DNA of 64,000 bases from Dimorphilus gyrociliatus (lineage: Eukaryota; Animalia; Annelida). The notes under the pieces were generated by a model. That model saw only the letters and a list, made by a program, of their open reading frames with translations, did not search any database and had not been told where the DNA came from. Position numbers and translations under genes: made by a program. Location: positions 100,315 through 164,314 of the forward strand of contig CAJFCJ010000038.1 in NCBI GenBank assembly GCA_904063045.1, in the 5' to 3' direction. This document shows, piece by piece, positions 1-64,000 of this stretch. Position 1 is the stretch's first letter, and the number at the start of each line of letters is the position of its first letter.

Positions 1-3000
1 GATGGATCAATTGTTTCTCGAGCACCTGATGGATCTTGTCCTTGTAAGAACAACTGTGGTGTCAACTCCGTATGTACGCCTCAAAGAAAGGGGCGTAATT
101 GTGATCAACCATTCTGTCCACCTGATAACACTTGTAGTGGTAGAGGCGTATGTAAAGCATCTGGAAAGTGTGGAGCAAGCTGCATTTGTAATAGACGCTT
201 TACAGGACAGTCTTGTGAAAGAATGTTACCCAGAGCTATGTGGGGAGATCCTCACTTGGAAACATTTGATGGTAGATCATTTGATTACTTTGGTATTGGA
301 CAATTTTGGGGATGTAAATCCAGATCTTTGGCATACCAATATAGATTTTTTGGATACAAAGGAACATCATTCATAGGTCAAATGGCTATAAAAGTTGGTC
401 AGATATCAGTGTTAACTATAACAACCAATGGAAAAAGTTCACCAAATGATTTACCAACTTTAAGGTTAGATGGAAATATTCAAATCGATTTGGAAAATGA
501 TAAGAATCTATTGTTCGATAATGAAACAATTCGTATGGATATATCATCTACTTTGAAATCCAATGGTGATGATAATCCAACTGTTCTATTAGTATCAATT
601 AACTATGCCCATGGTGAATCCCTGCTTGTTGCAGCATCATTTAGTCCTAAAATGAAACGTCAATATTTAAGTGTAACAGTTGGTCCTATTGTAAAACTTT
701 TCAATAGAACATCTGGTTTATGCGGTTTTATGAATGATGATCCTTCCGATGATTTAATGGGACCGGATGGTACAAATTATACATCTTTTATCGAATTTAC
801 AGAATCATGGAGGATACCATTGACTATAAGAGATGATGGAGGTTTAGCCAATTCATGGTCCAGTTCATTATCCAATTTTCACAAAGACGATTCTATAGAT
901 CAATCTTACAACGATCCTACTCACAAACCACTCTATTCTATTAAAGATTTTCCCAAAGAACGAGTAACTAAAGCAAAAGAGATTTGTTCAATTGGAAAAA
1001 GCAGTCAAATTGTACAAGATCAATGTATTACTGATATTGTTATGACTAATGATGAAAGTTTAGGTAAACAAATTAGTTTACAATCGACACTTTGCCCAAA
1101 TCAATGTTCTCATAGAGGAAATTGTGTAAATGGAACTTGTATTTGTATTAAAGATTGGTCTGGATTGAGCTGTGATTATGGAAAGTGTGGAAAATGTGAT
1201 AATGGCAATTGTTTAGATGGATTTTGTAAATGCGAACCTGGATTTATAGGAAGTTCTTGCAATGAGACTGCAGAATGCAAAGGAAACTGCTCATCAAATG
1301 GTAAATGTATTGACACGAATGTTTGCAAATGTAACGATGGTTGGATATCGGCCAATTGTTCAGAGGAAGCTATATGCAATGAAGGATGCTCAAATAGAGG
1401 AGTCTGCATCGATCACAATGTTTGTAAATGTAATATTGGCTTTGGTGGAAAGAATTGTTCAATCTACACTTGTGAAAATTGGAATAAATGCTCTGGAAAT
1501 GGTTTGTGTGTTGAGCCTGGAAATTGTGCTTGCTTTAAAGGTTGGAAAGGTTTGTCATGTTCACAACCAATTTGTAGAGATGATTGTTCCTCCAATGGAG
1601 AGTGTATTCAGCCTGATGTTTGCAAATGTTACAAAGGGTTTGTGGGTGATTTTTGCAGTGAAGTAATAGCTTGTCCAAAGCAGAATAACTGTTATGGAAA
1701 TGGAATTTGTATTGGAGATGATCAGTGTACTTGTGACATTGGTTATAAATCTGAAAATTGCTCACAACCAGTGTGTGATAACAGCTGTGAACCAAATGGA
1801 GTTTGTGATTCACCGAATAGATGCAAATGTAAAAATGGCTTTGCAGGAGATGATTGTTCATTATTCTCATGTGAGAAATTGTCATTTTGTTCAGGTCATG
1901 GCAAATGCCAACAATTTGATAATTGTTTGTGCGATGAAAACTGGTATGGAGATTCTTGTAATATTCCAGGTTGTAGCGGCGTTGCGGATTGTTCAAAGAA
2001 TGGTCAGTGTATAGGAGCAAATCAATGCCAATGTGAAAAGGGTTTTGAAGGAGAAAATTGCTCTCTAAAAATTCAATTAAATTTGGCAAAGCCAATATTT
2101 CTCATATCCAATTACTCATCAGTTGTCTCAGAGTATATTGAAGAGGGAGAACTGCTTTTTATTGTTGAAGCTAATGATACAGATAGTGGACAAGCTGGAA
2201 TAGTATATTATGCACTCAATTCATCTCCAATACCAGTAGATATTGATAGTATAAATGGAAGAATTACTGCAAGAGGACCAATTAAACCTGGAGAATATGA
2301 ATTGAAAATTGATGCAATTGATAATGGATTACCAGCATTTACAACAACAGCAATTTTAAGCCTTTCAGTAATTGATATAAATGAATGTGCAACCATTGAA
2401 AAGCCAGTGGATCAATCAATTAAATCAGATATTCCTATAGGTTCGCTTATCTACCAAATAACTGCTACAGATAACGATCTTGGCTTAAATTCCGAGTTGA
2501 TCTATGACTTTTCCATAAGTGGATATAGTACTCAGGAAGTTGGTATTTCAATAGAAAATGGAACAAATAAAATAGTATCTGTGAAATCACCATTAAATAC
2601 TGGAAAATATGAAATAATTATAAGTGTTTATGATAAATCTGATAATCCATGTACATCAACAAGTAAGGTTACAGTGCTGATTTTTCCACCTGAAATGAAC
2701 ACTACAGGTTTACAAGTTAAACAAATTATTGGAGAAGGTGATGATCAACTAACAACAATTGGAAATGATAATTTTAAAACTACAGAAATTTCTTCAACCA
2801 AAAGCATTACAACTACAAAACAACAGGAAGTAGAGTTGTCTACAAGTTCAATGACAAATGATATAACATTTCAGACCAAAGAAGAAATGGAATTATCAAC
2901 AACTTCAAAGCCAATAAATGGTGATTTAAAAACAACCAAAATTTTGAAGGAACAATCTACAAAATGGAATGAAGATAAGGAGACAACTGCACCAAGTGGC

Positions 3001-3231
3001 GAAACAGAGCAGTATTCAACTGAAAATTCTTTTGAAGGAATATCAACTAGTACTAAATACGAGAAGGTAACTGTTTCTGATGAAGAAAGGAAATTTCTAA
3101 AAAAACAAATTAATGACTTGGAAGATGAAGTTTACACTTATAAAACTCTTATGACAGCTTTTGCAGTTGGTTTTATTGTTACAGGTATCTGTTTGGTATT
3201 ATTCATGATATACGTATTTTGTAAACGATAG
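1..3231 (+). CDS. Type I membrane protein (5'-truncated by window): EGF - VWD - 10 tenascin-type EGF - 2 cadherin repeats - Thr/Ser-rich stalk - short coiled coil - TM - 2-3 aa tail; VWDE-like
   Basis: Frame 1 is open from base 1 (DGSIVSRAPDGSCPC...CICNRRFTGQSCER) into ORF 223..3231. VWD begins WGDPHLETFDG. Ten 6-Cys EGF repeats at ~1093-2065. Cadherin motifs AxDxDxG, AIDNGLP and VIDINE at ~2086-2685. TM TLMTAFAVGFIVTGICLVLFMIYVF; stop TAG at 3229-3231. Confidence 0.9.
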   Translation, partial: DGSIVSRAPDGSCPCKNNCGVNSVCTPQRKGRNCDQPFCPPDNTCSGRGVCKASGKCGASCICNRRFTGQSCERMLPRAMWGDPHLETFDGRSFDYFGIGQFWGCKSRSLAYQYRFFGYKGTSFIGQMAIKVGQISVLTITTNGKSSPNDLPTLRLDGNIQIDLENDKNLLFDNETIRMDISSTLKSNGDDNPTVLLVSINYAHGESLLVAASFSPKMKRQYLSVTVGPIVKLFNRTSGLCGFMNDDPSDDLMGPDGTNYTSFIEFTESWRIPLTIRDDGGLANSWSSSLSNFHKDDSIDQSYNDPTHKPLYSIKDFPKERVTKAKEICSIGKSSQIVQDQCITDIVMTNDESLGKQISLQSTLCPNQCSHRGNCVNGTCICIKDWSGLSCDYGKCGKCDNGNCLDGFCKCEPGFIGSSCNETAECKGNCSSNGKCIDTNVCKCNDGWISANCSEEAICNEGCSNRGVCIDHNVCKCNIGFGGKNCSIYTCENWNKCSGNGLCVEPGNCACFKGWKGLSCSQPICRDDCSSNGECIQPDVCKCYKGFVGDFCSEVIACPKQNNCYGNGICIGDDQCTCDIGYKSENCSQPVCDNSCEPNGVCDSPNRCKCKNGFAGDDCSLFSCEKLSFCSGHGKCQQFDNCLCDENWYGDSCNIPGCSGVADCSKNGQCIGANQCQCEKGFEGENCSLKIQLNLAKPIFLISNYSSVVSEYIEEGELLFIVEANDTDSGQAGIVYYALNSSPIPVDIDSINGRITARGPIKPGEYELKIDAIDNGLPAFTTTAILSLSVIDINECATIEKPVDQSIKSDIPIGSLIYQITATDNDLGLNSELIYDFSISGYSTQEVGISIENGTNKIVSVKSPLNTGKYEIIISVYDKSDNPCTSTSKVTVLIFPPEMNTTGLQVKQIIGEGDDQLTTIGNDNFKTTEISSTKSITTTKQQEVELSTSSMTNDITFQTKEEMELSTTSKPINGDLKTTKILKEQSTKWNEDKETTAPSGETEQYSTENSFEGISTSTKYEKVTVSDEERKFLKKQINDLEDEVYTYKTLMTAFAVGFIVTGICLVLFMIYVFCKR

Positions 3232-4863
3232 ATTTCATCTTATCTTTAAAGTCACTATAAGTAGATAGTTTAACCGGAAAATTAATACATTTTTATATAC
3301 AAAAGAGTACACTTTTAAACTCTTGTAATTAAACAGCACACAACAAATGTCCTTGACCCTTTCTTGAATTTTAAAACAAAATTCAAAACAAATATTCATG
3401 TGATAAATATTAGCATCAAGGTCAACTTATTATGTTTGTTAAGATGTATTAACAAGAATAGAGCTGAAAGGCTAACTGCTAATCTTAAAATATCATTTGG
3501 AATAACTCTAAATTTACAAATGATCTGTGTGGACTGGCCATCATACTATAACGAAAATTTGGCATAAAGTTGTGATAGAATTTCAAGGTACATTTTGGGG
3601 CATTTCTAGGGTCAGGAAAATTGTATTCTACTTCAAATTATGCGGGCTGAAGTGAGAGTTAAAAATGTTCACTTTCTAAACTTGTATAATATCTTAAGTC
3701 TAAATATTATTACATTGATATTTCTAAGTGCACAAATGGAAAATAAACAATTGGTCAATCTATCAAGTCACTATCAGAACCAGCAATGATGTAGAGTCTT
3801 GGCATCCTTGATTAAACAGTCAATCTGGGCAAAGGGTTAATTTTTATAACATGATTTTGAGGTTAAATCATGAATCAAAAGTTGTTGCTCTTTATGAAAA
3901 GCTGTTATCAGAGAGAAAGATATGACAAACTCCGAAACATAAATATAAAGAATTGGAAGGTAAAATTTGTTTAGTTTGGAAAGAATTTGCAAATAGTAAT
4001 AAAACAGATGCTGATGTTTTAACAGAAGTTTGCAATGTGTATTAGCCATAACTTTTAAAATACAAATTTTGATGAGTATAAAATGAATTGTCAGAGTGTA
4101 TATTATCATTCTTTTAACTTGAGTGTAGTATCAAGGATATATGATATTTTATTCTATCAGCATACTTATCTACTTTGGCAGTAAAACAATATCAAAAAAT
4201 GGTGTTCATTGAACAACACAATAATGTACAATACAACATGTGTTATAAAATGGAGTTAGGAAAATCAAAAAGATATACTCCAAATGTTGGGGGACAACTG
4301 TCCTCTACCCTAATGCTAGTATACTATTATTTCAAAATAATAAAGTTTACTTTGAAAAAGAATCTTTGATAAGTTATTACAGCCAAATTTGCCATTAGTT
4401 GAAATACAAAACCTTTTAACATAGATAATTAGCCTTCCTCCCACTTCCCAAAGGTGTGTTTGATAAAATTATATCTAATCAGGGTTCCTCAATTCTTTAC
4501 CCCCTACAGCAAAAATAATTTTCTACCTGTAAGAGTGGAAAGTATATTCAGGATTGCAAAATTCCAGTTAATTGACTTTGTCTTTAGAGAATATAAAAAA
4601 GAGCAAACTTGTCCTTTAAAACTTTTGAAACAATTTTTAAATCAATTGTATAGAAAATAAATATTTCATGTGTTTTTCTTTTATATGTTTTTAATTTTAC
4701 TTTCTATAGAGATTACTTTTTTCTAATTTCTATACTTTTTTCTTTTTAACTAAAATGTTTTTAGAAAAAATTATTACTACTTTTCTTTCAATTAACTTTA
4801 CCATTTCCATTCAGGAAACCTAACCTAAATTTTCCATTCATTGTAATTCAATATGGTCTCATT

Positions 4864-5062
4864 GGGATCAACAGAAAACGGCCCCAAGAAGGATATTTGA
4901 AGGCAGCATTTTGGGTTAAGAAATGGTTAGGAGGAAAAAAGCATTTATTGATTTGTAGTTAAGGGGATCCCATCGAAGGGTTAGGAGTAATGAAAAAGGG
5001 TTACGGATATATAAGGGATGGTTTAGGGTTAGGGTAAAACCATACTTTTGGGGCCGTTTTCC
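4864..5062. mobile_element. Mutator (MULE)-type MITE, copy 1
   Basis: Perfect 9-bp direct repeat GGTCTCATT at 4855-4863 and 5063-5071. Inverted ends GAAAACGGCCCCAA / TTGGGGCCGTTTTC. Internal GGTTTAGGGTTAGGG. The reverse complement aligns with 16125-16332 (shared TAACTACAAATCAAT and CCTAACCATTT). Confidence 0.85.
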
Positions 5063-6011
5063 GGTCTCATTCCATGAATAATTTTGCTTCAAATTTGATT
5101 AGTCTAGTAGTTACTGAGATATGGATTCCTATGAACATTATATATAAAATCTGTAGTAAACCTTAAAATAGTCATAAAAAAAACTAAATTTCTTATTAAT
5201 AATCACAGACTTTTCAAATTTTGAACATAGACTAATATCGATATGCTGATTCCAAATCTTTTTACAGAATTCAATTATCTCTGATAGTTTTTGAGTTGTG
5301 GTGTGTTAAAGTGTGATGCATTGTGCACTTAGATATAATGATATATCAATGCTTAGACTTTAGATATTAGGGTACATTATAAAGACTCCTATTTTATAGG
5401 AATTAGAATGGTGCAACTATAGAAATACTACTATTTTGTATGAATTATAATGGTGGAACTTTTGAAAGGCTTTCATTTTGTAGAATTGACTTTGACGCTT
5501 TAAAAAAGAAATGTGTCAAAGTTGTTTTTCTTAACTATTAACAGATGTTAATAGACCACATAGCCTTTGTTTGAGAATTATGTTTTTGTGACATCAAATA
5601 TTGTTTTTATGTTTTTGTGACATATGTAATCCTTTGATAAATTGAATCCAAGCTTTGGAAATGTATAAAAGGGAATACATTTCCCCAATTTGGTAGTTCA
5701 GTTCTTTAACCATTAACTGGTTGTTTAAACTTACTTGTTTAGAACTAAAAAATCATTCACTCAATACATATTCTTTAAACAAAATACTGGCATTTTGTTG
5801 ATTAATTTCTACTAAAATTACATTTCTTAAGACTATTTGTGGACGAACTTGAAAGGTTGTATTTGGACCAGTACTTTGTTAAGTTGATAAATGATTGGAA
5901 AGGATGAATACTGTTCTGAAGAAGCAGAAATTCCTACAATTACAATACAACCAAGTACAGTTATTCTATTCTGTTTCATTAACTTTATCTTATTAAAATT
6001 AGATTCAAAAA

Positions 6012-6260
6012 TTGACACATGATTTTCAACCTGACAAATTTGTAATTGATTTTGAATTAGCTGTATGGAGTGCTCTTTGCTCAGTTTACCCTAATTTTCC
6101 TATTCAAGGTTGTGTCTTCCATCTGATGAAAGCTGTCTACAGAAAAATTCAAGTAAGCTTTTATTTAAATTCAGTGATTTGCCTGATTATTAAATTATTG
6201 TAGAATTTGGAATATACACAACAATATAATATAACAAGAATAATGATATAATTATTATTC
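6012..6260 (+). mobile_element. MULE/MuDR transposase relic (DDE-domain part, with a probable intron at ~6151-6202)
   Basis: FQPDKFVIDFELAVWSALCSVYPNFPIQGCVFHLMKAVYRKIQ matches the MULE DFExA...FP..I.GCxFH motif (includes the CxxH signature). It is followed by gtaagc...ttgtag. Confidence 0.8.
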
Positions 6261-6467
6261 AATGTTCTTTATATAAAACAGTACACTCCATGTTTTAGTA
6301 ATACCTTTTAGAAACATTCTCTATTTACAAATATAAAAAGTTTTGCAACTCCGAACTATAACAATATAATTTATCATAAATTGTTATTCATATGTTTGTA
6401 AAATCACAGAAATTCATCAGAAAAACACAAAATACAGCTACAATTGTAGAAAACGAAAGTTTTCAAA

Positions 6468-6650
6468 ATGGCTGCTGAGTCACCTATCCCAAATGAAAAC
6501 CATCTAAATGCTCCGAATTCTGGGAATTGTTGGTGAGAACTGATCAAAAAATGCTACCTTGTCAACACACATTTTGCTTTCCAAGCAGTCAACAATTACC
6601 AAAAAAAAGTCATGAATTCTGCTGTTCCCAATGCAAACAGATACTTGACA
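6468..6650 (+). pseudogene. Degenerate RING-finger (TRIM-like N-terminus) fragment inside the MULE relic
   Basis: ATG at 6468. With one frameshift it reads MAAESPIPNENHL(K)CSEFWELLVRTDQKMLPCQHTFCFPSS...CCSQCKQ, resembling RING-HC xLPCxHTFC...CPxC with some Cys lost. Confidence 0.6.
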
Positions 6651-6699
6651 ACAACAATGCAAATCAATGTCTGTATCAATCTTTGAAGGAAAGGAGTAA

Positions 6700-6819
6700 C
6701 CAATTTTTGAAAATTTGTAATGGACTTCAAATGTCATCAAACACTCTAAAGAATCTTTATTTAAATCGATGTGATTTAAATGAAGAACAAAGTAAAGAGA
6801 TTGGAAATTTGCTGAAACA
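6700..6819 (+). pseudogene. NLR-type (RI-like) LRR fragment inside the MULE relic
   Basis: FLKICNGLQMSSNTLKNLYLNRCDLNEEQSKEIGNLLKHC resembles FKNICNGISSSCGFIKEINLKSCNLTEKQGEWLGDALKNC in the 47415 NLR. Confidence 0.7.
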
Positions 6820-7172
6820 TTGTTTCAGAAAAATTGTAAGATGTCAAAAAAAGACTTATTCAAGAATTATTCAAAAGGAAATCTTAGCAATTTGGGAAAA
6901 ATTCAAAGCTGGTGAAATTACAGCAAGTCAACTTCCTGAAATGTCTTTTGAAGTGTATTATTAATCTCTGTACTTCTGTTTTCTGTAGTTTGTTAATGTC
7001 AAAATATATTTCAATAAATTTGGAAAATCATTTAGATATAAATTATTATTTTTTTGACTAATTTTAAATTTCTAGAATTAATATTCAAACATGGCAAAAA
7101 ATAATATAGCATTCTTTTGAATAGTCTGCCCGGGTACATTTTCTACCACTTTGGGGATGTTTTCTGTTGGCC
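6820..7172 (+). mobile_element. MULE transposase C-terminal relic plus right terminal inverted repeat
   Basis: (VSEKL)xRCQKKTYSRIIQKEILAIWEKFKAGEITASQL resembles the C-termini of invertebrate MULE transposases. AATAAA at ~7014. TTGGGGATGTTTTCTGTTGGCC at ~7151-7172 resembles the MITE TIR GGGGACATTTTCTGTCGGCCCC. Confidence 0.6.
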
Positions 7173-7464
7173 TCAATTCTGACAAGTGTATTTGTGCTTT
7201 CTTTGCAGGAGTTATATTGTTTAGTATCTGTACTTCTTGTGCTGAAGCTCAATCACTACCAAATGCTTGAAATCTTCTACCATAACTCAAAAATGTAAAA
7301 AGGACAATAAAAAAGTATGGAAAATAGATAGTTGGAAATTTTTGGTTATTCCATCAAGATTGCCATTAAAAATAATATACTTGAGTGATATTGGCAATGT
7401 CAATGAAAGAGTGAGATAAAAGGTTTTGAAATTAAAATGTTTGTTTTCTCTCTTACTAATTACA

Positions 7465-8560
7465 CTAAAAAGTCCTCAGCTCCTGGGTTAAGTGTAGCAG
7501 ATATCTCCCACTTTACAAGTGAGATGTTGACAAACATTAGCCCTGGCTTGTGGACATTCATTATCATGTTCAGCTCCATTACTGTATCTCAACATGCATT
7601 GTTCAGTCAATGAATATATAATGCCTGGAAGTTCATCATTGCTAGAGACTTCATCCTGATTGAACGCATCATTACCACATACTTTGTTCATAAGGCAGGT
7701 TCTTGGAAATCCATTATTATCATTTCCATTAATGACTTCATAGATAGCGTCAATGAGCATTGACTAAATTCAAAAGATTTTCTGATGTTGGCAACTTCAA
7801 TAGTGCCCATTGAAGGTGCCATAATATATGGACTATTCCATCCACAGGCAGCACCATTTTGTGATCCATCATGATTTGATCCAAGATTATGAGCAAGCTC
7901 ATGAGCAGCAATTTTCCAAGAGCTCATACCAATATATTCATTAACTGATGTGGCCTTTTTTGTACAGACTGCACCAACATAAGACAAGCCAACTGTACTG
8001 AGGGAAGTTCGAAAAATATCTTTCTTTGTCCATAAAAATGTATGATCCCAATCCATCCAATCATCTCCACCTGTATTTATAGGATTATCCATCCATGTAC
8101 TCAAACGCTCCAATGATTCGTCACCATTGATTACTTGTCTACCATTTTGAGTTCCCATGTTCAATGGGCTGGGTCCATCTGTAAATGGACAATTTTCTTT
8201 TTGTCTAAAAATCATCAGTTTCTTAAAAAATACAGAAACCAATTTATTAATCTTTGCTGTGAATCCTGCAGTAATGCTTAAATTAAATTCTATCATGATA
8301 TATTGTTTTTTGAAAATCTGGCTAAATAAAGCAAAACAAGCATTTTATTTACATGTTGAAAATTATTATTACTGTGAGAGTACCTGAATCACAAAGAGCC
8401 ACAGTCTCTCTCCCTTTTGGATTCACAAATCTAAACATGAAGTCATTTTTTCCTTTTACTTGAGAAGTACATCGAAAATGGTACTTTCTCTCTTGCCCAA
8501 CATGATATATTGTAACTGTTTTTTAAATATAACATTTATGGACATATCTGCTCTACTTTC
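7465..8560 (-). pseudogene. ADAMTS/ADAM-like M12B (reprolysin) metalloprotease pseudogene
   Basis: Zinc motif HELAHNLGSNHD (7868-7903) plus Met-turn YIMAPS. A 1-nt frameshift near 7755 separates FEFSQCS from (I)DAIYEV...LPGIIYSLTEQC (ADAMTS cysteine-rich module). A second frameshift follows CYT. Probable intron at ~8286-8382 with a prodomain-like exon upstream. Confidence 0.85.
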
Positions 8561-9819
8561 CAATATGATACATTCTATTATGAATCAACAATATGTCCAG
8601 GAGATGAAGGTTTAAATGATAGGCTAGAAAATGTTCATAAAAGTGGAATTGTATTAAAATCATCTCTAAATTCAAACAGTTTTAATTCGACTTTTCCACT
8701 AATAATCTCTTCTCAAAAAAGGTGATTTTATTAGAATCTATTCAAGAATCAAATGGACAATTGACTGTAGCCAAGTGTCAGGCATTCTGTTTACAAAGAA
8801 AATTTTTGATAGAAATGAAAAAATACCAAAATTTAGAAATTATAAATCAATAAAAAATGAAGGTTTAATTGCCATGAGCCATTTGGGAAAGCCATTAGGT
8901 ATTTGGCAATCAGATTATCCTTAAATATTCATTTTTATCCAAAACACCAAATATTTTCAGATGACTTCCAGAGTCTTTCAGCCTATTTGTTAAATGCAAA
9001 AACAATTTCAGACTACTCACCAGTCTATAGAAATACTATCAACTATTATATCCTGAATAAAAACCTATTAAGGATGGCAAAAGATATTCTTCTACTCAAA
9101 AAACCATTCAAGTTCAAGTTTGTAAAAGTTTGTTAAAGTGTGTTTAAACAACATTTAAAAGAAAATAACATACTGTAGGAAAATGTTACAGATCTTCCAT
9201 TGTTTTCATTTTGCAAACTAGACAAACTTTTAGGAAATTATTGCGTAATCAATAGTATTAATACAAGGATGGTTAATTCAGAACTCATTTACTCAATATA
9301 TATTCTATTAGCAAAACACTTTTTGAACAATAAAAGATCTATATTGGACTGATATCAAAATTTCTCACAAAGTGATTAATAAGCTTTAACAATAATGGAA
9401 TTTTTTCTGTAAGAAAAGTTTATATTTCATTCATTTTTATTGATTTTAGTCATTAAACATTAGTAGCTTTCATTAATATGTCAACACCTTTTTTGTTTTG
9501 GCTAGCCAATTGTTTTATGAACAGTAATTTAAAAATTTATTATTTCCAAATTAATAAGATATACAGTTGTCATGGTGAACTATACAATTACAAAAGTGAA
9601 ATTGAGGTCAACAAACAGGTATTATAAGAAAAATTAACCAGCAATCATAATACTGAAAGACGAGCCTATGCTACAAAAATTTGAAACATTAGACAATGAA
9701 AGCATGTCAGAAAATGACAAAGTTCAAGATATTCTCTGTTTTTAAGATAGTGAAGAATCCATTTGTCAGCTTTTACAAAGCAAACAATCTGAGCGAAATG
9801 CTTCAACATTTATTGGACA

Positions 9820-10267
9820 TTTTGAAACTGACACTGGTTTTAAGTTTGATGCCTTGATAGACTCTGGTAGGGACGGATCTTTCATTTCAAAAAAGGTTTT
9901 AAGACAAGTTCAAGGAAAAGCATCCTTCCCAGAACAAATTGTGAAAAATGCTAGAGATGCTTCAGGTAATACCATAGAGATATGTGGAGAAATCATTCTC
10001 AGACTATATTTCAATGGAAAAATTATTAAACAACGCTTTCTGATCAACAAAATCATTGCACAACAATGTATTATTGGGTGTGACTTTCTACAACAAAATG
10101 GAGCTACCCTTGACTTTGGCAAGAGGCAAATTATACTCCAGCCAGATATGGAAAAGAATTACCCTATTGGAACACAACACTTATCTTTCAAAGGACTTTA
10201 CCCAGTTCCTCTTACTATGAAAAAGAATGAGAGTCAAAACCTAACCTTTCTTTTGAAAATCAAGTAA
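9820..10267 (+). mobile_element. Ty3/Gypsy retropepsin (aspartic protease) relic
   Basis: FDALIDSG active site (9851-9868), then RDASGNTIEICG and CIIGCDFLQQNGATLDFG; isolated from the rest of pol. Confidence 0.85.
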
Positions 10268-10576
10268 TGATATTAGCTATTGGGGAGCTGCTCCCTTTCA
10301 CCTAGAATCCACTTTAAAAATATAATTATCAATATATGATGCAGAACATGAATATGATTGAATCTTCTCCTAGTCATCCTTCCCCTTAGGAATCTATTAG
10401 AAAAAGCGATCCTGATACTGAGGAGATAGTTGATGTTAACCAGCCACAAAAAGAGACAATTGATACATATGTACCAGAAACTGTGGTATTACTATCTATT
10501 TTTAAGATTCTCCCTAGTTTCCTTTAAAATTATCAACAAAGAATTACAATCCAAAAATGGATAATTGATAAATTTT

Positions 10577-10720
10577 GGATGTTGTTAAAAACATCCACAG
10601 TTTTGTGGCTTTACCCTAACACTAACCCAGCCCTGGACCCTTTTTTAAGCGCTTCATTGTTCCTAACCCTTCCTTTGGACCTGCCTAATTACAAATCAAT
10701 TGTTGGAATATTTTTCCTCG
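10577..10720. mobile_element. Truncated third copy of the MULE-type MITE family
   Basis: TTACCCTAACACTAACCCAGCCCT...CCTAACCCTT...TAATTACAAATCAAT is collinear with 16125-16250; a 22-nt TIR-like left end starts with GG at 10577. Confidence 0.7.
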
Positions 10721-11027
10721 CCCTAGAATTGAGAAAATCTGTAGACAGCAAAGGAAAGCCTATCAGAATATTCAAAGCAAAATATTCAGCTTATGTCAGC
10801 AATTTGAAATTGCTTTAATCACATCAATGGATTTACTTGAAAAAGCCTCTGACAATTATATACTCCTCTTTAATACATCTTTGTTCTTCTACTCTGTTAT
10901 CAATCATTTTAGACTTCATTCATATATTGACATTCAAATATTTTCAATTCTTCTCATTCAGTTTTTTCTTTCAAATTATCATAATAACTCTTTTCTAATG
11001 TTTTCTTTCATACATTAGATTTCTATA

Positions 11028-11085
11028 GTGGACATATTCTCCTGTGGACATTTTCTCCATCCAGTGGATGTTTTCTCTTGTACCC
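11028..11085. repeat. Three tandem GTGGACATTTTCTCC-like motifs resembling the MITE/MULE terminal motif
   Basis: gtggacatattctcc / gtggacattttctcc / gtggatgttttctcttgtaccc. Confidence 0.55.
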
Positions 11086-11102
11086 ATTAATACGATTAGG
11101 AT

Positions 11103-11217
11103 GAGAATGAAATTACTATGATCACAGCACAACATTGGACAATTTAACAAAAAGTCATGGAGTCAGTTGACACAAAGAATACAAAAATCCAAATTTCAAT
11201 ATAAAAACATATATAAA

Positions 11218-11248
<31 letters not shown>

Positions 11249-11383
11249 GTGCTGTCATCTGTTTAATAAGAAATTTAATAAAGAAAACATTGAAAGTGAA
11301 CTCAACCATTTAATATAAAAGCCTACATACAAATGAGATTTAAAGCCTATTTTAAATATAATAAAAAACTGGTTTCTTAGCAT
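11103..11383 (+). repeat. Diverged ~280-bp direct repeat, copy 1 (copy 2 at 12519-12789)
   Basis: Shared blocks: ATGATCACA, TCAGTTGACACAAAGAATACAAAAA, CATCTGTTTAAT, GAACTCAACCATT, GAGATTTAAAGCCTATTTT, TTTCTTAGCAT. Confidence 0.85.
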
Positions 11384-12518
11384 AAAGAAAAAACAAAATT
11401 TATAATGAAATGATATTTTAGGTCAAGTTCAGGATACTATATTTATACTTTTAATAAATTTGAAAAGAAAAGCAGTTTCAAACTAGTTTTCAAGCTTCTT
11501 TTAGACTATAAAAAGCCAGAAACAGAAAAGAAAATTTAAATCTTATTTGACTTTGGAAGGACAATATTTCGATATTCTGATAAAATGGAGAAAAAACTAA
11601 TTATTGCATGTTTGGTTGTTTGTCTTTCTGTTCATGTTTTTTCTTGAAGGCTATTCCCGATATATGGTATGGATAAGCTTGTTAATAAGCCCATGCCTAT
11701 TGCTACTGAAGTGAAATTGAAGTCAATTTTGAAAGAAATGGTAAAGAAAGAGTTGCTACAAAACATGCTTCAAGATGAGTTGAATCTGAAAGAATTGCTT
11801 TCTGAAAAGTCCATGGAAAAAAAAAATTGTGAGTCACATCCATTAATAATAATATGAAATTTAATCTTTTGTTTACAGCTTGGTCCAATGCAGATATTTA
11901 TGGGTAATTGGTTACGGTTACAGGATAGTCCCTTTTTAGTTGATTAGTTGAATATAACCCTTGGAGCTTGGTTTTTAACTGTTGATGGAAAATTTTGGGA
12001 ACAAGGTCTTTAAACCAATTAATATTGCCAATTGAAATATTAACATTTTGAAGATTTTGCTCTCATATTTTTTCTTTAAAAGAAATTCCTAACATTTTCC
12101 AACAAAGCATTTAACATTTTCAATGTGGTTCTGAAAATACATTTTTAATTTTTGTATCAAAATTGAATTGTTTTCAGAGTTGAAGTTTTTGTAAAGATAG
12201 AGAGAAACTAGTCTAATACTCATCAGTTCTCTGACATTCTGTATAGAAATACATATTGCATAGAGCTAACAATTTTAATATGACAAGTGTGTAGCAATAG
12301 AAATAAGAGGAAACGATGAGTAGTTGTAGTTAGAATATGACAAAATGAAAGTATATTTATTAAAAGCAATCTGGAACATAATCACAATAAAAAAGATATA
12401 CTCTTTTATAAAACTTATCAAACTAGGCCTACTAAATAATGTCTATGTTTGTCATATATTTCCATGATTTACTATCAATTAGAATAGGATTTCATTATCT
12501 TAGGAATATGATTTGGCT

Positions 12519-12789
12519 GAGAATAAAATTCTTATGATCACAATACAACAAAGTACAATTTAACAAAATGTCCTTGAATCAGTTGACACAAAGAATACAA
12601 AAAAAAAATTTGAATATGAAAATAACTATAGAATATATGTAATGCTGCCATCTGTTTAATCAGAAATTTAAGAAAGAAATTGTAAGATATTGAAATGGAA
12701 CTCAACCATTACCATTTAATAAAAAAAGCAAGATATAGTTGAGATTTAAAGCCTATTTTCAATACAACATAAAAATGATTTCTTAGCAT
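12519..12789 (+). repeat. Diverged ~280-bp direct repeat, copy 2
   Basis: Collinear with 11103-11383. Confidence 0.85.
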
Positions 12790-14391
12790 TGCAAATAGAT
12801 GATTCATTGACTGTCTTCAATTGAACAAAGAGTGTATTATGAGAAGATTCAACCATATTTATGTTCTGCATCATATATTGATAATAATATTTTTAAAGTG
12901 GATTCTGGGTGAAAGGAAGCAATTCCCCTATAGCTAATATTGTTAATTGATTTTCAAGACAAAGATCTCCATTTTTGTGATGAAACTATGCTTGGTCATT
13001 GAAATGTTGAGTAATTTGTGTAAATTCTTGTGTTCTAAGCAGCAACTTTGAAACAATTACTAAGACTAACTTCAGTGATGTAAAGTTTTTTACAGGGTAC
13101 TGATTGCAATGCTAAATGTAGTAAAGACAAAGGAACTTTAGAAGTACTTTTATTTCATAGAATGGGAATGATTGAACTTTTCATAATAGATGGTACTATT
13201 ACATAATCAATAAAGAAATAAAGAACTTTAAAAAAGATACTTGTCAAAGTGGTTTTATCTTACCTGAAACCAGGTGTTGATAAGACAGATTAAACTGTTT
13301 ACAGAGATGTAAACCAGTGCAACAATTACAATCTAAGTCTTTTATCCAATATCAAAGTTGAGAGAAAGCATTTACACAATGATATATTTTGTGGCTAGAT
13401 TTTGGATTGAAAAGTGGTCAGGAAGAGTAAGACAGCTACTGATATGTACTTAGGAGAGTCTCAAATGAGAGTTAGGGTTACTGGAAGAGATTAGGCAGCA
13501 TCTCTCAGTTCATTCTTTTGCAGAATCTTCTTGTTATGTAGAAAGAGAAATTATGAACCCAGTCCTGAATGGTCAAGAACATTCCTTGCCCTGAAGATTG
13601 AATTTTCTCTTTTCCCTGTCTGTCAGAATCTTCTTATACTTTCTTATTGTACAACTTTCGTTCTATTCTATTCTTATTCTATACTACTATTATATATAAC
13701 TTAATACAAACCAATGCAAGGAAATACAATAACATGTGGCCTAACACAGACCTTCTTGGTCATACTTAAGGTTCATCCTAAGTACCACTTAAGTTTTGGC
13801 CACATTATGATTGATGAGCTTGTCTAAGGTTTTGGCCAAACTATGATTAATTAACTTTCTCAAGTGGGGAACTTTGTAACATATTGTTCTAAGGACAAAC
13901 ATGAACTAGGTGAGTTCACAGCTGCAAAGTGGTGATTGGACGCTAGACAATAATCTTCAAGTATATAACTCCTCACTGCTTTACTCCAATTGGCTAACCT
14001 CAACCTGGGAGGATGAACTGGAACCAACACCCACTGGGATCCTTCTACTTCCTCAACATTGGACACTAGTTTGGTAATTTGTCAACCTACTGTTACCCAC
14101 TACTTACTCTGCTATTGAACTTTCATATTGTTACTTGCTTAAGTATTATTTTCAATAAACCACTTAAATTTAAACACTTTGTTTAAAGGTTCGAGTAGAA
14201 CCAGTACTGTTATAAGTTACAAATGCATAAATTGGCAAGACCAAAGCAGTACACTATTATTATTGCAGAGAGTGTCATAATGGACAATGGATAAAAAGGA
14301 ATTAAGTCTCCAATAGCGAAAAAAATTGTCTAGAGAGAAGTGGTGAAATTTGTTATAATAACAATTGTTTAATTGAAAAGTTTACAAAGTG

Positions 14392-14463
14392 GGATTTGGT
14401 TAAGATTAAGTTGGATTAGGTTAAGACTAAGTTGGATTGGTTTAAGATTAAGATGGATTAAGT
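14392..14463 (+). repeat. 21-bp minisatellite, ~3.4 copies
   Basis: GGATTTGGTTAAGATTAAGTT / GGATTAGGTTAAGACTAAGTT / GGATTGGTTTAAGATTAAGAT / GGATTAAGT. Confidence 0.85.
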
Positions 14464-15184
14464 AAATTTAAGAAAACCAATTAGCTATGCTTGTTAGAAA
14501 AAAAGGCCTATAATTTATGTTATTAAAATCTGGAAATTAATAAGATACTGTTAATTCTTCAGATCTACTTACTGGAAAAAAAGATATTCAATGTATTTGA
14601 AATTAAAATTCTTTTTTATTCAATACTTATGATAAATTTCTTTCTATCAATAGGCCTACCACTTTGCATTTTTGTACTAAATCTTTTCTTTTTTTCATAA
14701 GAAGGAATTAAATTTGCCAATAAAATATCAAAGCAGTTGTGAAGAAAAATGTTTACAGTTACCAGGGAAGTTTTGAAAATTGATTTGATCAAGTTGTAAA
14801 ACTTGCTATGATAGTTTTTGCAAAAGAAGACATTTCAAAAATATTTCATGTTCTAAACCTTTCATTTGGTCTATTTACTAAAAAGGAATTGTTGTAAAAG
14901 TATTTATAATTTTCACTCGGTTCCTTTTTATAAGGAAGGAACTTCTTTAATATTTCAGTAATATCTGAAAATTGAAATACAAAAGGTCTGTTGAAGATTT
15001 GCAATTTCAATTGGAAGACATTTTTTCACCCTCACTCTCTAAAATTTACTGTTCATATCAGTATTTAAATTGGAAACAACGGGAATTTGTTTTTCAAAAC
15101 AAAATGTTGTCAATCTTGAAATTTACAATCCAGGTAATAAAAATATTTTAATTTAATTAAATTCTTACTCTACGTATAGCAAAT

Positions 15185-18100
15185 ATGGAATGGTATCAAT
15201 TGGTTAGATACAGACAAATAGCTATACCTTCACATGTTATTTTCCCTAATCCAAAAACAAAAGAAAATATAAAAGAAAGCTATGACTTTAGCTATGTTGA
15301 TAAATTTGTTATAAAAAAGAAGAGTATTTCATTTTTAAACAAAACATTACAACAAATTGCAATTATTTTAACTAAGGACTTTGATGATGAAATGCTAAAA
15401 GTACGAGCTTTATTTCGTTGGTTAGCATCGCTCAATTTAGATAAAATTAATTATTATAAGTTGATGGAAAATCAAATGAGATATATTTTGTATAGGCTAA
15501 AATACAACCATATTACACATGAGAAAAAAAATATTCATTAATTCAGTCTTTCTTTAAAAAGAAAGATCATTCTTCTAAATTAGAATATAAATATAATGAA
15601 GGATATTTTTTGCAAAATCCAGAAGAATTCATTTACAGTCATTATAAAGTTTTCGGTAAAAATCAGCTATTGGCTAGAGAAGTAACTTTAAGGGAATTTG
15701 AGGATATGGCCTAATTAAGGCCTGCATTCTTTCAGCATAAGCTTGGAATTATTTCACATCCAAGGTGTATTGTTTTTGCTGAACAGTCCAGGAATGAAAT
15801 TCTTATTGGACATAAAAAAGAATTCCCTGTAATGTTTGATGGAGAAATTTTTATAAATGATGAAACTGTTTTAGATGCTAATCTAGAACAACAGATAAGA
15901 AATGAAACAATAAATCCAAATTTATATGTTGCAGCCTTTCAAAACAGAAATAAAAGCCTACTTATCATTAGATTAAGATTACCTCAAACTGCAAATTACA
16001 AACTGAGAATTAGAGTGTCTAAAGATAATATTAAAAATAAAGAAATTAATTATGAGTGGTGTACTGATTACATTATTAATTACAAAAAAAGAGATAATAT
16101 CTCTATTCCTCCATTTCCAAAAATGGTTACGACAGAAAATGTCCCCAAATGCATGATTTAACCCTAACCCTAACCCAGCCCTTGCCACTCCCTAACCTTT
16201 TTGATTACCCCTGACCCTTAGAAGGAACCCCCGTAACTACAAATCAATGTCTACTTGACTCACCCTAACCATTTATTCAATCCGAAATGTTGCTTTCAAA
16301 AATCTCACTCGGGGACATTTTCTGTCGGCCCCTCCAAAAACATATCTATATGAACTTGGACCAAATTATATTGCTAGAGAGTGTAATTTTACAAATATGT
16401 TCCCTCAGCTTGGAATGTATACTTCACCAAATAATAATTATACAGAAATTCATTTCAATGGATATGACAATGAATACGAGTTTTATGTTAAAATTACAAA
16501 CAATAAATATTCTTCTGTGTTTTTATAAACATATTGCATATCTATGTTTGAAAATGGTCTAGGGCTCATCAGATTCTTTTCTCCATCTGAAGGAGAATAT
16601 GGTATTAATATTTTTGGCCAAAAACGAAAATATGAATATCATTGTAATTGTTTATGTATAAAATTATTTGAAAAACAACCAGAAGAATCTCTTCCTCCTA
16701 TTTGTTCATATATTGTTAACAGTGAAGAAAAGGCAAACTATACTTTAGTATTTCCAGAAAATGAAAAATTTACAATTGGCAAACAAAGATATTTCTTTAA
16801 ATTAAAACTAAGGATGGAAGATAATTTCCAATCTTTTCAAGAATGCGATAAATCTAATAATTCATTTTAAAATATTTAAGGAGATATCATGTCAATTTAA
16901 AATTGAGTTAAGATGGTATGATGAAATAAACAATAGACACAATTTATCTATGTATTCATTCTTTGAAAATAGTTATGAATATGCTACTATCCACATTAAT
17001 TTTCCATTACCAAGAATGTACAAATTTCTAATTAAAGCAAAGGAATTAAATGCCAGAAAACAATATGAATTAGTCTATAATTGCTATTTTTATGTTATTG
17101 AACCCAATACAAATTCCTTTGAATTTCCAATTATTACTGATAAATGGAGAATTAGCGAAACTCATAGAATTGTTCAACCATTTAGAAAACTCTACTGAAT
17201 GAAAAAGTTTTAATACAAATTGAAGGTTTTAAAGCTGATGAAATGATTGCTTGTCGTACGTATGATAATGAAATTTTTCATTTTCATTTCTTTAATGATC
17301 TATGGGAATGTGAAATTGATACTGGTGATAATTTTGGTAATTTAATCATCATGGCAAAAATTTATAGAAATGCAAAATTCTTTACTGAGATTTTAATTTA
17401 TAAAATTTTTAAAAATTCTATTAAAAAATTGGATAAACCTGCAATACAGAATAGTAAAATCAATGCTGAAAATGAAAGGATAAAGGAAATAGATAACTCT
17501 GAAAAAAATGAAGAACCCATTTAAAGTAATATTGTTGAAGATATGAAAAATGTACAAACTATTCGAATGGAGACAATTGAAAATGTGAGTAATACAGGAG
17601 AAATTGGTGAAATAGATTGGTTATCAAAAATGGAAGAAGTTATCTATATAAGTGAATTTCTATCTGATGAAGAATCTGACAATGGGAATGATGAAAATCC
17701 AACAATAAATGTAAGATATTAATAACAAAAGTTTTGCTCTTTTTCAAAAAATTCACCTATTTTTCTCTATAGGAAAATGAAAGTGAAAGTGGTAATGAAG
17801 AGAAAGGAAATCAACAACAACATAATGATCAGGAAGAAGTTGCAAAGAAGGCATTAAGTAAGTAAAATATAATTTATTTTTGAATATTCAAAATTATCAA
17901 AAACAAAATAATATTAAAAATATTTTAGATTTTCAAAATGCATTTCATGAAAAAGATTACAAAAAGTTAAAAATAGCTATTGATAAAGCTTCTGTTGAAC
18001 CAATAAATCCTTTATTATTTAAAGATTTATCAAAAGCTAATGAATTAAAAGGAAATTTGAAAAAAATATATGGTTTGCAAAAAAGAATTTTAAAACTTGA

Positions 18101-18500
18101 TGCAAAATATATAGCAGAATTAAATCAATATAATCAACCACCAACTGTTATACACCTTGTTATAAAATCAACATTATTGATTTTATCAATTGGTGAAGTA
18201 CAAACTGATGAATGGAAAGAATGTAAAGTTTTTATTAAATATGCATGCTCCAATTCTATTTTAAAGAAAATTAAAGATCTTAAAATCTTGAATGTACATC
18301 CAGGAATTATTCTAAGAGCTCAAGAAATAATAGATGAATTAAATATGCAAGAAGTTAGAGAGGCAAGTGCAGGTGCAGCAGCATTCTATTTATGGTGTAA
18401 AGGTAACATTGATATTTATAAAAAGATCAAGAAAGATGAAATGGAAAAATCACAGCCAGCGTACAAAGACAGTCAAAAGAATATCTTTTCATCCACTTAA
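15185..18500 (+). pseudogene. KY/hillarin/LTD-1-like (transglutaminase-like family) gene with an acidic linker and a C-terminal dynein MTBD-like domain; multiply disrupted
   Basis: KVRALFRWLA; YKYNEGYFLQNPEEFIYSHY..QLLAREVTLREFEDMA*LRPAFF; PSEGEYGINIFG; FPLPRMYKFLIKAKE. In-frame stops at ~15709, 16526-16528 and 17522-17524, a frameshift at ~17196, and a MITE at 16125. GT-AG introns at 17711-17772 and 17858-17928 keep the frame. Confidence 0.8.
16125..16332. mobile_element. MULE-type MITE, copy 2, inserted in a coding exon of the KY-like gene
   Basis: 22-nt TIRs GGTTACGACAGAAAATGTCCCC / GGGGACATTTTCTGTCGGCCCC. 9-bp TSD TCCAAAAAT / TCCAAAAAC. Removing the element and one TSD copy restores PPFPKTYLYELGPNYIA in frame. 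Confidence 0.9.
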
Positions 18501-19221
18501 AAAAGGTTACTTGTTTCATATTGGTATACTCAGACAAAGCTAACATTATACACGACTACAAAAGCATTCTCATATATGAGTTTATTAGAAGAGATAGTTT
18601 GTAATAGCACGTTTGCAAATTTTCAAACTAACATCCAACATTGAAGAGTAAAAGGCTTTTTCTAATTGAAGAAGTGTACGCAATTTCGGTGTTTTGCCTT
18701 AAAGGGTATTGAAGGGAAAGGAATGATGTCATAAATGCCCTGACCTTAACCCTTCAAATCATAGGTTGATATACATGTATCAATGTCCTCATCAGTTTCT
18801 CTTTTACAGTCATATTTAAAGTCACAGAAAGATTTTTTATTGATGAATTTATTTTCAGAGAACCATTTCAAATTCTTAATCAATGGTGAAATTTTTCATA
18901 AATTGTTAAGGTCTAGGTCACCACTGTAATATGTGTATTGTGAAAGGAAAATGAAGAACAATACACTTAATGAGTATAAAATATATATAAAAGTCATTAA
19001 CTAATTCTTGCCATTATCCATTAACTTCAAAGCTCCATAGCTCCGCAACCACTCAGCCGATTTTTCTCAAATTTTGCACAGAGGTTCAGTTGAAAAATAA
19101 CCAATCAATCAATCAATCAATTAGTGACCTTGATAATAAAATTACAATATGAAGTGAAATTAAAATTTTTCAGATTGTAGAGGCAACCAAAGCAGAAAAT
19201 TAAAACTTAAATTTGGAAGTA

Positions 19222-19600
19222 TCACTCTGCTAAATTTTCAAAATGTCTAACAAACTCGTAGGAGTAGTCTTTTGTAGTTGTTAACAAATATTCAGTTAAA
19301 TTTGCATTGTAAATGCACCTTCCAAGTAGATGATCTTCATCTTCAAAATGTACTCTATTCAATTGTTCCTTAAAAATAGAAGAATATTGCTGACCTTTCA
19401 TTACACTTAAAAAGCCTTTTCCCATATTTAAATTTCCTTCGAAACTCAAGTATGGAATACTTTTATGATGATGCACCGTATCAGCTAACCATTCGCATTG
19501 TTGAGAATTTAAATCGCAGGAATCAACTCTTAAGGCAATAAGTTGAGAACTTGATTTTAAACCTTGACAAACAGGATATGCAACATTTGTAAATGGAGAA
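19222..19600 (-). pseudogene. Isolated NLR-type RI-like LRR fragment
   Basis: VCQGLKSSSQLIALRVDSCDLNSQQCEWLADTVHHHKSIPYLSFEGNLNMGKGFLSVMKG matches the divergent 5' LRRs of the 47415 NLR. Confidence 0.65.
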
Positions 19601-19817
19601 AATGTAAAAAGAATCCCTCTTGTTGGGAATAATGTAAAGTTTCTACAGTTTATGGATGTTAATGAGATTGCTAATGATTTCACAGTCAAAAATGTAACAG
19701 TGTTAAAACTGCGGAATTTTGTATTTACTAACAAAAATACAAAAAAAATTGTTGAAACATTGAAAATGAATCCAAATATCAGACTCATTTATAAGCCAAT
19801 GGGTGTGAGAGAGAAAA

Positions 19818-20186
19818 AAATGTAAAGGATGTAGTTATAATTCTGGTTTAAAGAGACCAGTATGCTCTTTGTGCTATTCGTATTATAATAAGAATAATGA
19901 CAATACTTGTTCGTTGTGTCCAGAAGGTTGTAGGGTCAGTTCGTTGACTAGTAGTAACATTGAATGTTTGACTTGTTCGAAATGCGACATAGAAGGTTGT
20001 GGAGATTGTCAAGAGTCAAATATTAAAGGGAAGTTTGTCTGTATGAGTTGTTCAGACAATTTCTATATGAACAATGATGTTTGCAAGTCGTGCCTGGACA
20101 ATTGCAACAAATGTAAATACAATAAGAAGTTTGTATGTACAAAATGTAAGGCGGGAATGAACTATGGGAGATTGTTGAATATCTAG
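19818..20186 (+). pseudogene. Furin-like/CxxC cysteine-rich repeat fragment (PCSK5/VSP-like)
   Basis: KCKGCSYN..CSLCYS..CSLCPEGC..CLTCSKCDIEGCGDC..CMSCSDNFYMNNDVCKSCLDNCNKC. No start or signal peptide is visible, and the frame breaks after 20186. Confidence 0.55.
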
Positions 20187-21839
20187 ATGGGAACATGACG
20201 AAAAATCAGTGTTTGAAAGAGGATGTTTGAACAAGTTTTGTTCAACCGATTATAAAAATGATTGTTCTTAATATTGTAATGAAATGTATAAGTTTCAATT
20301 CTCTCATTCACAATTCACACAAATAAAGAATCAACACTTAGGAATTTAATGAAGTGAGGTAAAAAATAGTTACACTATATATAAATGATCTTTTACAAAT
20401 AAATTGTTTACTAATGTAGGCCAAGAAAGAAGAGACCTTGACGGAGTACTGAAAAATTTGCCTGTGGTAGGTATTGTTCAATATTGTAAATATTGAAAAG
20501 AAGGGTGAGAGAGAGAGAGAGAGAGAGAGAGAAAGTAGCTTGATGATATTATGAATAATATCAACATTCCAATCAATTCCATATTAATAATAATAGCCAT
20601 TGTTTTCTTATTGAAAAGATCTTTTGGTTCAGAGTTAAATTTTAACGATATCCTTCATTCATTGTCCTAATTGAAGGAGAAAAAGGAATTGGAATTAAAA
20701 TTACAGGAACAAACAAACAAACAAACAAACAAATGTAATAGGAATACATCTTCTTCTATAAAGAGTAGTAGTGTATTTTTTCTCCTGTATAGCTACTACC
20801 CTACTACTATCCGATAAATACGAGATGTACAAGCTTTCTATCTAATGAATAACTCGGAGAATTTCTCTTATTGTAAAGAATTACGAAATATTAATAAAGA
20901 AATTATGAAATATTTTACGATTTTCTTCAAAGTATTTACTGATTTACTGCATTGACAACGAAGACAATTGCAAATTATTAAATATTGCTGTGAAAGAATA
21001 TTCGTTTCTACTGTTGTTTTTATAGTTAGGAAAATGGTTATGTTAATAAACATATTCCACTATCATAATATTTGATTGGGGAATTATGAAGGAATACTAT
21101 TTTTTCCCGTCTCTGTCTTTTCCTCTCTTCCATGCCGATAAATTACATTCTCTATTGTTATGAACAAAACGCAAAATACACGTTAATAATCATCATTTAT
21201 TAAATCATTTAACCATTGAATCATTAAGGAGATAATATATATTTGAAGCTTTTTTTAATTTAATAATCTTTTATTAGTTTATTGGATGTACATGATAAAT
21301 TCCCTCTCTTTATAATTAATTTCAAGTAAGAGAAGGAGAAATAAATTTTAGATATCTTTTTTCACAAAAGTGAACAATTAATATAAAATACTGAACTTAT
21401 AAATAAAAAGACAATTTCGTTGTTGTGGTTGTTAATATTATATTTGAAGGTTGAAATATTTCATTTTTCTCTTTCTTTTCATTGAAAATCAACACTTTTT
21501 TTTGGCTTTTAGTGTTGTTGTTACCATGTTCTTTTTTATTAGAAAAAACGTAGGAGGAGGAGGGTTAGTAGAGCATCTTTTCGAAGACTGAAAAAGAAAC
21601 AAAATTCAATGGATAAAGAAAAATTTTGATTAGCTTGAAACGGTGTACATGAAATTTGATTGTATAAATTTTTAATGGTCAAGATTTTCATATTAATAAG
21701 TCTAAGCTCTAAAAAATATATATAATTCAAAGGTGAATAAGATTAATTGTCAAAAAAACAAACAGTTTCGTAGCTAAGGACGTCCCGTACGTCAGTCTTA
21801 CCTCTATCTTGTCTTGTGTATGAGAAGAAGATACTGAAA

Positions 21840-24800
21840 ATGATCAATTCAGCATTACTTCTTCGCCGAGTATGTGTCTCTGTGATAATATTCGTTGCAG
21901 TTATCGGAGGAATTAATGGTAGAATAGAATGGAATATACATATCGAATATATATATAATTATATATATCTACCTCTATCTTTCAATAATAGGTAATACTT
22001 GCGAAAATGATTTTGTGGTCTTTCGCAAAGCTTGCTATTCCCTCGTAACCACTGAGGCGTCTGTATACCTTACAACAAATTCAAGTAATGTTGAGGAAAA
22101 ATTGGGAGGAATGAAAGTTCAAGTTACATCGTCTTTATTAAATTCTCTTTTGAAATGGATTCGAACGGATAATTCTATCATTTTATTGAGCATTGAAAGA
22201 AAGAATTTTACTTCAAATTGGACGGATGATTTTGAATGGTTCAATGGAGAAAAGTTGAAATTTCATGATTTTGATATTCCTAATATAAGTTTTTCAGAAA
22301 ATGCCTCTTATGTATTTCTGGAAAATAATTCGTGGGTTTTAAAACCGGAAATACCCGCAACATTCCAAACATTCGTAACAACTGGATTATGTAATAAATA
22401 TTACATAAATAGAATAAAAATCTATGAATGTGCGTGTTTTCTTTAATCGTTGTTCCTTTCTTTCTCCAACAGCTAGCAACCCTAACAATTGCAGTACAAT
22501 TTGGAGTAAAGTTGTAGGACACAAGTTTGCCAGTCCAGGCTCTGCAGAAGACATATCTTTTATAAATTGCCTCCGGGTAATGTATTTAATAATTACTATT
22601 CGTAGCTTGTAAATAATTGATAAAACATTGATTTTTTCCATCTTCCTCTCATCGTTGTATTATCACTCAAAAAGAGCTGTCACGAAAATCCCGATTCATG
22701 CAAAAGTGTTATGTATATAAATGGGGATTGCTTCAAATCCAAGATTTTTGTCACTGCTCACGTCGACTCTGCTGAGTTATTGGACGATGAAGCGTCAATT
22801 ATATACCAATACGAATGCGAAAATCACCAAATCGAAATCTGTACAGACGAGAATATTATTCATTCGAAAAATTATCCAGATAATTATTTCGCATCGTCAT
22901 CTTTCTATCCAAATTATGAGGCGTATAAAGGAAAGTTTTTTGATTGGGATAATCCATTCGTAACGCAAGCGTTTAAGGCTGGAGCGTCTGATACAAATAT
23001 TTGGTTTCAAATTCAATTAGAATCTCTCAAAGCTATGGATAAATATACAATAAAGGGTGGTGGTATGGCGGAAAAGCACTTTATAACATCACACTACGCT
23101 GCGTATAGCGCAGATTGCGTACATTTCATGTACTTGAACAATGTGGAATTGAGGAGATCAGTAAGTTTTGGTTGCATTAATTAATTAAGTAATTAATTGA
23201 TTGATTGATCGATTGATTGATTTTATTAAAAAAAAAAATAGCTGATTAGAGGACCATACAAATGGGATGAAGCGCGAGTAGTAAACTTTCATTACAGAGC
23301 AATAAAATGCTTTCGTATTATGCCAAAGAGTTGGGTTGGTTCACCAACGATGACAATTAAATTTGAAATCTGTAATGCAGACTTTGATAAACAGTGGAGT
23401 AAAATCTACTCTTTTACTTGTGTATAGGTATTAGCTGTCTTTTGTTTTTTTTCAGCAATAATTCCATTGGGTATGGGTGATGGCACTATAAACGATTACC
23501 AAATAACTGCTTCCGAGGTGTATAAAGGGGATAATTACACAGAATATTACGCAGTTCATCTTGCCAGAAAAGGAAGTCAGCGGAAGGATTTCAGTTTTCA
23601 AAAACCTTGTTGGTATATTAAAGACACTGATAGTTGGTTTCTGATAAGCCTGATTAAAAAATCTGTAATCGTTGCAATTGGCATGGAGCCGGTTGAAGAA
23701 TGCAATGGTATAATTGAAGACTTTTCAGTAATAGTTACCTCGTCGCTAAAGTCAATTAATGAGGAAGTAAATAGTCCATACATGACTTTTCTAAATGAGT
23801 CAAACATAATTTATGAGCTACCTAAGGCTCTTGTAGGATTATATATTTGTATTAAGCCTCATACTTGGGTAGGTGATGGAGGAATGGCTTTTGAAGTATA
23901 CGGATCCAGCGAATGTAAATATTTTTTATCATTGCGTAATGAGTGTATAACAACACTTTTCCATATATTCTATCTAGCTAAAGACTCTAAAGAGTTGATC
24001 CATACAAAATTGTCAAATTGCATACAATTATCTGCATCTTTTGACACATACCCCTTTTTAAATATATCAATGGGAATAATAGAACAGAAATTACAAGCAA
24101 TGACCTACATTGAATACAGTTCACATGTTGTTCTGACTGAAGTTAAAATTACGATAGAAGCTGGATATGATAAACCCGAGTACAGCATTAGCTTCTTAAG
24201 AGCGCCTAATGAATGGATGTTAATGAAATACAACACGGAGAATGTAAGTTCAACTGAAACAATTTTATATCTGCAACGGAAACAAGTCTTTAGAAAGTTT
24301 CGTATTGGATCGCTTAAAAGTTCAGTTGAAACTTTACCTGATTGCCTATTTGTTGAAGCGAAAGGTGAAGTAGTTGAATCGTGCCCACCAAGTACTGCGT
24401 ATTATGACAACCATTGCTACTATACGTTACCTGGAACTATTGCGGGAGTAGAAGGTTTATTAAAGGCTTGCGGAAAGTCTTTTGGGGAGGATATCGGTTT
24501 TCTTGCTCAAATGTCATCGGCTAAAGAAGCGTTATTTGCTAGTAATTTAATAAGAGACATGTAAGAAAGAAAGCATTTTCTTCTATTTCTATAAAATACT
24601 GTAATAATGTTTATTAATCACTTTCTATTCTACAGAAACAACATACCATATAATACAAGTATTATCGGTTATTATCGTAACGAATCGAATGAGGTGAATC
24701 CCTACTACCAATCACAAAATCCATCCTACAAATGGGAATGGTTGCATGGAGCAAATACAAACTTTTCATTCTGGACATACGATATTAAAGACATTCCAAC

Positions 24801-27800
24801 GGATAAATCATGTGCGATGTTAAATTCGTTCAATGATGGTAAATGGGAAACTACTGATTGTAACAAACATCATCAGTATCTCTGTAAATTTCAATATTCT
24901 CCTTGTACGTATTTCTAAAGACAGTATATCATGTATACATAAATATTTGTGAATAATTATTCTTCAGCTTCAACTGGTAAAAAAGTTCTTTGGGAATATC
25001 TGCCGGAAACTGCCTATGAGAGTTATATGGTGTTTGGTAGTTTTAAAGTAACATCAGTTACTGAATGTATGTATAGGAGTCTTCAACTAGGCGGTCCAGG
25101 ATTTTCTATAAGTTCCGACGGCCAGAATTGCAAAGTTCCTACGCAATATAATATTAAAGTTGATAAGGAATCCAATATTTGGTCGAGTTATATTTTTGAA
25201 GATAACTGTGAATATCCTTTAATTGGAGGAAGTGCTGGTTTAAGTTTGGATAATATTTCGGTAGAAGCAACTGTTCAAGCATCAGCTAATCTATCAAATT
25301 TAAGATTTACAAATGAATTGGATGAGGTTGTCACTGGGTTTTATCAAATACCCAACGATTATAGTACATTCATAACGGTAAATGACATTTCCAACATATG
25401 TTTTCCTTATAAAAAACAAATAAAAGAAAAACTTTTTCAGTTTGATTTTAAACAACAAATGAAAATAAACCGTTTAGCCATTCAAACATCCGGTGATCCG
25501 AATGTCGACTATATTGATTCGTTCTATTTGCATTATATACAGGAAGACAGCCTGTGGCAGACGGCCAGGGGTAAAAGAGGGGGAAAACTGGTAAAGAAAA
25601 TATTCGTATTTTATTACTTTGTATAGATGTATGTTTTTGTTTGTTTGCTTTTCAAGATATTCAAAGCAGCGGGAAAGAGTAATGAGGAAAAAGATGTTTT
25701 TATAAAACCACAACTATATCCTTACAAGCTGGCCTTTTCTTTGGCTAACTTTTCTGGATCTCCGTTATTGAAACTTGAATTCTACGGGTGTCAAAAAGTG
25801 CAATATTTGATTCCAAAAGAAGATGTTGGATCATTGAAAAGTGACAATTTTGCATTTAGAATATCACAACTAGCGGTTACCAGTTATAGGCCTGAAAATA
25901 ATTCAATTAATGATATTCATCACGGTTGTCAATCGATATACGGTAGCGGTGACGGTTCATTTTCAACTCAAAGTCTAACTACAGATGATTTTTGGATGTA
26001 TACATTACCGACGGACTTTTCTTTAGTGGGCATAAGTACAGAAGGACACTGTACCGAACATAATTTTCTTACATCATTGATAATAAAATATAAGCTGAGT
26101 AACAGTTTTGCAGATGTATTTTATCTTAAAGATGGAGAACAAACGAAAATTTTCGATATTCAAGAGCATAGCGGTAGATGGTACTTGGGTCTAGTGGAGC
26201 CATACCCTACAAGTTCCTCATTCGCTTTTCAATTAGCTAACAAACAAGCCAACAGATATGCGATAACAATGGAACTATACCTTCAGCAGAAAAATCTTGG
26301 GAGATTACGTCTTGGACCTTTTACTTCTTCTACTGTAACTTTTTCAAGCAGCACATCAACTTCCCGACACAAGATAAGTTGGATAGATTATTACTCACCT
26401 TGGGTTCATGCAGACGACGATACCAGTCCCTGGATAAGATACGATCTAACAAATTTATATTTAATACAGAGAGTGTTCTTAAGAGATTCAAGAACCTTTA
26501 GTACCAATGACTGTAAAAATTATCGCATACATATATGGCAATATAAAGGTGATAACAAGACAGAGATTGTAAGTGTTGAATAAAATCATTTTGTTATTTT
26601 TTCAATAAAAACATAAACAACAATTGCAGCCATTTACTTGCTCGAAATTTGATTCCTCCAGAAAAAAAGTCACATTTTTTCCACATTTATTGGTTAATGC
26701 AATACAATTCACATTTATAAATGACAGCATCTACTTGATACTTATGGTATACGGTATGAGAGCAGACCAATGCCCTCCAGGTGCAGTAAGAAATTTTGAT
26801 AAATGCTATACAATAACCGATGTTACTGATAATCGGACGAGAGCTGAAAATTTATGTAAAACTGGTTTCTCTTGGAATGGTCCAGGCTCGTTGATTATGC
26901 CTAAAACATCATTGGAAAGGAATTTCGCCAATATGCTTTTGTATTATAAAGGGTTTGTAGTATGTTTTATTTTGCATGTGTATTTTTCTCTCTGTCTCTC
27001 TATCTATCTATCTATCTCTATCTCTCTAACTAGGTTATCATTTTTAGATTTAAAAATGCTAAATATCACGTTGGCATGAAAAAAGTATCGGCTGGTAATT
27101 ACGTTTGGGACGATGGTGAGACTGTTGAAAATTACATTCCAAGAACGTACGACTATTCAATAAATAGTGATGATGGTTCCTGCGTTGTTGCGAGTCGATT
27201 TTTTAATGATGTAGATTGTTCGACGAAAGCTTACACAATATGCGAAACACCTGCACAGGGTACAAAACAAACAAACAAGTTTTTCTATATTTTTAAATAC
27301 TTTAGACATTGAGTAAAACTTTATTATTTATTATTTCAGTAGTGACAAGTTGCCATCAAGTTTGGTCGGTAAGAAGAGGAGAATCGACAAGACCACCTAG
27401 CTACTCTAGAGAGATGCACGATTTGCGAATGTGTTTAGGTCTTTGCAAAGACCCCATTTGTAAAGGAGTTTCTTATGTTCCAAGGTAATTATGATTGAAC
27501 GATTAATACAAATACAATTGATGGATTGATTTAAATTTAGGGAATATGGCTTGACGACGTGTCGCATTTTTAACTCTGCTACTCCGCACGAAGAATTGGT
27601 GGTCAATAGCGGTAGTTCAATTGTCCTCTTCGACTACTCGTGCCTTTCCGACGGTGTGCATAGATTGCTGCCAGAAGGAAATGAAACAGAATCAAATTTT
27701 GGCGTTACTAGTAAATTCTACAATGCTGTAACAAAGAATTATTATCTCGACTACTCATCGATGGGCAATGAAGGTGCAACTTGCCTAAAGGACTTACCTT

Positions 27801-29612
27801 GTTTTATACAAATTGAGTTTAAACAAACTTATGAATTTTTTGGCTTTGTAACGCACTCAACAATTGGGGAGGGAAATGATAGACACTATACAAAAAAAGC
27901 ATATGTTCAATACCAGACTGATAGGAATTTTCTTTGGAATTTTCATAAGAATGAAGCTTTAAATCAAGTAGTTGTAAGTATTGACGAAAAAAAAATTGTT
28001 CTATTGACATTCTCTCTCTCTCTCATACTCTATATTATTGTTTTAGGATTTCGTCATTCAAGATGAATTGAATTTTCACTCCTATCACGAGTTGTTACCT
28101 ACAAGGAAAGGTATTTCCTTTAGAATGGTAGCCGAAGAGTCTTTTAACAATGCCTCTCTCTCTCTTCAAATATATGGAAAAAAAGCAATCGCCAGTGGTA
28201 CTATTAAGAAATGCAGCTATAGAATTGGATTGGAGCATTCCAATGTAATACTAGATCACCAAATTTATACCAATTCAACTCATACAGATCCGACTACAAG
28301 TCTAAAAGATATTCGTTTAAATTCAAATCCAAGTAGTAAAGATTCTTTAGGATGTTGGGGTCCGTTGGTTAACAATAGCGCTTATGTAGAAATTGATTTG
28401 GGATATATTTTCAATGTCACTGGTTTAATCTCTCAATCCTGTTCAAAACTATCAAATTTTGTCTATAAATTCAGAATTTCTTATCGAGTAGACACAAGAG
28501 AGGAATGGTCAGAACAGGTGATATTTTCTCCTTTTTATCTTAGTTGTTTTTTATTCATTCTTCCATTTGCTTCTTCTTCAAAACAGACTTTAAGCATTTT
28601 TAAAAAGTACATACAAAATGCCGAATACCATTCATTTTTTGATGCTATAAGAGCCAGATACGTTAGGATACAACCGTTAGAGTATGACGTCAAAAATGCT
28701 TTTAGAATTGAACTGTTGGGTTGTATGGATCGTAAGTAAACAACAGAAGAGATGATTGGACAACAACAATAACAACTAAATAACAATGTTCTTATAACAG
28801 AGGCAGAAGTGATTCGAGGTCCTCCATTCAGTTTACTTCATCCCAAAGGTATTCGTGTCGATTCAAATATTATTGGAGAAGTAGTCGCTTGGGAAGAAAT
28901 TGATCATACAACGCCGCTAATATGTCCCAATCAAACCGATAAAGATCTCGTATTGTCTATAGATTTTAAAGAGATCTATACTATAACCGGATTTAGAGTT
29001 AGTACTGGTAAAGAGGGCGAAGTACGGTTCAATTTAGAATATACCTTTAAAGTTACGGAATGGAAGACTTTCAACGGAGGATTCGATCAAATTATAAATG
29101 TCCGTATACTACACATTTTCTATTTTCCTCTCTCTTTTTTCTATTGTTCTAATAACGTTACAGAGTACATCAAACATTCAAGATATTCATTTTGGACGTC
29201 CAATTATCCTCAGATATTTAAATTTGGTATTGAAGAATGATAATCAGTTTTGTTTCAAATTGACATTTAATGGAATGAGATCCGGACGTAAGTTGTTGAA
29301 CATTTTCATAAAAAATCCTAAAATCATTGTGTATATTGAAAATATTTATAAAAAAATAATATAGCGTGTCCATCCGGATTTGTTGAGTACGGATCGAGTT
29401 GTATTAACTTTCTTAATAGGCCTTCTTCAAAGGAAGGTGTACAGAAGGTTTGCGAAGGTGTCAACTGGTATGGAAAGAGCTCATTAGTTAGTCCAAAAAC
29501 TGACCAATTTTTCCACATGTTCTTGAGTTCATTATCATTTGGGTAAATAATTATATACAATAGAAGAACATTCACTTGTTCACTCTTTTACGCATTGCCT
29601 CCTCTCTCTGTC

Positions 29613-29651
<39 letters not shown>

Positions 29652-32600
29652 AAATGATTATGAATGTTTTAGGTTATCCTTTACACCATTTATTGGATTA
29701 AACGAAACGGCTTCAAAGTATTATTGGGATGACGGAAGTGTTATTCCGGACGACTACGAAATGGTATTTAAAAAACCCTTATCAATCAGTGGAGATTGTT
29801 TTGTATACAACGACGGCGCTTTGGATAAACGCGATTGTTCTCTAGAGAATGGTTTAGTGTGCGAGACAGAATCAGCTGGTAAAAACGATAAATTCTATTA
29901 GTAAACACTCTTTTTTCCTTGTAATATTTTTTAACTCTCCCCCTCAGCTAACGATACAACAATGCCACTTTACATGTGGACAGTAAGAAGACACGTTGCG
30001 CCTACCGACAGTCAGACATTTCAGAATTTTACAATCGTTGAGAACACTAATTACGATTGCTTAAAATTATGTGAAGAAGAGACTAGCTTCGAATGTTTAT
30101 CCTTTACTACTGATTTGGCGGCGAGTGAATGTAAAATCTACGCGGATAATACTCAAAATCCTCAATTCCAATTGAAAACTTCTCCAAATCTATTTTTTTT
30201 CGAAAAACTTACTCAAATTTCTTGCCCTCCACTTATACAATCGTCCGCCTTCGGTGTCATGTGGAACGTCTCTTCCGAACAATCGCCTACAACGTCCAAA
30301 CTTCAATTACCGTTCTATAAACGTTCGTCAACCTCCGGTCTCTATTGGCAAGCCGAAGCGTCCGATTCTCAACCGTGGTTGTTGGTCTATTTCAGCAGTG
30401 AGATTACCCTGACAGGCATCGTTCTACAAGGTAGTGGCCGGACTGACGAAGATAATTACATAACAGAATTTACAATTAAAAAATCGATGGATAATATTGA
30501 TTGGAAAGATATTGAACCAACAAGCGGAAATGGGAATATATTCAAAGGTCTTACCGATCCGTATTTCGCTAGAGTGTACTTGTTTACGAAAAGAATTAAA
30601 GCTAAATATTTGCGAATGGACATTATTTCCTTTAATGGAGATGCCGTTGTCAGATTTGAATTGTACGGATGTAACGAAATAGTAATGGACTGCTTTTTGG
30701 AAACAGAATCGAAATTAACTTCAATTTATCAATTTAATACGAAATGCTACAACAATTGGAATGTAATTGGCTACCAATATACATACGTCGATAGTGGAAA
30801 TCCACCTAAATGGACCAAATACGCGAATGGTTTAGGCAACGATAATGAATACGCTTTGGGCAATGACATATTAGCGAATATGACAGGTTTTAGGTCATAC
30901 TTCCTAAGAATTGATATGTGGTCTAAAGATGGCCAACATATTCACGCAGAATTTAAAAACATTCTCGTTTTATTTAAAATCACTCAATTTCTCCTAAACG
31001 TTCAAGAATTTCGCAGTGGAAAGGCAACTGATGGAAATTTTATTCAACCAATGAAATTCTACACAATTGATAAGGATAATAATCAGGGTTGCTCCGCAAA
31101 GCATAAAACTGGTTGGTGGTTTCCAGTGGATTCGTGTAATAGTTCTTCAGTTGTTAGAGGACATTCGGCATTTTGGTCGGTAAAGGAGACTGCTTTTAAT
31201 CCAGCGTCCTCTTTTCCAGTTGACAAGTACTTTATGAGGATGAAATCTTTCAACACTTGTATAATATTTTTAATAATTTTCTTTCAATTCCCTTTAAAGG
31301 CCTATTCTCCATCTATCATTTTTTTTTACAGTTGACGTTAGTAAAGGGAAAAAAGCTTATCAAAAGACGACAGAATTAGGAAATGTTGCCTCATTGGCGG
31401 TCGACGGCCTCTCCTTAACCAATGCGTTGAACGGTGAATGCGCAATGAACGAATTAACGTCAGATCCTTGGTGGGTTGTTTCTTTGGGTAAAATTTTCAC
31501 TATTGATTATATAGTGATATGGAATAGAAAAGACTGTTGCGGTAGGATGACTATAATTCAATTATATTGCCATATATGTATAATACATGTTTATTCATTC
31601 CTTAGAATCTGATTTAAGTGACTTTAAAGTGGGCGCAGCTAAAGAATTTGTCAATTTTACCTTCTCTGCAAGTAACTTTGAACTTTGTAAACATTATACG
31701 CAAACAGTTAAGTCTGGAGAGAGTGATTCGATCCTATGCGATAAGAGTTCTATTAACGGTTCGTTTATTGGCGTTTGGATGGAAGGAGCTAATAGGAGAT
31801 TGACGCTGTGCGAAGTAAAAATATATAGCAAAAATTCTGGTGAGAAGAGAATTAAGGGCAATTAGTATCTTTTATTATTATTGTTATTTATTCATCAGTC
31901 GGAAGAATAGGATATAAAGAATTGTGCGAATCAGACGATGATTGTATAGAGCCTCTTACAATATGCCTTCCAACAACGGACCCTTTTACCTTTGAGAATA
32001 TAGTGTACTCCTGCCTATGCGAAGAGGAAACAATAAGGGAAGATAACCAATGTAAACCTTGTAAGTAATAAAGAAACAATTCCGGTTTATCATTATTATC
32101 ATCATTGTCCTTGTCGTTGTTTGTCAGATGTCGATGTTGGTATTAAAAGTATGAAAAGACTAGATAAGAAATTGACAAGAGAAACGCTGGAATTGACAAC
32201 ATTCGAAATAGTGATAGAGAATCTACACGGAAAGGAAATAATACAAACATTGTTACCAATAGTTAACTTTAATATTTCATTATATTTAACGAATTCGGAT
32301 GAGAAAGTTTCGGAAACTTTTCAAATTCAATTACCTTTTGAAAGCATAGAAGAAAAATTGAACGGATCTTTGGCAATGAACAATTCCGTAGTATTGCCTC
32401 TTCAATTTAATTATTCGTTAAATATTAAAAATTGTAGCGATGTCAGTTACGTATGCGTTACAATAGATAGATCCGACTATAGATTGTATAAAGAAATTAA
32501 CGAGACAAACAACAAACTATGCTTAGCTGCGTCAGAGTTTGTCGAATGTCGTCCAGGTAAGAAAAAAAAATCATTCTCTAATGAATTATTAAAAATATAA

Positions 32601-35600
32601 AATACAACAACAACAACAACAGATTTGGATCTACTTTTGAAAAGATTGCATTGGACGTCTATGGAACCTGTTTATAGAGATTTACAATATAACCATTCAA
32701 TTGAATTGACTATTGAAAGTTTACCGATAAATTCATACGATATAATTCAACTCTACGGCGAGAGGATCAATTTTGATTTTGAATATATCGTCTCTAACCA
32801 GCAGCATCTATTTAACAGTACAAATCCAAAATGGACGTCTATTCTATTGAATATCGACGATAAACAAAAAGGCTTAGAATCTAGAAAAGAAGTGAAATTT
32901 CTGGCAAAAATTCTCGTAGAACTCGACAGAGCTGCTTGCGAGCAAACAACAACTATTCTATGCGTAAGGAGAAAGTTGTCATCCACCTCCAGTTTTCAAG
33001 AGCAAATCTCCCAAAATGATAATTTATGCATAGATATAAGCCTATTAAAAAATTGTACTCCAGGTGAAAAAAACTCACTAATATTTTTGTTTTTTTTTGT
33101 ATTATAACAGTATATACAGTATATATATATGAATTTTAACAACACAGATGTAGAGATAAAAAACACTCTAACCCTGCTCACATCTTCACTAATAAGAGGT
33201 TATAATCAGACCTTAAGCGGCATTATTCAATGGGAGAATATCGACAATAAGCACAGCATTGTTGAAATTCCAACTGGAAGGTTTAATTTCAACGTTACTC
33301 TAACTATTTCTGATAAAAATAAGAAGAACGATACGGCGGCAGAGTTGGATTTATTAATTTATTCTTTCGTCAATGATTCTAGTTTATTTATTGGTGAACA
33401 ATTAAAAGTCGATTTTAACGAGGAGATTTTAATACCGAGAGAATCTTGTTCTAATTATAAATTTCTATGCGTCGAACTAAGACCAGCGTTGGGATCTTCT
33501 TATTCCCTGTACAATCGTAACGATAACAACAACAACAACATTCATATTTCGTGCTTAAATCTAGAGAATATAGTTGAATGTGTTGGATTGAGAATATCTA
33601 ATTTAACGTTTAAAATAGAAGACAATAACCTTTTTGAGGGAAATAAGAATACATTTTCGGTAATATGGGATCTGGGAACGGATGTAAATTTCACCTTGAA
33701 CTACGGCGATAATGAGATATTCTTTTGGAATTGGTATAATTTTGGTCATATTCAATCTTATTCAAAGATTGAAAAACTCATCTATAATCATATCTATTTC
33801 AATTATAGTATTTATAATGTTACTTTAACCGCTTGGAATGAAGTTGATAAGGAAATAATTATTCTAACGAAAAAGGTTGAACCAATCCTCAAGGATTATT
33901 CAATCATTTCCAACCGTTACATTCCTGACGAACCTCCGTTAAGAGTTACATTCCTAGTTGACTATTTGAACGAGGCGAACTCGAATACGCAAGATATCTA
34001 CCTTTCCTGCTCCATTGATACTGGACACAACTTTACAGTTAATAAAAATGGTAGAATTCAATACGCAAAGCCATTTCTTATAGATTATTTGTATACAATT
34101 GACGTCATCGACGCCGAATCGTTGATAATTTGTAACAATACCATTTCCAACATAACCTACTCTAATCAATTTCTTCTTCAACAAAATGTTAGCGGATTAG
34201 AAATCGGCTACGACGTCGTTCTATGGCCTTCGTTTGTCAATGTATCATTAACGCTAACATTAGTGAATGGAAGCGATGTTGAATACGATATTTCGTACGG
34301 AAATGGTGTTATGGAAACGGTTAAAGTTCACCAATTGTACGCCAATCGTCAACCTTTCGTATGGAATTATTCATTTCCCGAAGATGGTAATTTCTTAACA
34401 ACGGCAATTGCGAGAAATAGATTTTTTAATACATCAGCTCAAGCTTCTAATTTGATTAAAATTCAACACGAAATTCAAGAGGTTGAATTAAAGGTCAACT
34501 ATTTCCCTCCAAGGAATATAACCATTCAACTTCGGGAAGTAAAGAATACGAAGATACCTACAAACGTAACTTGCTTCATTAATTATGGAGATAATAGTAC
34601 TGTTGAAAAATATGATTTTGTTGATTTATTGAATGGTATGTCGGTTAGTTATGTTTATAATAGAGCTTATAACGAAAGACGGAAGAGAAATTTAACAATT
34701 TCGGCCTACTGCCATAACAAACTCTCTCAAACTAATCTCTCTAGTAATCTTGTATTAGACGAAGAGATTAGGGGATTATCTATAGAAACGTCCAAAACTA
34801 TAATATCAACTTTTGAGTATTTTCTCATCAACATTTCAATTGAAACTGGAACAAAGATGAATGTTACATTCGACTACGCAAATGGTAATGTATTGAACTT
34901 TTACGAAGAAGGTCCCGGATTATTCATTACGTATAATTATACTTATAAAAATGATGGCGTCTACACTTTAAAGTTCAATCTGACAAACTCGGTAAACAGT
35001 ATGGAAATCTTACACGAACCAATTACAATTCAACATCGAATTCTAAACGCCTCCTTCTCGTTGGATTATATAGAGCCGAGAAATTTCACTGTATCTATTC
35101 AACAGTATTCTCCTTTACATATACCAACGAACGTCACTTGTATAACGGAAATAAAGAATTCGACGCTGGATCACGTTATATATCCCAATCTGGTGGAAGG
35201 ATTGTTAAGAAACTATAGCATTGAGAGAAGATTCAACGAGAGGAGATATAAGAATGTCAGCGTAACGAGTTTCTGTTCGAATTTAGTATCAAACGCTTCG
35301 TTTTCCCAATTTGTTATTCTAAGGGAGGAAGTTACAGATTTAAATTTTACATGCTCTACAAACGTAACAATTGTAAATCGTACAGTCAACTTTTTCGTAT
35401 CTACAAAAACTGGTGATGATTTAAAAGTTGAATTAGACTACGGTAATTCTCAACAGTATATATTCAACATTTCCAATTTCTATTCAACAACTATATACAA
35501 TTACTCTTATCCTCAAGTTGGCAATTTTACCCCTACTATTCGAATAAAGAATACTGTTAATGAACTATTTGAGGCGTTACCGTTACCTACAATTACTCAA

Positions 35601-38600
35601 ATACCAGCTTATACAGTAAACATAAGCGCCTTATCGTCAACAACTTTAGATGAACAACCAACAAATTTTTCCATAACAGTCAACGATAAAAGGGAATCGG
35701 CTACCGATGTATTTTGTTCTTATCAACTATCCGAATCAATAGAATTGGCCAAGTTCTATTACGAACCAAACTTGACAACAACTCAAACTGTTGTAAGATA
35801 TTATAGATATACTAGAAAAGATACTGGATGGAGATTTTCGGTGAATGTTACTTGTAAAAATCTGGTAAGTTCAATCAACTCTAGTCGGGAGATATTCGTA
35901 CACGAAAAGATAAGAAATTTAAGGATGACTTTGAAGAGAGCAGCGACAGTACCATTCGAAAATCAAGTGATAATATTATGGGTTGATACGGGATCATTGG
36001 TAACCTATTCAGTTCAATTTGATGATTTAGCTAGTTTTACGAAAAAGCATCCCAAGATATTTGCCTCTGACGAATCGTTCAAGTTTAATTTTATATTTAA
36101 TAAAATCGGTAATTATTCAGTTGGAATTAAAGCTAAAAACTATGTTAGCGAAGAGGAACTACTAAGGAATATATCCGTTCAGAATAATATTGAAAATATT
36201 ACTATAACAGCTAATAAATCGATTCTATGGATACCCGGAGTAATTGACTATGTACTAACGTCTAAACACGATCAAAAGAATCTGACAGATGTGCATTGTT
36301 CCTTTAACTTTAGTAATGGAATGACAAGATACGAATATATTCCTCTATGGGAACCTTCCACTAGTTTTGTATATTCCCAATATTTTCCTCGAACCGCTGT
36401 GGGAAATTTATCATCATTAATCACCTGCTATAATCTCGTTTCATCTTTCAATATAACGAGACCTACGGAGATTATCTTGGACGCGGTTATTATCGGTTCG
36501 CTAAAAGATAACGGAACTGTATTGTTGACGAATAGAACAACGATAATTACGGAAATTAGGCGTATGGGTACAAATTCGTGTTTGATCTTTGACCTCGACG
36601 ATAACGACAAACAATTAGCGTACGGAGTAAATGAATTTTGTAGAAATAACATTCCCGGAAATATATCTTATCAGCAAATTGAATATAATCAAACTTTAAT
36701 AATTTTTGACCACATTTTTTCAAATATTGGCAAGTACAACGTTACTCTGACTGCGTTCAATTTGATTACAAAGGATATCAGATGGTTTCGTTCGGAAGTG
36801 GCGGATTGGTACTGCAACGATCCGAACGCAACTATTGCCCAAGAATTTACGGATGAGCAGAGTTTTACAACAGTAATGAAGAGCAAAGAGTTATATATTC
36901 CATCGCTGGCCGAGTACAATTGTACAATGTCGAGACAGATTCTTCACAAATGGAGCGTTTATCAATTACAATCGAATAAACTACTCTATTCGTCCGACAG
37001 TTCGAAATTCGTTCTTCCTCCAAGAACTGTAGACTATGGAAAATATAGAGTTGAATATTTTATATCTATGCTTTGGCATCCTATCTTTAATAATTCGTAT
37101 ACAGCATACTTTGAAGTTGTACCAACTCCACTCCAATTAAATTTGACTAATGGAAAGACTTCAACAGCAATTTACGATACCAATGTAACTTTTGACGCCT
37201 ATACTCTAAGTTCCGACCTCGATAACGACCCGTCGGAAAAGTTCAAAGGAGTAACTTTTAAATGGTTCTGTAGACAATCTAACGAGAATTTTCCGACAAC
37301 CGAACAACTGAGACAACTCGATCCAGTTAATATTCCAACATTCGAAGAATTTCAAAACAATGGTGGCTGTTTCGGTCGCGGATCTAGTCTTGTTTACATA
37401 GAAAATAATGGAACATTTATTCTCAATACTTTCTTCATGCTACCCAACGCTAGTTATATTATTGATGTAAAAATGTCATCAATCTACGCTAATCGTAAGA
37501 AATTCTTTCAAATTAAATTCAATATTCCACCTCCAAAAGCTCCAAAATTGAAATTGACGTAAGTAGAGAGTTGTTTTCTCTCGTTGCTGTTGCTAATTTT
37601 ACACTTTCCTTTTATTGCAGTTGCGTTGATAATTGCCAAGAAAAGAAGGCGTTCAACGCCGAAACGAAATACGAAGTTGAATGTTTCGTCGGATGTTCTA
37701 GCCTCTATTGGCAGATAATATACGAATGGAAATTATTGATTAGACTTAATGGTTTGTGGTTTGAAAATAGAACAAACGCTATTCAAAAGCAAGCTAAAAG
37801 AGATAGCGAAATTGTATTCAAAGCGGAAGAAATGGCGGGAGGTCATTATTTCGATTTGTCGGTTAAAGGTTCTCTGGAGAAAGTTGGTGAAATTGAAAGA
37901 GTAAATGAGACATTTCTCGTGAATAAACCACCATTTGGCGGAAAGTGTTCGAGAGAGCCGAGCGAAGGATACGCATCAATAAATAAATTTGATATTACTT
38001 GTCAAGGATGGCAAGAATTCGAAAAACCACAATTCGCTCGAGATCTTAAATATGTATTTAGAAGTAGACCGAAAGGAGTGAAACCTAGTTTTCTTTTATA
38101 TTTCGCTCTAAAGAATGGAGCGGCTAGTCTACTCTTATCCGTAGGTGATCCAATCAATTTAATCACAGAAGTGATTATACAAATAATCGACTCTGTTGGC
38201 GATGTTTACAAGTTTATTTTGGACATGAAAGTAATGCCACCTCCAGAAAAGGAAGTGGATATTTTAAACTTGGTCAACTATCTATTAAACGCTAAAGAGA
38301 TGGAAAATCTTTTGGAAGCTGGAAATTATACAACAATTGGTCCTACACTGTATTCAATAGCGTCTATTTTGAATGCAAACTTGAATAAATCATTGGAAAA
38401 TTTTGAAAATATGACAACCAACGAAATGGAAGAGTATAGGAGTAATATTACAAAATTCCGAAAGAGGGTAAGATTGATTGCGTAATTGATTTTCATTTCT
38501 TTTTCAAACAAACCAACAAATTGCCACAGATTCGGGAAAAAATGGTTGAAATAGCTATACAACTTCCTTATCAAAGCATTAACGAATTGGAGCAAAGTAA

Positions 38601-41600
38601 CAGTATCCTTAGCGCAATCGTCTATAAACCAAAGGAATTAAATTATAAAACATTGGTATAGTTAATTAATCAATTAAATTAAGTAATTAAATCAATCAAC
38701 TCATAACAGAAAATGACAAGTCGACAATTGTTAAAATTGAACGACGCTCTTCATTCTAGCAGAGCTGAACGAGAGAAAAATAAAGAAATTTCTATAAGTA
38801 TAAACAAATAAAAACAACCAAAAATATTTACTATAATTTCTATTTTGTCAGGTTTGATTGAAACTTCTATTCGACTAGCAACTTCCGTTGAATCTTATAG
38901 GCGAGATCAAGAGTCTTTCTACATTGAAAGTAACACTACAACTACGAATTCTACCATCAACAATTCAACAATTGATCAGGATGTTCAAAAACGTCTACAA
39001 TTGAAAGAAGTAATGCGTAGGATTATCTTTACCATTGATAATATTACAGATAGTCTATTGGATACGTTGAAATTGAATGATACACCGATACAAGTGACTT
39101 TTGAAGAGATATTTTTGGAAATTGGAAAAACTTCACCAATCGAATTATTGAGAAAAAATTTTACAAATCCTCTTGGAGAGTTGAACATTCATTCTTTAGA
39201 AATCATTAACTATACTTGCGCTAGTAGAAAGATTGTTATGACTAGATTTAATCTATTCATGTGGGATGAAACGTCTAATGACGTTGAATCCGGTTTGCTT
39301 CAATTGGATATTTTTCCGTGCGATGGCGCCAGAGAAGTGTCGAGGAAAAGGAAAAAACGTAGCATTGTAAACACTCCGGGGAATAGATTTACTTTTACGT
39401 CCAGGATGGATGAAAATGCTGTTGAAACGACTCAGAAGATTAACACAACGGCTTTGGCTGCATTACATTTCTTCAATATTTCGGACGATACTAATCCAAT
39501 ACAATTAAGATTCGAACCGCCCGAGCATTTAACGCTACAAGTACTAGTAGGAATTGATCAGAGACCGTCAATTGACAAAAATAACGGTTCATTCATAATT
39601 CCAAATGTAAATAGGACGTGCTCTAATGAGAATGATATCGGATATTGTAATGATTTAAAGCGAACAATTGTGCTGCAATCGTATTTTAATACAACGCTAA
39701 CGGTTAGAGTTACTATTGAAAAGTGCATTAATTGTACAGAGGAGGTGTTACTCTATACATTATCGGTGTTTAATACGTCGTGTAGAATATGGACTGGAGA
39801 GAAATGGATAGAAAATAAAGAGTGCATAACTGAAAAGGAAAGTACCTCGACTAAAGTTAGATTCACCAGCAATCTCTTTGGTAGTATTGGAGCCGGAATC
39901 GACGTTCTACCAAACTTGATTGATTTCGATACGGTATTCGACGATTTCGCTAGTAAATTAGCCGATAATGCGGCAGTTTTTGGTACAATTTGCGCTCTCT
40001 TCGTACTTTATATACCGTTAGCTTTACTGGTGAAGAGAATGGATAAGAAGGATAAACTATTGTGGCAACCGTTACCGTTACTGGATAACTTTAAAGGAGA
40101 TAAATTCGAATACGAAGTACACGTATTTACCGGCAATGAAAAGAATTCGGGTACAATATCTAAAGTTCTCTTTACTACTTTTGGAACCGAATGCAATTCG
40201 GGGAGGAGGCGTCTAGTATCAACCGGAGTAACCTCATTCGATTCGGCATCCGTTAGGTCGTTCATCATGACGACCAGCCATTATCTAGGTTCATTAGTTT
40301 GTATTAGAATTTGGCTAGAAGAAATGATATTTGCGGAAGATCCTTTTGATCCTTGGTTCCTTAGTCGAATAGTTATCATAGATAGGACGTCGCAGGCGTG
40401 GTATAATTTCGATTGCAACCAATGGCTTTCGCACATACACGGCGATGGTCACGTTGAAAGAATTCTTATGGCGACAAAAAACGATATGACGCCTGATATG
40501 AACGAGCTATTTAAAAGGAATTTCTATAGAAGAATGGCCGACGACCATTTGTGGATATCAGTCGGAGCAAGAAGAACAAAATCAAAATTTACCAGACTAC
40601 AAAGACTCGGCGTCTGTTTCGTTGCGTTATTCCTATCAATGATTGCTAGTTGTATGTTTTATAAGGATAGCAGCGAAGAGGCGAACCAAAGAGCTGGCCT
40701 TACATTAGGACCATTTTCTTTTACAGTAAGGGAGTTGTACGTTGGTTTAGCGAGTAGTGCAGTAGTATTTCCCGGTCTCGTTTTAATTACATTATTATTT
40801 AATGCAAAAAAGTGGAGAAAGTATACGGTCCCTATTGGATGGTGTGTTGCGGCCATTGCAGCGTTAACTGCCGCATTCTTCACAATACTTTATTCAATAC
40901 AATGGGGTAAAGAAAAGTCTCTGCAGTGGCTCTTATCCTTTACTATGTCATTTGTCTATAGTATCATGCTAATTCAACCGGTTAAAGTTGTTTTTATAGC
41001 ATTTCTATTGACATTCTTAATGAAAAAGGATACGGATCTAACAGAATACGAAGAAAATATTGGCGAAATGAATAAATTGGAATACAAAAATCTCGATCAT
41101 ATTCCAAAAGGTTTGAAAATTGCTTATAAAATTAGATAGATAGATAGACGAACGAACAGACGAATAATTAAAAAAAGACTACTAATTCTATTGTTTATTT
41201 TGCAGAATTGAATATTCAACAGAAAATTAAAGAGACTGTTGAGGAAACTATGAAATTAAAAGAGACCAAAGTTGTAGAAGATAGAATGCACAATATGGTG
41301 AAGATTATCGTATTGCATCTTATCTATACATTATTTGTGGTATTCATATGCTATAGTAACCAAAATCCATCGTTCTATTATCAGAATAAAGCGATTTACG
41401 ATACTCTACCAAAATTATCAAAGGTCAATAGTCAGGCAAATTTTTGGTGGTGGATTGAAGATATTGCTCTTCCTGGATTGTATCCCAGACAATATTACAA
41501 CTCGAAGAATATGTCCAAATACGATATGAAACATACCAGCGAATATAATCATATGAGATTTTCATCGGTTAGACTATTTCAAGAGAGGGTCAATCCTTCA

Positions 41601-43076
41601 AAATGTCGACTACCGCAACAATTACAGTCGATATTCAACAACTACAACTGCTATAAGGAAATGGGCGATGATAATAAATTTGATAGGAATTCGTCGTTTC
41701 ACTGGCACGACTATAGCCATTCGAATAATACGCACGAAGCTTTCATCTACTCTAAAAAATTTAATGGATATTCAATTGCGCTTGGTGAAGATTTCCAATA
41801 CGCTAAACGTCTAGTTAAGAATTTAAAGAAGTGGAAATGGACTGATCGTCAAACTCGAATAGTTACGCTAGATATGACAATTTTAAATCAAGAAATTGTT
41901 TCTCAAGTTAAATGGACATTTAAGATGAAAGCGACTGGTGGCGTTACAACTGTTTTAAGGTGCGATTCTTTAATTCTGTACAGGTATACTGGTGCGGGAG
42001 GATTAGTAGCGTTAATCGTTGAGATATTATCAATATTAATGTGGATAGCATTAGTTATCCGACTAGTTTATAGATTGATAAAATACGACGAAATTCCGCG
42101 AATATTTCAAACGTTATCGTTACTATTTTTCGCCTGTTCAATAATTTTGTATATATGGAGGACAGTGAAAGGTGTGAACGCCGTTGAGACTGTTATGAAT
42201 TCAAGAAAGACTTTTACTAATTTATCTCCGTTCTTTAACTCTCATTATTATTTTATGGTGTTTATTGGATTTTGCGCCTTCTTTGCACAGATTCATTTGT
42301 TGAACCTTTTAAAAATATCTAGAACCGTCTCGGTTCTGATTGGTACATTGAATAAATCCAAGGGCGAATTGGGTTCAATTGGATTTTGCTGTTGTATATT
42401 CTTTCTCGGTTACGCTTGTTGGGGTTATATACTTTTGGGACCAAATACGGAAATCTATAAGAGTTTTAAATTTACTTGCTACGCTCTAGTCGATACTGTT
42501 TTTGGCCATTTAGATTTTCATTTAATATCGGAAACGGCTGGATTATTGGGAAAAATTTACATCATATCCTACGCGTCTATAATGATGTATCTTATCTTGA
42601 ATATATTCATTTCGACTCTCAACGAATTTATATCGGCGGTAAAGGTGGATAAGACTGTTTTGTCGGAGGATCCAAAAGTTTTCAAGTATATTGTAGGGGA
42701 AATAAAGAAGATATTTCAAAATAGAACAACCGATATCCAAATTAAAAATTACGATAAAGAGATTAGACTATACGGAGGTATGTACAATATCTTTACTATA
42801 CAGCTCGTTTTCTTCTTCTTCTTCTTCTTCTTCTTCTCTTACTAATCATAATTTACCAATCTATTGTTTTTAAAAGCTTTGACTAATCATATAAGAGGCT
42901 TGGAAAATATTACAACGACCAATATTCGTGGACCCGATATAGATTCATTTTTAGATCTCGTAGAATATATTCTCACTTCAGATGATATGGAGAATGATTA
43001 TATTCAACAATCAGCCACTATGGATGACGAAGAACTTTACAATGAACTTTTAATTATATTTCGTATTGCTGACTAA
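21840..43076 (+). CDS. Multi-exon polycystin-1 family (PKD1L/REJ-like) 11-TM receptor-channel with a very large lectin-rich ectodomain
   Basis: Signal-peptide exon 21840-21918 (MINSALLLRRVCVSVIIFVAVIGGIN) splices in phase 1 to 21992 (GNTCENDFVVFRKACYSL, C-type lectin). ORF pieces then give C-type lectin, F5/8C, PAN, fibrinogen-like and F-type lectin modules, PKD repeats, REJ, GAIN/GPS, TM1, PLAT/LH2 (YEVHVFTG..WFLSRIVI..FDCNQWL), HLWISV..FTRLQRL, a TOP domain and the 6-TM channel. Stop at 43074-43076. Exact exon boundaries were only partly traced. Confidence 0.9.
21992..31850 (+). other. Lectin/adhesion array of the polycystin gene (several C-type lectin, F5/8 type C and PAN/apple modules, one fibrinogen-C-like module, one F-type lectin module)
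   Basis: CTL: CY..W..G..F..W, WNDxxC-like, KWETTDCNKHHQYLCK. F5/8C: LGMGDGTINDYQITAS, YVEIDLG..VTGLISQ, ARYVRIQP..FRIELLGC, LRMDIISFNGDAVVRFELYGC. PAN: CLKLCEEETSFECLSF..CKIY. FReD: EYALGND..LRIDM..MKFYTIDKDN..GWWF..C. FTP: LAVDG..DPWWVVSLG..VIWNRKDCC..LTLCEVKIY. Confidence 0.75.
29601..29646 (+). repeat. (CT)n/(CTGT) microsatellite in a polycystin intron
   Basis: Directly visible. Other microsatellites: (TA)n ~11221-11248, (GA)n ~20507-20532, (TTC)n ~42810-42836, (TA)n ~44419-44442. Confidence 0.9.
33129..38485 (+). other. PKD-domain repeats and REJ module of the polycystin gene
   Basis: Repeated D(Y/F)G(N/D)G-type motifs (LNYGDN, ISYGNG, FDYANG, LDYGN), Hx(Y/F)..G.Y.V.L.A.N motifs, then REJ-like FKWFC, NKPPFGGKCS and FDITCQGW. 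Confidence 0.8.
38845..42845 (+). other. GAIN/GPS, TM1, PLAT/LH2, TM2-5, TOP and PKD channel domains
   Basis: ORFs 38845..41139 and 41208..42845 carry the conserved polycystin-1 family motifs in the expected order. Confidence 0.85.
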
Positions 43077-43856
43077 AAGAGAAAAGTGTGCAATGCATAC
43101 ATTTTCCTATTATATTTTAACACATCTTTATATATTCTGTAAATGTTAAATAATGATCTCTTTTTTCAATCATGATTAAATAAAGAACAAAGTAACCCTG
43201 TTACAGTCACTTTAAACAATTTGTAAATTGTATATTTATAGTATAAATGACTAGAAAAAGAAGCAGAAGAAGAAGAAGAAGATGATGATGATGATGTAGA
43301 CGACAACGATGATTGGTTGGTATAGAAAGGGAGATGATTGGTATTGGACCAGATTTCTATGTATTTTAACTAATTACTAGTAAATTTGATTATTTGAACA
43401 ATTGTTGAAGATGACATACAAACAAAGCTGGTAACAAGTTTGATATGATATATTGAAAATAGTTGTAAAGAAAAGAAAAAATTGCAGACTAGACAAAACC
43501 AAAGAAATTATAATCAAATATACATTTAAATTATTAATATATATATAATTGAAGTAAATATAGATATTAGAAATCAATTAATCCCTTATCAATAAATACT
43601 TACAATTATCTTCTCTCTCTCTCTTTCTCTTATATAAATTTTCTTTTATATTTACTTAATTTAAATGTAATTTGCTTACCAGTCATTATTGATGGGAAAA
43701 TATTACAAGATCTAGTATCTCTTCGTTATTGAACACCTTTGGAAATTACACAACAGATAGAACAAATGAATATATACAACATTGCAACGGTTTGTATAAG
43801 TATGTCTAGACGCTTTTAAGGTCGTTGTACTTTACTCTGGAAAGGAGGAGAAAAGG

Positions 43857-44573
43857 ATGCATTATCTACAGTTACTTGCTTTTCTCTTAATAATAACTTT
43901 GAAATGTGAAGTATCTTTACAGGGAATAGGTATAAACATAAATTACATAAATTGTCAAACAATTAACAAACAGTTTAATAGTTTGTCTTTCTTTATATTC
44001 ATTTCTGGTTAGTTTGCACCTATACAAAAAGAAGTAATAAACATATTGAAGGTAATCATTTTATACCACCGGAATGGGGATCTAGTGACCATAAGTATAT
44101 TCCATTGACGGAATGCAAAAAAATCTGTACGAAATATGTGATTTGCAAGTAAGTAAATTCCAAATTGTATCTATATTTATATATAGTTGATGAACATATC
44201 ACCTAAATTTGGCAGTAAGCCAAATTATCCTTACATCAATATCGTGACGTGTTATATAATTTAAACCTGTTCGTACCCGCTTATCATTTATTATGTACGT
44301 TTAATACTTATAATTAATTCTATATTACCAGTATAGACTTTAATTATAAATGTGCTGAATAGATAAGTCAATGACGTAGTGACGACTTATGGCAGCAACT
44401 TGCTTGCTCAACGACTACATATATATATATATATATATATATTAATTAGGTCATTGGATCATCATCATACGAGTAACAAATGTTGGTTACACGATGTTCA
44501 TTCGTATCAAACATACCAGTACGAAAGTGACGGATCCTACGATTTCTATGAAAAGTATGAATGCAGTAAGTAA
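43857..44573 (+). CDS. Small secreted single PAN/apple-domain protein (110 aa, 3 exons: 43857-43929, 44013-44148, 44450-44573)
   Basis: Splicing at GT-AG sites gives 333 nt: MHYLQLLAFLLIITLKCEVSLQGIVCTYTKRSNKHIEG...LTECKKICTKYVICKSLDHHHTSNKCWLHD...YDFYEKYECSK*. It has a signal peptide and the PAN cysteine pattern (C..CxxxC....C.S...C.L..YEK.C). Confidence 0.75.
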
Positions 44574-44600
44574 ATTATTATTGTACTTTCCTGCTGGGGT

Positions 44601-45099
44601 TGTAGGTAAGTACTGGTCCAAATGTTCTATTTGGAATCAGGGGTAAGCCACTTAGAAGAGAGATATAGAATTGAGGGAGGATGAATATAGAACCAAAATG
44701 TAAGAATAATATAACTGTATTCTAAAGTAATACTAGACCTGTTCACTAAGGGAGTTGATTCAGGACTGAATGCCTGTTACTACCTACGCCCTGCTTTTAT
44801 ACAATTCCTTATCAGTTGTTTATACCTTAGCTGTCAACAACAAGGGTCTAACACCAGATAAGGATTGTTCACAACAAATAGGGTCAAGGGTTATCGTATT
44901 TATGAATTAGTGATGTACACAACAACAACTTTGTGTAGATAAACCCTCAAGGGTTAATTGTTACATGATATTTATGTAAATAAACACTTGTTGTTGTTGT
45001 CAACACATTTGGTTATGTAACATCTTATCCTTTGCCTATAAAAGGGGCTGATTTTGTCAGTTCGGCATCATCTACCCCAAAGGCAACATCTACTACAAC
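44601..45099. mobile_element. Putative solo LTR-like element
   Basis: TGTAG...CTACA(ACA) inverted termini, three internal AAGGGT-initiated repeats, TATAAAA at 45037-45043. No TSD found. Confidence 0.4.
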
Positions 45100-45755
45100 A
45101 CCTCTACCATATGGTAAGTATTATTTATAAAATATCTATAAACTATAGTTGATAAGTGTACAATTGTCTTTGAGATAAATTCATTACATTAACTCATTCA
45201 ATTCGTATAAACAATCATTAACATTAACAAATATATTTTCAAAAAAGTAGAAAACCAAATCCCATTGTAGATAGTTAATATATAGTAAAAGGAAACAAAA
45301 ATACTATTACACGCTACCACTGAGCATGATCAAAGTCATGACTTCTCGCCAAGCTTTAAGTGAATGTGATAAAACCACTACACTATGCAACCTGGATACT
45401 AGTTGGAAAACATTACGTAAATAACACACTAAAACTTTAGATTGATTATAATTAGACGCTTTATTCTCTGGTTTTGGAATGCTTACATTGCTATTCTTTA
45501 CTTATTCAATAATAACTGGGTTTTATTTCCATAGAAAACCTACTAATTATTACTTTATTCACTAATCACCATCTTGGAAGAGATTTATCTATGAATATTT
45601 GAGAAGATTTCCAACAAAGTCATTTCATAACCAATACACTTTATATATGTATTTCATACGCTAATAATTTATTGATTCATTTTTTATACTTGTAAAAGAG
45701 ACTTAATATAAATAAAAAACCTAAGCGCATGCTTACAAAGTAAGTAAATGTTTTT

Positions 45756-46720
45756 TTGCTCACTATGCCTATTATTATTTCCTGTTTTTGTTTAGCCCAT
45801 TCCCAGTTTGTCCAAATAAACCCTGAAAAGGGTTCTAATCAACCTACTGATGATGACAGTACATGTAAAGAGGAAAAAGATCCTAGCTCAGTAATTGATC
45901 AGAAAAAATGTAAATCAAAGACAGAGGAAACTAGTAATGGAAAAATTGAGAAGACAGGTACTGGGAAGAATAATGCTTGCCCTAATTTTGAGAATGATTC
46001 AGGTGTTACACCACTTCCTGTTGAACACAATGCTCCACTTGGAGAAGCATTACTTAAAAATTCAAAAACTGAATTCCTTATCGACAAATATGGTAACTTG
46101 AAACAAAGTGATGGTGATTTTGAAGAAATGATAAGGAGAATAAAGGACATAAAAAAATGTGGCTATCCATTTTGCAAGAAATTAAAGGTAAGCAATAAAA
46201 ATTGTCGTTTATTCAACTCTTTTTGAATGTTTCACTTTTGAACCGTTGTTAGAAAAAGGTTATGCCTGAGAAATATAGAAATGAAAAAGACAAGCCCAAA
46301 AAAAAAACACACTGCTGCCATCATCTTATACCGAATTGGAAAGTAGAAGAAATCGCCAAATCTGCAGGAAGGGCTGGAGTTGAATAATTTATTAACGGAA
46401 ATTCTCTGATTAAAGAATTGTTGCAAAATCGACTAGTATTGAAGAAGAATAGAGGGAAATTATTACACGCCTGTTATTCTTGCAACTCATACAATTTAGT
46501 AAAAGGCCCACATAAAAGTGAACGGTTAAAAGATCCAGGTAGGAAATTAGATAAGGAGCTGATTGATATTCAAATTAAAGAAGTAGCAGACAAGATCAGA
46601 AAATGTGAAAATAATGACGATTATTGCACACTCAATACAATACTACATGCGCCACTTTGGCAAAAAGATAAAGATGGCAAATTTATCATACTACCAAAAA
46701 GACTGAGCATAGATCGTCTC
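45756..46720 (+). pseudogene. Degenerate HNH-like endonuclease relic (possibly viral/Polinton-like)
   Basis: CGYPFC...HCCHHLIP...LLHACYSCN resembles an HNH motif. YCTL..APLW..RLSIDRL resembles the SIDR(I/L)D motif of a second HNH, cut off at a G11 run. Stops and frameshifts are present. Confidence 0.35.
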
Positions 46721-46731
46721 GGGGGGGGGGG

Positions 46732-46800
46732 AGCTCTGAGCAGTATCATATTTATACAGACGCATCAGACACCATATTGGGGGTAGCTATCTATTCATGT
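46732..46800 (+). mobile_element. LTR-retrotransposon RNase H fragment
   Basis: SSEQYHIYTDASDTILGVAIYSC matches the RT-RNase H xxTDAS..LG motif; it lies in a frame the ORF track does not show. Confidence 0.5.
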
Positions 46801-47414
46801 GCGAAAAGGAGTGGACAGAATAATAAGATTAATGGTCAGACTGGCAATGAAAACGACAAAGCAAGGAAAGCCGTGCAATTATCAAGGGTTGGTCTTCCTC
46901 AATGGATTTGATGTTGTTTGTTTTTATGAATCTGCTCAGTATTGTTTGTGTTTCAAGATTTTATTGATTGTAAAGATTCATTTTTGTTGAATTCAACAAA
47001 CAGGTGTTGCCTGGTGTTTGACCTTGAATTCGTTTGCGAAGAGAGAAACTCTTGTGGAAATAATGAAAACAAACACTCTACTGAAATACGGTGTCTTTAC
47101 ACAACCAGGCTAATCAGCAGTTCATAAAATTCAAAAGAGACCAGCTTATAAAAGAATTACAAAATGACTAATTCACAATATTGATAAGATTTGGTGCCAT
47201 ATCTAATCCATCTGATGAACTTGCAAATAGATTACATGTAAACCTTACTTTTGATGTTGTTATCTCTCTGTCAATTGTACAAACATTATTGTCATCTTGC
47301 CAATTTATTATAACCATATAATTTCAACAAATTCTTAATATTATAACCTCTTAGTTGTGGTTAACCATTTTTTAGATCTAATATTACAAATATTTCTGTT
47401 GCTGCTGTTAAAAA

Positions 47415-50400
47415 ATGAATTCAAGAGAAAAACTCAGTTTTAATTACTACAGGAAAGATATCGAAACCTTATTTATGAAAGAATGTGAACTATTAGAGAT
47501 GTGTGCAAGTCAATATGACTTGAATAGTTGGGCATCAGGAGAAACTTTCATAGTAGAATTAGCAAATCCAAAGAAAAAAACAAAAGCGGTCCAGGAGCTG
47601 TTGAATTACCTCAGTGAAATTTCAATAGATGAAACACTTAAAATATTAGAAACTATTAATGATAATGGTAATAAACAAGCTGAACAACTTAAAGAAAAGT
47701 TAAAAGATCAGACATATGTTTGGCATAAACTGGTAGCTGCCACAAAGGAACAGAGGAGGGATGACTGTGGTTTGATTTTCCTTCTTCCATTCATTGGGAC
47801 AAAACAAGCGAGGATTGAATATATCAATACTCCAATCAAAATGTTACAAATTACATCCGAGAATATTATTGAAAGAAAACTTGTAGATACAGAAGTGACT
47901 TATGAGAATTTTTTCAAGATATTCTATGAGAAATCTTACAATAAAATCTTGATTGAAGGAAAACCTGGAGGAGGAAAAAGTGTTCACATGAAAAATCTTC
48001 TCTTTAAATGGTCCAAGATTGAAGATAAGGACAAACTGTTTATATTTCTCATTTTGAAGAATGTTCAAATGGAAAAAAGTCTTTATGAGGAGATTGTGGA
48101 ACAAAACTTTAAAAACATTCCATTCATTAATGCCAACATTGTTGAATTATTCTTCACTGAGAAGAGAAACGATGTAATATTGCTTTTAGACGGAGCAGAT
48201 GAATTTCATTTAAAAAATCACAAAATCAATTCTATATTAAATGCACGAAAAACAAATATTCCAACTGCAATATGGTCTCGCAATTGGAAGGCACAAATGT
48301 TTGAAAGTACCTGTGATATTGCATTTGAGCTTATGGGATGGGATACTATTCAAATGGAAAACTTCTTTAGTAAGTGTTTTATCTCCAAGGAAAAAAGTGC
48401 AAATTTTATTGAAAAGGTTATAAATAATAATTCCAACATTAAAAGGTTGTGTAAAATTCCAATTTTAGCAATGATTCTCTTCCATCTTTGGAATGAAAAA
48501 AAAGATATTTCTAAAAAATCTTTATATGAAATTTATGAAGATCTTGTTAAGATTATCCTCGAAAAGAATAGAAAGATCTTGAAAGAATCTGACCAAAACC
48601 GTCTTTGTGAATTGTCTTTCATGAATCTTGCTAAAAACAAAATTATCTTACCCAAAGATAGCAATGAACAAGAAGTTTTTAAAGAAGGTTTACAGTGCTT
48701 AATTCAAGTTATTCCAACTGAATCTGATAAAATAGAACTACATTTCTATCATTTATCATTTCAAGAGTTTTTTTCAGCCCAGTTTCTAATAAAACAATTT
48801 AGACAAAGCAATAGAAACACTTTTTTGTCTAGTATGGATAATTTATTCAAAGAAACAAATAATTCCACCATTTATAATGTAATTGACTTTATAAAAGAAT
48901 ACTGTGAAGACATCTTTAATGATATTATACTCTACTCCGAACTTGTAAGAAAAATGTACAATTGTAGTGACAATATCAAAAAGATTTTATGTCAAGATTG
49001 GGATGACAGTGATACCATGAATTTAGAAAATGATGATATTCATGATTATATTCTGGAAACTTTAATAAAAAAGATTGGAAAGTTCATAAAAATTGTAAAG
49101 ATTGTCAATACAAATATCAACACTAAACTTTTATTTGAAATGCTTTTTTCAAATGCTGATGGTTTAAAGAAACTGATAATACATCATACAGTTTTTTCGG
49201 ATTATAGTTCAAATAATATATTCTTATCGAAATATTTGTGGAATTTAGAGCAATTGGAAATTAGGGATTGTTATTTGAATGAACAGACTCTGGAATATGT
49301 TGAAAAAGTCATAGGATATTGTCCTTCACTAAAAATTTTCATTCTATCAGACAACAAAATGTTGGGAGATGGGTTTAATGCAGTTTGTGAAAGACTAGCA
49401 TCACAAAAAATTACTCATATTGATGTTTCCAACTGCCATTTGAATAACCAAGAAATTATAACTCTTGGAAAAACAATTGCACAGTGTTCAGGATTAGAAA
49501 ATATAGATTTATCATATAATAAACAAATAGGAGAAATATTTGAAGTAATATCTGATGGATTGAAAACTCCCTTGAAACATCTAAAACAAATCAAATTGGT
49601 TGAATGTGGTCTAACTGAGAAGCAAGCTGTAAGTCTTCACAAAATTATTCAAGGTTGCTCCTGTCTGGAAATTATAGATTTATCAGGAAATCAAAATGCA
49701 GAGTTGGGAAGAAATTTTGGAAGAGACTCTTTTAAAAGTTTAATAAAAGTATACCTTAAATATTGTTGTGTAAGAGAAAAAGAAGCAATTCTTCTAGAAT
49801 CTTGCTCATTTCTACAATGTTTAGATTTATCTGAAAATAAATTAATGGGAAATGGATTTAAAAATATTTGTAATGGAATATCTTCATCATGTGGGTTTAT
49901 AAAAGAAATAAACCTAAAAAGTTGTAATCTAACTGAAAAACAAGGAGAATGGCTTGGAGATGCCTTGAAAAATTGTAGTTTGTTAGAAAGTGTTAGTTTA
50001 TCATATAATAGATTAGGTGAAAAAGCTTTGGAAACAATATGTGATGGATTAATGTCATCTTCTTCCAAACTAAGTGAAATCAACCTAACAAGCTGTTTCT
50101 TGAGTAAAAAAAGTGCAAATTCCCTTTCAAAAATAATACAAGGATGCACTGCATTAGAAAGCATTGATTTATCTGAAAATGAAGAATTAGGCAGAGAATT
50201 TGTAAAAATTTTTCAAAACTGCTCTGAAAAATTAAAAACTCTTAAACTCTCTAATTGTAAAGTAAATCAAGTTGATGCTCACAGTCTACAAAAGTTGACA
50301 CAAATTTGTTCTTCATTAGAAATTGTTGATTTATCACATAATAAGGAAATGGGAAATGGATTTCAATCAATTTGTTGGCAATGGTCAAAGGGTAACTCAT

Positions 50401-53400
50401 TAAAAGAAATAAATTTGTCTTATTGTAATCTTTCCAAAACAGAAGGAGAAGTTCTTGGAAAAGCACTTGAGAAATGTCACAGTCTAACAACTCTAGATTT
50501 GTCAGGAAATAAAAAAATTGGAAAGGCATTTTATGAAATCTTCAAACAACTGCAATTTTGTAAGAAACTGAAAGACATTAATATATCAGCCTGTCAAATT
50601 GCTATAGACACTGCTTTTTATTTTAGAACAGCAATTGAGGGTCATACTTCAATAGAAACTATAAATGTGTCATCAAACCATAATATTGACATGATTTTCC
50701 AAACACTAATGTCATCTTCTTCAGCATTAAAGAAAATCAATATAGCAAACTGCAACTTAAACAACCTGGAAGCAGTTCTTTTCAATACTTTACTAAAACA
50801 TTGCAGAGCAATCAGAGAGATAAATTTAAATGGTAATAAAACATTTATTAAATATATAGAAGCATTAATTCCATCAGCAAAATCTCTAAAAAATATAAAT
50901 CTGGCAAATTGCAATTTGCAAAATGAACAACTTCAGTTTCTCACAAAAACACTAAGACAATGCTCCTCATTAGAAACTATAAATTTATCCCAAAATTTCA
51001 AGATTTGTACAGAATTTACAAAGATCTATGAAGCACTTACTTCATTATCACCATCTTTAAAAAATATCAATCTGGCTAATTGTAATTTAGGAAATCAACA
51101 AGCCCACTTTCTCACAAAAACACTAAAACAGTATCCTTCATTAGAGAGCATAGATCTCTCTAGGAATTTCACAATTTCTACAGGATTATTAATGATTTTT
51201 GAAACATTTACTTCAGCGTCATCTTTTATAAAAAATATCAATCTCGCCAAATGCAATTTGGGAAATGTTCAAGTTCATTTTCTCATAAAAACACTAAGAC
51301 AATGTACTTCCTTAGAGAGCATAGATTTATCAAGAAATTCTGGCATCAATCAAGAATGTAAAACAATTTTTGAAGCACTTACATTATCATCACTTTCATT
51401 AAAAAATATCAATCTAGCAGAGTGTAATTTGGGAAGCAGACAAGTTCAATTACTCACAAAAACACTAAGAGAATGTCCTTCATTAGAGAGCTTAGATTTA
51501 TCTGGGAATTTTGGGATTTGTAAAGAATGTGAAAATATATTTGAAGCACTTTCATCATCATCATCTTCTTTGAAAAATATCAATCTGGCCAATTGTAATT
51601 TGGGAAATGAACAACTTCAGTTTCTTATAAAAACATTAACACAATATCCTTCATTAGAGAGCATAGACTTATCTGAGAATTATGGCATTTACAAAGAATG
51701 TAGCAATATTTTTCAAGCACTTACCTTATCATCACCTTCTTTAATAAATATCAATCTCGCTAATTGTAATTTGGGAAATGAACAAGTTCTGTTTCCCATA
51801 AAAAGATTAAGACAGTGTCCTTCCTTAGAGAGCATAGATCAATCTGGGAATTCTGATATTTATACTGAATGTGAAGATATTATTGAAACAGTTACATTGT
51901 CATCACATTCACTAAAAAATATTAATCTGGCCAATTGTAATTTGAAAAATGAACAAGTTCAGTTTCTGGCAATAGCATTAAGTAAATGTTCTTTATTAGA
52001 GAGGATAAATTTGTCAGGAAATTATGGCATTTACAAGGTATGTGATAAAATATTTCAAGCACTTACCTTATCATCACCTTCTTTAATAAATATCAATCTC
52101 GCTAATTGTAATTTGAGAAATGAACAAGTTCACTTTCTCATAAAAACACTAAGACAGTGTCCTTCTTTAGAGAGCATAGATTTATCTGGCAATTGTGGCA
52201 TTAATGAAGAATGTGAAAATATATTTGAAGCACTTACCTTATCATCACATTCTTTAAAAAATATCCATCTGGCTAATTGTAACTTAGGAAATGAACAAGT
52301 TCAGTTTCTCACAAAAATGCTAGGACAGTGTCCTTCAATTGAGACATTAGATTTGTCTGGGAACAGAGATATTTGTATAGAATATGACAATATTTTTGAA
52401 GCAATTACATCCTCAGCACTTTCTTTAAAAAATATCAGTCTGGCTAATTGTAATTTGGAAACTAGGCAAGCTCAGTTTCTTGCAAGAACACTAAGACAGT
52501 GTCACTTGTTAGAAAGAATAGATTTATCTGGGAATTCTGGGATTTGTAATGAATGGGAAAATGTTTTTGAAGCACTTACCACATCATACCTTTCTTTAAA
52601 AGGTATAAGTTTGGCACAGTGTAATTTAGGAGACAGCCAAGCTCTGCTTCTTATAAGAAAACTAAGACTATGTTTATCATTAGAGATCATAGATTTATCT
52701 GGGAATTTTTGGATTTGCACAAAATTTGGAAACATTTTTGAAGCACTTACATCATCATCACTTTCTTTAAAAAAAATTAATCTGGCTAATTGTAATTTGG
52801 AAAATAAACATGCTCTGGTTCTCATCAACACAATAAATCGGTATGCTTCATTAGAGAGCATAGATTTATCTAGGAATATTTGTATTTCTAAAGAGTATAT
52901 ACAGATTTTCAAAACACTTAGATCAGCATCAACTCCTTTAGAAAATATCAATCTCTCTAATTGTAATTTGAGAAATGAACAAGTTCACTTTCTCATAAAA
53001 ACACTAAGACAGTGTCCTTCTTTAGAGAGCATAGATTTATCTGGCAATTGTGCCATTAATGAAGAATATGAAAATATATTTCAAGCACTTACCTTATCAT
53101 CACATTCTTTAAAAAATATCCATCTGGCTAATTGTAACTTAGGAAATGAACAAGTTCAGTTTCTCACAAAAACATTAAGACAGTGTCATTCATTAGAGAG
53201 CATAGACCTATCTGGCAATTGTGGCATTGATGAAGAGTATGAAAATATATTTGAAGCACTTACCTTATCATCTCATTCTTTAAAAAATATCCATCTGGCT
53301 AATTGTAACTTACGAAATGTACAAGTTCAGTTGCTCACAAAAACATTAAGACAGTGTCATTCATTAGAGAGCATAAATTTATCTGGCAATTTTGGCATTG

Positions 53401-56400
53401 ATAAAGAGTATAAAAATATATTTGAAGCACTTACCTTATCATCTCATTCTTTAAAAAATATCCATCTGGCTAATTGTAACTTAGGAAATGAACAAGCTCA
53501 GCTTCTCACAAAAACATTAAGACGGTGTCGTTCTTTAAAGAGCATAGACTTATCTGGCAATTGTGACATTAATGAAGAATGTGAAAATATATTTGAAGCA
53601 CTTACCTTATCATCTCATTCTTTAAAAAATATCCATCTGGCTAATTGTAACTTACGAAATGTACAAGTTCAGTTGCTCACAAAAACATTAAGACAGTGTC
53701 ATTCATTAGAGAGCATAAATTTATCTGGCAATTGTGGCATTGATAAAGAGTATAAAAATATATTTAAAGCACTTACCTTATCATCTCATTCTTTAAAAAA
53801 TATCCATCTGGCTAATTGTAACTTACGAAATGTACAAGTTCAGTTTCTCACAAAAACATTAAGACAGTGTCATTCATTAGAGAGCATAGACCTATCTGGC
53901 AATTGTGGCATTGATGAAGAGTATGAAAATATATTTGAAGCACTTACCTTATCATCTCCTTCTTTAAAAAATATCCATCTGGCTAATTGTAACTTACGAA
54001 ATGTACAAGTTCAGTTGCTCACAAAAACATTAAGACAGTGTCATTCATTAGAGAGCATAAATTTATCTGGCAATTTTGGCATTGATAAAGAGTATAAAAA
54101 TATATTTGAAGCACTTACCTTATCATCTCATTCTTTAAAAAATATCCATCTGGCTAATTGTAACTTAGGAAATGAACAAGCTCAGCTTCTCACAAAAACA
54201 TTAAGACGGTGTCGTTCTTTAAAGAGCATAGACTTATCTGGCAATTGTGACATTAATGAAGAATGTGAAAATATATTTGAAGCACTTACCTTATCATCTC
54301 ATTCTTTAAAAAATATCCATCTGGCTAATTGTAACTTACGAAATGTACAAGTTCAGTTTCTCACAAAAACATTAAGACAGTGTCATTCATTAGAGAGCAT
54401 AGACCTATCTGGCAATTGTGGCATTGATGAAGAGTATGAAAATATATTTAAAGCACTTACCTTATCATCTCATTCTTTAAAAAATATCCATCTGGCTAAT
54501 TGTAACTTACGAAATGTACAAGTTCAGTTTCTCACAAAAACATTAAGACAGTGTCATTCATTAGAGAGCATAGACTTATCTGAGAATTATGGCATTTACA
54601 AAGAATGTAGCAATATTTTTCAAGCACTTACCTTATCATCACCTTCTTTAAAAAATATCCATCTGGCTAATTGTAACTTACGAAATGTACAAGTTCAGTT
54701 TCTCACAAAAACATTAAGACAGTGTCATTCATTAGAGAGCATAGACCTATCTGGCAATTGTGGCATTGATGAAGAGTATGAAAATATATTTCAAGCACTT
54801 ACCTTATCATCTCATTCTTTAAAAAATATCCATCTGGCTAATTGTAACTTACGAAATGTACAAGTTCAGTTTCTCACAAAAACATTAAGACAGTGTCGTT
54901 CTTTAAAGAGCATAGACTTATCTGGCAATTGTGACATTAATGAAGAATGTGAAAATATATTTGAAGCACTTACCTTATCATCTCATTCTTTAAAAAATAT
55001 CCATCTGGCTAATTGTAACTTACGAAATGTACAAGTTCAGTTGCTCACAAAAACATTAAGACAGTGTCATTCATTAGAGAGCATAAATTTATCTGGCAAT
55101 TGTGGCATTGATAAAGAGTATAAAAATATATTTAAAGCACTTACCTTATCATCTCATTCTTTAAAAAATATCCATCTGGCTAATTGTAACTTACGAAATG
55201 TACAAGTTCAGTTTCTCACAAAAACATTAAGACAGTGTCATTCATTAGAGAGCATAGACCTATCTGGCAATTGTGGCATTGATGAAGAGTATGAAAATAT
55301 ATTTGAAGCACTTACCTTATCATCTCCTTCTTTAAAAAATATCCATCTGGCTAATTGTAACTTACGAAATGTACAAGTTCAGTTGCTCACAAAAACATTA
55401 AGACAGTGTCATTCATTAGAGAGCATAAATTTATCTGGCAATTTTGGCATTGATAAAGAGTATAAAAATATATTTGAAGCACTTACCTTATCATCTCATT
55501 CTTTAAAAAATATCCATCTGGCTAATTGTAACTTAGGAAATGAACAAGCTCAGCTTCTCACAAAAACATTAAGACGGTGTCGTTCTTTAAAGAGCATAGA
55601 CTTATCTGGCAATTGTGACATTAATGAAGAATGTGAAAATATATTTGAAGCACTTACCTTATCATCTCATTCTTTAAAAAATATCCATCTGGCTAATTGT
55701 AACTTACGAAATGTACAAGTTCAGTTTCTCACAAAAACATTAAGACAGTGTCATTCATTAGAGAGCATAGACCTATCTGGCAATTGTGGCATTGATGAAG
55801 AGTATGAAAATATATTTAAAGCACTTACCTTATCATCTCATTCTTTAAAAAATATCCATCTGGCTAATTGTAACTTACGAAATGTACAAGTTCAGTTTCT
55901 CACAAAAACATTAAGACAGTGTCATTCATTAGAGAGCATAGACTTATCTGAGAATTATGGCATTTACAAAGAATGTAGCAATATTTTTCAAGCACTTACC
56001 TTATCATCACCTTCTTTAAAAAATATCCATCTGGCTAATTGTAACTTACGAAATGTACAAGTTCAGTTTCTCACAAAAACATTAAGACAGTGTCATTCAT
56101 TAGAGAGCATAGACCTATCTGGCAATTGTGGCATTGATGAAGAGTATGAAAATATATTTCAAGCACTTACCTTATCATCTCATTCTTTAAAAAATATCCA
56201 TCTGGCTAATTGTAACTTACGAAATGTACAAGTTCAGTTTCTCACAAAAACATTAAGACAGTGTCATTCATTAGAGAGCATAGACTTATCTGAGAATTAT
56301 GGCATTTACAAAGAATGTAGCAATATTTTTCAAGCACTTACCTTATCATCACCTTCTTTAATAAATATCAATCTCGCTAATTGTAATTTGAGAAATGAAC

Positions 56401-57128
56401 AAGTTCACTTTCTCATAAAAACACTAGGACAGTGTCCTTCTTTAGAGAGCATAGATTTATCTGGCAATTGTGCCATTAATGAAGAATATGAAAATATATT
56501 TCAAGCACTTACCTTATCATCACATTCTTTAAAAAATATCCATTTGGCTAATTGTAACTTAGGAAATGGACAAGCTCAGCTTCTCACAAAAACATTAAGA
56601 CGGTGTCGTTCTTTAAAGAGCATAGACTTATCTGGCAATTGTGCCATTAATGAAGAATATGAAAATATATTTCAAGCACTTACCTTATCATCACATTCTT
56701 TAAAAAATATCCATCTGGCTAATTGTAACTTAGGAAATGAACAAGCTCAGCTTCTCACAAAAACATTAAGACAGTGTCATTCATTAGAGAGCATAAATTT
56801 ATCTGGCAATTGTGGCATTGATAAAGAGTATAAAAATATATTTGAAGCACTTACCTTATCATCTCATTCTTTAAAAAATATCCATCTGGCTAATTGTAAC
56901 TTAGGAAATGAACAAGCTCAGCTTCTCACAAAAACATTAAGACAGTGTCGTTCTTTAAAGAGCATAGACTTATCTGGCAATTGTGACATTAATGAAGAAT
57001 GTGAAAATATATTTGAAGAACTTACCTTATCATCTCATTCTTTAAAAAATATCCATTTGGCTAATTGTAACTCAAAAAAGAGTATGAAAATATATTTGAA
57101 GCACTTACCTTATCATCTCATTCTTTAA
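47415..57128 (+). CDS. Giant single-exon NLR: putative death-fold/CARD-like N-terminus, NACHT, and about 90 RI-type LRRs; C-terminus frameshifted at ~57071
   Basis: Walker A GKPGGGKS (47958-47981), Walker B LLLDGADE, CKIPILAMIL, winged-helix FYHLSFQEFFSA. Alternating 28/29-aa LRRs follow. 9.7 kb of open frame. Confidence 0.9.
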   Translation: MNSREKLSFNYYRKDIETLFMKECELLEMCASQYDLNSWASGETFIVELANPKKKTKAVQELLNYLSEISIDETLKILETINDNGNKQAEQLKEKLKDQTYVWHKLVAATKEQRRDDCGLIFLLPFIGTKQARIEYINTPIKMLQITSENIIERKLVDTEVTYENFFKIFYEKSYNKILIEGKPGGGKSVHMKNLLFKWSKIEDKDKLFIFLILKNVQMEKSLYEEIVEQNFKNIPFINANIVELFFTEKRNDVILLLDGADEFHLKNHKINSILNARKTNIPTAIWSRNWKAQMFESTCDIAFELMGWDTIQMENFFSKCFISKEKSANFIEKVINNNSNIKRLCKIPILAMILFHLWNEKKDISKKSLYEIYEDLVKIILEKNRKILKESDQNRLCELSFMNLAKNKIILPKDSNEQEVFKEGLQCLIQVIPTESDKIELHFYHLSFQEFFSAQFLIKQFRQSNRNTFLSSMDNLFKETNNSTIYNVIDFIKEYCEDIFNDIILYSELVRKMYNCSDNIKKILCQDWDDSDTMNLENDDIHDYILETLIKKIGKFIKIVKIVNTNINTKLLFEMLFSNADGLKKLIIHHTVFSDYSSNNIFLSKYLWNLEQLEIRDCYLNEQTLEYVEKVIGYCPSLKIFILSDNKMLGDGFNAVCERLASQKITHIDVSNCHLNNQEIITLGKTIAQCSGLENIDLSYNKQIGEIFEVISDGLKTPLKHLKQIKLVECGLTEKQAVSLHKIIQGCSCLEIIDLSGNQNAELGRNFGRDSFKSLIKVYLKYCCVREKEAILLESCSFLQCLDLSENKLMGNGFKNICNGISSSCGFIKEINLKSCNLTEKQGEWLGDALKNCSLLESVSLSYNRLGEKALETICDGLMSSSSKLSEINLTSCFLSKKSANSLSKIIQGCTALESIDLSENEELGREFVKIFQNCSEKLKTLKLSNCKVNQVDAHSLQKLTQICSSLEIVDLSHNKEMGNGFQSICWQWSKGNSLKEINLSYCNLSKTEGEVLGKALEKCHSLTTLDLSGNKKIGKAFYEIFKQLQFCKKLKDINISACQIAIDTAFYFRTAIEGHTSIETINVSSNHNIDMIFQTLMSSSSALKKINIANCNLNNLEAVLFNTLLKHCRAIREINLNGNKTFIKYIEALIPSAKSLKNINLANCNLQNEQLQFLTKTLRQCSSLETINLSQNFKICTEFTKIYEALTSLSPSLKNINLANCNLGNQQAHFLTKTLKQYPSLESIDLSRNFTISTGLLMIFETFTSASSFIKNINLAKCNLGNVQVHFLIKTLRQCTSLESIDLSRNSGINQECKTIFEALTLSSLSLKNINLAECNLGSRQVQLLTKTLRECPSLESLDLSGNFGICKECENIFEALSSSSSSLKNINLANCNLGNEQLQFLIKTLTQYPSLESIDLSENYGIYKECSNIFQALTLSSPSLININLANCNLGNEQVLFPIKRLRQCPSLESIDQSGNSDIYTECEDIIETVTLSSHSLKNINLANCNLKNEQVQFLAIALSKCSLLERINLSGNYGIYKVCDKIFQALTLSSPSLININLANCNLRNEQVHFLIKTLRQCPSLESIDLSGNCGINEECENIFEALTLSSHSLKNIHLANCNLGNEQVQFLTKMLGQCPSIETLDLSGNRDICIEYDNIFEAITSSALSLKNISLANCNLETRQAQFLARTLRQCHLLERIDLSGNSGICNEWENVFEALTTSYLSLKGISLAQCNLGDSQALLLIRKLRLCLSLEIIDLSGNFWICTKFGNIFEALTSSSLSLKKINLANCNLENKHALVLINTINRYASLESIDLSRNICISKEYIQIFKTLRSASTPLENINLSNCNLRNEQVHFLIKTLRQCPSLESIDLSGNCAINEEYENIFQALTLSSHSLKNIHLANCNLGNEQVQFLTKTLRQCHSLESIDLSGNCGIDEEYENIFEALTLSSHSLKNIHLANCNLRNVQVQLLTKTLRQCHSLESINLSGNFGIDKEYKNIFEALTLSSHSLKNIHLANCNLGNEQAQLLTKTLRRCRSLKSIDLSGNCDINEECENIFEALTLSSHSLKNIHLANCNLRNVQVQLLTKTLRQCHSLESINLSGNCGIDKEYKNIFKALTLSSHSLKNIHLANCNLRNVQVQFLTKTLRQCHSLESIDLSGNCGIDEEYENIFEALTLSSPSLKNIHLANCNLRNVQVQLLTKTLRQCHSLESINLSGNFGIDKEYKNIFEALTLSSHSLKNIHLANCNLGNEQAQLLTKTLRRCRSLKSIDLSGNCDINEECENIFEALTLSSHSLKNIHLANCNLRNVQVQFLTKTLRQCHSLESIDLSGNCGIDEEYENIFKALTLSSHSLKNIHLANCNLRNVQVQFLTKTLRQCHSLESIDLSENYGIYKECSNIFQALTLSSPSLKNIHLANCNLRNVQVQFLTKTLRQCHSLESIDLSGNCGIDEEYENIFQALTLSSHSLKNIHLANCNLRNVQVQFLTKTLRQCRSLKSIDLSGNCDINEECENIFEALTLSSHSLKNIHLANCNLRNVQVQLLTKTLRQCHSLESINLSGNCGIDKEYKNIFKALTLSSHSLKNIHLANCNLRNVQVQFLTKTLRQCHSLESIDLSGNCGIDEEYENIFEALTLSSPSLKNIHLANCNLRNVQVQLLTKTLRQCHSLESINLSGNFGIDKEYKNIFEALTLSSHSLKNIHLANCNLGNEQAQLLTKTLRRCRSLKSIDLSGNCDINEECENIFEALTLSSHSLKNIHLANCNLRNVQVQFLTKTLRQCHSLESIDLSGNCGIDEEYENIFKALTLSSHSLKNIHLANCNLRNVQVQFLTKTLRQCHSLESIDLSENYGIYKECSNIFQALTLSSPSLKNIHLANCNLRNVQVQFLTKTLRQCHSLESIDLSGNCGIDEEYENIFQALTLSSHSLKNIHLANCNLRNVQVQFLTKTLRQCHSLESIDLSENYGIYKECSNIFQALTLSSPSLININLANCNLRNEQVHFLIKTLGQCPSLESIDLSGNCAINEEYENIFQALTLSSHSLKNIHLANCNLGNGQAQLLTKTLRRCRSLKSIDLSGNCAINEEYENIFQALTLSSHSLKNIHLANCNLGNEQAQLLTKTLRQCHSLESINLSGNCGIDKEYKNIFEALTLSSHSLKNIHLANCNLGNEQAQLLTKTLRQCRSLKSIDLSGNCDINEECENIFEELTLSSHSLKNIHLANCNSKKSMKIYLKHLPYHLIL

Positions 57129-58524
57129 AAAATATCCATTTGGCTAATTGTAACTCAGGAAATGCACAATCTCAGCTTCTCATAAAAACATTAAGACTCT
57201 GTCGTTCTTTAAAGAGCATAGACTTATCTGCAATTCTGGCATACATAAAGATGTGAAAATATATCTGAAGCACTTACATCATCATCACTTTATTTCAAGA
57301 AGTTCCATCCCGCATATCAAAACTTTCAAAATGAACAAGTTAAATATCTCATAAAAACACTTAAACAGTGTGCTTGTTTAGATAGCATACATTTGTCTAG
57401 AAATTATGGCATCAATGAAGAATGTGAAAACATATTTGAAGCACTTACATCATCTTCACTTTCTTTAAAAAATATCCATCTGGTGAATTGTAACTTACGA
57501 AATGAACAAGTTCACTATCTCACAAAAACATTAAGACAGTGTCATTCATTGGAGAGCATAAATTTATCTGGCAATTATGGCATTTATGAAGAATATGAAA
57601 ATATTTTTGAAGCCCTTTGCTTATCATCACATTCTTTAAAAAATATCCATCTGGCTAATTATAACTTAGGAAATGGACAAGCTCAGCTTCTCACAAAAAC
57701 ATTAAGACAGTGTCCTTCTTTAAAGACCATAGACTTATCTGGCCATTGTGGCATTAATGAAGAATGTGTAAACATATTTGGAGCACTTACATCATCTTCA
57801 CTTTCTTTAAATAATATCCATCTTGCATATTGTAACTTAGGAAATGAACAAGTTCAGTATCTCACAAAAACACTAAGACAGTGTCCTTCTTTAAAGAGCA
57901 TAAATTTATCTGGCAATTATGGCATTAATGAAGAATGTGAAAATATATTTGAAGCACTTACATCATCTTCACTTTCTTTAAATAATATCCATCTGGCTAA
58001 TTGTACCTTAGGAAATGAACAAGTTCAGTTCCTCACAAAAACACTAAGGCAGTTCCCTTCTTTAAAGAGCATAGATTTATCTGGCAATTTTGGTATTAAT
58101 GAAGAATGTGTAAACATATTTGATGCACTTACATCATTGTCACTTTCTTTAAAGAGTATCCATCTGGCGTATTGTAAATTAGGAAATGATCAAGTTCAGT
58201 TTCCCACAATAACACTAAGGCATTTTCCTTCTTTAAAGAGGATAGATTTATCTGGCAATTGCGGCATTGATGAAGAATATAAAAATATATTTGAAGCACT
58301 TATGGTATCATCACATTCTTTAAAAAATATCCATCTGGCTAATTGTACCTTAGGAAATGAACAAGTTCAGTTCCTCACAAAAACACTAAGGCAGTTCCCT
58401 TCTTTAAAGAGCATAGATTTATATGGCAATTGTATCATTAATGAAGAATGTGAAAATATATTTGATGCACTTACCTTATCATCACATTCTTTAAAATATA
58501 TCGTTATGCCTTATTGTAACTTAC
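50720..58524 (+). repeat. Coding tandem array of 171-bp units (57 aa = one 28-aa plus one 29-aa LRR), near-identical from ~52930 to 57070
   Basis: CTCACAAAAACATTAAGA recurs at 53163 and 53334 (171 bp apart). Diagnostic variants recur at exact multiples of 171 (TGAGAATTAT at 51674, 54581, 55949, 56291). Confidence 0.95.
57072..58524 (+). pseudogene. Out-of-frame downstream LRR cassettes (about 2 damaged units, then about 6.6 open units in ORF 57393..58529)
   Basis: A deletion joins AATTGTAACT to CAAAAAAGAGTATGAAAAT at ~57071; further indels lie at ~57230-57260. The LRR pattern resumes and ends abruptly at TGTAACTTAC (58524). Confidence 0.85.
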
Positions 58525-61500
58525 AATAAGGATGAGAATATATGTTCAGTTTTAGACAAAGCAGCATCAATGCCCAAATCATTAGCAAAGTTTATGTGCT
58601 CTTTATGTCTTGTTAAAGTGTCTTGAATGTATTCTAAAACTTGTTGAACTTGTTGTTGCTTCTTACCAACATCCTCTTTTATACCAAGCTGTATTAATTC
58701 AGTAAGTCTAGCAACCTCTAATTTTGGTTCTTCAATTTCATTGCTTATTTTCATTCTGATTGATTGTGCTGCTGCAGTCTGAAATCTGCATCCTTTCTTT
58801 GTGTAATAGATGAATGTTTTCTTTCCAGAATACATTGCTTGTTGATTGTGTTCAATGTCCAGTGGGTTTTTCTTAATTTTGAACAGGTGTTGTGTTTGGT
58901 CACAATCTCCATATCTTATATCTTCTTTTGTTATGTGGTAAGCATGATGGAGTATTGGATCAACTGAGAATAAGAGATCTTTATACTTGATGAGAAATTC
59001 TTTGGAGCATAATCCATTTTTGGTGATAATTGTTGTATCACACACTACTTGAACTGATTTTAATTCTGTACAAGTATTTAAGGTTGTTAGATCACCAAGC
59101 CATGTACTGTGCATTCCATGCTTAGATCCAAGTATTGTTGGTAGTTGAGGTGCCAATGGTGTGAGTAATGCTACCATCTTGTTTCTCATAATGAATTCTT
59201 TGCATAGAAGTTGTGATACTTGTTTGAAAACTGTTTGTAAATTTTGGAAATTTTTATCAATGTTATTTAATAAAGCAGATGTTCGAATAGCATCTGCTAT
59301 GTCTATTTTGTGAAATTTTGGCATCTGTATGCTTTCTGATACTCTTCTCCTCCATTCATGCTTCTTTGGTGTTCTTTGCAAAAGTGTAAATTTTCCATTT
59401 GCTTGATGTGTTTGAAATTGTTTATCTTTTGGACTTTGGTACCAAGTGTCCAGTCTTGGTAATGGATTGAAACTAATTTTCTTCTTGTTGAGTTCAAAAT
59501 CTTCTGCTTTTGCCATTCTAGCAGGTTCCATTTTGGTTGTTTTCAACATTTTGAGTATGTATTTGTTGTTAATATCCCATATATCAGGTGAGATTATTTC
59601 TCTGACCATCCAGGTCCTAACCAATGGTGTTACATGATTTTTGATCAGCATATGATAAGTCTTGTCACCATCTCTATACCAATCATTATAGGTTAGTATA
59701 TTTTGTATTTCTGTATTATTTGCTTTTCTCAAAGTTGATATCTTTCCATCATAATTCTGCAATCTTGCAACTTCTTTGTTTGAAATGATTTTATATTTGA
59801 TATCTGCCATCATTCTGTTATCAGCATAATTTGAATTTGTAAGATCAGTTCTTAATAAGTCGTATTCCTTCTGGGGTACTAAAATTCTTGTTCCAGGACC
59901 ACCATATCCTTTGATATATCTATCTTGATAAGGTAAATCCATTATTGCATAGTTGGGACATGAAAAATATCCTCCAAGCTTAATGCACTCTACATTGTAG
60001 GATACTGCTTTCCATGGGGATTCATGACCAAGGAGATTTTGTCCTTTCTGAGGATTGAAAATAATAATGGAATCCAGAGTTCTACAAAATTTATGTTTGA
60101 TAGAACAGTCCTCTAAATATTCCAAGTTGGTTGTTATCTTATCCTGACTTGGGTGCCAATAAGCTTTGCCAATTTGGAGAATTGTTGTAAATTCTTCAAC
60201 CACTGTTGTTCTTGGCCATTTGTAGTTTGATCCTTTGTTTTCATTGTACATTAGAAGGTTTCCTTTTTCAATGAGTTTTTGTCCATTTAAGGTCTTTTTT
60301 GACAATAACATTTTTCTGCATTGTTTGTCACTTAAGGTAAGTGTTTGTTTTTCAACTCTGTGTTTCTTTGCTCCAAAGAAGTAATGAGTGTAAAAGTTGA
60401 TTCTTCTCTTTACCAAACACTTAACAGCTTGTATTGCCAAATTATCAGCTTTAATTTCATAAATATTTGCCATTATTTTGGTCATTTGTTTAGTTTTGAA
60501 TGTGCAAATTGGTTCATCAGCCAGATCAAATGACTGATGTACTTGTTGCCCTTGACAGAATTGTACTGAAGGAAGCATTCTCACAGTTATGTTTGCTTTT
60601 GTTATTGATACATTTCCCTGAACCAAGTTTAATAAGCATAGCGCTAGCAGAGTGTAAACAATGGATCCTCTTATAGGAAGTGTTCCAACTTTCCTTTCTT
60701 GTTTCTCTACCTTGAGTGTGTTAACTCTAGTTGGTTGTTTGTTAGCCAATCTTAGTCTACTAGCATGGTAGAATTTTCTTTTGCCATTTAATATTTCCAA
60801 TTCATAAAGACATTTTGTAGTATCAGTAGCAGTTACAATGTATGGTCCACTCCATTTGCTTGTATTTATCCTATTCATTCCTTGACCAATGTGTTCATTT
60901 TTTATGTGTACCCATTCACCAATTTGGTAAGTTGGGGGTTTTCTTGTGATAGTTTTGTTTACTCTATCTCTATATGCCTTCTTTTTCATGACAGATTTGC
61001 ACAATGCAGTAGCTCTTATTTCTTCCATTTCATGTTTTCTATCAAATAGAAATTTTGTTGTTGGTTCTAATCTTGGAACTTCCATTAACAAATCTAAGAC
61101 ATTCCTATTCTTCAATCCAAATAATATTTCATGTGGAGTTTTGCCTGTGCTTCCCACTGGAATTTGGTTTAAGCATGTTTGAATTATTGGTAATTGTCTT
61201 GTCCAATCTGTTAATTGTTCCATAACTACATGTTTATGTAGTGCTCTGCGAATTTCCAAATTCTTTCTTTCTACCATTCCATTACTTTGGCTATGGAATG
61301 CTGTTGTTTTTATTTTCCTTATTCCCATTGATGTAACCATCTCTGTAAATATTTCCCCCAGAAAATTCCGTCCTTGGTCTGTGAGAATTTCTTCTGGAAT
61401 ACCAAATATTGGAAAGTAGTTAAAAAACAAGTGTTTTGATATTTCTTCAGCTGTCTGAGTTTTTAATGGAAATAGGTTTGTAAATCTTGACATGTGATCT

Positions 61501-61796
61501 ATAATGACAAGTATGTATTTGTAAGATTCATGTCCTGTTAGTGGTCCCATTATGTCCATTGCAATTCTTTGCATTGGTAGAGTTGGATGGGGTGTTTCAA
61601 CCAATAGATGTTTGTTTCCAGGTGCTCTTAATTGTTCACAGAATTTGCAATTCTTTATATGGTCTTTAATTGTTTTCTTAAGTTGTGGATGCCAGAAAGC
61701 TTGTTCCAAAGTATGAATTGTTATGTCTACACCATAGTGTTCAAATATTTGATGTTGATGTATTTGGTTCAGTAGGTTGTTAAAGTTAGTAGTGAA
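58521..61796 (-). CDS. Uninterrupted integrase - signal peptide - envelope-like glycoprotein fusion ORF (TM anchor missing by truncation)
   Basis: Open frame from ~61796 (EHYGVDITIHTLEQAFW) through the integrase and GPY motif, then hydrophobic GSIVYTLLALCLLNLVQG (60615-60668) and a Cys-rich ectodomain (AVKC..FYTHYFFG..CRKM..YKWP..CSIKHKFCRT; LLC..LG..GDL...C..CSKEF..VDP). The stop codon comes from the antisense LRR sequence. Confidence 0.8.
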   Translation of the reverse strand, partial: FTTNFNNLLNQIHQHQIFEHYGVDITIHTLEQAFWHPQLKKTIKDHIKNCKFCEQLRAPGNKHLLVETPHPTLPMQRIAMDIMGPLTGHESYKYILVIIDHMSRFTNLFPLKTQTAEEISKHLFFNYFPIFGIPEEILTDQGRNFLGEIFTEMVTSMGIRKIKTTAFHSQSNGMVERKNLEIRRALHKHVVMEQLTDWTRQLPIIQTCLNQIPVGSTGKTPHEILFGLKNRNVLDLLMEVPRLEPTTKFLFDRKHEMEEIRATALCKSVMKKKAYRDRVNKTITRKPPTYQIGEWVHIKNEHIGQGMNRINTSKWSGPYIVTATDTTKCLYELEILNGKRKFYHASRLRLANKQPTRVNTLKVEKQERKVGTLPIRGSIVYTLLALCLLNLVQGNVSITKANITVRMLPSVQFCQGQQVHQSFDLADEPICTFKTKQMTKIMANIYEIKADNLAIQAVKCLVKRRINFYTHYFFGAKKHRVEKQTLTLSDKQCRKMLLSKKTLNGQKLIEKGNLLMYNENKGSNYKWPRTTVVEEFTTILQIGKAYWHPSQDKITTNLEYLEDCSIKHKFCRTLDSIIIFNPQKGQNLLGHESPWKAVSYNVECIKLGGYFSCPNYAIMDLPYQDRYIKGYGGPGTRILVPQKEYDLLRTDLTNSNYADNRMMADIKYKIISNKEVARLQNYDGKISTLRKANNTEIQNILTYNDWYRDGDKTYHMLIKNHVTPLVRTWMVREIISPDIWDINNKYILKMLKTTKMEPARMAKAEDFELNKKKISFNPLPRLDTWYQSPKDKQFQTHQANGKFTLLQRTPKKHEWRRRVSESIQMPKFHKIDIADAIRTSALLNNIDKNFQNLQTVFKQVSQLLCKEFIMRNKMVALLTPLAPQLPTILGSKHGMHSTWLGDLTTLNTCTELKSVQVVCDTTIITKNGLCSKEFLIKYKDLLFSVDPILHHAYHITKEDIRYGDCDQTQHLFKIKKNPLDIEHNQQAMYSGKKTFIYYTKKGCRFQTAAAQSIRMKISNEIEEPKLEVARLTELIQLGIKEDVGKKQQQVQQVLEYIQDTLTRHKEHINFANDLGIDAALSKTEHIFSSLL

Positions 61797-64000
61797 TTAC
61801 CAGTAATGGTTGACAACCATTCAGATACCATACTAAATCATCTTTGACAAACATATGTTCAATAAAATTTTGTATTCCTTGAACATTTCAACATCAATAT
61901 TTGCTCCTTCCAATTTTCTACAATTTCATTAGCGTGTCATCCAAAACTTTTCAGTGTAGAAGTTTATCTCAACAGGTTTATTTTTTAATTTCATGACCTG
62001 TAATTTTTGTCATCTGCTTCTTCATCATAACCATCATTATTGTCTAAAATTCATCCAAACAATCAGCTAAGTCTTCTAAATCTTCTGTATCAATATAAAA
62101 GCATTAAGCATATCCTTTCTTTCTGCTAATTGTGGAATTGTATTGCCATTTTTTTTCTTCATTTAGTCTTTCCTTTAGTAAATTTCGGAAATCAATAATT
62201 CATCAGTTTCTCCAATTCTGGATATCCAGTCTGCTCTGTTGGTTCTTCCAGTATGTAAATTATTTCAAAGTCCATATCCATAAGTGCCATAACCCATTTA
62301 ACAGTACTTGAATTTAATTTGTTTGTACAAATGTTTGTACCAAATTTTGGTGATCAGTGTAAAGAAAAAATTTCTTATACTGCAAGTAATGGGAGAATTT
62401 TGTACTGCCCAATAGACTGCAAAAGCTTCTTTTTGATAAGCTGCATACCTTAGTTGTGTATTGATTAGGAGTTTGAAGCAAAAGAAATTGGCTTTCTTAT
62501 TTTCTTTCCATCTTCTTCCCATTCTTGTTCTAAAACTGCACCAACTGCATAATTGGAGCATCTGTTGTTAGATAGAATGGTTTACTAAAATCAGGTAGTT
62601 GAAGTATTGGTGGTTCTGTCATTGATTTCTTTAGTGTCTGATACGCTTTCTCTGCTTCTGTAGTCCATTTTAGTCTTTCAGTCTTCTGATGTAGTTTTAA
62701 TAATTCTCTCAAGGTTTTGTAATTTTTGCAAAGTCCTTGATAAATCTTCTATAATAACACACAAAATGCACAAAACTTAGTAAAGTATTTGCAAACATTG
62801 GTAATTCAGCATCTTTTATCTTTTGAATCTTTTCTGGATCAGTTTCAATACCATTCTGTGTAATTCTATGACCAAGAAATTGTACTGATCTTGTAGAAAT
62901 GCACATTTGCTTAACTTGATTCTGAAGTCCTTTTCTTTGATTCTTTCCATCAGTTTCTGTAGACTTGTGTAGTGTTCCTCCAATTTTGTAAAAACAATAA
63001 TATCATCCATATAGTTAATACAGAAATTTTCCAATCCATTTATGACAAAATTTGCCATAATATAGCTGAAGTGTGAGGGTGCATTTGCTAAACCAAAAGG
63101 CATTCGATTAAATTCAAATAGACCAAATGGTGTTATGAAAGCAGTTTTTCTTTGTCTTCTTCCTTGATAGGATGTGGTGAAATGCACTTGTCAAATCCAA
63201 GATGGAAAAGTATTTATGTCCTCCTCCAAGTTGTCAAATAAATCTTCTTGGTGGGATTGGATAACAATTCTTTTTGAATGCTTGTTAAGTTTTCTGTAAT
63301 CTACACACATTCTTAATGTTCCTTCTTTCTTTTTCACAAAAACAATTGGTGAAGCCCATTGGCTTTTGCTTGCTCTAATCAAACCATTTGCTAATAATCC
63401 ATTAAGTGTTCCCTACATTCCTGTGTTTGTTGGTGTAATCTGTATGTCTTTGTTTAAAAGGTTTCACATCTTCCAATAATTCAATTGCCATTGGTGAACA
63501 TCTGTGAGCCAATGTCATTTTGATTTGTAGCAATAATGTCTTCATAATTCTTGATGATTTCTTTCAATTCTTCCCTGATTTTGTCAGGATTATTTTGGAC
63601 ACATGTAAATAGTTGTCAATTTCTACTGTAGTTGAATTAATGTGGTGTATATTTTGATTAGACATATGTTCAAACTCAACACTTTCAGCAATTTCTATCT
63701 CAGGAGTTGCTGGAGTTTTCATTTGTTCTTTTCAACTTTGATAGTTATTCATCCTTTAATTCTATGTATTGTGTTTTCATTTCCATTTCTGTAATTAATT
63801 CTTCAGATTCAGTTTCAGTTTCTTCAGCAGATGAGTTAATGATAATAACTGAGTCATTGTCTGAATCTGTTGTTGCCATTTTCTTCTTCAGATGACTTTA
63901 TACCATTAACAATATCCAAATCTGAGTCTGAGTTATGCTCTGGTTCATTACTCATCTCTGTATCATAATTTTCAAAGAAACTCAAAGTTTCATTTGAGCC
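58525..64000 (-). mobile_element. Ty3/Gypsy LTR retrotransposon with env-like gene (3' end and LTR absent; 5' end beyond the window)
   Basis: Order RT - RNase H - integrase - env on the minus strand: [38 protein letters not shown] (63002-63013), YLTTDA, YAAYQKEAFAVYWAV, HHCC zinc finger, D-D-E core (MDIMG, TDQG, VERKN), GPY module. Confidence 0.95.
61800..63420 (-). pseudogene. Frameshifted RT/RNase H region of the Gypsy element
   Basis: Split across at least five short ORFs in changing frames (63191-63382, 62816-63187, 62709-62906, 62530-62712, 62298-62561). TDAS is broken to TDAP by an indel. Confidence 0.9.

Follow-up and report, generated by a model that had tools for sequence, protein, structure and literature searches.

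What history leaves an intracellular receptor gene with some two dozen nearly identical LRR units in shuffled order, and does such an array diversify in the germline or in the soma? The question is raised by a locus within a 64,000-nucleotide stretch of Dimorphilus gyrociliatus DNA (the window). A preliminary description had proposed a satellite-like, rapidly remodelled sensor domain in an invertebrate NLR, built from LRR cassettes and able to generate allelic or somatic diversity in loose analogy to agnathan VLR assembly. NLRs whose near-identical repeats are reshuffled are well studied in fungi, where they generate recognition diversity; in animals they are known from database surveys alone. 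The locus offers an animal example that is clear, open to dissection and built of true LRRs, and its last duplication and the junction can be read from the sequence.

An Annelid NACHT-LRR Gene

The locus lies in a continuous open reading frame (ORF) of 3237 amino acids (positions 47415–57128; all features are on the forward strand unless stated otherwise), which encodes a helical N-terminus, a NACHT NTPase and approximately 91 LRRs of the ribonuclease inhibitor (RI) type. Its 1139 N-terminal residues are identical to those of DgyrCDS14440, a public gene model of the miniature annelid D. gyrociliatus, and the adjoining genes are of metazoan types (teneurin-EGF/cadherin and polycystin). A bacterial or viral origin, suggested by the long ORFs and the 30% G+C content, is ruled out by these neighbours and the exact match. 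Scans of the window for tRNAs and Rfam families detect no structured RNAs.

The N-terminal region (47415–47939, approximately 175 amino acids) has no significant match by Pfam, ESM Atlas, or AF2 followed by Foldseek. Its AF2 model is helical (pLDDT 66.9), and the CARD-like hints that it gives are weak and non-significant, the best being the Apaf-1 CARD (Foldseek probability 0.3, E above 4). It is followed by the P-loop core of a NACHT-type STAND NTPase (47946–48242; Pfam PF05729, 33.3 bits against a cut-off of 26.7, with scores ranging from 31.4 to 33.3 bits), whose Walker A and Walker B motifs read GKPGGGKS and LLLDGADE in the translation. This supports the preliminary reading of the gene as an invertebrate NLR, here that of an annelid. 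Approximately 9.5 strongly diverged 57-amino-acid LRR pairs (49245–50882) precede the in-register array. In a phmmer search against the PDB, the LRRs of the array match ribonuclease inhibitor (1dfj, E = 3e-16) as well as NLRP5, NLRP4F and NLRP1. The AF2 model of the LRRs (pLDDT 79.6) has 24 beta-alpha repeats, and Foldseek aligns it to 1dfj with a TM score of 0.81 normalised to RI. These results confirm the proposed 28/29-residue alternation of ribonuclease inhibitor, and the gene has, by sequence and by predicted fold, the C-terminal RI-type LRR domain of animal NLRs. Judged from the sequence, the locus would encode the sensor domain of a NACHT-LRR gene of the NLR type with a single exon, the array serving presumably as an NLR sensor or as an autoinhibitory solenoid. 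An uninterrupted RI-type array of this length is also of structural interest: at the curvature of RI, approximately 91 LRRs would be too long for a flat horseshoe and would have to wind into a multi-turn solenoid.

The public model cuts this protein to 1148 amino acids. It omits the array by means of a 170-nt GT-AG “intron” (50833–51002), after which the reading continues in a frame that meets a stop codon; this intron is probably a consequence of repeat masking. Since the annotation skips the array, surveys of animal NLRs that use predicted proteins will miss such domains.

Old Edges and a Young Core

Tandem Repeats Finder (TRF) reports 36.2 copies of a 171-bp repeat at 50883–57072, with 85% matches, and the repeat in a second phase at 57078–58523. 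Cutting in register from position 50883 yields 36 units of 57 amino acids, which fall into two parts. The old units 1–12 (50883–52934) have a mean pairwise identity of 75% in DNA and 59% in amino acids. Units 13–36 (52935–57038) form a young, homogenised core and correspond to the approximately 24 near-identical double LRRs noticed earlier. Among themselves they are 89–100% identical in DNA, and their mean amino acid identity is 85% (1368 amino acids), rising to 87% for units 14–32 (1083 amino acids). Identity to the young consensus is 71–90% for the old units and 84–91% for the units that trail the core.

The core contains 14 sequence types, which differ at 42 variable columns and are arranged as a block-wise mosaic. 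The order of units 14–33 reproduces the string of variant letters in the preliminary description: its B unit is found at 53277, 53961 and 55329 (spacings of 684 and then 1368 bp), and its D unit recurs as units 17 and 25, 1368 bp apart. Within 52930–57070, self-identity is 95.7% at a lag of 1368, 93.5% at 684 and 93.3% at 342, compared with 91–92% at odd multiples of 171. The nested periodicity of 171, 684 and 1368 bp that had been proposed is therefore real as a set of lags, but the longest of them reflects a single duplication, present in 2.0 copies, while the 684-bp period is kept over only 399 of 684 nt. What the array records is a few duplications nested within one another over a short history, rather than a higher-order repeat in many copies.

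Exact Repeats and Chimeric Units

Positions 53525–54897 and 54893–56265 are identical over 1373 nt at a lag of 1368, with zero mismatches. They constitute an exact tandem duplication of eight units, the first copy at 53525–54892 and the second, together with 5 shared nucleotides, at 54893–56265. A further stretch of 399 nt (53276–53674) is repeated exactly at lags of 684 and 2052.

The junction of the duplication falls in unit 24 (54816–54986), a zero-mismatch chimera of two parents. Over its first 77 nt it equals units 18 and 32 at the corresponding positions, and over the remainder it equals unit 16; the crossover interval is the 5 nt GTGTC at 54893–54897, coinciding with the overlap of the two 1368-bp copies. 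This is the half-unit recombinant that had been pointed out earlier, RNVQVQF joined to CRSLKSID...CDINEEC. Unit 21 is likewise a zero-mismatch chimera of two parents. Unit 22 (54474–54644), to which units 30 and 32 are identical, joins 83 nt of a young unit exactly to the old unit 5, so that exchange must have taken place between the old and the young parts of the array. The “shuffled cassettes” are thus a real mosaic, but a few unequal-exchange events account for it, and unit 24 is merely where the duplication was joined.

Recombination and Selection among Units

The preliminary description had named recombination and amino acid change among units as points to check. A recombination signal is found: the PHI test gives p = 0.006–0.04, and the four-gamete test identifies 42 site pairs, with Rmin 7. 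An excess of amino acid change is not: pN/pS among units is 0.6–0.75, alike in old and young units, which indicates only weak constraint and lends no support to positive selection on the units overall. Unit positions 1–12, which form the beta-1 face, do not vary in the core. The changes in the core cluster in the beta-to-alpha loops (N:S of 12:1, against 13:8 elsewhere), a clustering that is non-significant (Fisher p = 0.11).

Repeats of high internal conservation (HIC) are defined by an identity of 85% or more across 100 or more amino acids (Dyrka 2014, PMC4986451). In fungal NLRs unequal crossing-over maintains such repeats, which are also shuffled, both inside single genes and from one gene to another; a paper of 2026 reports such NLRs from Metazoa as well (PMC13449251, PMC4986451). 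The core reaches this identity and length on a STAND NTPase. It also has the marks of repeat shuffling and concerted evolution, namely the chimeras, the PHI and Rmin signals, the 1368-bp duplication, the old edges around a young centre, and a parallel in a paralogue. This paralogue, P0009, bears a homogenised array of its own whose sequence differs from that studied here, which suggests that each gene homogenises separately; at positions 4, 8, 9 and 11 it shows the pattern expected of HIC repeats, in which a few sites on the binding face are hypervariable and positively selected.

The 3′ End of the Array

Beyond the core lie two degenerate units (57039–57290). A deletion of 88 nt has shortened unit 37, and unit 38 has lost single nucleotides at two sites; the frame is broken at 57072–57290, with a stop at 57126–57128. 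The net loss is 90 nt, and the original frame therefore resumes downstream. Short-read contigs over units 37 and 38 show no indel differences. Approximately 6.6 trailing units follow (57393–58529), which have diverged from the young consensus by 10–16% and yet keep the original frame open over 378 codons (P < 0.001 by neutral simulation). The array stops mid-unit near 58526, adjoining a transposon-derived ORF on the reverse strand (58521–61709) with an integrase core (PF00665). This ORF ends at a stop inside an LRR unit, and both partners are thus truncated at the junction.

A candidate GT-AG intron at 57082–57339 (258 nt) would restore a frame of 3618 amino acids through the trailing units; no splice joint is seen in the contigs.

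A Proposed History of the Array

The exact repeats, their junction, the recombination signal, the gene architecture and the RI-type fold together point to a history that we consider probable: the RI-type LRR array of an annelid NLR has been shaped by germline unequal exchange and gene conversion, that is, by concerted evolution. The LRR domain would have grown to approximately 91 repeats by tandem duplication of an ancestral 171-bp module, a 57-amino-acid pair of A and B LRRs. In vertebrate RI and NLRP genes, one 171-bp exon encodes one LRR pair, and 171 bp would thus be the ancestral unit of duplication. Unequal crossing-over or sister-chromatid exchange in the germline, in meiosis or mitosis, together with short-tract gene conversion between misaligned units, would keep units 13–36 nearly uniform and continually rearranged; such concerted evolution would leave old, diverged units at both edges of the array. 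Earlier duplications of four and of two units may have produced the 684-bp and 342-bp sub-periods, and conversions drawing on old unit 5 (apparently also on old unit 8) the other mosaic units. In the last event, unit 16 would have been exchanged with the unit eight positions downstream, duplicating 1368 bp and creating the chimeric unit 24. That no substitution separates the two copies suggests that this event was very recent.

By analogy with the fungal HIC NLRs, arrays of this kind would be expected to vary in length between individuals, and allelic diversity of the array is plausible. It is tempting to go further and suppose that a clade of D. gyrociliatus NLRs, comprising at least this gene and DgyrCDS14643, evolves in the fungal HIC mode, with RI-type LRRs hypervariable between individuals in number and order and the present gene, with its approximately 91 LRRs in a multi-turn solenoid, as an extreme. 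We regard this as possible but somewhat doubtful; a somatic version of such diversification is very unlikely. If the germline version were true, an animal would possess a recombination-driven generator of germline diversity for intracellular receptors. The host is a culturable annelid of small genome and short generation time, in which variation of the array between strains can be measured by long reads.

Alternative Explanations

Unit order and copy number rest on one assembly (PacBio RS II, PBcR, Quiver, Pilon, HaploMerger2; PMC7854359), and one may ask whether the array, though real, owes its perfect 1368-bp duplication, the exactness of its unit identities or its unit order to the long-read assembler, or to Pilon, whose 101-nt reads have ambiguous placements within it. 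The method is error-prone for such arrays, polishing with short reads can make near-identical units falsely uniform, and 100% identity over 2 × 1368 nt is an outcome that over-polishing or spurious duplication would give; the literature holds that HIC repeats call for careful reconstruction from long reads. Short-read contigs break into unitigs of approximately 90 nt within the array, which cannot order the units. The depth of type-specific Logan short-read unitigs can be compared with that of the unique flank, in ratios that are rough. In two data sets, a unitig present in nine assembled copies has 13.2 and 16.3 times the depth of the flank, and one present in four copies has 3.3 and 4.7 times. 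A two-copy unitig inside the duplication, specific to the D-type units 17 and 25, has 1.7 and 1.5 times, not the 1 expected of a single copy. Across four runs the nine-copy ratio extends from 7.6 to 16.3, and one SNP differs (56427). One of these runs, X1, the sole result of a search for RNA runs, has uniform depth and 28-kb contigs and looks DNA-like. Ratios such as 16 for nine copies depart from the assembled number, but the depths in X1 and X2, reported as at or above the assembled copies, do not suggest over-assembly; the commonest unit type exceeds its assembled number, and the true array may be longer. Moreover, the usual error of assemblers in tandem repeats is collapse, not expansion; the two parents of the junction unit meet cleanly within a crossover interval of 5 nt, as biological unequal exchange would have it; and a mosaic of 14 types is unlike blanket homogenisation. 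An artefact is, in our judgement, distinctly improbable.

The damage at the 3′ end raises another question, namely whether the core is a satellite-like by-product of neutral runaway expansion in a gene that has lost its C-terminus and is on the way to pseudogenisation. With a 3′ frameshift and a mid-unit junction with a truncated transposon ORF, the gene may be decaying rather than acting as a sensor, and the weak constraint among units and the absence of the array from the public annotation fit this picture. Against it stands a stop-free frame of 9.7 kb at 30% G+C, of which 5.5 kb is old and diverged; to stay open for so long it must have been under purifying selection. The trailing units are still open despite their divergence, so that the damage must be recent or bypassed, and the equality of pN/pS in old and young units gives no sign of newly relaxed constraint. 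We therefore think this explanation unlikely. Programmed or somatic diversification, in which the array would be a substrate for VLR-like copy-choice assembly or cell-specific recombination, is far less credible still. Near-identical units are a substrate prone to recombination, the units are mosaic, and there are weak hints of differences between samples: runs X3 and X4 have a G>A change at 56427, and X4 also has two contig joints of low quality, which we discarded as evidence (flanks below 31 nt, flagged unreliable). However, the germline ORF is complete, a few ordinary exchanges explain the mosaic, and the gene encodes a cytosolic NLR of the RI type rather than a capped extracellular receptor with 24-amino-acid LRRs. 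Nor do donor cassettes appear: in the 64-kb window no unit-like DNA occurs outside 50883–58524, and the predicted protein in the database that most resembles the units has 31% identity, which together argue for an intragenic origin. Of the preliminary reading, then, the very young, recombinant core and its germline remodelling stand; its satellite character does not extend beyond 2.0 copies of the eight-unit block, and the somatic proposal finds no support.

Comparison with Known Repeat Systems

The closest parallels are the fungal HIC NLRs (Podospora HET-E, HET-D and HET-R and the NWD family; NLRs with ANK, TPR or WD40 repeats). Both combine a STAND NTPase with C-terminal near-identical, superstructure-forming repeats; in both, unequal crossing-over and gene conversion are at work, the first and last units are diverged, transposons lie nearby and related genes homogenise independently. 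Fungal NLRs, however, lack the RI-type LRRs that occur here, in an animal host and in a far longer array (approximately 45 double units), and positively selected hypervariable positions are not apparent in the core, whose beta-1 face is invariant.

RI and the vertebrate NLRP and NLRC proteins share with this gene the alternating 28/29-residue A/B pair, a 57-amino-acid module. RI has 15–16 LRRs and mammalian NLRs some 10 to nearly 30, against approximately 91 in one exon here, with a core of 89–100% DNA identity. In the plant NLRs RPP5 and flax L/M/P, tandem blocks of several LRRs occur in the sensor domain with chimeric junction repeats, as they do here, and the plant alleles differ in repeat number; the blocks, according to a secondary account, are duplicated by intragenic unequal crossing-over (Noel et al. 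1999, via PMC13449251). They are NB-ARC NLRs, however, with LRRs of the plant type; few blocks are duplicated in them, and the copies are less alike.

The agnathan VLRs are alike solely in their recombined LRR modules and the resulting mosaic of variants. They depend on a germline gene that is incomplete, with banks of partial cassettes on its flanks, and on AID-like deaminases, and their LRRs are extracellular and capped; the present frame is complete in the germline at its full 3237 amino acids, and the window holds no cassette bank. The analogy drawn at the outset finds no support. Alpha-satellite higher-order repeats resemble the array in their 171-bp monomer, in multi-monomer blocks that are more similar than adjacent monomers, in a homogenised centre with diverged edges, and in an origin by unequal exchange. 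The equal monomer length is coincidental, 171 bp being 57 codons here, and while such satellites are non-coding and present in many copies, this array is coding, keeps its frame open and has its eight-unit block in two copies.

Structure of the array and its protein

Tandem Repeats Finder places a 171-bp array of 36.2 copies at 50883-57072 and a phase-shifted continuation of it at 57078-58523. Read in register from 50883, the first of these divides into 36 units, each of 57 amino acids. Units 1-12 are old (mean identity 75% in DNA and 59% in amino acids). The near-identical double leucine-rich repeats (LRRs) of the preliminary description are confirmed: they are units 13-36, a young core with mostly 0-24 differences (maximum 28) per 171 positions and a mean amino acid identity of 85%. 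The young units comprise 14 sequence types with 42 variable columns, and the order of these types reproduces the letter string by which the units had been labelled. One exact repeat of 1373 nt (53525-54897 and 54893-56265) has a lag, the distance between compared positions, of 1368; another of 399 nt (53276-53674) recurs at lags of 684 and 2052. Identity is 95.7% at lag 1368, 93.5% at 684, 93.3% at 342, and 91-92% at odd multiples of 171. The proposed 1368-bp periodicity thus holds as an exact repeat, but it reflects a single duplication (2.0 copies) and not a many-copy higher-order repeat. Alpha-satellite also has a 171-bp monomer; the equality is a coincidence of 57 codons.

The array lies in an open frame of 3237 codons (47415-57128), in a window of about 30% G+C. 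Its translation contains a NACHT domain above the curated Pfam cut-off (33.3 versus 26.7 bits), with Walker A (GKPGGGKS) and Walker B (LLLDGADE) motifs, and approximately 91 LRRs running from residue 611 to the protein end. The N-terminal 175 residues are helical and have no Pfam hit, and CARD-like matches for this region are non-significant. Six units match ribonuclease inhibitor (RI; E = 3e-16) and the LRRs of NLRP5, NLRP4F and NLRP1 in the PDB. An AlphaFold2 model of units 13-24 (mean pLDDT 79.6) shows 24 regular strand-helix repeats and superposes on RI with a TM score of 0.81, normalised to RI.

Public annotation and the 3' end

Over residues 1-1139 the protein agrees without a difference with DgyrCDS14440 of the annelid Dimorphilus gyrociliatus (contig CAJFCJ010000038.1, assembly GCA_904063045.1). 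That public model has only 1148 amino acids and leaves out the LRR array: a 170-nt GT-AG intron (50833-51002), nearly the exact length of a repeat unit, brings a stop codon into frame. The public annotation has no gene over the 7.6-kb LRR array or the adjoining transposon frame (generally, window positions 51031-61031). The truncation is probably a repeat-masking artefact hiding a 3237-amino acid protein. Because the model drops the array and nothing is annotated over it, the array-bearing protein is missing from databases; the best matches of a ten-unit query against predicted proteins are at most 31% identical.

The other long frames of the window code for metazoan proteins: teneurin-type EGF, cadherin and VWD proteins, a polycystin-1/REJ-like channel, and fibrinogen and F5/8-C lectins. 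Among them are a 1002-amino acid frame at 223-3231 with VWD, teneurin-type EGF and cadherin domains and, just upstream of the NLR gene, a very large polycystin-1/REJ-like gene with long exons (21840-42845; public model 6071 amino acids; fibrinogen-C, F5/8-C, PAN, PKD, PLAT and channel domains). Scans of the window for tRNA and Rfam families gave no matches.

The frame ends in degenerate units. Unit 37 has an 88-nt deletion and unit 38 two 1-nt deletions, resulting in a stop at 57126-57128; since the net loss is 90 nt, the old frame resumes downstream. Short-read contigs are reported with no indel differences over these units, so the break is probably real. Beyond it lie 6.6 trailing units (57393-58529), which differ from the young consensus by 10-16% and yet keep 378 codons open (P < 0.001 in neutral simulation); they were coding until recently or are still coding. 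A candidate GT-AG intron predicted at 57082-57339 (258 nt) would bring these units back into frame and yield a hypothetical protein of 3618 amino acids. Near 58526 the array breaks off mid-unit against a minus-strand transposon frame (58521-61709; 1062 amino acids) with an integrase core (rve). Its stop codon falls inside the truncated LRR unit, and both frame and array are cut at the junction. There are no LTR-like direct repeats within 57000-64000, and no LRR sequence in the rest of the window beyond the junction.

Origin of the pattern

Unit 24, the half-unit recombinant noted earlier, fits a two-parent model with no mismatch: its first 77 nt equal the corresponding stretch in units 18 and 32, and its remainder equals that in unit 16. 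The crossover can be placed anywhere in 54893-54897, precisely the 5 nt by which the two 1368-bp copies overlap, so one unequal exchange accounts for both duplication and recombinant. Such an exchange would have joined unit 16 to the unit eight positions downstream. Two further units are exact chimeras: unit 22, whose sequence recurs as units 30 and 32, combines a young unit with old unit 5, and unit 21 combines units 18 and 17. For units 33-35, two-parent models leave 1-2 mismatches versus 4-6 for the best single parent; for unit 36 a single parent fits about equally well. Across the 14 types, the suspected recombination among units is borne out by a pairwise homoplasy index below permutation expectation (p = 0.006-0.04) and by 42 site pairs with all four gametes (Rmin 7 within 171 nt). 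The homogenised centre is bordered by diverged units on both sides, a pattern that classically marks tandem arrays shaped by unequal exchange. The array is real and striking, but we consider it quite likely that only ordinary processes are behind it, namely unequal exchange and gene conversion, both recent and in the germline, within the exon that encodes the LRRs of this annelid NLR.

Comparison among units gives a pN/pS of 0.60-0.75 for the young ones and 0.57 for the old ones, which indicates weak purifying selection with no overall replacement excess. Replacements cluster in strand-to-helix loops (N:S 12:1 versus 13:8 elsewhere) non-significantly (p = 0.11), and the first strand (positions 1-12) is invariant across the core.

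Is the array as assembled real? The assembly comes from PacBio RS II reads processed with PBcR and Quiver, followed by Pilon polishing with 101-nt reads and reduction by HaploMerger2 (PMC7854359). This pipeline can mis-handle such arrays, and short-read contigs break up within this one. A real array whose perfect 1368-bp duplication, unit identities or order arose in assembly or polishing is nevertheless improbable, given the depth of type-specific unitigs relative to unique flank in four short-read runs (X1-X4). A unitig at nine assembled copies reaches 13.2x, 16.3x, 11.4x and 7.6x in X1-X4; one at four copies 3.3x, 4.7x and 1.65x in X1-X3; and one at two copies, found only in duplicated D-type units 17 and 25, 1.7x in X1 and 1.5x in X3. 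Single-copy unitigs of the trailing units give 0.9x and 1.1x (X1), 1.2x, 1.3x and 2.1x (X2), and 0.5x and 1.3x (X3). The copy number in the reads is no lower than in the assembly, and the true array may exceed its assembled length. Spurious expansion is therefore unlikely; unit order here is that of the assembly, and unitig depths bear on copy number. At 56427, where unit 33 carries a base private to it (column 72), X3 and X4 show A in place of the G of the window and of X1 and X2; the variant unitig stands at 2.3-2.6x flank depth in X3 and X4, a possible array difference among samples.

Programmed or somatic diversification, proposed by analogy with the cassette assembly of agnathan variable LRR receptors, is extremely improbable: the germline gene is complete and there is no cassette bank in the window. 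The protein is moreover a cytosolic RI-type LRR receptor, and we reject the analogy, which fails every defining feature that could be tested.

Comparison with known repeat arrays

The nearest known phenomenon is seen in fungal NLRs with a high internal conservation (HIC) repeat domain, in which WD40, ANK or TPR repeats share 80-100% identity; their uniformity is thought to be due to unequal crossing-over, and repeats are gained, lost and shuffled, with polymorphic number (PMC13449251, PMC4986451). A 2026 survey reports HIC domains in NLR-like proteins of animals, plants and bacteria as well (PMC13449251). The D. gyrociliatus array has the level of identity that defines HIC repeats and shows shuffling; it is an LRR-type animal example of this kind. 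What makes it interesting is the exceptional number of repeats, a duplication junction that can be read directly and the gap in the annotation, together with its prediction of hypervariability at strain level.

DgyrCDS14643, a paralogous NLR on another contig (NACHT module 40% identical), has its own homogenised 57-amino acid LRR-pair array of approximately 10 units with a quite different consensus. It follows that homogenisation acts within genes and recurs in this gene family. The variable residues of the DgyrCDS14643 array fall mainly on positions 4, 8, 9 and 11 of the first beta-strand motif. Between NACHT and LRRs, its gene model further contains MULE transposase and FLYWCH domains.

Follow-up and report, generated by a model that had tools for sequence, protein, structure and literature searches.

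The window analyzed here, a 64,000-nucleotide stretch of the genome of the annelid Dimorphilus gyrociliatus, probably contains part of a multicopy Ty3/gypsy retrotransposon, namely its 3' half, in which the pol frame runs stop-free into an envelope gene (env). The window copy (Table 1) and a diverged subfamily both have integrase and env in a single frame. We favor the explanation that this multicopy gypsy element makes a Pol-Env polyprotein with a class III envelope, likely split in the endoplasmic reticulum (ER) by signal peptidase.

Table 1. Features of the element in the window (strand in the third column; a dot marks a feature without strand)
Feature	Position	Strand	Basis or remark
Break point; an LRR frame (57249-58529, +) ends next to the element, no LTR between	58521..58531	.	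Frame list and contigs
Integrase, linker, signal-like segment and env ectodomain in one open frame	58521..61796	-	Both ends broken off
Probable crown domain plus membrane-proximal helices; copy lacks a transmembrane anchor	58531..59069	-	pLDDT mostly <50
Segment resembling gB domain III: central helix with LGD-x5-C motif	59070..59300	-	Profile A1 vs EBV gB
Insert of ~180 aa between PH domain and central helix; ends in basic WRRR cluster	59325..59867	-	Alignments
PH-like domain interrupted by predicted class III fusion domain (60021-60449); loops YFFG and YKW	59868..60488	-	Model, VIA, Foldseek
Predicted internal signal peptide ending V-Q-G	60615..60668	-	Hydropathy
Linker, 28 codons, no stop, no Met	60669..60752	-	Last Met upstream of signal segment is aa 307
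GPY/F C-terminal module of integrase; GPY at 60840-60848	60753..60929	-	Motif positions
Integrase catalytic core, D-D35-E	61269..61580	-	Pfam rve, aa 73-160, E 7.6e-10; PDB matches PFV and Ty3 integrase
Integrase zinc-binding H2C2 domain	61629..61778	-	Pfam PF17921 (Integrase_H2C2), aa 7-56, E 8.8e-10
Pol sequence upstream of the open frame: bridge region, RNase H, RT and acidic spacer, across several frames; element exceeds window	61797..64000	-	Pfam, PDB, tblastn of P0015

Integrase and env in one reading frame

In the open reading frame list, the minus-strand frame is 1,091 aa long from stop to stop. Over 58524-60614, it contains no stops, as opposed to 34-60 in the other five frames, so its openness there is not a matter of chance. 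The 5' end of the frame at 61796 is a break within pol, not a start codon. The stop at 58521 was considered as the true end of env and rejected, the window copy breaking off at about 58531 next to the LRR frame. There, contigs of X1 and X2 diverge from the window and continue for at least 255 letters in other sequence. With its 3' end lost at 58531, the window copy has neither a membrane anchor nor a 3' LTR.

Judged by their sequences, RT and integrase are of the Ty3/gypsy type, with H2C2, D-D35-E and GPY/F modules. The order on the minus strand is RT (62819-63412), RNase H (about 62300-62580) and integrase (60753-61796). The RVT_1 match in Pfam had an E of 1.2e-17, the RT_RNaseH match was weak, and the best PDB match of the RT fragment was Ty3 RT (E 5e-18). 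The catalytic residues of the integrase are D81, D140 and E176. In the PDB search, aa 6-341 matched Ty3 Gag-Pol (E 1.6e-19); PFV integrase scored higher, but across a shorter span. No chromo family was found after the integrase among Pfam matches at E<=1. Gag, protease and the 5' LTR would lie beyond the window edge.

Only 28 codons separate the GPY/F module from the signal segment, which is the sole hydrophobic segment of the whole ORF (aa 377-392; Kyte-Doolittle 2.33 in a 13-residue window). It coincides with the internal signal peptide put forward in the preliminary description, an assignment by hydropathy only. The junction was bridged letter for letter by short-read contigs from four of the five runs examined, in three studies (X1, 59892-60869; X2, 60459-60978; X3, 60458-60869; X5, 60458-60779), one of which may be the window's own source. 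A second subfamily, about 85% identical, is gap-free across the junction (X1 record 2, with 87 differences in 60305-60869; X6 record 23, 111 over 60305-61100), and linker length is unchanged in two more diverged contigs. The 1,091-codon frame, the identical bridging contigs and the gap-free subfamily bear out the earlier claim of an integrase fused to env with no stop or frameshift.

Twenty-one of the 37 subfamily differences listed at 60582-60768 fall in third positions (binomial p 0.003), and none of the 29 codons changed by the differences listed there became a stop, although a further 166 rows of subfamily differences lie outside that list and may include one. Within the signal segment, 8 of the 12 listed changed codons are silent and 3 remain hydrophobic; the last residue changes from Gly to Ala. 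Comparison of the subfamilies places both the linker and the signal segment under coding constraint.

It is very improbable that env is a decaying or nonfunctional passenger, or that integrase and env were joined in frame by chance, in one copy or in the assembly. Such an origin would fit the many frame breaks in the pol of the window copy, its missing anchor and the internally deleted derivatives among the short-read contigs (joints 58956-60849 and 60424-62401). However, contigs in four runs match the junction exactly, and what separates them from the window over pol is largely small gaps, with, for example, 8 gaps but no substitution in 61281-62105, and 15 gaps and 2 substitutions in 62152-63203. 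Since these discrepancies include few substitutions, they point to assembly error rather than decay. In env, 8 of the 10 subfamily differences listed at 58964-59043 are third-position and 9 are silent. An accidental or assembly origin of the junction is thus largely refuted.

The comparison covered 37 relatives of the integrase, 600-1,910 aa in length; a piece of this env occurs in P0015 alone, and an anchor is present in its tail. In the other 36, no 13-residue window beyond the integrase exceeded a hydrophobicity of 1.9. Of the five env relatives extending beyond the break, four (P0002, P0004, P0006 and P0007, but not P0009) have a C-terminal window with a hydrophobicity above 1.5. The more distant relatives P0005 and P0009 start with their own Met and a hydrophobic leader, so the in-frame fusion may be confined to the family of the window element. 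A search with profile A1 for fused proteins of greater length gave none among 4,402 candidates, a result of little weight, and locus searches of viral and metagenome contigs gave no relative.

Predicted class III fold of the ectodomain

The ectodomain is predicted to be a class III fusogen, with a fusion domain bearing two aromatic loops, a PH domain and a gB-like central helix. The fusion/PH region (model residues 41-240) had block pLDDT values of 60-90; the whole-ectodomain model had a mean pLDDT of 50.7 and a pTM of 0.33, its C-terminal half lying mostly below 50. In the model, YFFG (78-81) sits in the turn that links strands 60-78 and 81-92, and YKW (131-133) lies between strands 120-128 and 136-154. 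The two motifs that had been proposed as fusion loops of a class III envelope are thus both found between fusion-domain strands.

With VIA, the model gave Z scores of 9.7 for HSV gB (rmsd 4.1 over 137 residues), 9.3 for Mokola G and 8.3 for VSV and rabies G. Foldseek returned 105 PDB matches at E<=0.001, those listed all being herpes gB (E about 1e-9), in line with the anticipated similarity to class III fusogens, but with TM-scores of just 0.13-0.22. There were 191 BFVD matches at E<=0.001, with herpes gB ranked first (1.1e-10), a chu-like protein 6th (1.3e-9), a xinmovirus 8th (2.2e-9) and a nyavirus 25th (1.1e-8). The E-values of the BFVD families differ by no more than about two orders of magnitude, which amounts to a tie, and no bornavirus G was named among the best 50 of the 191 matches. 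In the ESM Atlas, Monjiviricetes_fusion reached 0.84, below both the 0.9 lead level and haemagglutinin. The preliminary description had read the ectodomain as a mononegavirus-like (Borna/Nyami/Chu) glycoprotein; its class III part is supported, but no one group among the herpes, rhabdo, chu, xinmo and nyami glycoproteins comes out ahead.

Sequence searches were sparser. The window protein itself matched no fusogen family in Pfam, and phmmer of the ectodomain against the PDB gave one match, by chance. Relative P0009 matched Glycoprotein_B (E 1.5e-4), and P0005 matched Rhabdo_glycop_FD (E 2.1e-5). Profile A1 aligned with EBV gB 443-536 (E 0.011), cysteines included. Helices 439-499 appear in the ectodomain model at low confidence, and the region of the gB-type crown domain (residues 524-655) has a pLDDT below 50. 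The fusion and PH module is the size of that of rhabdovirus G, yet the central helix matches herpesvirus gB. Given that model residues 43-249 (207 aa) span 208 residues of VSV G and 315 of HSV gB, the N-terminal module is rhabdovirus-sized and the core gB-like.

The insert preceding the central helix is shared with P0002 and is much shorter in P0005, P0006 and P0008 in the alignments. Its model reached pLDDT 67-92 over about 70 residues. The best fold match among 48,161 chains had a Z of 3.9, and BFVD gave none at E<=0.001, although the model was built from two sequences and the missing match does not show a new fold. The top score in the Atlas was 0.86, to an unnamed cluster. The insert is a candidate attachment module, and no description of a ~180-aa insert was found in the available text of the survey of gB-type elements (PMC13524379). 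According to that survey, it is unknown how retroelement envelopes of gB type gain entry to cells in the absence of the helper glycoproteins of herpesviruses; a further folded module beside the fusion machinery makes the window env a concrete candidate for built-in attachment.

The ectodomain comprises 697 residues with three N-glycosylation sequons and 14 cysteines (2.0%), for which the earlier wording "Cys-rich" was an overstatement. The motifs reported earlier are all present where mapped: YFFG at 60372-60383, YKW at 60216-60224, WRRR at 59343-59354 and the C-terminal LGD..C at 59070-59099. A furin site was rejected, the ectodomain containing no RxxR and relative P0002 lacking the WRRR cluster. 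Self-BLAST found no internal repeat in the ectodomain.

Expression of the envelope

Because pol and env share one stop-free frame, translation of pol would yield a Pol-Env polyprotein. The internal signal segment would then be inserted cotranslationally, with Pol staying in the cytosol, and signal peptidase would cleave after V-Q-G. The protease of the element may free integrase from the membrane-tethered leader. The envelope would trimerize, anchor in the particle membrane and fuse the particle with a target cell; such fusion would allow cell-to-cell passage of particles, for example from somatic cells into the germline, as known for gypsy in Drosophila. Of the earlier proposal of a polyprotein released by signal peptidase, the polyprotein is what the open frame leads one to expect, and the release stays presumptive.

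An envelope within a polyprotein has a precedent in the Gag-Pol-Env of the belpaovirus Atlas (PMC9094657). In Metaviridae, env is typically expressed from a spliced subgenomic RNA, the main exon taking its start from an upstream exon (PMC12992720), so that the polyprotein gains no support from the absence of a Met ahead of the signal segment. It is possible, though rather unlikely, that env is made chiefly from a spliced mRNA with its own start and that in-frame Pol-Env is a by-product, either minor or simply tolerated. Drosophila Metaviridae usually take the spliced route (PMC12992720), which would yield env above the level of Pol. Splicing would not require the linker to stay open or to keep its length, yet it is open in the window copy, has no gaps in the second subfamily and is unchanged in length in both diverged contigs. 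The two routes are not mutually exclusive.

In-frame Pol-Env expression in Metaviridae would couple env output to Pol output and would place integrase on a membrane-bound precursor. The Pol-Env route is known in belpaoviruses; in the portion of the literature searched, we found no discussion of it for gypsy elements. Nor did the open-access text, survey figures and sequences aside, contain a description of an in-frame integrase-class III envelope in a gypsy element.

Relation to catalogued elements and viral fusogens

Chary and Hayashi (eLife 2026; PMC13524379) classed 221 of 1,512 listed Ty3/gypsy elements as ENV_HSV (gB-type). One of about 74 annelid rows is of this class; it comes from D. 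gyrociliatus, is reported with a chromodomain and bears a GAG-POL label. Three ENV_HSV elements (Llat_2, Bcal_1 and Pmet_4) are labeled POL-ENV or GAG-POL-ENV, which we infer to denote fused frames; the main text, as available, has no wording on a fused, in-frame or polyprotein envelope. These gB-type "errantiviruses" in the wide sense resemble the window element in that a class III env lies 3' of the gypsy pol and specifies a signal peptide, fusion loops and an anchor, although the anchor is missing from the window copy. Relative to them, the window element adds the in-frame fusion, the ~180-residue insert and an integrase for which no close relative was found outside Dimorphilus.

A less probable reading is that the element is Annelida_Polychaeta_Dgyr_errantivirus_1 or a near sister, with nothing new beyond annotation detail. 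That element has the same likely host, a gB-type env, seven copies and a compatible length (LTR coordinates 1669 to 10983), and the nearest named relatives of the window element are D. gyrociliatus gene models. However, it is labeled GAG-POL with a reported chromodomain, and the window element has no chromodomain and has env in frame, differences that set the two apart by labels only. This reading concerns novelty and is compatible with Pol-Env expression. In a quick integrase tree (38 rows, without named references), the window element and P0015 share a long branch (1.77) of unsure placement.

The preliminary description had also proposed a candidate independent lineage of invertebrate endogenous retroviruses. 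As a newly recognized kind of capture, this is not supported in that form: class III envelopes in Ty3/gypsy elements are already catalogued across animals, D. gyrociliatus included, and the gB-type envelopes of retroelements are argued to be ancient rather than recent independent captures (PMC13524379). We regard as doubtful the broader proposition of an annelid gypsy lineage with a class III env captured independently, outside the catalogued gB-type groups, combining a rhabdovirus-sized fusion module, a gB-like core, an unrecognized ~180-residue domain serving as a built-in receptor-binding module and an obligate Pol-Env polyprotein that holds the enzymes at the membrane during assembly, and forming infectious particles in a lophotrochozoan.

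Belpaoviridae with an envelope likewise carry env 3' of integrase, in a single polyprotein in the case of Atlas (PMC9094657). Class III envelopes occur there in Tas (gB-like; PMC9094657) and Anakin/Pao (chuvirus G; PMC7642597), whereas the envelope of Atlas (PMC9094657) is class II, unlike the one predicted here. Belpaoviridae are a different retroelement family, since RT and integrase of the window element match Ty3 and a GPY/F module is present. The Drosophila errantiviruses gypsy and ZAM share the Ty3/gypsy pol with a downstream env, but their env is F-type, spliced and in a separate frame (PMC12992720).

In the model, the window envelope would share with gB and with rhabdovirus, chu-, xinmo- and nyamivirus G an elongated fusion domain with two aromatic loops, set in a PH domain. 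The central helix with its LGD..C motif is found in herpesvirus gB as well. Identity to class III viral fusogens is 5-13%, and the window envelope has an extra domain before the central helix; it helps to bridge the gap between the architectures of rhabdovirus G and herpesvirus gB.

An integrase-envelope frame and its junction

On the minus strand, one open frame joins a complete integrase, its first 350 residues, to an env-like ectodomain. The integrase domains H2C2 and rve were matched in Pfam, the catalytic residues are D81-D140-E176, and the GPY/F module ends at aa 348. Twenty-eight codons separate this module from aa 377-392, the sole hydrophobic segment in the ORF, which ends in V-Q-G at 60615. 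The 697-residue ectodomain downstream has 14 cysteines (2.0%) and three sequons; neither RxxR nor a membrane anchor was found within it in the window copy. Across the same stretch, the five other frames contain 34-60 stops. All motifs listed in the preliminary description lay where it had placed them, and the feature is real, correctly interpreted there as the fusion of a gypsy integrase with a class III envelope.

Features of the element and of its surroundings in the window
Feature	Position	Strand	Remarks
Integrase-env open frame	58521-61796	minus	1,091 codons without a stop
Insert in ectodomain	59325-59867	minus	
Acidic Ser/Glu-rich spacer upstream of RT	63600-64000	minus	also in P0015, an integrase relative
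NACHT-LRR (NLR-like) gene	47412-58529	plus	3,238-codon frame carrying near-identical LRR units in a long array, then a 426-codon LRR frame ending exactly at the element's break point
Polycystin-1-like gene region, very large	about 15161-42845	plus	several F5/8 domains, PAN, fibrinogen C, PKD, REJ, PLAT and channel domains; KY-like Ig domains upstream may be part of another gene
Retroviral-type aspartyl protease frame, isolated	9746-10267	plus	weak Pfam RVP_2 match (E 6e-4); no match in P0015
Reprolysin (M12B) metalloprotease exon	7688-8344	minus	

The stretch is present in six public sequencing runs from three studies, and the contigs of five were compared with the window. Contigs spanned the junction with 0 substitutions and 0 gaps in X1, X2, X3 and X5, one of which may be the window's own source; no exact bridging contig was found among those listed for X6. 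A second subfamily, ~85% identical, was gap-free across the junction in X1 and X6. Of the 37 differences listed for it between 60582 and 60768, third codon positions account for 21 (p 0.003); the 29 codons that these affect include 14 silent changes and, among the rows listed, no stop. Eight of the 12 codons listed for the signal segment are silent, three remain hydrophobic, and the final residue is still small. Linker length was unchanged in two contigs more diverged than this subfamily. Because exact bridging contigs, a gap-free, constrained subfamily and a conserved linker length coincide, the fusion is a family trait and not an error in the window copy.

With no stop after the integrase, ribosomes reading pol on genomic RNA would continue into env, making a Pol-Env precursor the expected product. 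The internal signal segment would then lead to co-translational insertion, signal peptidase would cut after V-Q-G, and the element's protease would trim the leader from the integrase, so that env could act as an anchored trimer fusing particles with target cells. We regard this whole route as reasonably probable. Its main rival, in which most env comes from spliced RNA, follows the usual route of Drosophila Metaviridae according to the accessible part of PMC12992720; spliced-RNA and polyprotein routes can coexist, and we consider it fairly unlikely that splicing supplies most of the protein here.

Structural affinity of the ectodomain

No fusogen Pfam family matched the window protein itself; two env relatives, P0005 and P0009, matched Rhabdo_glycop_FD (E 2.1e-5) and Glycoprotein_B (E 1.5e-4), respectively. 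An 11-sequence profile matched EBV gB 443-536 at E 0.011, in an alignment that pairs both the central-helix cysteine and the LGD..C motif; profile positions 54-188 matched a lyssavirus-sized glycoprotein at E about 1. The AlphaFold model was weak overall (pLDDT 50.7) and good for residues 41-240. The AlphaFold and Foldseek check proposed in the preliminary description found class III similarity in this predicted model, with herpes gB in PDB (E 2.7e-9) and gB, rhabdo-, chu-, xinmo- and nyamivirus glycoproteins in BFVD (E 1e-10 to 1e-8), at low TM-scores of 0.13-0.22. VIA-align placed the same predicted model at Z 9.7 against HSV gB (rmsd 4.1, 137 residues) and Z 9.3 against Mokola G.

YFFG and YKW are predicted to lie between the fusion domain's long strands, the placement expected for fusion loops. 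The modelled N-terminal module appears rhabdovirus-sized, since residues 43-249 correspond to a stretch of 208 residues in VSV G and of 315 in HSV gB, and the predicted core is gB-like. This combination fits chu-, nyami- and xinmovirus-type G, which makes the earlier leaning towards a Borna/Nyami/Chu-like envelope reasonable, although the data do not single out that group.

The insert, of ~180 residues, sits between PH domain and central helix and is shared by the window protein and its relative P0002; P0005, P0006 and P0008 have far fewer residues at this position in the alignments. Modelled alone from two sequences, the insert reached pLDDT 67-92 over about 70 residues. Its best structural match among 48,161 chains had Z 3.9, and BFVD held none at E<=0.001; the lack of a match to this model does not prove a new fold. 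P0005, P0006 and P0008-P0014 are env relatives that lack the insert, and some of them have a Met and leader of their own.

Relatives and known elements

Sequence search found only 8 ectodomain relatives among 1.84 billion representatives. Among relatives extending beyond the end of the window copy, P0002, P0004, P0006 and P0007 passed the hydropathy threshold for an anchor, and P0009 fell below it. The nearest named relatives are D. gyrociliatus gene models, P0007 for env and P0015 for the integrase (94% identical over 162 columns). In a quick integrase tree, silent on independent capture, the window and P0015 sat together on a long branch, and none of the 36 other rows was close to them. Some contigs, 1.4 to 5.6 kb long, agree with the YFFG loop region only (60348-60405) and then diverge, a pattern suggesting that the organism carries additional, more distantly related families with env.

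Gypsy elements with a class III envelope are a kind already catalogued. In its accessible part, PMC13524379 assigns 'HSV/gB-type' env to Ty3/gypsy elements across animals (221 of 1,512 rows), including Dgyr_errantivirus_1 (ENV_HSV, 7 copies), the only such row among about 74 annelid rows. Unlike the window element, Dgyr_errantivirus_1 is labelled GAG-POL with a chromodomain, and is set apart by that label. Three other ENV_HSV elements are labelled POL-ENV or GAG-POL-ENV, which we read as fused frames, a point that the accessible text does not discuss. The available portions of other sources describe env within the polyprotein of the Atlas belpaovirus (PMC9094657), chuvirus G 'fused with' Pao elements (PMC7642597) and type III glycoproteins in mosquito gypsy elements (PMC13172572); those of PMC12583693 and of the preprint of PMC13524379 contribute nothing further here. 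Against what is accessible of the catalogue, the element stands out by its in-frame fusion, the isolation of its integrase and the lack of a match for its insert. The boldest reading, in which the envelope was captured independently and carries its own attachment domain, we judge unlikely.

Condition of this copy of the element

The RT and RNase H regions upstream of 61796 are spread over several frames. Here most discrepancies between short-read contigs and the window are small gaps (8 gaps against 0 substitutions over 61281-62105; 15 against 2 over 62152-63203), a pattern more suggestive of assembly error than of decay. At its other end, the element adjoins the end of the LRR frame at 58531 with no LTR between them. 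Because X1 and X2 contigs continue past 58531 into other sequence and none of the contig pieces listed contains the LRR-to-env join, this end is a deletion or a misjoin. Read contigs omit 58956-60849 in three of four runs and 60424-62401 in two of four, pointing to internally deleted derivatives without most of env or integrase, which are probably non-autonomous.
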